This document shows positions 1-64,000 of a stretch of DNA of 64,000 nucleotides, in pieces. This DNA is from Lytechinus pictus. Its lineage: Eukaryota. The notes under the pieces are model-generated. The model saw only the letters and a list, made by a program, of their open reading frames with translations, was not told where the DNA came from and did no database searches. The first letter of the stretch is position 1, and every line of letters starts with the position of its first letter. The translations under genes were made by a program, and so were the position numbers. The DNA lies in the NCBI RefSeq assembly GCF_037042905.1, contig NC_087251.1:45882001-45946000 (forward strand), read 5' to 3'.

Positions 1-1929
1 AAGTTTTCTGCTATGGGTCCCTTTAATTAATATAATACTCAAGCTACATGTATGACTTTGCTCACCCACCATCACGGCATCACCCAAACAACTTACTTCA
101 TATTCGATATGTAGATGGTGTGTACAGTATGTAATGTAAGTTTGTAATCTGAAAACATTCGACTTGACGAATCCACCACTCCCAGCTGGCAGGTTAATAC
201 CTAACAGGTCAAGTATAGGCCAATAACTGGGTAAAAAATGTGCATTGTTTATCATCATGGTGATAGGATGATGATCATCGATTGTACCCTTGATGAACAA
301 ACGGAGGAAATAGGAAGTAGTCGTTAGAAGGGAAATTAAAGAGATACTGTTCTACTTTCTGCGCAAATAATACCATTCTATTCGTAGCTATAGACCTGCA
401 TTCAAGGTGAAACAAAAAGGAAATAGTTGATAGTACACTCATAGCGATTACACTGTACTTGATAATGATATGATGAAGCCTATTATATTCTTCACATGGG
501 AAAGATTGGCGCATGCATGAAAATGGTGGGTACCGAATATTCACACCCTCCCCTATTCATATTTTGAGAAGTGTGTGAACATCACCCCTCCCCTTATTTC
601 AAAATAAATGAGAGGTGAAGTAGTTAGCTTTTATTATTCTCTCCATATGCTTTGTAATTCAAGTCATACTAGCAGATCATATACATGTAAATAACAATAA
701 AAACCCAACTCATCAGATAAATATTCAGACTCTCTCAATCACATATACATGTATATCCCGTAAAATAATCCTGAAGTACACTGAAAATCTCGACTTCTAA
801 GTTTCACCTTTGTCGTTGTGTCTACGTGTACAGAAAAGATTCGACCTCCATCATGGAGTGCATGCAGTGCAATACTAGTAGTTCAAGGGTTACGAAAATA
901 TGAGATGTCTGGATATGGGCATAGTGGGGGTGTGTCGGTCGATGGATGTTTTGACTGCATCTCTGTGTGTCACTATACATGTATGGTCTGCAGGCACAGA
1001 CCTGTGGTTTTTGCAATTCGCAATAGCGCATCATGCATGGAGAGTCTGAAGTAGTGAGACTAGATTTACTGTGTACCGTGGCTGCATGCCTCAGAGAGTT
1101 TTAGTCTAGTCTTCATTGCAGACATGGTATAATAAGTGTCGAATTACATCATACAGTCAAAGTGGGCAACTTTTGCGATTTGCGACCACTAATTCTGTAT
1201 GATGTAAAGGTATGCGTTTTGTGTTCAAATGCTTTACCATGATTACCGTGATGAAGCCCGAATTACCTACCATTGAATTTACAATAAAAACATACATTTC
1301 ACGCATTTTTTTTTGTATTTTTGTTAGGACATGTTTGAACTTCACTCTCATTATAATGTGAAACAAGGTTATTGCTGAAAATGTGGAATTGTAATTTGTA
1401 TAACCTATGATGAAGGGCTTCCTTATTGTCAAATGTACCAAACTTGAATGATATAATAGTGACTTGACATCATCGGATCTCTCATTTCAGTCATTTGTAT
1501 GTCTCTATCACCGTCATTGACAGGCAAATTCCTTATCTTACATCTAGTTCTGATGAAATTTTCAGCATTATGCTTGTTCGATTTTCTCTGTTTAGTCAAA
1601 TCTTATTTTGATAGGATGGACTTGAAATTTAATTCTTCAATTTTACCCATTCAGTTATATACAATATTTGTAATACTCTTTTGGCGAAGTACATGCTCAC
1701 ACAGTATGCCTGCATAATGTGTGAGCATGTACTTTCTGGGGATGTGATGTGTTATTTATTCTGAATTTGATTTGAGTTATTGGAAGTATAATGCCGTCGA
1801 TCTACATGTACATTGTATTCATGTAAACGTGATAAAGGTTGCCTTTCTTTTGGTGTAAGATTGCCTGAGAATGTGTTTTGTGTCTGGAAACTCAACCGAA
1901 TATAATTTATTTTGAAAAATCTTCGTGAA

Positions 1930-2240
1930 GTGAGTGACGTCATAGCTGAAAAAAACCAATGCAATCAGCACAGCGGACTCCAAATGGTCGAATTGCTTTC
2001 ATTTCCATTTAACTGCACTTCGTACCGGTACTTATTCGATTGCGTGAGCCCACGATGACGTCCCATTGTATTCATATCTAACTTGCCTCTTTAGTATCTG
2101 CTCTGTCGTTCGGATATCTGTAAAAGAGTTCTTTTGGCATTTGGTCTTCGACGAGTTGTCTTGCTACTTGCTTTTCTCTCTGTCTTTTCGAGTGTATGGA
2201 AATTATCAAGCAATCATTCTTTTTTATCGTGTCGGTGAGA
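1930..2240 (+). promoter_or_regulatory. Putative ENT promoter and non-coding first exon
   Basis: Full CRE TGACGTCA at 1935-1942, CCAAT at 1956-1960, CRE-like TGACGTC at 2056-2062, candidate donor TCG|GTGAGA at 2235. An acceptor CACAG at 2481-2485 precedes the ATG exon. Confidence 0.35.
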
Positions 2241-2507
2241 AGAGTACTATACAGAATGCACGATTGATTTTGCCATATATTGGACTTAATTTTTTTTATT
2301 CAGAACTATATAAGCCCTGTAGTCTTATTTTTAAAAGCATAAAGAATTCTACCGTCTGGGAATTATCAAGAATCTTCAAACATTAATCATTTATCTGGAT
2401 ATTTTTGAGAGGATATAACTTTTGCTTCAACTGTGTGACTGTTCCGTCTATTTATGCTTCCCTTACTCCTATTTTAGTTCCACAGATTAGTCAGCGAATA
2501 AAATACG

Positions 2508-5500
2508 ATGCCGCAGAGTGCGACAAAGACACTCGAAGTGCAGGCCGATCTCGACGACGGGTCAGCATGGCCGACAACGGCACCCGTCGCGAACGGCGTC
2601 ATGCCGACCAACCCGAGCAGTCAAAGACTTGTTGCTGATATCCAACCCAATGGTGACATTGAAATGGAGTACGTCGTCAACGCCACATCTCCGAGCCGCG
2701 AAAAGTACACGGCAATGGAGGTGGTGTCGGAACACACACAAACGAGGTTTGATGCCAAAGGAGAACTGGAGCAAGGTCCGGAATCGAGACCACCTCGAGA
2801 TAAGTAAGTTTGAAAACTCTCCTCAGTCCTCATATACTATCATTATCATCGTCGTTATCGTCATTATCATTATCTTTACATCACCATCATCATTATAATG
2901 ATCATCATCATCACTACCACCACCACCGCCATCATCGCCGTCATCATCATCACCATCGCCGCCACCATCTTCTTCATCTTTATCATCATCTTTATTATAT
3001 TTTTCGTTATCGTCATCGCCATCATAATCATTTTATTTCAGGCTGCATTTTGTCTCTTACCAAGGGATACCGTCTTTCCGTCAAGATGACACTCTTGCCA
3101 CTTCTCTCTGTTTTGACCATCCTCCTTCAGACCAAAATTACCTTGATAGAATAATCTTCAAAACCAATTATAAAATAAATGACATTTCATGTGTTCATGA
3201 CAGATAATGAAATAATTTTCATAAATATACTGTCCCAATTCTTTGCAGGTTCATGGTCGCCATCATAATATTCGCCATTCATGGAATCGGAACTCTTTAT
3301 CCCTGGAACAGCTTCATCACGGCTCAAAGGGTAAGTATTCAGATGAATATTTACGAATGCACTTTTATTTAGAAGTCATTAATGGATTAATAATCATGTA
3401 TTGTATTCACAAGATGTTGATCTTTATATCTGTAGAGTTAGATCATAATACACGTCACATTATCTTATCAATATACACTACTCCCAAATCAGAATGGTCG
3501 CAGTTTGCTTTTATTTTATAATGACCCATCATATCTTTATTTCCCTTTTCAGTATTTCACAGACATTCATTTGCTAGTGCACTCGTTATTAATGATTTGT
3601 ATTTATATCTTATTCACAAGATGTTTTGATTGAAATGATTATGCTAAATGTTGATCGTAGTTTCATAGTACATGTCACATTATCTAATAAACATTAAAAA
3701 AAAACCTCGTCAGTCGTAGTTTGCCTTTGTTTTGTAACGACCCATCATATCTTTGACTTTATTTTGCCTTTCAGTATTTCACAGATCATAAGTTTGCTAA
3801 CGTCAGCGACGACACCGAGTATAAAGACAAGTTCATAAGCTACCTTGGAATTGGAGGCTTCATTCCCAATGTCACATTTCTCTTCATCGCACTCTTCTTT
3901 CCACCAAAGTAAGTCATAAATCAGGGCGCCGTTTCAAAAAGCTGTTCGTAAGTTAAGAGCGACTTTAAGAACGACTGGTGATCCTTTCTTTTGGTAAATG
4001 GTATAATAAATTGGCGATAGTTTAGCGCGTAAGAAAGGATCACCAGTCGTTCTTAAAGTCGCTTCCTAACTTACGAACAGCTTTATGAAACGGCCCCCGA
4101 TGCCTTGTTGCCGCTTTTCTCGATCTAGTTCTTCTGAAAAATAATAACAAAAAATAATGGACGACAAGGCCGCGATATTAATCAAAGCCTTGTTTCATAA
4201 AAATCAAGGGGGGTGTATCATAGAGCTGTTCGTAATTTAAGAGCGACTATTGATCCTTTCTTATGCAGTGAATATTCACCAATGAACATTTTAATGGTGA
4301 ATATTATTTACCACAAAAAAGGATCACCAGTCGTTCTTAAAGTCACTCTTAACTTACGAACAGCTTTATGAAACGGCCTCCTGGTATCAATGTTTGTACC
4401 TACTGAAATTGCATCATTAAGTTTGTTGGCTTATAAATGTACGATTTTCTTGAAATTGTATCATTCGTAATTTATGAAACGGAGATCAGAGTAAGTGGTT
4501 TGTGACTTCAGTGCCGTGAACTTGAAGATGTCTTGTGTTTGCTTGACTTGTTGTTTGACTTGTAAGGTCTTGAACTGTATAACATAGTATGTTTGAAAGA
4601 TATGCACATAAAGAGTTGACATTTGTTGTGATTCACACAAATGCATATACATGTATACCTTATCAGAAGATTGGAAAATGTACATGTAGATCACGTTTTA
4701 AGCCCTTTTTTAAGCTCCTATTAGCGTTCAGCAAGTTAGAGGGTCTGGCACTATTTTCGGGGAGGATATTTCCATCGATAGTTTATATTCGTTTGGGATT
4801 CACGCATTTACATATACCTTATCAGAAGTTTAACGTTTTTGGATTTACCATTGGATTTCACGAAGATAACGTTGTGTAATTTGTTGAATACGTTCATTTA
4901 AAGGCCGGAAATAATTGCAATCTACGCCCGAAATGTACTTCCCTTATATCTGAATAAAAACCCAAGGGCTATCATGAATGCAAGTCTGAATTCGGTTTTC
5001 GAATAACTGAATCTACTTCTTGATTACGAAAATTGAAAGTCCTTTTTTGTACGTCCGTATTTCGGAGGTAGAACGGAAAATCTGGAGGTTTTGTAGATTT
5101 ACGGTCCAATGACCATTGTCTATGACTTTCATTATAATATTTACTTGGCGCTTCTGAATAAAAAAATTTCTATAGCGACAATCTCGTACTCGATTATCGT
5201 TAGGCCTATATTCATTATTAGTGACCGTTGTGTTGTTTAAATATCATTTATTGTGATATTGTCTATTTGTGAAAATTTCTCTCTTTATGCATGCATACAT
5301 GTAAGTACATCATGAAAATAAATATATCAACATTAGTCAACATAAAATGTAGACAAATTACAAAAGTCACAAAAGTATGGTTATAATTATCCAACGTAAT
5401 AAGTGATATAAATGTATTGAAGCGTTGAGAAATTAATTGATCATAAATGCACTCGGTCACTCTTTTCTGCGCATGTTAGTATACACATAGTCCCTCATGT

Positions 5501-8500
5501 TTATGAAATTTATATGTATTTTGTTATTTTAGGCCCAGCTTTTGAATTGAAAGCGTCGTGACCTCTTCTTTTGAAAATCATGCAGCACATGTTCGAGCAC
5601 TATCGAATCGGTCAATATGATGATGTTGAGTAAATTGTACTTTGAACTATTTTGTTTAGACTTATTAAGGGCCGGGTTTAACCTGACTGAACAAATAAAT
5701 ATAATCCTCCAGCTTATTATCTGTCGACTTAGTGACACGACGTCACCATTTTGTTTTTACGATTGAAGGACAATACGAGGGTTTTTACTTCTGTAAAATC
5801 GTGGTCTCTTGCTGGGCTAACTTAGACATGTTAGAAAGCATAAATTGAATGTCATTGACTCACTTTATATCCAAACAAGTGTTTGCAGTGCGAAATATAT
5901 TTTCACTGTTAATATAAAACCACGAGCTTTACAATGGCGCTAATCAGGCGCCCATTTCAAGTATTCTACATTATCGACATAATACACATTAATTTTAACT
6001 CAAATTACCCTTGTACATAACATTGCTGTTTTTTAATGCTTTATACATTGTAATCAAAGTGTAAATAGTTCTACTTAGTGTACCGAAATTTATCAAAGTT
6101 GATAAATGGCACCACTCAAAAATAATTTCGTTCGTCATCGTCATCATTTTGAATGGCCATTCTCGATCATAATTTCCACTAAACCGTCAAGTGTTACCAA
6201 TATGTACCATACATTAACGGTTTTCTCAAAGTCATGGATTACAACATATGGTAATATACTGCTTGGGTTGTACTTCCTGTAGCTCAGGATATGAATTTTT
6301 TAAACTCGGAATGAACGTGGAAGCAGAATTATCAGGAAATATAGTACTTTCTTTAAACTGTGCAGTAGGACATTTTTATGATAAGTCAAAGATATAAACA
6401 TGTCATTGATAGTCTGATAAACGTAATTTTATTTTGGTTTAGTTAGCTTTTACTTGGTTAGTTAGCATTTAATATGTAATGAATACACGGTAAAAATATT
6501 TTGAATAACTGTTATAGAAAGTTAAGCAATGCTGTTAAGTCACTCTAATAATAACAGTTGTTTAAACTGTCTAACAACCGTTGTTTAAACTATCAAGCAA
6601 CTAGTGTTGTTTATGCAATTTATATTTTACGCAGTCTTTTGAACAACAGCCTTCTTTAGACAGGGTAGCCCTTTAAATGTCGAGTTTTGCTCGTTCAGGA
6701 GCCCAGTCTGTATTGGTGGTAGATGTACATTTTAATGCATAATAAAGAATACAATAACATCTGTATCGATTGTCTGAAAATGAATGTACTGTTTTCCCCT
6801 TTGGCGAAAAGCCTCACGAGAGAATTGCACCTATGATGTGGACCCATATGGCCGGGCCATATGGTCACAGTTTGCTTTATTAGAATTGTCAAGGTAGCAG
6901 AAATAATGTAAATCCATGACATTGGAAAAGTTAAGCCATAACTCTATAGAAATCCATAAAAGTCATAATTTCTTATACAGGAAATAATTTGCAAAATGTC
7001 CTTTGTAAACAAAGGAGAACACACCAAATTGTCAAGAAATCAATGAATTTATGGATATACATTCATATCTAGATTTTTTTTTGGAACAAACATGCATTTT
7101 ATATTTTGACTTTGCTGGCTTTCCATAGTTGCGATTGATCGGATCAAGATGGGCCCCAGTTGCAATCAAACGCAACTTTAAAAAAATCATGCCCAACTTG
7201 ATTTTCAACCAATCAACAGCGCGCATTTGGGACTTGCGATTGATTTTTTTGACTTGCGTTTACACGCAACTCTTTCTGCAACGGACCCCTGATCAGTCGT
7301 GGCAATCGTATTGATCGTTTAATCTCTCTGAATAGTTCAAAAATTTTCGCGATCAGTTACAAAAGGCCAATCGTGGCTTTCATTAAGGATCGCACGGCAG
7401 TGAGAACGAGGTATAATGGTATGATAATAATAGATGCCCCAATTACTGATAATGCCATATTTTTAAGGCCAAAACTGTTCCTATTTTGAAAATTATAGAT
7501 TTATTACCTATATTATATTTCAATGTGAAACAGATGTTCAAGTAAATGCAGAAAATAAAACGTACATTTAACGCGGAACGGGGGGGGGGGGGGTGGGGGC
7601 GGCGGCGGGGACAGACCTTTTTCAATAAATGTGTACAGAAACGCATCTATAGATGACCACCCGATTGTGTTTTAGCATGCCCCCCCCCCCTCCTTTCAAA
7701 ACTGTTCCGCCCCCCCCCCTTCGTATGATGTTAATATGAATAGCTGGAATCATATATAATTTATTTATTTACATTTGATTTCAATATTTTTTTCATGAAA
7801 ATAAATGCTTACGAATTTTCCTTGTCTCGGTTCAGATCTTCCAGGTTTTCGACGTTTGGTGGACTCTTTGCGATGTTTGTGATGTTTATTCTTACGACTA
7901 TACTCGCCATCGTCGATTCTTTTTCATGTAAGTTTCTCATTTTTAAAATGATCTTTATATCTCCTTATCTTGAAGTGTTTATGAGAATGTACCAATTGGT
8001 GTTTTCGAATGGTATATACTATTCTAAGTTAATTCTTAGATAAAACGCTGAACTATTTGTTATTTTCATTCAACACAGATGAACTCTCATGATCCCAAGT
8101 TTGCTTATTTTAAATGATCACACGTTGGTGCTAAATGTATGAAGGAGGAATGCATATAAGTGCCTTGCTCAAGGTGTCGTGGCCGGGAATCGAACCCCAG
8201 ACTTTCGTGTGTCTAGTCAAGCGCCTCGGCCACGAAAAACCTCCGCATGCTTTAACTTTCGTTTAGCCCTTCTTTACCAATATTTTTCATCTTTCCTCTT
8301 GTTCTAGGGCCTCACATTTTCTTCGGAATTACCATGGTGACAATTATCATTTTTAATGGTAAGTGTTGACGATTCTCACATTGTATATATATACCGTTTA
8401 CAGTAAATGGAATGATGAAATTGATGCATGACTTGATTTGTTTGGAATCATCTCTTCGCGTGGATAAGCAGATCCATGATCCATTGGAAAGTGTATAATA

Positions 8501-11500
8501 GTTATGAAAACATTAAGAGAGCTCATAAAAAATTACGTAGGTTATGCATGATCATGACTCAATGCCGGTTTGAAATCAAACTCTTTATTTGTGCATATAA
8601 GCATGTGGGTGTGAGATTGTGTGTTGTGAGTGTTTATGTGTGTGATTACGTGGTTCAGTGGCCTCATACGAAGTGATGAAAAGGGTAGATTAAACGTAGA
8701 TTTGATTTAAATACAAAAAAATTTGGACTTGAGCGGGTCATGGAAAGGAAGTGAGATACTGAGACAAACGTGGGAGAATGAATGAAAACGAGGGAGTGTT
8801 GTCAAAGATTTAACTTTGATTTAAAGTCATGTTTGAATGCCAAAATCATGCTCATTTATTGTGTCAAAAGCCCCTCGCCCCAATATATATGAATATTACC
8901 CGATCTTTGTGAATTCTGTCCATTTGAATTCGGGTTATCATTCGTAGGTCGACTGGTATATTGTACAATCGATTAAGTAGCTCCATGTTTTAGCACCGTT
9001 AAACCTTTGCAACAACGACAACCCCCCCCCCGAATTTCGTATCTAGACGAAGCCTGCGATGGACCTATAAAATAATTTCTGATTGTTATGAATGCTTATC
9101 GCGTCAATATTTTGATACGTGCTAGATCTTATGGTCAAAGTTCATTATTCTGAAAGAGTTGTTGATCATGAAATCGATTGTTCTTTACATCATTGCATAT
9201 CAGCTGTTAAGGATATAGTTGAGCCCAAGTCGCCCATTTCTACCTTCCGTCCTTTTCCGTTTTGAATAAAAGGACGTCCATTGAATGGGAGGAAATTGCA
9301 AATACTATGCCCGTTTTCACTTTCATTGTTTTAAAGTAATTTTTGCACTTTCGTGTACCGTAATTGTGACTGATCACTGTACATATCCAATGTAGTACGC
9401 GCGGCGACTTCAGTGAGAATGGTATGGGGGGGGGGGGGGTGGGACACCGGGATTTTTTTTTAAATTGTGAAATAGTTATTCATTCATGTGTGTGCTTCAA
9501 TGTAAATTCAAAATCACATGAGATTCGTGAGATATCATATTTTCATTATGGCAAATACGAATGAATCATGATCCGTCATTTTCAATACCAGTTTATCTTT
9601 GCTTTAACGCTCCCTATTTGTTCTGGATAGGGCAGCTGGCATTGTTCCTTGGCAATGTACGGTGTAAATATTTACATTATACCTGTATGAGTGTTTTCAG
9701 AAAAGTTTGAATAGTTCGGCTCGACATCTGTATACGTCTATTTTGTTTGTTTGTGGGTTCGTTTATAAAATTTAATCATTTTCCTCGCGAAATGCCGGGG
9801 TGGGGAAGTAGCTCACCGAGTAGTCTCACCTGGGTCCAGTAAAATAAAGGTTATAGCTATTAATCGTATATACGCTTGATTTTTACGATTAATCGTACGT
9901 AGTAGTCAATCGTTTAAAAATGTTCTACGATGTAAGCTTTGTTTAACGGACCCCTGGTACGATTTTATGAACTTGTACAAGCAACTTTGTGTTGCGACAT
10001 TGGACGTTTACGCGGCAATCGCAAATTTTCGTAGAGAGAATTAAAGAGGGCGTAAGGGGGAGGGGGTCAAAATGACCGCTGTTAAAATAGGGTTGAGGAT
10101 AACTGACTAAAGCATGGTCGATAAAGTTGTGTGGATTTTTTTTATGGGGGGGGGGTCTATGATTTGAGTAACAGGAACTTGATTATCATCTTGAAGATAT
10201 ACATGTAATGTTAGCATACGTGATTGTGTCTTCTACTACGAGTAGTGCTGTCTTCGAACTATCAGTCTCTTGCCTTACCTGCAGAAAAGTCTTTATCAGT
10301 CATTCACGTCGGGTTAATCTAATCAATCAGGAGACATTGACCCGGTGTCGATGTTCATTTAAGCATTTTGTATTGTGTTGGTTATCTGAGACGTAGAACT
10401 TAAGTGAGTAAAGTGACCCTCAAACGCTGGATTTGAATAGAAAAAGAATCAACCGGAGAATCGGGTTATCGTGATTGTTGAAAAGGGCGGTTCACTTGTG
10501 CCAACACAAGTATACATTATCATTATTTGAACAATACGGAAGTTGTGACTTGAAAAGCTCTTCTGATTTGTGCATGCAAGTTCAGTATGCACAAATCCGT
10601 ATTGTTCCGAAAAAAAATATATGAAAATTACAAAGTACCATACCCTAGAATCGAAGTAAAAAACCGTCCCCTTTATTTTTACTCTTTATGCATTTTTTAT
10701 TTCCTACCCTACCCCAAAAAAAAAACGCTTACGTGTGGAGATTGTAATCTCTTTTTTTTCAAAAAGCTCATCTGAGTTAAGCATGCAAGTATGCACATAT
10801 ATACTGATTTCGAAATAAAATGATTATGAACTTCTTACGCCAGTTATGATCACTTCTTAGGGGATTATTGGAATGAATGTAAATGCGAAGAAAATAATTA
10901 GGGACTTTACATTTTCATTTCATGAGAATTCTAAATACTATAATTTTTATAAAAGAATTCAGTCGAGCATATACATGTCTAATTAAAACGCAATTTTCTC
11001 GGTGCACGCAAGGTAGACGAGAGCTTTTGTTGACCTCTTCTTCTAGGTTATTTTGTCCATAGAATTTCAGAAGACAGAGAAAAAGTGGATTGACTTGGTT
11101 GATCAATTTTATTCAATTGAATCTTGTATATAATTCTGGGGAACTTCATGGAAGTAACGTTAAAGGGATATTCCAGGCTGAGAAATATATGATTTTAACA
11201 GACAAAGTAAAATCTGACATAACAAAATTCTGAAAATTTCATCAAAATCGGACAAGGAATATCAAAGTTATGAATTATTTTGGTGAAACAGTTGTGTCTC
11301 ATGAATATGCAATGAGGGAGCAGACGATGTCATATCCCCCAGTTATTCTTTTGTATTTCTTCATATTAAATTGCATTTATTCAAATTTTGTCCTAAAAAA
11401 ATGAAACAAATTGGAATGACTACTGATGTAATGTGAAAGATAATCATAAACACAGAGTGAAAATTTACCCAATATTGGGTAGAAAAGGAGCATGCATGTT

Positions 11501-14500
11501 TGTTGGGTAATTCCCCCCAATATTTGGCAGAATGCATGTTTGAAGGGTAAATATTCAACGCAACATTGCGTAAAATTTACAAAATATTTGGTATCTTTTT
11601 ACCCAACAAACATGCATGTTCCCATTTTACCCAATATTGGGTAAAGCTTTTTTTATTGCAAGGGAGTCATATACTATAATACACATACATATGAAAAATG
11701 AAATTATTTCATGTAATAACACGAGGAAAGTGAAAGAAGGAGACATGACATCATCAGGGCCCTGTTGCATAAAAGTCACTATTATGGCAACTTTGTCATC
11801 CAATGGTTACTACCAATGATGATCATCAACCAATCAGAATCAAGGATTCCATGCAAGTTACCATTGCATGACAAAGTTAACTTCTGCAACGGGGCCCAGG
11901 TCACTTATGACGGCGTGCATATAACTGTTTTTCACCAAATATTGCTTAACTTTGACATTCAATAACTTTGTTATTTGTTATCAGATTTTGATGAAAGTTT
12001 CACTGTTTTGCTCGATGATTTTTTTACACTTTTTTTTCGGATATAATAACTTCTAGTCCTCGATAGAAAAAAAGGACAATTTTCTTACTATTTTACAACC
12101 ATGACCATTTTTTTTTTCATTTAAAAAAAAATGTGTATTAATTTTGTTTTTAGCTGCCTCTGCTGTTTATCAGTCTGGAATGTACGCGTTTGCCGCCAAG
12201 CTCCCTGAAGGATACACTCAAAGCTATATTGTCGGACAGGTGATTATAACCATATTAGTTGATGACTGTTTCCGCGGTTAAATGTAATAATCTGTTCAAT
12301 GACTCAGGATTAGCGAATAGCAGGTGAATTATCTCTGCTGCTAATATTGGGAAACATGCATGAGTTAAAGGGACAAGCTTATTTTTTGCTTCTTTAAATT
12401 ACCACGATAAGATGTTTTTCTTGATTATTTTCAACATATGTTTACGGAGATAACATAGCCATAGCCTTTCCTAAATATTTCAATTTTCTGTTGAATCGAT
12501 TTAAAACAAAATACATTTAAGAATATAAAAAAGTACATAACCGTAAATATTTTAACATTTCAAATTTCATGATGGCAACAATGCGTGCGAGTTTTCAGAA
12601 CCGATAGCTCAGCTTCCATTACTTTTCATACAGCTAAATCTTTGGCAGAAATTATTAGATAACACTCTAAAGAGAAATAAATTATTTTTCAGACAATTTG
12701 AGTGAAGATGAATGAAAAATTTTACATTACAAAGTCGACATTATAATATAATTCCCTTTAAAGTCCAAATCAAATTTTCTGAAAAATCTCATAGAGTAAT
12801 TTAGCTAAATTGATGCATAAAATCAAAGGTTTTTTTAACTAAATAAAGCCCACAAAGTATTTTTTCAGCGCCAGTTTGTCTTTATGATGGTATATGTCTT
12901 ACCTTCAAAACCATTTCTCTGTTATTATACTTTGTAAGAAAAGGTTTTCAGCGATGTTAAATGGGAAAAGTCATTTTAACTTGAACATTAAATTCAAACT
13001 TCTCCGACATTCTGTGTATTGAATTAGAAACTCGTTTAAAAACAAATGGCATAGTCCGCCCCGACATTAATTTGTGAAACCACTGACCTCAATTTGGTAA
13101 TTATACACAATTTTTTAATTTTATAGTCCAACCTTTCGTATTTTAAAATTCTTCTAGGGGATCGGAGGAACGTTTGTTGCTGTTTTGTCAATCATGTCGA
13201 TAACATGTAAGTATAACTTTAAAGCTTCACATGCATAGGTTGTTATCAATTGATGTTACGTAATATCGGAGAGCTAAAAGGCAATTGTACTTTTGGTCAG
13301 TCCCATGATTTTTTCGTTTTTCTCTCTTTTTTCTGTTATTATTGTCCCGTACGACACGTTACTATTTAACTTCAATTGTAAAGGTTACGTAATCGAGTCA
13401 ATTTAGTTCTTGGTTCCTGTTCCCCTTCTTGACATTACTTGAGGATCACCATCGATCAAGAAATTTTTTTTTTTTTCATGTCAAGAAGATGTGAAATGGT
13501 GTCCCGTACGACTCAGCCTTGAATCGCCCTTTTGGGAATTTTGATTCTTGACTTTCCCTCGCATATTCTTGAGGCATTTTTCTTTTCATTTATTTGTTGA
13601 AATTTCCACAAATAAAGACTGATCGGCACGGAGAAAAAATAATTTATGAATGGTTTGAATATTACCAAGTCATACACCCAAGCAAAAATGTGCGTTATCA
13701 GAGACGTTATTTATGTAGTACGCATTTTGTTCATTTATCGTTTTATATAATTGAATTCGAGATACAATGAAAATTGTTTACGTCCTTATTCCTTTTTCTT
13801 TGATATGTTCCAGCTGAATCTGTCTTCCAATATTTAATATATCTTCTTGGTTCTATTATTCAGTTGCCGGAAGTCTCCGCAGTGCGGCTATCGGATACTT
13901 TTGTTGTGCTGTGTTGGTCCTACTCGTCTGCTTAATCACCTTCATCATGCTTTTTAAACTGGTGAGAGTTTGGCCGATATTCCACCTGTCCGATGACCTC
14001 AATATATCATCCCCATGGTTACAGTAACCTTGGTAGCATTTTGTATCGGATTATGACAGTTCCTTTTCATAATGTGACGTTATTATGATGTATAAAGACA
14101 GATTAAAGAGATGTGATGTTTCAAATATGGCTGACGTCTTTAGAAGTGTGAAAATCAACCATCTTTAAGTAGAGGATTACAAGAAGGGCTTTATACGTTT
14201 TGTCATGGACAAAGTTTTAATTCCTGGGGGGGGGGGGGGGGGGAATGAACTGTTTTATGTAAAATTGTGACGGGCATTCAAATGTGTTAGAATTTGGTTA
14301 ACCACATTGCCATCTTAAACAAAAATCTATTGGAATTATATAAATCTATGAAACTATCAAATGCAGACTCTTGACTTGATCACGCTCAAAAGGTATAATC
14401 ATTGTTGTGATGCGTTTATCAATATTATCATTTACTATGGTTGTGTTTACAAGATTTTAGTTCAAGTGACGTGCAACTTTGCGTGATCTATGTTTTGTTT

Positions 14501-17500
14501 TTGACTTGATTTTGTCACCCATCATTTCCTTACAGCCGATAATAAAATACTACATGGGTATGGTTACTATGGTGACTGATAACAAAGAAGCTGAAGCCGC
14601 TGAAGATCAAGTTAATAGCAGACCTCCTCTCTGGACGATATTCAAACAGGTAAATATTCTCACAGAGAGAGAGAGAAAAAAAAAATCATACAAATTCGAG
14701 ACATTTCTCAGTTTCTTCTGGAAAGATGATGAAATTCATGTTATTTTCGATGGTTACATTAACGTATTTGTATATATACTTGTAAATTACTATGAGCGTT
14801 TCATGGAAGCGCTTGACGGACGTTTTATCCGACAGGTCCTGTTTTGTCAGACTGTCACCATAGTAACGTACAGTGGTTCTCAGCCAATTAGAATCAAGGA
14901 AAGATGTCAAATGTGACAACTTGTTAGACGAAAAACGTCGTTGAAACGTTCTCTAGAAGTGATCAGTGAGTGTTGGAATTTTTTTTTTGGGCGCGCTGGA
15001 AGATGGTGGCAATGTACGTGAGTAAGTGTCTGAATCCCGTGAGAGTGCGAATATTTATGTCTTGGTCAATCTGATGGTATAGGTTGGTTGTGATCGCGGC
15101 GTGCTTATAATCTTTGACATGAAATTTAATTTACATGATATTTACACAATGAGGAGCAGGAAGGTATGCTGAAATGAAAGTTTCCTGACGGTTTTGAAAG
15201 ATACAAATGGATTGACGGAAATACAACGATTAGGGATATTACAAAGAGGGGACGCACTTCAGACTTTTTTTGATAAAACGTTTAAAGAACCATGCCAATT
15301 TACGACGTGCTTCGCCGAGTCGTCCAATATATCATTTGTTTTTCCTTATCAGCTTCTTTGAAAACCAGTTGTTCAGGGTGGAAGCAAAATACCATGATTT
15401 GAAATGAAATAATGGGGATAAATCTGAAAATATAATTATTAGTTGTGTAAATAAGGCTAACCGATTGCAGCAAATGTAAAATCATTTTCACAATGTCACA
15501 GTCATATAGCCCTAGGCTACCGTTTGAAGGGGGAAAAGTTCATGAGGTCTATGTCCGATGTCGTGAGATTTATCGCATCGTAACTTCTCTGCTGTCATTT
15601 CGTATGCATCAGCCTTGTAAAATATAGAAAATATATATCAACCTGTTTAACGACTTATGAATATGAGTGCAATGTCGGTTCAAACACCTCGTCTAACCCA
15701 GAATCGTAGACAGGTGTATTATGTTAAAGGGTCCAACCATGTGTTAGAGGAAACGCAACTCGCAGCAGGAATGAAAGCAAAAGGAAATTTGCACTTGTAA
15801 AGTACTCGCCGCTCGAGGCTTTTGCGCTGTCCAATAAATGTGTGTCAGATTTTTTTTCTGACTACTATTATAATTATTAACAGATTAAATTGAGGATTGA
15901 AAATGTGGATCTCAAACAGGCTGTAGTCAACTTCGGGCGTGGCGCATTTATTGTGCAGGGCATAGTACAAACACTTTAGAAACCATTTCGGATGGGATTA
16001 ATTATCTATTGGGGAAAAGATAAAAGACTAATTGGAGCACCGATTGGGAAACTCATCGGAAGAAACGGTTCAAATAAATTTCCTATTAAAAGGAGATTCA
16101 CAGGTTATACAAACAGTCGGGACATTTTACTTGTCATTTAAAGCTACCGATTCTTTCATGACACATCCAGCTATCAGCTTATAAACATCGTTACAGAGTA
16201 CCTTAACCTTCATAATCAAGGGTGTTAAAGGCGTATAATGGAAATACTAATTACATGCATGAAAGTACATTGATTGGCATGACGTAACAATTGTCCTATA
16301 TGCTGAAGAAAAATGACAAGGATTCGAGTTATATGGGGAAGAGAGTGCCGCTACTGCCGCATTTTTTGTTTTCCTCAAGTTACAGCAAAGTTCTCCATAA
16401 GAGTAATACTATGAATCATAGCAGTTTCCAAGGAAAAAATATTAGGTTAGGATGTACGCCACCCGGTGGGTGTTTCATGAAGCTGTTCGTTAAGTTACGC
16501 AAGACTTACGCATGACTGGTGACCTTTCTTGTGCCACACTATCCCTATATAGCTGACTTAACACCTAAGATCATGTTCCACTCGTGCGTAAAGTTGTGCG
16601 TAATTTTACGAACAGCTTTATGAAGCATCCACCTGCTGGGCCTCGTAACACTAAGATTAGCGATTAATCGCTAATTTGAAATAACAATTCTGATTGGTTC
16701 CTAGTCAGTCTACGGAGCAAAATGCGCATGCAAGGATGATCTTGATAGGCCATTTCATTTACCGATTAATTGCTAACCTTTGTGTTGCGGAGCCCTGGCC
16801 ATGAAAATGGAATTAAATTCGCTAATTCTGTTGCTTAATATTCTCACACGAATCATTGTTTTTACATGCTTAACTGTTTTGAAGAGTTCGTTCACACGTG
16901 CGACTCGGATCTGATATTTTGCCCCCCCCCCCAAAAAAAAAAGAACTCGTTCCTTTACGTATTTTAATCGGAAATCGCTACTCAATATTTTGTATGATTT
17001 TGTTTGTATCTTTTATATAATGCAAAACCCGTAATATTTAAAATGGGCACGATTTTTCGGGCTTTTGTGGCACATCAAAAATACAATCGGCCTAATATAC
17101 GATCTTTCTGAGTGGATAGATTGAAACGCAGGGGTGAGCAATCAAACGCAAATTTAATTTGATATTGCATTTCATAACAGCTGCATTTCTAAAAATATAC
17201 AAGGCAAGCTAATATTTGTGAAATCAATTTCAACTTGAGATCGATCTCGGGTACCTGGGATGTAAACTGGACCCTTGTAATATTCAAAACTATGGATATT
17301 ATTAGTGTGGCGCAAAAAGTAGAGTTTTAATTCCCTTCAAGTTAATTCGTATTTTCGTCGACGTAACCTTCTAAATTCAGAGGAGAGCTCTGGAAACAAA
17401 AATATTGTCGAGGTCATCATGCCATAAGTTAAATACTTGATTGCATAAATCTCGAATTCCAAGATGATCGAATTTGTGATTTTAGTCATATTTCATACTG

Positions 17501-18013
17501 ATGTGAATTTTATGTGACAGTTCGTAGTAATCACTTATTTCAATAACCTTTGTACACAGCGGGAGAAAATGTTTTGTTGTTTTTAAACTTGACAACTACT
17601 ACGGTGGCCATTACGAGTCCTTTGGACCACATAATTTATTTGCTCTGCGTCTGGCTTTGAAATGCCTCTTCAAATTGTGACGTCCGTCTGTAAGCGAATG
17701 TTTGTATTTTCCTTTATAATGTAGATCAAGATGCAAGTGTTAAACATCTGGTTGTTATTTTTCGTGACCCTGGCGATCTTCCCGGCGGTATTGGTTGATA
17801 TACCATCTGTTGACGAGGATCCGTCCTACTTCAAGCAGGTTTACTTCATTCCTCTCTGCTGCTTCTTCACCTTTAACCTCGGCGACTTCTTTGGCAGCGT
17901 CCTGCCCGCCTGGATCCGATGGGTAAGCTTTATTTTTTGTTCATCATTTTCCAAATTATTTTGGCCTGTCAAAATGTCAGTGGGAATGTGCCTCCGTTCG
18001 TCGTGACATTGGA

Positions 18014-18051
<38 letters not shown>

Positions 18052-20255
18052 TGCCAGAATATATTTGATGGGGAGAGTGCTTCCAGTGGTGGCGACTTTT
18101 TTTTGGGTAATCATTTAATGACCCCCTCCCCTTTTAGTAAAGGCAGGATTCGCCACTGTATATATCAGGTGCTTTTTAGCGATTTATTGTGCTAGCATAT
18201 AGTGATACTGACTAGCAACAAGTTGTCGATGATCTACTGTTTTCATTTATGCTTCATGTATTATTATTTTAAAGTCTGCAAACTCTGAATCATATAAAAG
18301 ACACAAATTAGCTATGAAGGTGTTGCAAGGAACTTGAAATCAGTTGCAAGCCGATGAAACTGAGTTACAAATTTACAAGTGATTGCTGGTTTGATTCTTT
18401 CAGAAGAAAGTATGAATTGAGCTGATACAGTGTATGTTTGAGTATTTTGTTTTGATTGTAAATTTGAAATCATATTTGCATTCAAATGTAAGTAGGCCTA
18501 CTTTTATTGCAACATCCTGAAATAAGATTTATGGTCTACTTCTTGAAACAGAAAGGGTAAATCAATTGCAAATTCATATTGTAATAGACTGCAAATAAAT
18601 TTCCTGCAACATTCTCCGGATATTTTATGAACCAATACAAAAGTAAACAGCTTTCATTTATTCATGTAGTAATGTCTGAATAGTTGACATCTGTAAATCA
18701 TGTAATCACATTTTTTTTTCTTCCCTGACCAGATTATGCAAAACATGAAATAATAATGAACGTCTATTCAGTCTAACCTCTTACAAGTCAAAAATATTGG
18801 TTGGGTTACCCACCTTTGAATTTATAGCAAATGCAAATTATGGGATTTCATGATCTTTTAACTTTTTGGTTGAAAAGACACAGATATGGGATTCTAAGGT
18901 CTTTTGATAGTATAATTGCATTTTTAACTTTGTGGTTGAGAAGGAAAAGTGGTGGAATTTACAGGTCTTTTGACAGTAGTTAACATTATAGTATTTTTTT
19001 TTAATAGACTGATTGCATTTTTTTTTCATTTGCTGTTTCTAATTTGCTAAAATATTTCGATTTTGTGCTGTTAATATCATTTAATATTTTTTTCCTCCAG
19101 AAATATTCCAATTACACATGGGTGCTGGTTGCTAGTCGTCTACTGTTCTTCCCAGTCTTCATATTCTGTAACTACCGTCCTGAACTCCGTTCTGTTCCTG
19201 TGCTTATCAACAATGACTATGCCTATGCTTTCCTGGTTGTGATCATGTCTGTATCTAATGGTTACCTCAAGACTGTCATCATGATGGATGGACCAAAGTA
19301 AGATTTTCACATTATTTGTTTTATTCATGTATCTGTATCTAATGGTTACCTCAAGACTCATCATGATGGATGGACCAAAGTAAGATTTTCACATTATTTG
19401 TTTTATTCATGTATCTGTATCTTATGGTTGCCTCAAGACTGTCATCATGATGGATGGACCAAAGTAAGATTTTCACATTATTTGTTTTATTCATGTATCT
19501 GTATCTAATGGTTACCTCAAGACTGTCATCATCATGGATGGACCAAAGTAAGATTTGAACATTATTTGTTTTATTCATGGAAATCCCAAGACTATGATAA
19601 TAAAGTTTATTAATCTGTCTCTTTGGGTTTTTTGGTCATTGTTTTTCGATCAGACTCAGTTCATTATGCCTCTTTCTACAGAAGATTGAGTGTGTCTGAG
19701 GCATAGTGTTTGGTTTTTGAGCCATCTGCTTATATTTTCTTGAGATAACGGTCTTGAACTACTAATAATAAACTTAAAGTTTGGTATAACATGTATATTT
19801 TGGTTCAGTAGGTGATAAGTTTGGATATTTCAGGCATGATTGTATGGATGAATATTTTTTTTGCAGATTCTGTCAGCCCATGTATGTTTTTTTTTATAAA
19901 TCAGATATCATAGAGTGATGATTATTTTGAACATTAAAAAAAAGATATTTTAGAGTTGCATTATAGGTTTCGTGGAGATCTATTAAGTGATGCGAGTTGG
20001 ATTTTTTCCAAAGCTATCACATGTAAATCAACTCAGCAGGTTTGAATGAGGCATGTTTGAGTGAACATTCTTTTTAGTTGGCATACAGTCTATAATTCTA
20101 AAACAATACCCTCCCTTCTCTCTCACTTGTACAGGATGGTATCTAATCCAAACTGGGCAGGAAAGGCAGCCTCCATGATGGTCTTCTTCCTAATCCTAGG
20201 TATCTTCTGTGGCATCCAGTTCTCCCTCTTCTTCCCTTGGGTCGTTTCTTTATAG
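2508..20255 (+). CDS. Equilibrative nucleoside transporter (SLC29/ENT family), 12 coding exons, 505 aa
   Basis: Exons 2508-2803, 3249-3330, 3775-3908, 7836-7927, 8308-8358, 12154-12239, 13158-13206, 13864-13961, 14536-14649, 17725-17922, 19101-19297, 20135-20255. All introns GT-AG, phases consistent, total 1518 nt. ENT motifs: PPRDK, HGIGTLYPWNSFITAQRYF, VYQSGMY, YTQSYIVGQGIGG, FFVTLAIFPAV, FNLGDFFGS, SRLLFFPVFIFCNYRP, SNGYL. The paralog (ENT1/2/3) cannot be assigned by eye. Confidence 0.93.
2839..3030. repeat. Degenerate (CAT)n microsatellite
   Basis: Direct inspection. Confidence 0.9.
3922..4099. mobile_element. Palindromic MITE, family B (PIF/Harbinger-like)
   Basis: Near-perfect hairpin GCCGTTTC.AAAGCTGTTCGTAAGTTAAGAGCGACTTTAAGAACGACTGGTGATCCTTTCTT and its reverse complement. 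Confidence 0.8.
4208..4383. mobile_element. Palindromic MITE, family B
   Basis: Same arms as 3922-4099 (GGATCACCAGTCGTTCTTAAAGTC..CTTAACTTACGAACAGCTTTATGAAACGG). Confidence 0.75.
8150..8235 (-). mobile_element. tRNA-derived SINE head fragment
   Basis: The minus strand reads CGTGGCCGAG..GGGGTTCGATTCCCGGCC..CCTTGAGCAAGGCACTTA (B-box plus CORE-like motif). Confidence 0.6.
9830..9956. mobile_element. CTG-flanked MITE (decayed)
   Basis: CTG-GGTCCAGTAAAATAAAG ... CTTTGTTTAACGGACCC-CTG. Confidence 0.55.
11160..12060. mobile_element. Older Kolobok-like element with nested insertions
   Basis: Starts TTAAAGGGATATTCCAGG and shares GAAAATTTCATCAAAATCGG and GTGCATATAACTGTTT motifs with the 50128 family. 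Interrupted by a palindromic TTACCCAATATTGGGTA-rich insert (about 11450-11660) and a MITE (11755-11899). Confidence 0.6.
11755..11899. mobile_element. MITE family D, CAG-flanked
   Basis: CAG-GGCCCTGTTGCATAAAAGT ... ACTTCTGCAACGGGGCC-CAG; related copy at 52571-52713. Confidence 0.75.
12365..12761. mobile_element. TTAA-flanked non-autonomous DNA element (Kolobok-like)
   Basis: TTAAAGGGA ... TCCCTTTAA termini only. Confidence 0.4.
14794..14956. mobile_element. MITE family C (decayed)
   Basis: GAGCGTTTCATG..TTTTATCCGACAGGTCCTGTTTT..ACCATAGTAAC..CAGCCAAT..TGAAACG. Confidence 0.7.
16463..16798. mobile_element. Two abutting palindromic MITEs (16463-16635 family-B-like; 16636-16798)
   Basis: GGTGGGTGTTTCATGAAGCTGTTCGTAA...TTACGAACAGCTTTATGAAGCATCCACC, followed directly by CTGGGCCTCGTAACAC...GTGTTGCGGAGCCCTG. 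Confidence 0.7.
19251..19579 (+). repeat. Tandem repeat, 4 x ~84 bp, spanning the ENT exon 11 3' end and donor site
   Basis: Units start at 19251, 19335, 19417 and 19501; each contains GGACCAAA|GTAAGA. Confidence 0.95.
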
Positions 20256-22473
20256 ACGGCAGTGCGCCATCGCACCTGCCGATGGCTAGTGGAAACTTCC
20301 GACAGAAGATAGCAACGCCGCCCCCACTATTCTGTGTGCTTACTACCAAGGATGTAGCCATGCTCTATCTTGGGATAAGACCAATTTGTGTTGAGCATCC
20401 GGCTCAAGATGCCCCGCTGTCCTGTGTGTGGCCAAGAGAGAGCACAATTGTATTCACTCCCCCGTGGCTACGTCTATGGAGTATCATGCTTTCTGTGCAC
20501 ATATTTTGTTGTGTTCAATGTGGCCAACTCTGACGAGCTCCAAGCTCTTCCGACTCTGCGCCGTATTGGTGGAAAGGGAGTTAGGAGTTGGGATATCACC
20601 TTGCTTGTGATGTAGAAAAGAAAACAATAACTTTGAAATTGTTTTGTTTTTTGTTGTTCCGTAAGGTTAAGTGTCATTTAGTTTATATATATAATTTCTC
20701 GCTTTAAATTTCTATGGTTTCTTTATTGTTTGAAATGTTTACATTCTTTATATGAGTTTGAAGGTAATTTACATGTAAATGTTCATGTATTTAAAGTGAA
20801 TTACCATTTATTTCTCTTATGTAATGTACAGTTAATGTAGATATATATTTAATAACATTATAAACGATATTGAGGAACCCTGAAGTTCACACCATGAAGT
20901 AATTTGTCAGTATTTATACATTCTCTCTTTGTAGTATGACACTGCTCAGTCACAATAATCAAAATGTCCAATATGTTTTGATGGCCATATTGGAATGTAA
21001 AATGACAGCTTTTATGTGTGTCATATGTTCATTCTCTATTCATATTCGATATTTCATGATGATGATTTTTTAAATCTGCACCCCAAATTATGTCTTTGAA
21101 TCAAGTATCACACTTTCTGCCTGATTCGAGCAATGATTTCACATATCTTATGTACTGTTTATGATGAAACACTTGTCCCTTTTATTAATTATTCTTTTAT
21201 TTCAAATGATATTTGTGATGTATGCTAGCATAGAGCATGGTGATTGATCTAAAGAGAAATGTAGAGCATTAGAGTGCAGTAAACTTTGCTTCAATTGAAC
21301 TTGTAGAAGAAAACAATGAGTTGCATTTAGAGGGTAGCTTTGTATTTCTTTCTCCCTTTTACAAATTAAAAATTTGGAAATTTTGGTAGATAAAACTTGC
21401 CTGTGTGGCATCATTAACCGATTGTGAAATGTTATCCGAACTCCAGAGACTTGTGTGGTGATTACAAACAATAATTGCCTTAACTTTTGTGTAACTGTTG
21501 TTCATGTATGTCGCCTTTCTAATTATCCTTTCGTCAGAAATGTCATGAAATAATTATGCAGGGTACATTCATATTTTTTAGTAGAAAAAAAACAACAGTA
21601 CTCACAAAGTAATACATGTCCGTAATTTTATAAAAATCCAGAAGTGATATTATGAAATGTCATTCCACTTTCATTGATGCATACTTTGATATGATGAATA
21701 TGATGTGTGTTGCATCGTTCATCTTGAATTAGTTGTTGTCCCTTTGTAGCTCAGATTAATATTTTTATGATTTATCAGTATTAGGATTATGGTGGGATTA
21801 GGGTATCATAAACAGGCAAGTATTTTTCAAGTACCACGTTAATCATTCATGATTACGAAGTGGCAATACATTCCATATCTTGTGCTGGCACACAGGGTGA
21901 TAAATCTACCTGAACATGCCTTAATTCCTTTGTTTTACATTGTACTTCACTGCTTTAAAGCGACCTTACATTGACAAATCATGGGGAAATAAAGGCTTAT
22001 CTCAGAACAGAAAAGGGATTAAAGTTTTTCACTCATGCCTGCATGCCTGGGGGTGTTATGTAATAGATGCCGGCATGTCTGGGAGGTCTAATATAGGAGA
22101 GCAATAGTTAATAGACTAACCAGCCAGAAGTAAACTGCATGTTTTCACTTTGAAACATGTCACTTCACAGAGGTTATTTATTTTGGTTTAGCCATCAAGA
22201 GACCTGCTAAGAGTCTAGGAATTGGGATCATTGGAAACTAGAACTGCGACGACCCAAAGTAAATAACGGTCACGATTTCGGTCAAATTCGTGCTGTCCGA
22301 ACTTTTATCGCTTTAGTCCGACGGGCTCTCATGACGGACGGATTATATTATGCAAGTCAATTGGCCTTTTGCAATTTCGTATTGATTCAATTTCCCCATG
22401 ATTCGTCAATTGCAGGGCGCTTTAAGTTTGATTTTCCTACATCATTAACTGTTTTGGAGAAAAAAAGAAAAAT

Positions 22474-22634
22474 CAGGGGAGCGTTTCATGAAAGGACTTG
22501 TCAGACATTTTATCCGACAGGTCCTGTTTTATTCGACAGCTACCAAAGTAGCTGTGCTTCTCGGCCAATCGAGATCAGGCAAAGTTATAATCTGACAACT
22601 TGTCACACGAAAATATTGATGAAATGCTCCCCAG
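22474..22634. mobile_element. MITE family C, CAG-flanked (PIF/Harbinger-like)
   Basis: CAG-GGGAGCGTTTCAT ... ATGAAATGCTCCC-CAG; related copies at 14794-14956, 56783-56942, 62465-62627. Confidence 0.8.
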
Positions 22635-25600
22635 ATGACAACAGGGTACTGATTTTCAAACTCCACATTTTTTTTTATAGAAGGCAAAAAGTCTAATAGC
22701 TTGTCATTTTTAGAGTGATATGTAAGCAGGTCAAACCCAAGGATGGCCAATTACCGGTACATGTACTAGTAAGTAAATGAAGTGATTTTTTTTTAATTAC
22801 AAGTAATGATTGATGATTTCTCATGACTTTTCAAAAGCTAATGAAAAATCAACAAAGAGGCTGAGAACGCATACATATGTTAATGAAATTCCCATGTGTT
22901 ATTTTTCCTTCCAGCTACCTGTCTTGCAGTAATTAATTTTTTTTTTACATTTTCTGATAGCCAGATTAGGGGCTGCTTCATAAAGGTGTCTGGATAGTTA
23001 TTCATACATGTTCTTTTGCTAAATGAGATAACTCCAAATTTAGAATGGTGTGTAACAAAGTGACAATGAATTTCCTGTGAGCCCTAATCAAATTGTCAAA
23101 TAATACACTTGGCCTTTAAATTGCTTATTAACAATATATTTCAACTTCAACTCATGTAAATTGTAATGAATGAGAATCTAAAGGTAAAAGAACATGCAGT
23201 AAAGTCACACACAACATCACAGCTTTATGGAATGACTCCTAGTAGCATGACAAATATTGCCTCAACAACCTGCCCATATTCATTTCTACTGTGTAATAAA
23301 AATCACCAAATTTTGCTTGAAAAGTATTTCTTTTAAATCAAAAGAGTAAAGCAAATGTAGATAACTGCAATAATCATATGTCATCTCGATAAAGCTTGTA
23401 ATTGCTGCAAACATCAAAGTTTTTTTTTGTTGAATGTCAGAAACCTTTTATTATTATTTTAGGTTAATTCTTGCATGCAAATTTATTGTACATACATTTG
23501 TACATGAATGTGTACATGTAGATGTAAATGATAGGGCATGTTGTTGTGTTGAATTGTGAGGCAAAACAAGATTTTAACAGAAAAGAAAAGAAAAATCTAT
23601 TTTTATAACTTGACTATGAAAGTCAACTTGTGCCTTTATGATACAAGGCAAAATTAAGAAGTGTTATGGAAAGATAAGATAAAAGAAACACAAAAGATAT
23701 GATTTACATTTCATTATGAGAAGACCTAGTTTTCTTTCATAGATTTCAGTGATCCGAGAAGTCTAATGGTTACTCATATATTTTCTATGAGGATTTTATA
23801 AAGAATAATATTTTGATGACAAACTTGTTATTTGAACACTATTCTAATACTGTATGGGTACAATTTTGGGCAAAGTAGATCATTTCAACCATGTTCATTT
23901 CAAATGCGAATTATGAATACAATATATTATCTTCATCGAAACAGATAAAAAGGTTCATAGATTAAACTATTTTTGAATAGCTTGTTTTTATACACATACA
24001 GTATGAGGAGCAACAGAACCCCTATTCAGATATATCACTTTTATTTACATAGATTTGAGGAGTCAAATATCAGTTTTAGAAAATGGACATTCTGTTATTG
24101 AAATAACCAAATACATGCTTACATCAGAATGGCACGTTTTCATGAACAGATAATGCTGCAATATTTTCTAAACCATCAACTCATTTTGCTCATTTGACAA
24201 ACATTGTAAAGTTGTACAGATGAGAACAGTGGGCACCTTCTTAAGATTTGAAGCTAAGAAGATCAATGGCAAATCGACCATGCGGCAACAAATTGCAGTT
24301 CAGCTCATTCTTAAATGAATAGAGTTCAAAACCTCCATAGGGAGATTTTGCATTGTTTAAAATTTTTAATCAAAATGTTCGAGAAATCATGACAGTTTTT
24401 GAAGCATATTGCCTACAATTATTTAATTGTCTTTCCAACAGATCAATCTCATAAGGAGTTGAATCTGTAACAAGAAGCAGTACCAGTAGTACATAAAGCC
24501 ACTGGCAAGGTTTGAACGTAAGATTGCCAACAATCGGCATAACGATCTCTTTCATTGACTTCCTCTTGAAAGCTTCAACTCGTATTAAAATATAATAATA
24601 AGTCATATAATTTTATCAAAAAATATATGACTTATAAAAGCTGGTGAAATATCATTCACCAGCCAAATATATTATAAATAGTATTGTTATATTTTCACTT
24701 TGATTGGTGTGACATCTGCCAACATTTTATGTTTTGGGTTGGATGTATTGGATGTTGAGTGAAATTGCAAATATAAAAGAAGTTTAAGAAAAATAACCAT
24801 TGACTTTTGTTTCATTTGTTGGAAGTTAGAATTAAAAAAATAAAGAAACGTACATCTAGTACCAGTATTTAAAAGTGGCATACATGTATGCTACATACAG
24901 TATACAACAAAAATGACTGAGATGACATGGGTCTTCAGAGAGAAAAAGAAAATAAACTCTTGCACTTGTATTATGATTATCAAATGATTATCAAAAACCA
25001 TAAAAATGATAGGCACATAATACACCATGAAGAAAATTATATTCACCACTAATAGAGGACATGTGCCCCCACCTCCTTCCAACTCTCTTGATACAACATA
25101 ATACTCCTGCAACAAAATCCAAATTGTTATGGTTTCAAAATGCACAGTCCCCTGTCTAATACAGAAAGGTTGATTACAATTTAGGCAATCCATACAAAAT
25201 TTTCCTGATTTGTTTCTTTCATAAAGCCGTTTGTGAGTTTCACAAGACTTTTTGAATGACTGGTGACTGTTTCTAGTGGTAAATGAAACATATATCCCAA
25301 ATAATGATTGGTGGTGAATATAATCTCCCAAGTAAGGGTCACCAATAGTATGTGAATTAATGACGCAGTCACATTTCCCCTACGCGAGTCGAAAACAGCC
25401 GTTTTATTAATTTTTATTCAAACCACCTTTATGAAGCTGGTAAAAAAAATGTTAAAACGGCCATTTTCGACTAACTGTACGGTTGCCATAGGGGAAATGT
25501 GACTGCTTTATGAAGCATCCACCAGAAGCTAAACAAGCAAAATGAAGAAACTCTTAGATTAAACCTGAATAAGCCTAGTTACCACCTGAAAGCAGGTACC

Positions 25601-25674
25601 CAATTAGTTAATTGTATTGCTGCTAGATACCAAAATTGGTGTATTTATCCATTTGCACTCCAACATCAGGCAGG

Positions 25675-28600
25675 CTAGTCATCACTATCAAAGTCATCAG
25701 AATACACATCATCCTGTCCCTCACCATCACTTACTTCTGGCTTACCTTCAAATGTATTAACCTCCGAGCTCTCAAATGTGTTCGATAATTCTGGGACTAG
25801 GACGGAAACATTGGATAGAGAGCTGGAATGGTCCAAAGAGAGCCTGGGTTTTGGCTGTGGAGGCTGACTGGGGATTGTAGATTTTGCCACTGATCGCCTG
25901 GCAAGAGGGATGGGAGAGTTGGCCGACATCTGTGGTTGAGGGATGCTCAGAACACTGGGAGGATACTTGGAACTTGTGCTGCTACTGCTTGACTTGGAAG
26001 GCGGGTTCGCAACATCTGCTGGATTCGCTACCTTGGACGGCTGACTAGTCACGGCTCCAGGACTTCTGACCGAAGGTACAGATTCTGCTGTCTTGTAACT
26101 GCCGCTGTCGGAATCTGTTTCTGGATAGTCCTGTTGGACATTGGATGTCTCTGAAGCAATGGAAGATTGGATGTTGGCTAGCTCCTGTTCTCCTGTTGAT
26201 ACATACCTGTAAGAATCTTCAAAGTCATCAGAGTAAGGTTGAATAGGTGTCACAGGTTCCAGTGGCCTTTCATCTTCCTGTGGACCTTCTGGAAACCCAG
26301 GCACAGACAGGTGCTTTGGACCTTCCTCTTGACTCTCATCTTCAGATGTATTCTCCTCCTCCTCCTCATCATCATTCTGTACTAAAGCAGTTGGCAAGTG
26401 AACACTGATGCTACGTGCACTTTTTTCACTATCACTGGCATCTGCAACAAAAGTCAATTGGCACATTAAACATAACATCTAGGGGGTGATGCAAGAAATT
26501 TTTTGCAATCAATTGCAAAGTTTCTGTTGCAATTTTACAATTGATTGATCACTTTGAACTATAGCAAATCATATTACACTCCTTGTTTCATGGAGCAGAT
26601 TAGCAATCAATCGCAAATTTGCAATTGATTGCACGGCATATGCTTGATTTCGGGAACAAAAATAGACTTGCAATTGATCGCAAGTTTCTTGCAACGCCCT
26701 ATTATTATGAGTGGTACTGGCTGTAATTGTAAATGTACCGTAATCACTTTATATAAATAATACTTTCAATATGCGTTAATATGATTGACTTAATTAACTA
26801 AAGGTTTCAAACATTCATGAGCAAGCCAGATTTAAATTTCATCAGCTTTCATTTCTGCCAAAATGTCAAATATGAACATGCCAAACAAAAATGAATTAAT
26901 AGATTCATACTTTTTAGGCCTATAAGGAAATATTGAGCATTACTTGGTTTTATTTTCATTTAGTAAAATGAGTCAGACCTTTCAATATATGAATGTACAT
27001 GTACAAAGACATGATTTACCAATACAGACATTATGCATTTATTTCCCAATATTCTGTACAGTTTCATTTTTCATACACGGGCATACATGTACCATAATAT
27101 GAGAAGTGCCTTAAGTATGCAGTCCCCCCCCAAAAAAAAAAAAGAAAACCAAACAAAACAAAACAAAATATGCAATATTGGTATGCTGGAGATCCAAATA
27201 CTTTAGCATTTTACCTTTTTCAGCAGCACTGTTTGCAGCATCTCTGCTATTAAGTGGTTGATCCATATCATCATCATCAACAATGTCGGATGTAGGAATC
27301 TTGAAAGTTTCTGTTTAAAAGTAATATAAAGGCAAAACGTTTTTGTTTGAAAATAATTTTACTAAAAAATAAAGGCAAGGAAAAAAAAATCGCATGTTTT
27401 AGATCATCACTATAGCTGATCAATATGAATGAAAATTTCTCTGAATCAGAAACAAATTGACACAGTGGATAGCAATGCAACAAATACTCAACAGATAACT
27501 TGCCCAAGTCAAGTATACAGTTTTGGATCACAGAGATCGGTTCAACTTTGATAGAAGAGGTATGTACCTAGAATATATTTCTATACATAAAAAAATTGCT
27601 TTTGACTTAGGTGAATATATTTGACTTTTGGAAGGTCAACTAAACTTATGCACATTTATGTAGGTATTTAAATAATCAAGATAAAACTTTATCATGTTTT
27701 GCATAATTTCTACCCCCAAAAAAATCGCTTTCTATTTGGGTGAATATATTTGACATATGGAAGGTCGACTTATGCAGGTTTATGTAGGTATCTTAATAGT
27801 AAAAAACTTTATCGTACCCATTCCCCTCATGAAGATGGTATTGCTATCTTCATTGTCTGACTGGCCCTGTTCACAATGCTTGGCAATCTCTGTAGAAATA
27901 TTAGCATCCGGTGAAGGTAACACATCCTCTGATGGATGAGGAGCTGATGGCCTCCGCTTGCTCTCCTTGTGCATCCGAGCAGCAGCCTGCATTTGAAATT
28001 CAATTTCTGCAATTCTCTCCTCTTCTTCCAACTGCCTGAAGGCTTCTGGATTGTGTTTCTGGATGCGGAGCTTTTGGGAGTTGGTCATTTTGAATTTCAG
28101 CTTGTTTCCTTTACGATGCTTGCCATATCGAGGCTGTTGTCTCAAAAAACTCTTTGAAGCTGGTACTCCTTCTGGAGGCTTGGCACACTCTCTATGTTTA
28201 TGACGGTAATTTTTCTGGGCAGCAGGAGTAACTTTTGGCTCATCTTCAGTAACATGAAATTCGCTTTGCCTTCCACTAGTTCTCTGATCTACAGGATGTT
28301 TAGAAGAACTTTTCTGAGATTCAAGATCTTCTTTGACAAACATTGGTTTGGAGTCTTTGGACTTATCAGTTCCACTTCTGTTCAAAATACTCAATTCCCT
28401 TAGAAGGGCCTGAAGAATGGGGAGTTTTTGAAGATCCTCCATTCTATCAGATATGTCCTTTCCTTTAATTTCACTTTCGGGTCTCCTGGGTTCTTTCACA
28501 CTTTGAGGTTTGAAATGCAAGCTCGGGTCAACATCCATAGGATCCTCAACAGACTTCTTTTTCCTTCTGTTTCTCAAGATCTTTCGGACATTTGGTGAAG

Positions 28601-29795
28601 AGTTATACTCCGGAGGATGTATCACATACTGAACTTCAAGTTCTTTTCTATTGTCCAAATCAGATGAGAATGCAGAAGAACTCTCTTGGGTGGGTGCATT
28701 TCTCCTGTTCCCAAGAGGACTGGGGAAACTCTGGTGCTTAAAGTTTTGTTGTGGTACCCTTTGTCGTCTGCCATCAGTTGCTTTGAATTCGACATCATTT
28801 TCTAAATTGTATATTAGAGGTGGAGGGATGTGTATATTGGTGATACACAGGCCATTATTTCCAAATGCAGGAATAGTGTTTCCTCCATCTTCTCTTGGGA
28901 TGTAATCTGCAGGCAGTCTGGAAGATGTCAATGTTTTTTTCTTGATCTTTATAGAAGCTGTCTTGTCTTCACTGGTCCTTTCATCAGCACCTTCTGTGGT
29001 CTGACATGCCAAGTCCACTCTGACAGCTCCAAGGATGCCTTCATTCTTCTGATGATCACAATGCTCACATGATGTAGGTCTACTTGATGGAACATACACA
29101 GGGGTTGAACCTTGCAGTTGAGGTCTTTCTTGCTGCTCAGCTGATGTCTTTGGAACAGAAGTTGCATCTTTGTGATCTTTGGTCAAATTGGCTTCCTTAT
29201 TCTTCACCAGAGATGCATCTGCAATGTGAGGAATGAGATTTCCACCAAGGCTGAGGAGACGAATCCCTAAAGATATCCACCCAATCTCAGTTCCCATGAG
29301 ATTAACGATCGGAAATTTCCCTTGTATGCCATGAACAGAGGGTACAGAGACTCCAAATTCCGAAACATCTTTTTTAATTCTATGCACGACTTCTTTCAAT
29401 GATACGTTGCAATGGGCAACCAATTTAGGGGTGGTATTCCAAACATCAACAATCATTATGTAGAGAGGTGTGTTGTGAAGATGAGAAACTAGCGAGTTCA
29501 ATCTGTACTTGTACAGAGAAGACTTGCCCTTCTTGAATTCGTGGTTACCATGTCGATTTTTAAGTTCGTCAAGTTGAGGTGGAACATTTTCTTCATACTC
29601 CCATAAAGTCTGTACAGCACTCTTTAGTAGTTTCGCTTCTGTCTCGTCCAACTGTTCAACCATTATTGACGGGAAATCCAAAAGTCGAAAAGCGACAGCG
29701 GGCATGCGACAAATTACAGTTCGTGGGTCTATTCGCAAAGAGTTGACCGCCAACTCAAGAGAAAACAGCGTTTCGCTGACATTATTGTCATCCAT
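25675..29795 (-). CDS. MAP10: Microtubule-associated protein 10 (KIAA1383 homolog), 3 coding exons, 946 aa
   Basis: Exons 29795-27818, 27310-27215, 26441-25675; both introns phase 1, GT-AG; total 2841 nt. The N-terminus SETLFSLELAV...PAVAFRLLDFP...KGKSSLY...TPLY matches the MAP10 N-terminal domain as I remember it (human SERLFSLELLV...PAVAFRLLDFP). The C-terminal part is low-complexity S/P/D-rich. An acceptor at 29811-29812 implies an upstream 5' UTR exon. Confidence 0.88.
26482..26700. mobile_element. MITE in MAP10 intron 2
   Basis: GGGGTGATGCAAGAAA ... TTTCTTGCAACGCCC with internal GCAAT/CAATTG repeats. Confidence 0.6.
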
Positions 29796-30174
29796 TGTAA
29801 GTTATCCTTTCTGCAAATGCAAATTGATCCTGAAGCAGCATATCAAAATGTTTGGAGAGATATATTATAAGGAAAGTGACAATCAAACTGACACTCAAAC
29901 CCAAGCAAGTCCATGACAAGTTCAACGGCGCACCTCAACCCCCCAGAAAAGACAGCATCAATTTTTTTTTCAAAATTAGAATTTATGTCAGACTTTTCGT
30001 TTAAGAGATAATTTGATAAAGTATCGACCGATATCACTTTATACTGTATTGACAAAAATACGTCATAGTCTTACATTTTGAATATTTTGAAGGAATTCAC
30101 GTTGTTATAAATACGTAAGATTATTTAACAAAATATAATTATGCTATTATAATATAGATCTTCTTCAACCATAC

Positions 30175-30399
30175 ATCTGGAAGCTAGGCTATCAATAACA
30201 ACGCATTTCAGGAGCTTAGGCCACCAACGGGGTGCCTTCGTGCGATCGCCCGGCTCCTCTGGCGTGGTGCTAGGCCACCGTTCGCTGCCGCGCCGCTGAG
30301 CTGCTTAGTAGTAGCTACGGCTCCAACAAAAGTTCCTGTTTTGTGCGCTGGTTTTATCCCTCAATTCCTCCTGGACCGTGGTGCTAGATTGGGTTTGGT
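30175..30399. promoter_or_regulatory. Putative bidirectional promoter / 5' UTR region shared by MAP10 and NTPCR
   Basis: Locally GC- and CpG-rich patch (about 30215-30380) between divergent ATGs at 29795 (-) and 30400 (+). Candidate minus-strand 5' UTR donor GAT|GTATGG near 30174. Confidence 0.6.
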
Positions 30400-33300
30400 A
30401 TGGCAAAGAACAATCCGAGGAGGATCAAGCACATTTTCTTGACTGGTCCTCCAGGTAAAGAAAGAAAAGTTACTTTGATAGTTTGAAATATTTATATATG
30501 GTCGTGGAGTTCAACTTCAAGATCAAGACAGTTGCAGTCCAACAACATACCTAGGGATACCTAGGGAAGTTTCTGAATGTAGGCAAGTTATGCCTCTGTA
30601 TTCAGTTCTAGGTTTTTCCTCCTCAAGATGGCTGGCTCACTTCCGGGAACAGGGCTTTCGTAGTCATATTTTATTGGCTCATTTTTCCAGCATCTATCCA
30701 GGGCAGCTTCAAAACTGTGCACACTTGGGGCAGTGACAACTTCATTATTTAGGCTATTCCATGTCTTACGTATTCTAACATAAAAAGAATTCCTATATTT
30801 CTGGGTCTTTGTCCTTGGTATGAACAATTTTTTACTGTGACCTCTGCCAGGCTCTGGTATGTTCACTATATTTTTCTTCTAAATTAAGTTTTGTACATAG
30901 ATCATAATTATTAAAGTGTTTATATGTTTCAATCATGTCACCCCTAACTCTTCGATACGCCAGAGTTGGGATTTTTAACTGTTTAAGTCGTTGTGGATAG
31001 GAAAGCTTCCTTAATTCTGGGACTAATTTTGTTGCCCTTCTTTGTACGTTCTCTAATGCATGTATATGTTTCTTCAGTACGGGGTTCCACACAGCATGGG
31101 CATACTCAACTTGTGGTCGGACAAGCGACTTATACAACAATGCAAAGTTATTTTTGTCTAGATAAACAAAAGTTCGTCTGATCAAACCCATTAGCCTGTT
31201 GGCCTTGTTTATCTTAGATTGCATGTGCTCTTCAAAGCTGAGTTTATCATCAATTACAACACCCAAGTCCCTTTCGGAGGTGACATGTTCAAGCGTATCA
31301 TTCATTAAAGTGTATGCAAAAGCTTCCTGTCGGTCCTGCGTGTTACTAATAGAGAGTACACTACATTTCTTGGGGTTGAATTTCAGCAGCCATTTTTCTG
31401 ACCAGCATTTCAGATGGTCAAGATCACTCTGGAGGGAATTGCAATCATTCTGATCTCTTATATACTTGAACAACTTGGTATCATCAGCAAAAAGATAAAC
31501 GTTACTTCCAGTAACAACATCTGGGAGATCATTAATATGTAACAAAAATAACACAGGTCCAAGGACACACTCCCTTGCGGAATTCCGCTATCTACATGTC
31601 CCCAACTTGAGAACTCGCCATTCACACACACTCTCTGTCTCCTTCCAACAAGAAATGCCTCGATCCAACTAATCACCTTTTCATTTATACCAAAACTACG
31701 GACCTTTTCAAGCAGTCGACGGTGAGGTACCTTGTCAAAGGCCTTCATAAAGTCTAAATAAATTACATCGATTGTACCCCTTTCTTCAAGAGCTTTAGAC
31801 CACTCATCAACGACATTAAGCAACTGAAGCATAGTAGAACGACCAGGCAAAAAACCATACTGCCTATCACTGAAAAATCTATTTGAATTCATATGATCAA
31901 GGATCTCATTGCGTAAAATGGATTCCAAAAGTTTACAAGCTATACATGTAAGGCTTATCGGCCTATAATTTGATGGAAGTGATCTATCACCTTTTTTAAA
32001 AACAGCACTCACATTGGCAGATTTCCAGTCACAGGGAACAACACCTTTCTGCAAAGAGGTTTGGTAAATGATACTCAAAGGTAGAGCAATTGCTGGAGCT
32101 ACTTCACGTAAAGTCCTAGGATGGAACCCATCTGGCCCTGGAGACTTGGAAACATCAAGTTTGGAAAGCAAAGAAAGGACATTATCTTCATTTACCACAA
32201 TTTCACCAAAATCTTCAACTACACTATGCTGAGCAGTGGTAGGAATATCACCAGGAGGCTCAGTGGTATAAACAGTAGAAAAATAATCAAGTAAAATGTC
32301 TGCTTTATCTCGATCTCCCTCAGCAAGTTCAGCTGTTTGTGGATTCCTAAGAGATGCCACTCCAGTTCTAATCTTTGTTTTGAAATGCGCATATTGCCAA
32401 AATCTCTTTGGATTCAATTTAACTGCCTTAGCGATATTTTTTTCATAGTTTTTCTGGAGTCGTCTAGTAGCTGTTTTGACCCTATTTCGAAGCCTGTTAT
32501 AAGTCAGACTCTGTCTGGTCAGACTCCTGTGTGGACTCTTATGGAAGATCAAGTTGAATTACCAATACCACTTACCAGTGTCTGAGATGGTTAATGGACT
32601 TCATTATCATCATCAGAAGCCTGAGACATGTGAGAAGGGGGGGGGGGCAGGGATACACGTAAAGAGGAGCTAGTTGTATCATTAATTGGTTTCAAGTTTG
32701 ATTAAAGGGGGGGGGGGTATGCACAATCACAGAAAGAAAAAATGTCAATAGATTTTCTGCATTGTTGCATATTACAGTACCGGCTCAGCACCTAGTGAGT
32801 GACTTTTCAGGACCAATTTCATTTTATGTTTGATGCTATAAAAATTGACCTATAACAGTAACACCAACACCAAAACTAAAAGGTAAAAAAAAAGTTGACT
32901 TGAAATCACCCATTATCAAACCAACCACACCCAACAAGGCTGTGTCGATCGAGCTCAGAAAGAAATTTTAGGATCATTAAAAGTTTTCAGTCATGTATTT
33001 TTTAATTCATACATTACTTATTGCGATTGCAGGAGTTGGAAAAACAACTTTGGTGAGGAAAACCTGTTCTGAGCTGATGTCAAGATCAATTCCACTTCAA
33101 GGTTTCTACACAGAGGAACTAAGAGAGAGTGGAAAGAGGACGGGCTTCGACATCATTACATTGGATGAACAAAGAGGTTCATTAGCAAAAATTGGGTAAG
33201 TATTTGAATTTGAAGAATAGAGACTACCTAATTTTTAAGGTTCAACTTTGAGTCAATCAAAGGGGCAAGGAGATGTACACGTATGTAACATGTTAAAGAA

Positions 33301-35720
33301 ATTGAGACTTAAAAAAAAAAATCTAAACTAAATTGAGGCTTGGCCTATAGTTGTTTATGTACGTTATCTTTATTATGCGTAAGTATGAATATTTTGATAT
33401 ATCTTGATTTACATGATGGATACTGTATTTTCGTATTTTTTGTTGATTGAAGCAATGAATATCTAAAAAGAATTAGAAATAAATAAACATTTGAGTAAAT
33501 TGAATTAGGCCTACATATTTTTTGCAAGATCTATAATGGGAATGTGATGAAATAGTGGGAATGTGACTTCAATTTTATTATTTAAGAATTAAGTATCTTA
33601 TTTTCAAAGGACTTAATTTCATGTCAACATTTTGCAAAAAATGTACTCCTGGGACTATTTCCTTTTTCATAGGGGGGTCCATTTTTTTCTTATTTCATTG
33701 ATGGTGACTTAATCCTTTTTTAATAGATGTTCTTTGTCATTTTAGTATATGAATTTACTTTAATAGTAAGGTTATGTAAGGAATCCTCACAATTCTGCTG
33801 GATAACCTGGCTGTAATATTATTCCTTTTAATTCTTGTATCTATCCACCCATACACACACCCAACATCCCCCCCCCCAAAAAAAAAAAAACCTCATCTTG
33901 TTTCTAATCATATCTTCTGAAAAAGTTAACAAGCATTTTTCTTCCTCTTGTTTCCTATCCTCTCATCCAACTCAAACTGAAATTCGCATAGAGGACAGAA
34001 GGGGCCCAAGGTCGGACAGTATACAGTTAACCTCCCATCGTTTGAACGGTTAGCTTTACCTGTATTGTCTCCTCAGGTAAGAAAGTGAGATAGAACAATT
34101 AAAGGGAGGGGATAACTACATTGAATATAATTTTAAAAGGAGTTGTGAGGTTTGAATCTACCAATTATGATTTCTTGTAAGGTATGTTCATTTTGAACAT
34201 TAAATCTCTGTGAAATATGTTATTTCAAATTCATCATCATTGTATTTGTATTTATTTATTTATTATTAGTATATAATAAATATTATTATCATTATTATTA
34301 GGTGGTTATTTGGCGATGGAATAACTTTACTTATGTCTATGTGAAAAGAAGAATGATACCATGATGAAAATTCAGATTTGCTGCAATAGCTCCTGTGTTG
34401 AGAAGCCAGGAAACATACATTATTCAAGGAGGGGTTTTGTAATCCCTGTGACTATCAACTTAATTAAAGCAAATTCAACTTTTGTATAAGTTATTGCGAG
34501 ATGCTTTATTGAAAAAAGGGAAAGGCATGAGTTTATGGAAATGGGCAAATTTAAAGCCGCACCTATGTTTATGTGTGTTGATGTAATAAGCAGTCCCAAA
34601 GTGATGGCTCTAGTCACGATAGAGACTAATGAACTTAGCAATGAAGGTCAATCAAGTCATCTGTGTAATTTCATGTCACTTTTGCTGTCACACCAGAGAG
34701 AATCCTCACCAGTCTATGTAATTGACGAGATTGGTAAGATGGAACTCTTTAGCCAAGGGTTCATCCAAGCAGTCCGGAGGCTTCTTGATCAGTCTGACAC
34801 AACCATCTTTGGAACCATCCCAGTGCCTAAAGGACGCCCTCTTGGTCTGGTGGAGGAAGTCCGCGGCAGAGCTGATGTACAAGTCTTCACAGTATGTCTT
34901 TCATTTTCTACCCTGGGTGATGGATAACAGCTGTTACCGGGTTAACATACAGATGGTTTCAAATTTCAGATGAAAGATGATGTGTAGGGTAATCCAGTCT
35001 TGGTTGAAATATTTTATGTGTAACGGAGGAGAAAAATAAGACAGAAGAGTTGAAAGTCTTAAAGATGAATAAGAAAGATTGGCCGTTTTAAAAGGAGATC
35101 AGTAATGAATTTCAAATTGGCAATTCAGTAAATGAATTGTTACAAAGTGTCAGTGAGTTTAGAGATGACTTTCCCACTTGTTAATACTCGGGGATTTGTG
35201 GGTTTTCTCATATGTACATATTCACCAGGGTCATTAATCAAAATATAACATATAACATATTATTCTATGTCTTCACAAAGAATACAAATAGGGAAATGTA
35301 ATTTGAAGTAAAACTTTTGAAGACTAATTTCATTTTAGCCAGTTTGTGTATTCAAGCAAATTGGAGAGTAGTTCCTACCTTACAGAAGAATGACATCGCC
35401 AATGTGGCAAATTTGAAGTATCCATGTGTTAAGTAATTTCAACTATTTACCACTTGTAAAAATTCATAACTTATTCTCATATTTTTCACATTTTCACTTG
35501 TCTGCTTGTTTTTCCCCCTCTCAAAACAACCTTACTTTTGGGTTGGATTCCCATTCAAACTATTTAGACAGGGAGCTTAATTCAGATCAATATGTTTCCA
35601 TGTAGTGCAAATTTCTTAACATTTTTTTTCCTCCTACAGATTTCCAAGGAAAATCGTGATGGAATCATGGATGACATCCTAAGAGCTGTCACTCAGTCAA
35701 GGTCTCAGAAAGGAACTTGA
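30400..35720 (+). CDS. NTPCR: Cancer-related nucleoside-triphosphatase (THEP1-family P-loop NTPase), 5 exons, 192 aa
   Basis: Exons 30400-30454, 33033-33195, 33992-34076, 34697-34891, 35640-35720; total 579 nt; GT-AG. Motifs: HIFLTGPPG|VGKTTL (Walker A), GFYTEELR, GFDIITL, VGQYTVNLPSFERLALPVL, VIDEIGKMELFSQ (Walker B), GTIPVPKGRPL, ISKENRD. Confidence 0.95.
30547..32505 (-). mobile_element. 5'-truncated non-LTR retrotransposon (CR1/L2 clade) with reverse-transcriptase domain, in NTPCR intron 1
   Basis: RT motifs KSPGPDG, NYRPISLT, QYGFLPGRST, YLDFMKAFDKVPH, SGIPQGSV, LFADDTKL, RDLGV, LENVQRRATK, RGHSKKL across three overlapping ORFs (two frameshifts). The 3' end has a (CCCTAGGTAT)2 tail at 30547-30566. 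The 5' boundary is approximate. Confidence 0.93.
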
Positions 35721-36639
35721 TGATTACATGTCTATGCTAATAGAACTGTGGAAAGAAGACAATCTGATCCTCACAATAGGGACACTGAAAGGTTCAAACA
35801 AGGCTGCAAATGCATATTGGAAAAAGAGGTGCTCATCGAGTTTGTCAAGCAAAAGGAAAGGGATGAACACATTCTTCTTAATGTGGAATGGCACAGTTAA
35901 TCCATCTGAGCATGGTTATTGATTAAGGTCATCAATGTCAAAATCTTGATGATTTATCTTCCAGATCTGTGAAGGACATCTCATATTTTCATGGATAATT
36001 TCCCATGGGACATGGCATGTATGCTCAGTCCTCATATAGTAATTCTCAAATTATATATTTTGTATATTTATGAATATTTATTGATCTTTTCTTTTTCTCT
36101 TTCTTTCTCTTTCTTTTTCTTTCTTTTTTAACACTCTTTCTCCACTCGTCTTTCCCTCTTCTTTCACCTTTGCGCTTATCTTCTTTTTCTTTGTTTCATA
36201 ATGATCGCCCCTCTGTCTGGTGTGCTAACACCAACAGCGTTAGCAGAGAGAGTACGCAGTTTACCTATCATGATCATGACATGACGCATTTTCAAATTTA
36301 ATTTAAATTAAACACTTGATAAAGCCATATATGGGCAAAAGTTCATGAATTTCTTTGTGTAAAGACCAGATGTTTTGATTTGATTTTCAGTATTTTTATT
36401 TCACTGACTCTCAGAACATCCACATACACACACACATATATAATGAAGATATACATGTTTTGGCTCTTTTTGCTTGATACAAGACTTGAAATAATAATAA
36501 TAATTTCATCATAGCTAATGAAGGCCTATGGCCAAAAATTCATATTTCATTTTCATTTAATGAAGCTTTATTTGCTGCCTTTGTTTCTATATTCTACATT
36601 CCAAAACAGAACTTTCATTATATGCGTATGTATGCTAGG

Positions 36640-37015
36640 TTTCCAATTTGTCTTCTGCAAATTTGTCCAATCGCCAACTCGTCTACTATCATTTGGTCTA
36701 CCATCAGTTCGTCCCACTATCCACATGGTCTAATTGCCTATTTGTCCACTCACCATTTCGTCTAATAACCAGTTGGCCCAATAGCCATTTAGTCCATATT
36801 AAGTGTTAATTGTGCAAAATGAATGAAAATGAAATGGATATTAGACCAACTGGTTATGAGACGAAATGGTGATTATACGAAGTGATGATTGGACCAAATG
36901 GTTATTTGACCAAACGGTTTTTAGACGAAATGTTGATGGACAGAATGGCATTAGACTAAATGAAAGTAGACCATGTGGTGAGTGGATGAATTGGCCGTAG
37001 ACGAATTGGCATTGT
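36640..37015. repeat. Foldback element built from ~15-bp subrepeats
   Basis: The left arm has repeated CCA(A/T)(C/T)TCGTCTA/TTGGTCTA units; the right arm has the complementary TAGACCAA/TAGACGAA units. Confidence 0.7.
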
Positions 37016-37634
37016 AAGGGCTGCTGAAACCTAGTATATCAAATTGTAAAAAAAATTGAGGGCAGCTTAGTAGAAGCATGATTTGATAGTTATGACATAA
37101 ATAGCAAACTTCTCTTGCCGAGAAAGTACTCTCTACAGGAATTAGGAGACTGTTGTCAAACAATATGAGATAATTTTGAGATTGCCGCCATGGTCATGCT
37201 TCTAAAATACAGCATTCTATAACTGCACAGCTACCCTCACAAGTTTTAAATATTGAGAGTATGAGGTTTTAACAGCCCAGTGACAATAACATAAATACGT
37301 ATATCAGAATGAAAGTAATATCTGATTTGTTACAATTGTGTTATGCTTTACCATTTGATTTTTTTTTTTGGGGGGGGGGGGTGGGGGGGGGGGGAGTAGG
37401 AACACTGAAATGTCCAACTTGATTGATGTCAGCATTTTTGGTAGGACAATTATCTGATAAGTGATTGGATTTTAAAGTAAAATAGGGTCCTGATGATGTC
37501 ATAGGGGTCATTATTATACCTGAAAGTATCTTGTTCTTGTGAAAACTGAAGAATCGTTTGAAGACAATGCATTCAAACAGCTTTGATTTGACCACAGACA
37601 TTGCTCATTCAATGCATATTTGAGTGACGACGAT

Positions 37635-37786
37635 CTGGGGCCTGTTTCATAAAACTTGTTATAATAACAAATTTGCATGAACTGTTAAAAGCTACTGAAA
37701 TTATTAAATTTGGTTGGTTAAGAGTAAACTTGTTTTAGAAATTGTGCATCGGATATTATAACAAGTCTTCATGAAACAGGACCCTG
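37635..37786. mobile_element. CTG-flanked MITE
   Basis: CTG-GGGCCTGTTTCATAAAACTTGTTATAATA ... TATTATAACAAGTCTTCATGAAACAGGACC-CTG. Confidence 0.75.
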
Positions 37787-39056
37787 ATAAGATTTTGGGT
37801 TCAATGTCACATGGTGAGTAATAACGATCTGTAATAGTGGAGTCTTATAAGGCTAGAAAACCTCTCTGGGAGGGGCAATCATTTCTCACTAGCAAAAAAA
37901 AAAGAAAAAAAGAGGTCATTTCTGGAATCACTGTCCAGTCGAAATTAATCTCACAACTAAAAAAAAAAGGGTTAAAGGTCACTACCATTAAGCATAAGAA
38001 AAAGATTATGAGGAGGGGGGGGGGTAGTCTGTCCCCATTTCCCCCTTCGGGTAATCTAGTGATTTGGAATTAGCCCATTTACCATTTGCGAGGTTTTCAG
38101 TTAGGCTATACCTATTGGGGTTGCAATCGGATTTCTTAGATGGACAATTAAAAGGAAATGAATAAAGAATTTTTACAAAAATGTATATACAGGTAGTTTT
38201 TTAGTGAAATTATGAAGCAGACTATCCATTTTTAAAAGTGATAATTCTGGTATTATCTGCCCCAAATCCCCTCCAAACTGTAAATCTGGTTTGTAATTAA
38301 TAAAGAAGTTAAATGAATAATGAAGTAAAACAAAAATCATGGTTTTTATGAGAACCATATGTAATAACTCCCTTGACATTTTCTTAAAAGAGTAAATGAT
38401 GCTGATGATCTTAAGATGACGAGACATTCTCTTCTCCTTCTTCTTCTTTTCCTTCTCTTCCTTCTTCGATCTTCTTCCGTTATCAGAGAGTCGCTTTCCA
38501 TCATTAGAGAGTCACTTAATAGGGGTACTATAACAACGATCTTTTTTTCAGCTTTCTTTTACTTTTTTCTTTCTTTTTATTTTCTCTTGTTTATTATTTT
38601 TTTTCAGGGTATCAAAAACATTGATTTTGAAAGATTGGCAATGGTCAATTGCAGGGCCAAACGTATTTAGGGTATTTTTTTTTTAAAGACTAGCCAAACG
38701 TGTTTAGGATATGTTTCCCCCCAAGCTTTTTCCCCTAGCTGCATGGGTCATATTCTGGCGACAACTTGTTTAGGGGCCAAAATGTGCAAGTAAAGCCCGC
38801 GAAAGAACGTGTTTAGGGGGTTATTTTGCACACAGAGACAAACGCGTTTAAGGGGTGTTCGGAAAAAATTTGGCCACGCATGTGTACAGCAATACATTTA
38901 ATTCCCCCCCCCCCCAATATAGGGATATTGATATCTCGAGATATTGTGTGCATTGTAATTTTTTCCCTTTTGTTTTGAAACTTAGGAGCTATCGTAGTTC
39001 TCTTAAAAACGTGTGTGTTGAAGGTGTTGAAGAAAAAGCAAAAAATATATCGAAGC

Positions 39057-42000
39057 ATGGCCCGATCAAAAAGGAGATTTCGAGGAGGTGGCACTGGTCA
39101 GAAGAAAAAGAGAAGGAAAATAAGTCTAGAGAAGATCAGCAAATGGAACAAGGAGCGCATTGAACGAGAAAAACTGCGGTAAGTTAAAAAAGATGTCGTC
39201 CCAGGCCAGTCGCGGCCGACCTTTTCTCTCACAGTCACAGTCCCACTAGCCACTGCCTGTATTTCGTGCACGGGTGCAGTCAGTGTACCGGTACGCGGTA
39301 GTCTCTAACTAAGCCCGCACACTGCACTGGCACTGATTCGTTACTACTACTAGTACACTAGATCATATCACTCACACAACATGCGAGGTTAGTATACTAA
39401 CCTCGCACAACGCATGTGATTTCATATTGCATTTTGACGTTTTCATTCATCACACAAATGTCAGGGAATGAAACACGGCAAAAAGTTCAACATATTTTAT
39501 TTCCTAGGTCCTATACGTAATGAATTTAAGGAGGCGCGATAGCTCCAATAGTAATATATACTAACCTCGCAATACGTGTGAGTGCGATAGCTCAGACCTC
39601 AGTCGGTAGAGCGGGGGATTCGTATTCCAGTGACCCGGGTTCGATTCCCACTTGGTGCGCTAATGCCCTTTGGTAAAGGCATTAAACCTCATTACCAGGT
39701 CCTTCGGAGAGGACCTTAACTTAAGCCGTCGGTCCTCTGGTTGCTTGCTTACAAGCATTCATGCTTTCTTAGCAATCAGGTAAAAAATCCCCACCAATCA
39801 ATCACCAAAGTACAACAATCATCTAGCTTGATTTTAATTATAATTATAAATTTATTCGAAATTATTTGTAAAAATGATTTTTTAATGCTTACCTCCAAAT
39901 TTTGGCCAAGATACTCCGTCTGTCCGTCCAAGTACTGCGGTGGAAATCACGCAAACAACAATTGAAATGCGATTTTTCCTATCGAACAGTCTCGATTTAA
40001 GTTGTCGGCGCATAGGAAATTGTAGAAAAAAAATCAACAGGTTGCATTTCATGTATATACTTATAGGTAAAGTACGCCATCTTTTGACAGATGATGATGA
40101 AAGTAGATTGAACGAGCAAGAAAATAATGCCGAGCGCCTAGAAAGTAGAATGCAGCTACAAGCTGCAGACAAACGGTACAAACCGGCATATGAATAACAT
40201 CGCGCACTCACACTATTGCGAGGTTAGTATATGCTATACGAATCTCGCACAACCAACCTGTTTTTGTAGTGGATTTTAGAGTTGTCGTTAACATCGCTTC
40301 ATAACGTGAATGATGTAAGCCGATACCCATTCCGCTACTCACCAGGGCTTTCTCTGGTAGAAAGCGTTCCATTATCAATTTTTAACATATTTTTTTAATT
40401 TAAAAAGGACACAAAAAAGAGCAAAATCACTTACCTCTGCCTGGAAAGTGGCTTCGCACGTCTCTTCCACGGAAATAAAAGGAAGGTCGTTGGTGGCTCT
40501 AATACAGTTCGCAACCTTAATTCAGCTTGGTGGTATTTTTTAAACTAGATTCATGATTCATTGTTTGCACAATTCCAATAATTGTTTGATAAAATAGAGA
40601 CCCCAATAAATGCAATAACTTAAAAAACATACTTTTTTATTATTTTTGCTGACGATAATACTTTTTGGAAATATTCAAAACGATGACAAATTAAACAAAA
40701 AATATAGAAAATTCTATGTACCTTGAACAAAGCCCCGCAAGTGCTACCGTTCGTTTGTCAATTAACGTTCCACCAAAGTCTTTACAGTAAAAAGATTGAA
40801 CACTTTGCCGACTTCGCGTAACGCTTTGCATCGATTTACGTGTAAGATAATTTCTGTGTCTAGTCTTTCAATTGTGACTTTGATATGAAGATAAATCGCG
40901 CGCCCTCTTTCGCTCGTTAGACAAAAAATTTGAGAGCTAGAAAGGTAGCTCTCGTATTTTGTCAACGAGAAGAAAAATCAACGCTTAAATGACACATTTT
41001 GAGGGATATTCATCAAATTATGAGGAATTGACTTCACATCGTTTCGTAAGTTTCGTAGGAGGACTTCATTCTGTAAGTCCTCGTATTAATTTTTCGTAAA
41101 TTAACGTTATTTGTTGAATGCGCCGTGCCTTCAATTATTCTGTAGTCGGCGGCTGAGATGTAGCCGTGGGTGAATATCGCGTGCCCTCTTTAGGCAAAAA
41201 CTGATGTCCACGCTGTTCAGGAGGCATCTACGCGAAGATCAAGCAAAAATGCTTTTTTTTTAATTAAAAAAAACAGCAAAGAGAATTCAACAAACGATCC
41301 ATATGGTTCGGTAAGTGTCATAGCACAATTAGAAATCTTAGCTATAATGATATGTCATAGTTATTTCAGCAAAAAGGGTGTGAAAGATTCGCGTGCACCA
41401 GGTGCATATGAATCCTTCGCACGCGAGATGAATTGAACCCATGGGTGAGATCATATGAGTGAACTTAGACCCTTTCCGAATTTCAAAGAAATTGTAAGAA
41501 CATTTGATATGAATATTCCAACCAATGAAATCTTAGCAATCGCGATATGCGTGCTGTAGCCTGCCCTTAGCTTGGCGAAAAACAAAGAAATCAAGATGGC
41601 GACGTAAAATAAAACGGTGGCAAGTTTTCCCCCGTCTTTTCAATATATTTTTCTCATTTTTAATGAATTCTTGTTTCAAAATGAAATCAAAACTTGCCAC
41701 CGACACCGTGTTTACATCGCCATCTTGATTTCTTTGTCTTTCGCTGTAGCTATAGTCTTTCGCTGTAGCAGAATTGCGTCGCAGGCTCGCAGCACTCGCA
41801 ACCCACTAGTTAGAAATCCACTGCCAAATGCAGTTCTTTGTATGATGAGGTTAGTATAACCTCGCACTAGTGTGAGTGCCTCTAGTCTAATGCTTTTTAG
41901 TAGAAATGCTGTTTTTTTTTTATGGAAATGTCTACCTGTGGACACTGTTGTCTGTTGTACTGCTCTGTTTTGACCACATCGGTACTAGAAGTGAAGGAGA

Positions 42001-45000
42001 CAGTCCCAAGACAGTATCAATCGTGATTGGTCATGAAAAAGAAAACACTAATAAGCGAAGGTCACAGCCAAAGGCAAAAGACCCCATTTGGCCAGGCACT
42101 GAAATTTCAATTACTCGAGGAGTCTTCATTTTCTGATGTCTTTTTGTTTCTTTTTCATCTAGATATGCAAAGAAAGAGGAAACTCAAGAATACAAGACAG
42201 CTGGACCATCCACAGCATTTCAAGAGGTAAATATCATTTAAAATATATGTTGATCAGGTCCAGTGAAAGAATTATTCACTTTTGAAGAAGAAATAAATAA
42301 TTGTGTAAAAATAATAATTATGAAGAAATTTCCAGGGCTACTTCATCAGGTCACCTTCCAAACTTTGCTACATTGTATTACAGTTTACATTTGACCCTAT
42401 TGAAATTTCAGGGGCTCTTTTTTTGGTTAGTTTTCCAGGGCATTTGGGAGCATTTCTACGGTGAATAAGCCCTTTGCTCTGGTGTGATATTTTTCCTGCT
42501 CCTATACACTGTAGGTACGAAGGAACAAAGTAGATTTATGATCAATTATTGAAATTTGTGTGATGGATGGAGACATACCAGTACTACATTAAAACACTGT
42601 AATGATGAGACAAAAATAGAAACATCAATATCAATTTTTGAAAATGGAAACATTCTCTGCTAGCTAAAATTGCAGTTGCTTCATTGATATTTGCAACACT
42701 AAACTTTGCTGAATGTTTTGTGAAAAGGCAAACTAATTATACTTCTGAAACGTCAAGCACTTCAAAGTCCGAACTTCAAAGATGTTTTTACACGTTAGAA
42801 CTTTCATATTTAATTCAAAATGCAATTTATTGGAAAATTTGGTTGCATCAGATTGTGCAGGATGCTGTGGGCTTAAGGGCAATTCCATAGGTTGGTGGAC
42901 ATGAGCTCAATGTGTCTTTGTACATATAGCCCATCTGAACCGTAACGTGAGTAACCACTTTATCTGCACCCCTAGTAAAAACCATGTGTTCTTTATTTTT
43001 TGAATTATATACAAATTTGTCTCCCTAATATACTTCTTTGAAATGGATATAATCAACTTTCATAAAAACCTTGCATGAGGACACTTTTCACTTATGTCCA
43101 CTTTTCATTTTATGCATGTCCAAATAATGTAACATGAGTAACCGACACATTTCAAAGATTTGCCAGGAGCATAATGAAATTTCCCAAGTTTTGTTTTTAT
43201 ACAAAGGATAGTCAGACTGCATACTATGTTGTGATAAAGATATGTTTAGTTCCTATCAATAATAATGGAGTTACAGCTCCAAGTATGAGTCAAGGTGTCT
43301 CCAAATGTAACGTGAGTAACCGTGGAATAGCCCTTAAGGTAAAGGTATATTTCTTATTTCCGCTTAACATTTGCATTGTAAAGAGAGATTGTACCTTGTC
43401 TCTTGCAGGAATCGTCTTCTTCTGATGAGGAAGATCAACAGACGATGACCCCTTATCAAGAGCTGCTTGCTAATTTGGGTGCTGATGTGGCAGAGGATGA
43501 TGATCTGTCGGGTATGACATACATGTACATACTTAGAGGGTACTCCAGGCTAAAAATAATATTAACCGAGAAAATGAAACTAGCAAATTGATGAAAGTTT
43601 CATCAAAATCTGGAAAAATAAGGGAGTATTGAAGATTTAAAGTTCTGCAATCTTTGTGAAAACAGTGTTTGATATTTCAAGTCAGTAATGCTGATATATT
43701 GAATTGTGTAATGCAGGCTAAACTGCCAGGAGCATTTCACTTGTAAATCAGAAAAAAGTACCAATAATGATACTTTTACGTATTTTTGCTAGAAACCTGT
43801 AGGAGTTTGCATTGAGTTTTAAAATTTATTCATGTTCTGAAGCAATTTTAGATCTGACATGCTGTTAAAATACACTATGTAACCTCTGAACCCTGATATC
43901 ACAAATGTCTCAACAGACATATGAGACTTAAAAAGAAAAAAGTCATGAAAACGCTGTGGTGCAAGGCTTTCAAGTAAAGATATATCACAAAAAATGTAGC
44001 TGTATAGCTTTAATATAGCAAATTGTGCAAAAATGTTTGTTTGTTTTTCAGATGAGGAGGATTCTGAAAGTGAAATTGGAGATGAGGAAGGAGCCATTGG
44101 TGAAGATGGTGTCAACGATGATGAGGTTGATGATGATGATGACAGCGACCTTGAAGATGATGATGACGGCGCCATCGAAGATGATGACGACAGCGCCATC
44201 GAAGATGATGATGATGACAGCGACATCGAGGATGAAGAGGACAATGATGAAGAAATTGGGGAAGTTCAAACTGGAGAGAATGGATTATCAAGAAAAGGAG
44301 ATGGTGACAGCAATGGAGGAGAGGAGGGAGAAGAGGAGGAGGTGGGGGAAGAGGAAGAGGAAGGAGGAGAAGATGAAGAGGAACTTGCATCATCTAGTGA
44401 ATTAGATGATGATGACGATGGCAGTGACGATGGAAAAGACGACGATCAAGGACAAGTACACAAAGGTATCTAAGCATATATATGTCATCAACCATTAATT
44501 TGATAAAGATGCATAGGTTCACATCTCTAGAGACGTTATTGTTTCTTATTATTTCAATCTTCTTTGGCACCATTTAATTGCAACACTTAATTAACATGAA
44601 GCAGAGTTACATGCGATGATAGGAAATCCAACCTCCATCTGAGATCAGACCTGCCAACCAGTACGTTTTTGGCGTATTTAGTACGTTTTTTTTCATCTCT
44701 AAATGTCTCTATTTCATAAAACTTACACAAATATGGTTATTAGACCAATGTAATTTCAGGTAACTTGTTTTTTTTTCAATCATTTTGTTAAAACCAGGGT
44801 GAGATATACACATGTTTAAATGTTTTTTTTTTTCATCTGCAAGAGCAGTGCGCATTTTAGCTTGCATGCAGCTTGAGCGCCGCGATGAGCGAGTGCGCCA
44901 CACATTTTATTATGAAATACACTTTTTGGGGGAAAAATACAATTTTTTAAATCACAGAATACACTTTATCAATCCCAGAGGTTGGCAGGTCTGTGAGATG

Positions 45001-48000
45001 AATTAAGGGATGGGAATCGGGTGTTGGGCTGTGTAGTTGAAAATTGTTGATCCAGTCAATATTCACTTGGTCTACTCTACAAACAGTTGATCTACTTTAC
45101 GTGGGCTAAACCCATTTTGTCTCTAATAAATGGTTTTATCGTCATTTGGTCTTTAGCATTTGCAGTCTAAGTTTTACTAACAGAATATGTAAAGTTGAGA
45201 AAGTCGATTTGAATGTTCGTAACTTCATCCTTGGTATTTAGTTGCAAGTGTTGATTATGCAAGCATTGTTTCCCTGATATTTCAGATCCATTCTATAAAA
45301 GGATCAACTATGAACTCAGTGAAGACGTCATCAGCAAGTTCGGTAAAGGGAGGCCATGTAACGTATTTGAAGAAAAGGTATCTGGCAGCTGAAATAAATA
45401 AATTCTCATGCAAACTCACAATATTTATCCTTTATCATACATTTTTATATGATCTTCTTCACATCATTACTGTTTTAGAGCATACACATTCATATAATCT
45501 AGTAATGACTTGGAATAGCGGCATTCACTTTGGGGGGAAATTTCCAAAATTACGGTTAATAGGACCATGCTGAAAAAAATTTAATCTGAACATGTTATCC
45601 TGGATAAAGATGTTCATATAAAATGAATGAATAAATCAATTAATATATGAATAAATGAATATAAATTAATACATAAAAAACAAATAAATAAATAAAACAA
45701 AAAACAAGCTAAATCTTGTCATTTTTATTTGCAATGAAATCTTTGTTAAACATCGGCCAGATTGGTTGACAAGATTGTAGGTCATTGTATTGCTAAAGAT
45801 AAGCATTTCTTAACTCTTTAAAAAAAAAGTTAAATATATGTACATGATGTTTTGTTGATTTATTTCCTTTTTAGTGGCCACGCTTGGGTAAACTCTCCTG
45901 TTTTTGTTACGATGATGTATCTCGAGATGAAATGAAGTTATCCAAGGAGACTGACTTCAAGTCTCTCCATGTAAGTAAATGCCTTCTTGTTGAGTACAAT
46001 GCCCTAGGGTTTAAGATATTGGAAGTTTTATGGGAAGTTCACCGTGTACAGCAGAACTTTTAAAGAAAATTGCTAGTGGTGGTTTGATGGAAAGCTATCA
46101 AAGAAAAAGGGAGTTGTTGATTTTTATAGTTTTTAATTTGTGATGTCATGTTTAAGAAGTTCCCTCGTATGTCTTGTTATTATAGATTCCATAAAATCCT
46201 TCCAAAAAATATTCCAATGTGTTTTTTGTCAGTTTGTGTCATATATTTTATGATATTTATTGTAATTTCAATCTTTGACAACCCTAGGTCCCGTATGTCT
46301 TGTTATCATAAATTCCAGTAAATCCTTCCAAAAAATATTCCAATGTGTTTTTTGTCAGTTTGTGTCATATATTTTATGATATTTATTGTAATTTCAATCT
46401 TTGACAACCCTAGGTCCCCAAACGAGTATCTAGTTCTTGGAAAGAAGCCAATAAGGGTTACATTGAAGCAGGCTCGGAGGCTAATCTATCGCGTCTCCAA
46501 CAAGAACTCTTCTCCATTATGAATTCTTATCAGGTACTGTTCAGTGTTCGACATGGTGTCAGTTTGCTTTTCATGATGAAAATGTCTTGCCCCTTTTCAA
46601 AGGGGAAAGTGCTTGCTTAGATAAATGATGGTGATGGTGATGATGATGAGGATGGTGCTGATGATGATGATGATGATGATGAGAATGATGGTGCTGATTG
46701 TAATGATGATGATGACGATAATGGCAGTGATGATGATGATTATGATGATGATGACAGTGATGATGAAGATGATTATCATGATGAAAGTGATGGTGATGAT
46801 GTTGGTAGTGGTGATCACTGTCGTTGCGGTATTGCTGATGCTGCTAATGATGATTATGGTGGTGCTGATTGTGGTAATAGTCATACTGATGATGATAAGA
46901 ATGATAATAATAATTATAACATTTGTAGGGCGCTTAATACAGGTGTTTCTAAGCGCTCAGTTTTCTGCCTATCAACTAAATTACCGGGGAAAAAAAAAAA
47001 AGAAAAAAAAAAAAAAAAAAAAAAAAATTATTATTATTATTATAAGAATGATGACAGTAGTATTGATAGCGATGATGAAGAAGGGAACCAGATGATGATG
47101 ATTATCATCATGGTTATGATAGAAGTGATGAAGAAAGGTGGTGGTGATGGTCGTAAGGAAAGCTAATAATAATATTCCGCATTTATATAGCGCTTAATAC
47201 ATCGGAACGACGTCTCTAAGCGCTTTACAGACATACAGACATATTATTACCCCGGTCATCGGATCCTTGCATGCCCACATACAATGTATGCACCTTCCCC
47301 ATTCCCTGGGGAGCATTCCAACAAGAGTTCCAAGACTCAATTGCTAGGCATACTACATATAGGCTTTCACATCCTACCGGGTACCCATTTAACACCTGGG
47401 TGGAGAGTGGCAAAGTGTGAATTAACGCCTTGCCAAAGGACGCTAGGCCATGGTGGGATTCGAACACACGACCCTCTGATTACAAGGCGAGAGTCAGAAC
47501 CGCTACACCACGACGCTTCCACTTTCTTTCCAATATTAGCACATTAAATGAAAAAATACCAAAACAATTCATAATGAAATTTTAACATATACTGTATGAT
47601 AATATTTGCAATAATTCTTAACTCTTCATGTGATTTCATAACAGGATCTTGTTTATCCTGAGAGGAACTACCAGAATGAAGAGGAGGTTAGGCTGGTGTA
47701 TTGTCTCCATGTACTCAGTTACATTATCAAGTATGTATTTTATCAGTTTTTTGTACCTTTTGTTTTCTTCTGTAATTTTCATTAATTTCCCTCTTTCTAT
47801 ATCTACGTTAGACTTTTTTGTCTATTTTTGTTGTCTCTTATTTTTTTATGTTTGCAATCCCCCCATTCTTATAATTTCTCTCCTCAATTAATAATAATGA
47901 TAATAATGATAATGATAATAATAATAATGATAATAATGATAGTAATAATAATCATAATAATAATAATAATAATAATGGTAATGATAATAATAATAATAAT

Positions 48001-51000
48001 AATAATGGTAATGATAATAATAATAATAACAATTACAATAATAATAATAATGATAATAATGGTAATATGAATATTTGAAACACGCTGGTATCCATCATGA
48101 AAAGATACCCATGGTGCATTTAAGAATAGAAGAAATAAAATGGAAACCTAATTATAGAGAGGGAAGAATTGTATTTACTTAAAAGCTTGTGGGAACAACC
48201 AGGTTTGCAGTGAATTTTTGAAAGTGGTAAGACAAGAAATATTGCAGATGTCTTTTAGGAGTTTATTCCCTCGGAATGGCCCAGCATATTGAAATGATCA
48301 TTCCCCTGTGAATTATTAGATATTCTCAATCTTACCATTTATTTAGCAGATCATTTCCATATTTTAAAAGTCCATCTTATGAAACCCATTCGCCATGTAT
48401 GCGTAACAGAATACATGCATATTCAAATAGAATCCTATATATTTTCTTTTACTAAAAAAAATGATTTTAGATCCAGGAATGTTGTCCTGAAACACAACCA
48501 GATGTTGACAGCAAATCCAGATCTTGATACAGAGTAAGTAGAAGACAGCCCACCCCCGCCCCCTCTTTTTTTAGTGGAAGGCAATCTTACCCTATCACTT
48601 TCTAATCTAACTTGTTCTGTACTTCAAGGGAAACTCCACTCCCAACAAAAAGTCTATTTGAAGAATAGGAGAAAAATCATCAAGCACAAAACTGAAAATG
48701 TAATGAAATTCTAATGTAAAATAAATTTGGTTTATTTTCACAAAATGGGTAAATGCATACCATGGTGATATATAAATGCGGGATTTGATGATGCCACACA
48801 CGCCCTATTTCTTTTGTATTTATTGTCTGATTATACAATACTTCATATTTGCAGATTTTAAAATAAGGAAGCTCTTGAATCACAATGGGTTAAATCAATG
48901 TAACAGTTACCACTCTCCACCCAGGTGTAGTAAATGGGTAACCGGTAAGAGAGAATTCCTTGAATGCCGAATCGCCGATCAGTGTAGCAGTATTTAAGTT
49001 GGGGTAATAGTATGTAGTGCATAGAAACATTGTATAAAGCGCTATACAAATTTAAGATATTTTTATTACTATTATTACGTACATATTGTCATTAGCTTTC
49101 ATGGGAAGTAGATGATTATTTGCTGATCCCAGACTTTCAAGAAAGCATTGAAGATGCCTGCATCAGAGACGTCTTTGGGGAAAAGCAAAATCTGTGTCAT
49201 TGAGAAATTCTTTGGCAACGCCTTAGCCTCCGGTAACTGTCAGACTAGGAATTGGGATATAATGACTTTACCATAAGGCAATTTCCAGTGGCATTAGATA
49301 CTGTCTGCTGGTAGTCAATCTTGTTCCACTCTGGGTGATGCATATCAGAATGGTGTCAATTTCCCCATGAAAATAAAGGATAATCTGCTTTTAAACTGTT
49401 TGTCAACCTTACCAGGTCCATGAGGGATCGGGGTCTGACCAGACCAAGGGTCCTGATCCTAGTCCCGTTCAGAAGCTCGGCCCTGGAGGTCATCAAGACC
49501 ATGGCCAAGATCCTGGTCCCATCGAACCAGAGCATGAGCCACCGCAAGAGGTTCTTTGATGAATACGGAGCCGAAGATCGGAGACCGTCCAAGTTTCCCA
49601 AACCAGGTTAGAGAAGATAGGGGGTGTAAAGTAGAGAGGGAGAGTCTCAGTTGGAATCTTGGAATTTCTAGAGAATAATCAACTTTTGTATATGTCGAAC
49701 CCCCATTTCACTCCATTTTTACTTCCCTTCAAGAATTGCTCAAGCCATGATGATTTGAGAGCATAACAATCATCCAAATGAACTATAAGATTTTAGGAAG
49801 AGCCAATTCATATGGGATCGGACATACATATTTTATGGAAATGTCAAACTATGGTACCAGAAGTGACATGAATGCAACTTTATTCCTGAGGGGGCACAGT
49901 CCTTGGAAAAAAATAGTTGACGTCATGTCTCTTAGGGCACAATATTTGTTCTAGTACTTCATACTTTTGTATGTATTGGGTTTATTTATGTTATCTCTGA
50001 GAGATAATAGATTCTAGATTCTGTGGATGAACTTTTCTAGAATAGCATGGTGTAGACTACAACACTATGTGATGTGATGAGAACAATAATAATATATCTT
50101 GACTCTTGAGAGTGCAGAGTGTCTATATTAAAGGTCAAGTCCACCCCAGCAAAATGTTGATTTGAATAAGTAGAGAAAAATCAAACTAGCATAACGCTGA
50201 AAATTTCATCCAAATCGTATGTAAGATAAGAAAATTATGGCATTTAAAATTTCGCTTATTTTTCACAAAACAGTGATATGCACAACTCAGTGACATGCAA
50301 ATGAGTCAGTCGATGATGTCCATCACTCACTATTTCTTTTGTTTTTTATTGTTTGAATTATACAATATTTCAATTTTACAGATTTGACCATAGGAACCGA
50401 CTTGACTGAACCATATAGTATTAAACAATGCTAATTCAACATGTTCAGGGAAGAATTAATCACTTTTTCACTTGACAATGAGGAGAAAATTAGAATATTT
50501 CATATTCATATAATAAAAGACAAAAGAAATAGTGAGTGGATGATGTCATAGTCTCCTCATTCGCATACCAGCCAGGATGTGCATATAACTGTTTTGTGAA
50601 ATTAAGTGAAACTTTAAAATGTCATAACTTTCTTATTTTAAATCCGATTTTGATGAAATTTTCAGTGTTATGCTTGTTGGATTTTTCTCTTTTTATTCAA
50701 ATCCAACTTTTTGTCGGGGTGGACTTGTCCTTTAAGTACCACTTGTACTAGCGCAAATGTTTCATACCTTAACAGTACATGGCGCTTTAAAATGTATTCA
50801 GTATATTCATGCGCATTACAGTTGTGTTCTCATTGTTATTTTTGCTCATGTCATGCCCCAGCACACATGCCCCAGCACACATGCCCACAAATAATTTTCT
50901 GATCATTATGTTCGACTATTCCTCACTATGAGAAAAATCACATATACAGTGGTCTTCTTAACAGAGGTCTGTGCCATATGTAAATTGCTTACTGATAGGT

Positions 51001-54000
51001 AAGTGTTGAGCAATGTGCACATGCAGCGATGATTGTGATTGGCCATTGCCAAATTGTGATTGATTGCATGTCCTGTTTCACAAACAGAGGACTGGGAAGC
51101 TACGTTCAAAGGAAACAATGACGATCACTTCAGAATGGGCGTTTCCATCACAAGAAAGAGTTTCAAACTCTACTCCACCTTCTACTCGGCCGATATCATC
51201 ATTGCTTCTCCACTGGGACTCCGGACAGTCATTGGGGCAAAAGGGTGAGTGGATGTAGAAGATGAGTAAGATCAGGGTTCCCAGCCCATCAGGGAAATAA
51301 CGGAATTTTATTTTACTTTTTTTCCGGTCAGGGAAAAATCAGGGAATTCGATAAAAAAATGCCTCAAATGAGGGGAAAATAGGGAATTTTGATCACCCCA
51401 AAAGTCGGAAGCATGATAGTCTGTCAGACTCTGTTATATTTTGTTGCATATCAAAACAACATCCATTGAATGACAGGTTATGGTGGGACTAATTAGTTTT
51501 ACATTATTGTTTATATACTGGAAATACATGTAATTCACTGCAACAACTTGGAAAACATGCAAAACTGGGAATGGGTTTAAATAGTTATCAGGGAATTTTT
51601 AAACTTCATCAGGGAAAAATCAGGGAATTTTGCTTTCTTGAAAAGCTGGGAACCCTGAACATGACTATTTGATACTCCAAGTTTTATTACCTTGGGGCAA
51701 AACTTTTCTTACAGTAGGTATCAGTGCTAATTATTATGCATCCGGCCACCATAGGTGGTTGCTGGATGCTTTATGGTTTTCGGTCGCCCGTCTGTCCATT
51801 CCAATCAACTTAAACTCTTTCATATGCATATAGTAGTATGCATTTAATAAACATATACATGGAGGAGTGATAATGAGTGATTTCAAGTACGGTGTTGGCT
51901 TTGGTGTTGGTGTTGGAATTTGGATTGCTTCCCCTAGCTCCAAAACTTATTCAGAGTTTGTAAAACTGATCCAGATCACATTATTGACATCTCAACAACT
52001 AGTGAGTGACTTTTCGAGACCATCTTCATTTTATTGTTTGGTGTTATAATCATGTAAAAATTAACCCAACACCAAAAGGTCAACACTGAACTTGAAATCA
52101 CCCAATGTTCTGATTAGTATTTGGGATCACAAGGTCAAAGGTCATTGAGGTCATTATTTACCTGAAAGTATCTCTTCTATTATTCGCCTTTTTCCCCTCG
52201 TCTCTTTTCTCAATTTTTTCTGATAAGAGCACATTTTTACTGACAATATCGGAGCAATGGGGAGTGTTGCACCCCCACACCCCCCTTTTGCTACAGCTCT
52301 GACAGCAGGAATAACTAACAATAATTAGATAGACTCGAATGGTCTTTTTAAATCATTTGATTTCCCATATTGTCACTTCACCTCTTTTCTATGCCATCTA
52401 CTCCCAGAGAGAACCATCACGAATATGACTTCCTGTCGTCTATCGAGCTGCTGGTCATGGACCAAACAGACGTCTTCCTCATGCAGAACTGGGAACATAT
52501 CACGGTAGGCCAAGCCATTTCCTGATTGGTTGAATCAAAATGGTTGGGTTGTGTGTTGCCAACTTGCCTCCAGGGCCCTGTTGCATTAAAGTTACTATTA
52601 TGGTAACTTTCATCGAGTCCTTGATTTTGATTGGCTGATGGGCACTGTTACCATGGTAGTTAACATTGGATAGCAAAGTTACCATAATAGTCAATTTTAT
52701 GCAAGAGGGCCCTTTCCATAAAACCTTATATGATAGCAAATTTGCAAAAGTGCATGTCACTATTCCATTTCATTATTAAGATTATATCATTGCATGTGCC
52801 CCAATACGTTTGTGATGCGAAGGATACAAACTCAAAAAAGTGTTAAATTTACAGATTCTGCATCAGAATTTCATTTGATCAGGTACCCCATCAAATAGAA
52901 TATTTGCATATTTTTTTGTCTTGTATAAAACACTTTCTTAACCATGATGGAATGGAATTTTCCTTCAGCAAGAAATTTACCCACATTGTGCTGCACTCGA
53001 CCCAGGTGAGGTGAATGGGTACCGGGTAGGATTTATTCCTTGAACGCTTTAGCGCCTATACGGCGGCTCAGCTACAGCCGGGGTAATAATATGATACCAA
53101 GTATCAAGCGCAGTAGAGTGTATGCAATTGTAGTAGCTGCGCTTTACAAATGGAACATATTATTATTATTATAGGTCACATTACTGACCCTCTACTGAAG
53201 CTATAGACAGGCTGTAACTGGAGTATATATACAATGTGGTATTTTATCTTTATCATCTATTTTCAGCACATCATGGATCACTTACATCTTCAGCCCAAGG
53301 ATTCTCATGATGTAGACTTCTCCAGAGTTAGAATGTGGGCCCTCAACAAATGGTACGTATTATACAATGGTGGTATGGATCCTGATCATATGATTGGCTG
53401 AAATCCATGGTGGCCCTAAAGGGACATCGCAAAGAGACCAAAAGCAAATATTGGCGACGAAATTCACGACGTCACCAATTCTGTCGTGAACTTCGCGACG
53501 ATATTCACGATGTTGCCGAATTCGTCATAATTTCGTCACAAAATTCATGACATCGTGAATTTCGACGCCAATTTTGTCATGAATTTGTTTTGCTTGCTTG
53601 GGCGGTACGTGCATATGGAACTCTTGCCAAGACTTTTAACCATGTTTTCTGTGAAAATGTTAGGTTTTAACTTCAAATTATGATCCTTATGCACAGAGTG
53701 GAATAAGTATGTAGATTTGTTTGATCTAGATGCATATAGACTAAACATTATGGTTTTTACGTCTACTTGTACTCGTGATGCAACTATGCAGTGTCCCATA
53801 CGTTCACTGAAATCATTGTCATCTTCTGGCGCTTGTACAAGGACTGCCCAAGCAAGCAAAACAATTCACGATGAAAATTTGCGACGTCGTGAATTTCGTC
53901 ATTAAATTTGCGATGAAATTGGCGACATCGTGAATATTGTCGCGAATTAACACAATGGAATTGGCGACGTCGTGAATTTTGTCAATATTCGCGATTTGGT

Positions 54001-57000
54001 CTATTTGCGATGTCCCTTCAGCGCCACCATAGAAATCAGATGACCAGTCATCTATTTTAGCGAATAGGAAAATGTGCTAATGACTGGTTCCATTGACTGG
54101 TCATGGATTTGAACCTTATACTATATGATCTGCAGTCAGACCATTACATTCAACAGGTTGGATGAAGAACTTAGTTTTCCTGTCACCAGTATGAGGTATC
54201 TTGGAAGTGATTTTCACTGACAAATTTGCTCTGAGCCAATCAGATGCAAGGATTTTGGTAGCTTATAACAATAGTCTGAAAATCATTCATGAAATGCCCC
54301 CAAGGACATCTACGTACATTTCTACTCAAGCTTCGTAAGTTTTGTTTTAAAAATATTTGAATTCATGGAGTCACTTTATTGAAGCAAATAGAAAATTTTA
54401 CTTCGCTATTAACCGTTTGATGTGATGTAGTATATAACCATTGTTTGTCAATTTAAAACACATTTCCTGAAAACACATCTCTTCTTGTCGTAATTGAAAT
54501 TGTATGTGATTTTGATTGATTTCTACGATTACATGTACCTTTATATGACTTAATTTTTGTTATGAAATGAAATGTATATGTTCGCTAATTTGTTATATGA
54601 TTTTATGTTATTCCTCTGTAAAGCGCTTAGAAACAATCGTCAAAAGCACTATAGAAAGGCAACATATTATTATTATCATTATTATTAGATTTACTTTTCT
54701 CTTTATCAGGAACAAGTACTACAGGCAAACCCTGATCTTCAGCAACATCAATACACCTGAAATCAATGCTCTTGCCAGCAAACACTGCTCAAATATCCTT
54801 TTCCACAAGCAAAATGAATTGATTTATAGTTTAAAGGACAAGTCCACCCCATCAAAAAATTCATTTGAATAAAAAGAGAAAAATCCAACAAGCATAACAC
54901 TGAAAATTTCATCAAATTCTGATGTAAAATAAGAAAGTTATGACATTTTAAAGTTTCGCTTAATTTCACAAAACAGTTATATGCACATTCTGGTCGGTAT
55001 GCAAATGAGGAGACTGATGACGTCATCCACTCACTATTTCTTTTGTATTTTATTATATGAAATATTCTAATTTTCTCCTCATTGTCAAGTGAAACAGTGA
55101 TTAATTCCTCCCTATACATGTGGAATTAGCATTGTTTAATACTATATGGTTCGGTCAAGTCTGTCCATATGGTCAAATCTGTAAAAAATGCAATATTGTA
55201 TAATTCAAACAATAAAAAACAAAAGAAATAGTGAGTGATGGACATCATCGACTGACTCATTTGCATGTGCACTGAGTTGTGCATATCACTGTTTTGTGAA
55301 AAATGAGCAAAACTTTTAAAGTGCCATAACTTTCGTATTTTACATCCAATTATGATGACATTTTCAGTGTTATGCTATTTTGATTTCTCTCTATTTACTC
55401 TAATCAACATTTTGCCAGGGTGGACTTGACCTTTAAGTAATAGAAGTCGTCTACATCTATTAGTAACACTGTATTGTTATATAACTCTTACTTATATTTT
55501 TATGTAACTTTTGCCCCTCTTTTAATATGTTTGTCTTTCTCTTCTTTAATGTGCCGTGAGTATCTTCTTGTGATGGATATTGGTGCAATACAAATGTCCA
55601 TAATATTGTTATTATTATTATTGTTATTATCATCATCATCGCCATCATCATCATCACCATCATCATCATCACCATGATCATCACCATCATCATCATCATC
55701 ATCATTATCATCATCATCATTATCATCATCATCATCATCACCATCATCACCATCATCATCATCATCATCACCACCATCATCATCATCATCACCATCATCA
55801 TCATCCCCATCATCCCCATCATCATCACCATCATCATCACCATCATCATCACCATCATCATCACCATCATCATCACCATCACCACCACCACCATCATCAT
55901 CACCATCACCATCATCATCATTATCATCATCATCATCATCACCATCACCATAACCATCATCATCACCATCACCATCACCACCACCACCATCATCATCACC
56001 ATCATCATCACCATCATCATCACCATCACCATAACCATCATCATCACCATCATCATCACCATCATCATCACCATCATCATCATCACCATCATCATCACCA
56101 TCATCATCACCATCATCATCACCACCATCATCATCATCATCATCACCATCATCATCACCATCATCACCATCATCATCACCATCATCATCACCATCATCAT
56201 CACCACCATCATCATCACCATCATCATCATCATTATTATAACAGGCACACAAATTATTATTTCCCTTAACATTTATGGTATTACATATGGCAGGCAGAGT
56301 GTTAGTAAACAATGTGCCTTCCCTCGGTAGCATTGGTCAAGTGGCTGTCCAATTACCTCAGGTCAGTTATGTTTAACATCTAAAATCTAAGAACTGGGGG
56401 TGTTTTCACTTAGATTTAGGAATGACTTATTGAGCATTGCAAGAAACTTACATTCAATTCAAAATCAATCAAGTCCCGAAATTCAAGCATTAATCTTATG
56501 ATGTAAAGTAAATTTACAGTTCATATACGTTCAGTTGCAAATTAACTTGATCGCAATGCCCAGGTGCACTTTATTGTGATACTTAAGCTTGATTTGCAGT
56601 TGAGCATAAGTTGTTTGTAATTCCCCGTTCATCATCATCATCATCTGCCGCAATCTTCAAAGGGCTCTGCAGCCTATCTCGAAGATGAAATTAGACTTGG
56701 ACGCACGTTATGAGGAGGAGTTAGAAGCAGTTTTTAAAATCCCAGTTGTGTGGGTGTAAACAAATTGCCACATTGGTCAAATCTGGGGGCTTTTCATGAA
56801 AGGACTTGTCAGACGTTTTATCCGAAAAGTCCTGTTTTATCCAACAGTTACCATAGTAACAGAGCCTCTCAGCCAATCAAAATCAATGAAAGTTGTCAGA
56901 CCTGACAAGAATGGACAAAAATGTTGATGAAACGCTCCCCAGATGCTAAGATCATGCTAAACTGACGTGCGCTACTTTGTATTAATCAACGAGATTGCTC

Positions 57001-60000
57001 ATTTAAGTATGACCTTGAGTCACTCTTAAATTATTGGGAAACACAACCAGGTTCTTTCAAATCTGATAATTGTGCATGCAGTGCTCTGTGTTGTCATGAA
57101 AATGCAACGCTTAAAAGTCACTGATAAAACTGCTCAGAGCAAAACACTTTACCTCAGTATCAAGTTCGATAAAACAAAAAAGGACAAGAATAAAACTGCA
57201 TATTAGCATATACATGCGGTATTGGCTGTAAGATTTTTGTCTATTTTCCCCTTACAATGTTGCATACCGGTATTCTTATACAATTGATGAAAGAAATAAA
57301 CATATTTGCCCTAGAAATTTGCATTACATGAATAATATAGTATCGATATATGGACTGCTATGAGAGGCATGGTTGTTTCTAGAGGCTCAAGGGGACCGCA
57401 ACGCGACTGCCTGAGGGCATGATCTGGCCGCAAAATTATTTTTCCACCGCAGTTCTGGAACAAAGTATAAATACTCATGACTAGATCTAGAACTACGTCA
57501 GATCTTTAGAAAGAGCTAAGGTTAGGTGAGATCTACATCTAAATCTGCTCAAACGTTAGTCATACTAGCGTCCCCAAAGGTAAACGTAGGCTTATTTCTA
57601 ACGTTAGCCGAATTCACCTTATTTTGCGAGTAACTTCAATAAGGCTTGAATTGATCCATCTGTCAAACATGTCATGATAAGTTCCCTTTAGATTCTTTCC
57701 AGTAATGTTCTTATTCTTGAACAATACTGGGGATAGAACAAGCCGGAGTCACGTAAATGCGCTAGTTGTCTAAAATTTTTGATTAAATCACGCTGACATT
57801 TATGGTAGCCGCAATCATTACAGAAAGCAACATTTTGCACGCAGTCAAATGGGGATCTCAGCCAAATTTAATTATGAAGTAGTTGAATGTTATATATTGG
57901 TTCTTCATTTTCCAGGTTTTCCACAAGGTAGAATGCGACAGCTTCGCTTCATCACATGAGAAGAGATTTCAATTCTTCATCTCAAAGGTATGTACATCGA
58001 GTCTGAGTGTATGTATAAACAGAATGCTATAAGTTTGAATGTGTCTTAAATCGATCACGTCCCAGATCTACCTTGGAAGAAGAATATGATATTTACATTC
58101 AACTCTCTCTGCCTACTCATTGGGTTTAGTACGGCTCCATCTACCACACCCGGGACCACACCTCGCGCAAATCGTACTCTTAACATGTAGTGTTGACTGT
58201 TGGGGCAAAAAGTATATCCTTTATAAAACATTTTACTCTTTTTTTATACCCTCGCAAATTTGACCCTTAACACATAGGCCTGGCTTTCTAAGCGAAATAG
58301 ATGCCCTTTTTTCATTATTTCAGTGTTTTTGACAACCTTATTACGTTACCTACGTAAAGGCCCTATCTTGAAAAAGACATCCTTTTTACGTGTTTTTTTG
58401 GTCGCGCATGGTATCCATTCATCAATGCAAGTGCCCCCCCCCCCTCCGGGTTGAGAATCAGCTCTTAATTTTGAAATCTAACTAGATTCAGGAAATATTC
58501 TTTATTTTGCAGATCCTTCCCCAATATCGAGAATCTCTGATGTCAGGGACCATGATCTACATTCCCTCTTACTTTGACTTTGTTCGTGTTAGAAACTACT
58601 TCCGCAAACAGGAGATCAACTTTGCACAAATTTGCGAGTGAGTACACTGAGCTTGACTGTTGAAATCCTAAAGCCCTAGGCTGGTGAAGGAGATTAATCT
58701 TTGTTTTGCAGAGGGATAACGGGATATTAAAGCAGTAGATTTGGCATTAGTTTTATTTTACAGAAGGTTACTTTATATGTATTATTATGTCTCTGCCTAC
58801 CGTAGATGGTTGCTAAAGGCATGTTTTCTGGTTGTCTGTCCGTTTGTCCCATTTTGTTGCGCATTGTAGTACAATAAAATACAGAAGAAAAAAAAATGAG
58901 TGGGTAACATTATTGGATCCCTCATTTGTACACTGACCAAGATGTACGCATAACTGTTTTGTGAATTGAAGAGAAACTTTTGAATTCAATATCTTTCTTA
59001 TTTTGGAGGCTTTGATGAAATTGTCAGCATTTAACTTGTTTGATTTTCTCTTTTTATTAAAACCAACTTTTAAGCATATATTGTAAAATGTAAATTATAC
59101 TTATTTTACGCCTTTTTGTCTCACCTGCATAGCAGAGTGAGACTATAGGCGCCGCTTTTCCGACGGCGGCGGCGGCGTCAACACCAAATCTTAACCAAAG
59201 GTTAAGTTTTTGAAATGACAGCATAACTTAGAAAGTATATGGACCTATTTTATGAAACTTGGCCATAAGGTTAATCAAGTATTACTGAACATCCTGCCTG
59301 AGTTTCATGTCACATGACCAAGGTCAAAGGTCATTTAGGGTCAATGAACTTTGGCCGAATTGGGGGTATCTGTTGAATTACCATCATAACTTTGAAAGTT
59401 TATGGATCTGATTCATGAAACTTGGACATTATAGTAATTAAGTATCACTGAACATCCTGTGCAAGTTTCAGGTCACATGATTAAGGTCAAAGGTCATTTA
59501 GGGTCAATGAACTTTGGCCGAATTGGGGGTATCTGTTGAATTACCATCATAACTTTGAAAGTTTATGGATCTGATTCATAAAACTTGGACATAAGAGTAA
59601 TCAAGTATCACTGAACATCCTGTGCACATTTCAGGTCACATGACAAAGGTCAAAGGTCAATGAACTTTGGCCATAATGGGGGTATCTGTTGAATTACCAT
59701 CATAACTTTGAAAGTTTATGGATCTGACTCATGAAACTTGGACATAAGAGTAATCAAGTATCACTGAACATCCTGTGCGAGTTTTAGGTCACATGTTCAA
59801 GGTCAAAGGTCATGTAAGGTCAATGAACTTTGGCCATGTTGGGGGTATTTGTTGAATTACCATCATATCTCTGTAAGTGTATTGGTCTAGTTCATAAAAC
59901 GTGGACATAAGAGTAACCAAGTATCACTGAACATCTTGTGCGAGTTACAGTAGTTTTCAAAGTCAGCACTGCTGCTATATTGAATTGTGTGATGCAGGTG

Positions 60001-61772
60001 AGACCGCCAGAGGCATTCCACTTGTTGTGTTATAACTTTTATATCATATCTTTAAACTCAGATACACCAGTCAGTCTAACATCTCCAGGGCGAGACATTA
60101 TATGAGGGAAGGAACACGTCATACTCTAATCATAACTGAGAGGCTTCATTTCTTCAGAAGGTATATATCAACTGTGTGGGAAAGGAGTAAATGTTCTCTG
60201 GAGGATGTTCAATATTGATTTTCAAATTTAAGCAGCAACATGAATTATGATTGAAAACACATTACAAACCGCGGATATAATCAGAAACAAAGGATATGTT
60301 TAATGTCCTTCATTCCCTGTCGTAAAAGTAAACATCTTTCAGATGGTGATTCAGAAGAAATTTTATCGCCCTAAAAGATGCGTTTGAAAACACGATCAGC
60401 TCAGATTTTACGACCTTTAGCATCGCGAATACAACTAAATGCAATATTGTGGAGCGTTGTGCCCAGTGGATTACGGTAGTCTTCTGACTTTGAAACAGAG
60501 GGTCGTGGGTTCGATCCCAGCCATGGCGTAATATCCTTCAGCAAGAAACTTATCCACATTGTGCTGCACTCAACCCAGGTGAGGTGAATGGGTACCCGGG
60601 AGGGTTATTTCCTTGAATGCACTGAGGGCTGAAAGGCAGCTCGAGCTAAAGCCGGGGTAATAATGATAATAACATCAGAATAGAATATTTCTAGATTGAT
60701 GGCGCTTTATAAATGCCTATTATTATTAATATTGAACACGATTGAGTTTTGAAATGTCTTTAAATTTTCTCTCGCAGTGGAAGCCTACACAAACATGTGC
60801 CAGAATTAACCTTTTTTGTGACTGGTCAAACTGTCCAGTAAGCTGTGCTAACAAGAGTGGGATCGACGTATAATCAGCTTTATATTTTCGACACTGAATC
60901 GTGCACCCTTGATCGTGTTTGTGTTTTGTAATTGCGTTTTCAATCATGATTCATGTTGCTGTTTAAATTTGAAAATAGACATTGAACACAACCTTAGTCA
61001 CTATCTTGGGAAATGTTTTGGTATAAAAGATAAATGACAGTAGCAGTAAACAATGATTTTATTAGAAAGTCTGTTAAATCAATGTTAAGTGTCACCATAT
61101 CATCTTAGATCTCGATCTAGTGGTTACATAAACTGAAATTTGTGAAATCATTGAATCTAAGCTGAAAAACGATCCCATTGAAGATCACCTAGACAGAAAT
61201 GTACATGTAGGACAGTGTATTTATTGATTGGTAAAAGACCCAACCAACAGGTAAAACCAGGGAAATAATCACATTATCATTTTAAGCAGGGCCCGCTTGG
61301 AGAATAGTTTTTGGAACTGAAGTGGCTACCCTGGTAAAATATGAAGTCATTTTTGTTCTTAATTAATGAATTATTATTATTTTAGATAGTATTTAGCACA
61401 AGAAAGGATAAAAATGCATAAATTCATAACTTAAGAGCAGCTTTATGAAACACCCATTCATTGACCGTAGAATGAATTCTCCTGGAGTCCACAGAATAAT
61501 TACTCTCTCTATTTACCCTTAACAGGTTCAAGCTCCGCGGGATACACCACATCATATTCTACCAGCTTCCCACCTACCCCCACTACTACAGCGAGCTGTG
61601 CAACATGCTGGAGACGCCAACAACAGAGGGCGCTATGAAGGAGCACACCTGCAGCGTACTGTACTCCAAGTACGACGCCCTTCGGTTGGGTCCTGTGGTA
61701 GGACTGAAGCGAAATACTCAGATGATGAACTCCGAGAAGAACGTCCACATGTTTGTCTCTGAAGATGTCTGA
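39057..61772 (+). CDS. UTP25: U3 snoRNA-associated protein 25 / digestive organ expansion factor homolog, 19 exons, 797 aa
   Basis: Exons 39057-39178, 42163-42226, 43409-43511, 44052-44465, 45286-45377, 45875-45970, 46414-46533, 47645-47730, 48471-48533, 49416-49606, 51088-51244, 52408-52504, 53267-53352, 54710-54792, 56285-56361, 57916-57987, 58513-58637, 60062-60160, 61526-61772; total 2394 nt, frame open throughout. Motifs: [104 protein letters not shown]. The first two exons are less certain because they are divergent. Confidence 0.93.
39582..39815 (+). mobile_element. tRNA-derived SINE (Deu/Nin-domain-like body)
   Basis: A-box-like GATAGCTCAG..TCGGTAGAGCG and B-box GGGTTCGATTCCC, followed by a non-tRNA body (CCTTCGGAGAGGAC..TAAGCCGTCGGTCC...CAGGTAAAAAATCCC). 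The domain assignment is from memory. Confidence 0.7.
41568..41752. mobile_element. Small hairpin element with TAG...CTA termini
   Basis: GCGAAA.ACAAAGAAATCAAGATGGCGA.GTAAA..CGGTGGCAAGTTTT and its inverted copy AAAACTTGCCACCG..TTTACATCGCCATCTTGATTTCTTTGTCTTTCGC. Confidence 0.7.
42873..43337. mobile_element. Non-autonomous DNA transposon with TTAA flanks
   Basis: TTAAGGGCAATTCCA ... TGGAATAGCCCTTAA termini; internal repeated GTAACGTGAGTAACC motif (3 copies, one variant). Confidence 0.7.
44646..44993. mobile_element. MITE with perfect 14-bp TIR and 6-bp target-site duplication (hAT-like)
   Basis: CAGACCTGCCAACC / GGTTGGCAGGTCTG flanked by TGAGAT on both sides (44640-44645 and 44994-44999). 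Confidence 0.85.
46166..46418 (+). repeat. Tandem duplication, 2 x 126 bp, including the UTP25 exon 7 acceptor
   Basis: Near-identical copies, both ending CTTTGACAACCCTAG|GTCCC (AG at 46286-46287 and 46412-46413). Confidence 0.95.
46625..46920. repeat. Degenerate (GAT)n microsatellite
   Basis: Direct inspection. Confidence 0.9.
47165..47520 (-). mobile_element. tRNA-derived SINE, near full length
   Basis: The minus strand has a tRNA head (GTGGTGTAGCGGTT...GTGTTCGAATCCCACC), a body with CACCCAGGTG..AATGGGTACCCGG, and a 3' AAGCGCTATATAAATG + (TAT)n tail. Confidence 0.85.
47890..48066. repeat. (AAT)n microsatellite
   Basis: Direct inspection. Confidence 0.92.
48868..49076 (+). mobile_element. 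Decayed SINE 3' portion
   Basis: CACTCTCCACCCAGGTG..AAATGGGTA.CCGG, TTCCTTGAATGC and AAAGCGCTATACAAAT match the other SINEs in the window. Confidence 0.65.
50128..50735. mobile_element. Non-autonomous DNA transposon, Kolobok-like (TTAA-flanked, AGG termini)
   Basis: TTAA-AGGTCAAGTCCACCCC ... GGGGTGGACTTGTCCT-TTAA with long imperfect inverted arms. Confidence 0.85.
51273..51657. mobile_element. hAT-like MITE
   Basis: TIR CAGGGTTCCCAGC / GCTGGGAACCCTG with subterminal TCAGGGAA repeats. Confidence 0.8.
52571..52713. mobile_element. MITE family D
   Basis: CAGGGCCCTGTTGCATTAAAGTTACTATTATGGTAACTTT ... AAAGTTACCATAATAGT..TTTTATGCAAGAGGGCCC. Confidence 0.75.
52960..53172 (+). mobile_element. 5'-truncated copy of the SINE at 60449
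   Basis: Shares TCCTTCAGCAAGAAA..CCACATTGTGCTGCACTC.ACCCAGGTGAGGTGAATGGGTACC and AGCCGGGGTAATAAT, plus the (TAT)n tail. Confidence 0.8.
53407..54030. mobile_element. Foldback-type MITE with long TIRs and subterminal AAATTC(A/G)CGACG repeats
   Basis: ATGGTGGCCCTAAAGGGACATCGCAAAGAGACCAAA / TTTGGTCTATTTGCGATGTCCCTTCAGCGCCACCAT. Confidence 0.8.
54831..55436. mobile_element. Second copy of the same Kolobok-like element, opposite orientation, inside the U12 intron
   Basis: TTAA-AGGACAAGTCCACCCC ... GGGTGGACTTGACCT-TTAA; essentially the reverse complement of 50128-50735. Confidence 0.85.
55605..56240. repeat. Long (CAT/CAC)n trinucleotide microsatellite
   Basis: About 630 bp of CAT triplets interspersed with CAC. 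Confidence 0.97.
56783..56942. mobile_element. MITE family C
   Basis: CTGGGGGCTTTTCATGAAAGGACTTGTC ... GATGAAACGCTCCCCAG. Confidence 0.8.
59113..60026 (+). mobile_element. Helentron-associated (HINE / Tsp / pearl-like) element with internal tandem repeat
   Basis: Begins in a T run. Subterminal inverted repeats GTCTCACCTGCA (59118-59129) and TGCAGGTGAGAC (59993-60004); (GGC)n microsatellite near the 5' end; about 4.5 internal units of 153-163 bp. Confidence 0.8.
60449..60728 (+). mobile_element. tRNA-derived SINE
   Basis: tRNA head with B-box GGGTTCGATCCC, body ACCCAGGTGAGGTGAATGGGTACCCGG, tail GGCGCTTTATAAATG(TAT)n. Confidence 0.85.
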
Positions 61773-61876
61773 TTGTTTTATAGGGATAGACCAGAGAACA
61801 GAAGGTGCAATATAAGGAAATACCTGCTATGCTCTGCTCTGATTATATATGTTGGTCTTTGGATGGAGCCAAGCTG

Positions 61877-62300
61877 GTGGTTGGTATCAAAGGCAACACC
61901 GAATTTGGAGAAGAGTGTCCACATCTTAGTGTCAAGAGATGCTAGTGGTTGGAATCAAAGGCAGAACTGAACTTGGAGGACAGTGTCTACATCTTAGTGT
62001 CAAGAGATGCTAGTGATTGGCATCAAAGGCAGCACTTTACTTGGAGAAGAGTATCCGCATCTTTGTGTCAAGAGATGCCACTGGTTGGCATCAAAGGCAA
62101 CACTGAAATTGGAGAAGAGTGTCTGTGTCAGAGGGTCAACAGATGCCAGTGGTTGGAATCAAAGGCAACACTGGACTTGAAGAAGAGTATCCGTATCTTA
62201 GTGTCAAGAGATACCACTGGTTAGTGTCAAAGGCAACACTGAACGTGGAGGACAGTGGCTGCATCTTAGTGTCAAGAGAATGCCAGTGGTTGGTATCGAA
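61877..62300 (+). repeat. 68-bp minisatellite, 6 full units plus a partial, downstream of the UTP25 stop codon
   Basis: Units start at 61877, 61945, 62013, 62081, 62149, 62217 and 62286; consensus GTGGTTGGNATCAAAGGCAACACTGAACTTGGAGAAGAGTGTCCNCATCTTAGTGTCAAGAGATGC(C/T)A. Confidence 0.95.
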
Positions 62301-62464
62301 TTCAACTCAACTAGGAGTTGAATGTTCTCATCTCTTTTTGAGAATATGCAAGTTTAACCCCTAAGCATGATTCATATTATGAGCTGTGAGAAGAATGTCC
62401 ATATCCTAGTGTCTGATAAGGTACCTTACTGAGAGAGAAGATATCTGATTATCTTGGGTGTCTT

Positions 62465-62627
62465 CTGGGGAGCGTTTCATGAAAGGACTTGTCGGACATT
62501 TTATCCGACAAGTACTGTTTTATCCGACAGCTACTATGGTAACAGTGACTCTCATCCAATCATTATCAAGGAAAGTTGTCAGATCTGACAACTTGTCGGA
62601 CGAAAATGTTGATGAAACGCCCCCCAG
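62465..62627. mobile_element. MITE family C
   Basis: CTGGGGAGCGTTTCATGAAAGGACTTGTCGG ... GATGAAACGCCCCCCAG. Confidence 0.8.
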
Positions 62628-62720
62628 ATCCTGGTTTTGTTTGGGGGTGGTCAGGTGCCACGTAATTGCTGTAATATATCAGGTAAATAATGTTTTTTTC
62701 AGATTCAGGTATTTTCTCAT

Positions 62721-63595
62721 TGTCTCACCTGCATAGCAGAAGTGAGAGCAGTGCCGGTTTTCATGATGAGGGCAGCATCATTAATTTACTTCAAATTCAG
62801 TTAATATTTTCTCCTGATGGTGCACACTGGACACTCCCATTAAGGTTTGTGCACAGTGCGGCACATATCGAAAAAAAATCTTCTTTGCACTGCATGTCCA
62901 ATAACACTTGTAGTTCTGCGTGTTTCTTATATCAAGTTGGCTTCCCACAAGAAAGGACTTAGTGGTTATTTTTATGATTGTATTTTTTTATTATTCCCTT
63001 TTTTGATTTGATGATATTTTGAGTGATACTTGAAATTTAGAATCAACCTTTACATCATTGGATAGCCTACAATGTGCTCTTTCAATATTTGAAATAAAAA
63101 AAAATCGTGAAAATTACCCCAAGTCCCTTTCTTGCGGGAGCCAGCAATAATGTTTCCTCCTTATTTAAAAAAAATATCAAATCCAATTATTTTTTTGTAT
63201 TCCTTGAATCTTGTATGAAGATAATTGTGTCAAGTTCATGCTGCCACTTTGAGAATTCATAATTTTGTATGAATATGTTATCAAATTTCAGGATTTAAAT
63301 TCAATTATTTCCATTGCCAGGATGCTTTTCTAAATGACCCACTTTTCTATTACTGCATAAATTTGTAAAATTGAAAGGAATATAAAAAAGTTTCAAGCCC
63401 AATGAAAGAGGCTTTTGGTCCAATCAGCAGGACCATGGCAATAGTTATCTTAGATTAATTCAATAATTTATATTCAAAGAGTAAATTAAAGTGAGAGCGG
63501 AGAGAGTGTATGATATTTTAATATCACAAAATCAACACTGCTGCTATACTTGAATTGTGTAATGCAAGTGAGACTGCCCGGGATGAATCACTTGC
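62721..63595 (+). mobile_element. Decayed copy (both ends) of the HINE-like family at 59113
   Basis: TGTCTCACCTGCATAGCAG at 62721 and CACTGCTGCTATA..TTGAATTGTGT.ATGCAAGTGAGAC at about 63536-63575; the middle is unrelated sequence. Confidence 0.55.
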
Positions 63596-64000
63596 TTTTC
63601 AGGAAATGCTCATGAAATTTAGCACACACATTTTTTGGCAATGAAAGAATAAAATTTCATGGTTATATTTTGTTGTTGCCGAGAATATTTTGTTGATCTT
63701 AGTGATTGCACACTGAATAAAGACTAGTCTTCCTCATGTTTCAAATAAGTTTATCATAATAGAAAATAATAATTGACGATATTTATGGAGCTTATTTATT
63801 GTTAAATATTTCATTTTAAAGATCTCGATTGTTGCAAATGAAAATGTGCTGGTAATCTATTATACATTTGATATTTTCCTTTTGAACATTGTAAGAATAA
63901 TGTAATATGGTTTGCCAAAGATTAAACCATGTAATCAAACATGGTTGCTATGTACACTAATTATCCTAGGAAGAAAAGTGAACGACACATGCTGCATGAT

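What the first reader, a model, noticed from the sequence alone, without database searches (positions are those of the whole stretch)
39369..41880. Nested array of a palindromic recombination-site-like motif (TGCGAGGTTAGTA|TACTAACCTCGCA) in UTP25 intron 1
Seen: a perfect 26-bp palindrome at 39382-39407. Further half-sites lie at 39559-39571 (forward), 40217-40229 (reverse), about 40238-40249 (degenerate forward), 41846-41856 (reverse) and 41857-41866 (forward). Four of them extend into a shared GTGTGAGTG outer arm. 39556-39586 and 40203-40232 form a 30/31-identical inverted pair enclosing about 670 bp. Half-sites repeatedly sit back to back, and the two outermost ones (39369-39394 and 41857-41880) face outward. 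Inference: one palindromic site was split at its centre and about 2.46 kb of cassette-like units accumulated there by repeated insertion into the element's own ends. That resembles site-specific, tyrosine-recombinase-type integration (Crypton-like non-autonomous elements) more than random cut-and-paste insertion. No recombinase is encoded in this window.
Basis: partly seen in the sequence, partly recalled or inferred. Interest (0 to 1): 0.72.

Follow-up and report, generated by a model that had tools for sequence, protein, structure and literature searches.

The report
Stacked transposon ends in an intron
A 2.5-kb stretch in a gene's first intron is a real pile-up of related, gene-less jumping-DNA pieces whose two kinds of ends always sit back to back, which hints at movement by a cut-and-rejoin enzyme but is not proven from this one place.

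Summary
The motif cluster is real. All seven half-sites are at the stated places. A profile built from six of them finds no comparable site in the other 61.5 kb, and the 26-bp palindrome exceeds 100 of 100 shuffles. There are two end classes. A ends carry the GTGTGAGTG arm; B ends lead into a related body of about 95 bp. All three back-to-back junctions pair A with B, and the three junction regions align as one module of about 150 bp (67-70% identity). Best reading (0.42): gene-less Crypton-type units with a built-in mirror of their circle junction, moved by a tyrosine recombinase encoded elsewhere. This scan noted that layout earlier for Cryptons of this genome and of another (unchecked). Main rival (0.30): TA/TATA-targeting cut-and-paste MITEs stacked end to end. 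Against the best reading: junction spacers vary (6, 13, 3 bp), only one of three B bodies folds significantly, and 6 of 7 searches for predicted partner ends failed. No genome, second locus, empty site or enzyme was available, so the mechanism is inferred.

The parts
39057..39178 (+). Candidate first coding exon of the host gene (probably UTP25); the intron 39179-42162 holds the array
   Evidence: ATG, GT donor and AG acceptor read in frame; Utp25_C at 61500-61769; link of this exon to UTP25 inferred
39306..39319 (+). E0, a possible eighth, degenerate half-site facing E1 (core 39310-39319, 8 of 10)
   Evidence: p 0.027, 1 of 7 such tests; weak
39354..39362 (+). Outer motif shared (8 of 9, inverted) with 41881-41889; TA lies outside both
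   Evidence: read; TA direct repeat
39369..39396 (-). E1, A-type end (half-site plus GTGTGAGTG arm)
39382..39407 (.). J1, perfect 26-bp palindrome: A end and B end back to back, 6 bp between the 10-bp cores
39393..39515 (+). E2 and B body Z1: bulged hairpin 39400-39509, followed by TATA at 39512-39515
   Evidence: DNA fold z -2.54, 1 of 200 shuffles as good; stem score p 0.02
39556..39586 (+). E3, A-type end; left arm of the 30/31 inverted pair; no partner site on its left
39583..39805 (+). tRNA-headed, SINE-like insert just inside E3 (A-box-like and B-box motifs, short CAAT-repeat tail); limits approximate
   Evidence: T-arm match at 39637-39649 (E 0.05, below gathering score); not called by ARAGORN; SINE label rests on general knowledge
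39816..40202 (.). x, body between the A ends; CpG observed/expected 1.38; no recognisable protein
40203..40232 (-). E4, A-type end; right arm of the 30/31 inverted pair
40217..40249 (.). J3, A|B junction with a 13-bp spacer holding two TATA motifs 3 bp apart
40235..40352 (+). E5 and B body Z2, related to Z1 and Z3; hairpin visible by eye but not significant
   Evidence: fold z -0.59; p 0.15
40353..41556 (.). y, CpG-rich non-coding stretch between the B ends (CpG observed/expected 1.33)
41557..41763 (.). Separate small inverted-repeat element (arms 41575-41608 and 41711-41744, 94%) that abuts or interrupts the Z3 body
41764..41858 (-). E6 and B body Z3 (about 15 bp shorter than Z2)
41844..41866 (.). 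J4, B|A junction with a 3-bp spacer
41857..41889 (+). E7, A-type end with arm and outer motif; CpG richness ends here

Best explanation
The array is made of gene-less (non-autonomous) DNA elements of a Crypton-like design. A unit has a body bounded by two inverted A ends and a tail bounded by B ends. The A|B junction between body and tail is built in, and it is the mirror image of the joint that forms when the unit's outer ends meet in a circle. The most complete candidate unit is 39557-41858 (A>x<A | B>y<B), flanked by TATA on both sides. A short relative lies at about 39306-39515 and an A stub at 41857-41889. Shown: the ends, their two classes, their alternation, the TATA repeats and the relatedness of the three junction regions. 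Inferred: a tyrosine recombinase encoded elsewhere binds the 10-bp arms, exchanges strands in the TATA-containing core, excises a circle and inserts it where a similar half-site already lies, so that units gather at one another's ends. The changed spacers at J3 and J4 would be later decay.
For: 3 of 3 back-to-back junctions are A|B, and the pieces alternate A, B, A, B, A. The three junction regions align over about 150 bp at 67-70% identity, motifs included. With the core excluded, B bodies are related in 2 of 3 pairs (Z2-Z3 p 0.002-0.005, Z1-Z2 p 0.004-0.014), while none of the 12 A-B pairs is below p 0.06 (21 comparisons in all). J1 has 10-bp arms and a 6-bp spacer, near the 11-13 / 6-8 layout given for tyrosine-recombinase sites. 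The 4-bp TATA direct repeats match the '4- or 6-bp direct repeats' of Cryptons (PMC3212892, passages). The B body behind J1 is a bulged hairpin that closes near a second TATA. All 7 sites that score 12 bits or more lie in 2.5 of 64 kb. An internal region complementary to both ends is a described feature of DIRS tyrosine-recombinase elements (PMC6681497, passage).
Against: No recombinase gene or remnant: no Pfam hit above cut-off in 18 frames from the array (3, 15), and an exhaustive search with the 103-aa frame gave 1 hit, a tandem-repeat artefact. Spacers are 6, 13 and 3 bp, so two of three junctions are not valid recombinase sites now. Partner ends predicted by the short-unit reading were not found in 6 of 7 tests (p 0.33-0.98). 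Z2 and Z3 do not fold better than shuffles, an A-side stretch folds almost as well as Z1 (z -2.2), and consensus folding found no long common hairpin. Z1 and Z3 bodies are not detectably related when compared directly (p 0.78-0.93). Published animal Cryptons are said to have no terminal repeats (PMC3212892 section 8). TATA is palindromic, so it cannot be assigned to arm, target duplication or crossover core without empty sites. Everything rests on one locus.
Confidence: 0.42

Rival explanations
1. Two families of ordinary cut-and-paste MITEs (A-ended 39561-40227, B-ended 40239-41854, plus a short B hairpin) share the tip of their terminal inverted repeats and one DDE transposase. They insert at TA or TATA. 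Each insertion leaves a new TATA at its ends, so later copies land there and stack back to back in an open, promoter-near intron.
For: Both complete pairs have inverted ends with TATA directly repeated outside. J1 is exactly two ends sharing one TATA, and J3 is two ends at two TATA motifs 3 bp apart; only J4 needs a small deletion. MITE multimers and self-insertion are described (PMC5172404, passage). Unrelated inserts (the SINE-like piece, the 41557-41763 element) sit in the same zone, which is CpG-rich next to a promoter.
Against: It does not predict strict alternation: 3 of 3 mixed junctions has about a 1-in-8 chance if types were independent (my arithmetic). It does not explain the A stubs at both flanks. 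No isolated copy of either family lies in the other 61.5 kb. No transposase was linked.
Confidence: 0.3
2. One reading: a small palindromic element of about 75 bp (outer ends at 39354-39362 and 41881-41889, TA outside) was opened at its centre. The B hairpin and then the larger pieces were added there one after another, by either enzyme type.
For: E1 and E7 face outward and share an extra outer motif (8 of 9) that E3 and E4 lack. TA is directly repeated outside 39356..41887. E1-E7 similarity beyond the core is p 0.018-0.036. CpG richness ends near 41800-41900.
Against: The A|B junction also occurs inside (J3), with homology on both sides of it, where no split is possible. E2 has no significant partner end (p 0.46). 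E1 may have its own partner at E0. No empty site was seen.
Confidence: 0.15
3. Rolling-circle elements (Helitron or Helentron type). The A arm is the short 3' hairpin, and E1 and E7 are 3' ends. The array is a composite of captured ends.
For: Each A arm can form a 6-bp stem with one G-T pair. At E1 and E7 it is followed by CTAG then T, the canonical Helitron 3' end (PMC4067079, passages); the chance of such a motif in 15 nt is about 0.05 per end.
Against: E3 and E4 lack it (2 of 4). No 5' TC end after A and no T-rich flanks were found by eye. It does not explain the 30/31 inverted pair or the B ends. The motifs are absent from that paper's 10 supplements.
Confidence: 0.07

Closest known systems
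Non-autonomous CryptonA elements of animals (Kojima and Jurka 2011, PMC3212892; e.g. CryptonA-1N1_OL; CryptonA-2_SP as autonomous relative)
   Same: Gene-less short units; 4-bp direct repeats at the boundaries; a site shaped like two inverted arms around a short spacer.
   Different: That paper found no terminal repeats in animal Cryptons and describes no internal junction copy or end-to-end array (passages, section 8 and supplement 1 read). The motif is absent from its 6 supplements. No recombinase is linked here.
DIRS-type elements with an internal complementary region (as defined in PMC6681497)
   Same: An internal stretch complementary to the start of the left end and the end of the right end, as J3 is for E3 and E6.
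   Different: DIRS are retroelements with RT, RNase H and recombinase genes. Nothing here codes, and each half has its own pair of inverted ends.
MITE multimers (Tourist, Castaway, Gaijin; PMC5172404) and TA-targeting Tc1/mariner MITEs
   Same: Short non-coding pieces with inverted ends, TA or TATA repeated outside, inserted beside or into one another.
   Different: Here every junction joins unlike ends within 3-13 bp, and the junction region is conserved as a block on both sides.
CryptonV (target-specific Cryptons, cited in PMC8869645)
   Same: Site-specific insertion by a tyrosine recombinase in animals.
   Different: The reported targets are microsatellites. The primary description (Repbase Reports) could not be read, so end structure was not compared.

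Membership tests
Crypton (tyrosine-recombinase DNA transposon) | Encodes, or is a derivative of an element that encodes, a tyrosine recombinase (DUF3504 type in CryptonA) | tested here: inconclusive
   No such domain in 18 frames of the array or in an exhaustive search with one frame. The genome was not held, so a parent element could not be sought.
Crypton (tyrosine-recombinase DNA transposon) | 4- or 6-bp direct repeats at the boundaries | tested here: met
   TATA on both sides of E3..E6, E3..E4 and E5..E6; not specific, because TATA is palindromic.
Crypton (tyrosine-recombinase DNA transposon) | No terminal inverted repeats on the whole element | tested here: inconclusive
   Depends on the unit. 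The A piece alone has 30/31 inverted ends. The composite 39557-41858 has unlike ends that share only 12 bp, TATA included.
Crypton (tyrosine-recombinase DNA transposon) | Recombination site of two 11-13-bp inverted arms around a 6-8-bp spacer | tested here: inconclusive
   J1 is 10-6-10; J3 and J4 have 13- and 3-bp spacers.
Crypton (tyrosine-recombinase DNA transposon) | One copy of the direct repeat at the empty site; circular intermediate | not testable with these tools
   No genome was held and no reads were laid on the locus.
TA-targeting DDE MITE (Tc1/mariner type) | Terminal inverted repeats | tested here: met
   30/31 for the A piece; about 65% over 75 aligned bases for the B arms.
TA-targeting DDE MITE (Tc1/mariner type) | TA duplication proven against an empty site | tested here: inconclusive
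   TA and TATA flank both pieces; no empty site.
TA-targeting DDE MITE (Tc1/mariner type) | Many dispersed copies and a DDE partner with the same ends | not testable with these tools
   0 further copies in the other 61.5 kb; no genome.
Academ | 3-4-bp (AcademX) or 9-10-bp (AcademH) target duplication (PMC10045372) | tested here: inconclusive
   No 3-, 9- or 10-bp direct repeat at any of 10 boundary offsets for 6 pairings; only 4-bp TATA or ATAT. Pairing A with B as left and right ends gives crossing, non-nestable elements. The AcademH paper was not held.
IS3EU/GingerRoot | TA..TA termini with a 6-bp target duplication (PMC10045372) | tested here: not met
   TA termini can be drawn, but there is no 6-bp direct repeat at any offset tested.
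Helitron | 3' hairpin about 11 bp before CTRR, followed by T | tested here: inconclusive
   Present at E1 and E7, absent at E3 and E4 (2 of 4).
Helitron/Helentron | 5' TC after A, or insertion in T-rich (TT) sites with subterminal repeats | tested here: not met
   The ends are flanked by TATA, not by T runs; no matching 5' end was seen (by eye).

The most novel reading that the evidence does not exclude
An animal tyrosine-recombinase element family carries two inverted copies of one recombination site (the circle junction and its internal mirror) and inserts site-specifically into such sites of earlier copies. It builds ordered A|B cassette arrays, somewhat as integrons stack cassettes. Its 26-bp palindrome would be a working recombination site for a sea-urchin recombinase, and the circle would resemble the yeast 2-micron plasmid in holding two inverted sites (that comparison is recalled, from no call).
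Probability: 0.17. Interest if true: 0.78.

Novelty: new variant of a known kind. Interest (0 to 1): 0.4.

Why it matters
The ends and the insertion mechanism of animal Cryptons are poorly defined: the founding paper found no terminal repeats in them. If this family is Crypton-type, it offers a short, symmetric, testable recombination site and a case of self-targeted array building in an animal genome, which could also be of use as a site-specific tool. If it is a stack of TA-targeting MITEs, it is an unclassified but ordinary repeat cluster.

Tried and rejected
No genome was held, so copy number and junction types could not be counted. Pattern scans: viral contigs 0 and 0; prokaryote genomes 0; metagenomes 1 match, inside a bacterial-looking coding region and without the TATA or B context, rejected as chance. 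Sequencing-run search for 38950-42300: 14 of 21 listed runs hold a part, none half, highest share 0.28. The shares would fit flanks only, repeats only or a related species alike. Rfam at gathering scores: 0 in the window. At E up to 10 in 39250-40300: 2 weak matches, a microRNA model on the Z1 hairpin and a T-arm, taken as shape only. ARAGORN found no tRNA in the array, and Tandem Repeats Finder no array there. The 103-aa frame in x: 1 hit among 1.84 billion representatives, a tandem-repeat protein, rejected. A common long hairpin in all three B bodies was not supported. A reading of A and B as short and long Academ ends (a shared 4-mer lies about 10 bp further in for B) was rejected as too weak and topologically crossing. 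Earlier scan notes held no look-alike stretch. Repbase and Dfam could not be searched.

Full report
What was checked. The finding is a cluster of one short motif in 39369-41880. I read the region, listed repeats, counted the motif against shuffles and scanned the whole window. No whole genome was held and no reads were laid on the locus, so everything below rests on one locus plus papers. The host is an animal gene region. 'Sea urchin' comes from earlier scan notes on the same genome and from my recall of its repeats; I did not test it.

The 26-bp palindrome at 39382-39407 is the longest in the window; 100 shuffles reached at most 22. The exact 10-nt core occurs 5 times (shuffle mean 0.05, maximum 1), the arm GTGTGAGTG 4 times, all in the array. 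A profile made from six of the sites gives 7 places at 12 bits or more, all in the array; shuffles give 1.5 on average. The pair 39556-39586 / 40203-40232 is 30/31 identical. Utp25_C is found at 61500-61769. The array lies in a GT..AG intron, 39179-42162, behind an ATG exon; that this exon is UTP25 exon 1 is inferred.

The seven ends fall into two classes. A ends (E1 39391 -, E3 39562 +, E4 40226 -, E7 41857 +) carry the arm 3-4 bp after the core. B ends (E2 39398 +, E5 40240 +, E6 41853 -) lack it. In order they read A|B, gap, A..A|B..B|A. All three back-to-back junctions join unlike ends, with 6, 13 and 3 bp between the cores. Six of seven ends have TATA one base outside the core; E7 has TA next to its core.

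The three junction regions align as one module of about 150 bp, with 96/137, 76/114 and 79/113 identical aligned bases, motifs included. With the core left out, the B bodies are still related in 2 of 3 pairs: Z2-Z3 p 0.002 and 0.005, Z1-Z2 p 0.004 and 0.014, Z1-Z3 not significant. None of 12 A-B pairs falls below 0.06. There were 21 comparisons, so this is moderate evidence. The first B body folds as a bulged hairpin (z -2.54 on the + strand, -1.27 on the -; p 0.02) that closes just before a TATA at 39512. The other two do not fold better than shuffles, and consensus folding found no long shared stem. A degenerate half-site at 39306-39319 may be the partner of E1 (p 0.027), but the other 6 of 7 searches for predicted partner ends failed. 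E1 and E7 share an extra outer motif with TA outside it.

CpG observed/expected is 0.9-1.75 from 39000 to 41800 and drops to 0.17-0.42 just after. The block therefore looks like young inserted DNA or an unmethylated promoter-side zone that ends where the array ends. It also holds a tRNA-headed SINE-like piece and a separate inverted-repeat element at 41557-41763. No frame in it resembles a known protein.

How it most likely works. The strict A|B pairing and the relatedness on both sides of the junction are best explained if the junction is part of the moving unit. The stretch 39557-41858 then reads A>x<A | B>y<B with TATA directly repeated outside. Joining its outer ends would give a junction whose mirror image is J3. 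An internal region complementary to both ends is known from DIRS tyrosine-recombinase elements (PMC6681497, passage). Cryptons have 4- or 6-bp direct repeats, are thought to move as circles, and their enzymes typically use two 11-13-bp arms around a 6-8-bp spacer (PMC3212892, passages; PMC13465315, passages). J1, at 10-6-10, is close to that. Earlier scan notes report the same layout for Cryptons in this genome and in another. They changed my reading, but they are unchecked AI notes, I could not compare sequences, and they count as leads only. I infer a gene-less Crypton-type family moved in trans, which inserts where a similar half-site already lies (0.42). The enzyme, the circle and the self-targeting are not shown.

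Rivals. Two MITE families with a shared tip and TA or TATA targets explain the junction letters with fewer later changes: J1 is two ends on one TATA, J3 two ends on neighbouring TATA motifs. MITE multimers are described (PMC5172404, passage). This reading does not predict the alternation (0.30). A Helitron reading fits E1 and E7 only (PMC4067079, passages) (0.07). Academ and IS3EU duplication lengths (PMC10045372, passages) were not found, apart from 4-bp TATA or ATAT.

What is in print. I read passages of PMC8869645 and PMC5753468, section 8 and supplement 1 of PMC3212892, and searched the supplements of PMC3212892 and PMC4067079 for the motifs without a hit. Full-text searches for Crypton with palindromes, hairpins, circles, tandem arrays or an internal complementary region (listings only, apart from the papers named) showed no paper describing this layout or this motif. 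That library lacks most subscription journals, Repbase Reports and the AcademH paper. Repbase and Dfam were not searchable, and supplements of other papers were not seen, so the family may already be catalogued.

Verdict. A real, non-random stack of related mobile-DNA ends with an unusual strict A|B order. The most likely class is a non-autonomous Crypton-like element, with stacked TA-targeting MITEs close behind. Interest 0.40; new variant of a known kind. The boldest reading, recombinase-built cassette arrays in an animal, has probability 0.17 and would deserve about 0.78.

Noticed in passing
window 41557-41763: Small inverted-repeat element with 94% arms. The arms begin 18 bp inside a TAG on the left and 8 bp inside a CTA on the right, a 10-bp difference like the long and short ends noted for Academ elements in this genome. 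A 15-bp duplication lies at its right end (41736-41750 and 41755-41769). No target duplication was found for these limits.
   Followed up: partly
window 39533-39593: A 10-bp direct repeat (39536-39545 and 39584-39593) brackets E3. The left copy looks like the start of a second tRNA-type head. Unexplained.
   Followed up: no
window 40090-40197: After an AG, a 35-codon stretch ends in a stop 6 bp inside the arm of E4. Splice-donor-like motifs lie on the minus strand near 39890 and 40430. Possibly remnants of a parent element's gene; the 103-aa frame holding it had no real homologue.
   Followed up: partly
window 60459-60660: The tRNA-Gln called by ARAGORN runs on into sequence that looks like a SINE body, so it is probably a SINE head, of another family than the one in the array.
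   Followed up: no
window 30832-32558 (-): Frames resembling a CR1/L2-type LINE reverse transcriptase, broken by a frameshift (label by recall, not scanned).
   Followed up: no
window 50128-50735 and 54831-55436: Two 91% identical copies of a self-complementary element of about 610 bp, in opposite orientation, with fragments elsewhere in the window.
   Followed up: no
window 19248-19579: Four tandem copies of about 84 bp that appear to include an exon end and its splice donor, in a nucleoside-transporter-like gene (gene label by recall).
   Followed up: no
window 59222-59950 and 61877-62297: Tandem arrays of a 163-bp unit (4.5 copies) and a 68-bp unit (6.2 copies).
   Followed up: no
window 3922-4383, 16459-16639, 25217-25514: Several copies of a hairpin-shaped repeat of about 175 bp; two lie 110 bp apart at 3922-4383.
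   Followed up: no
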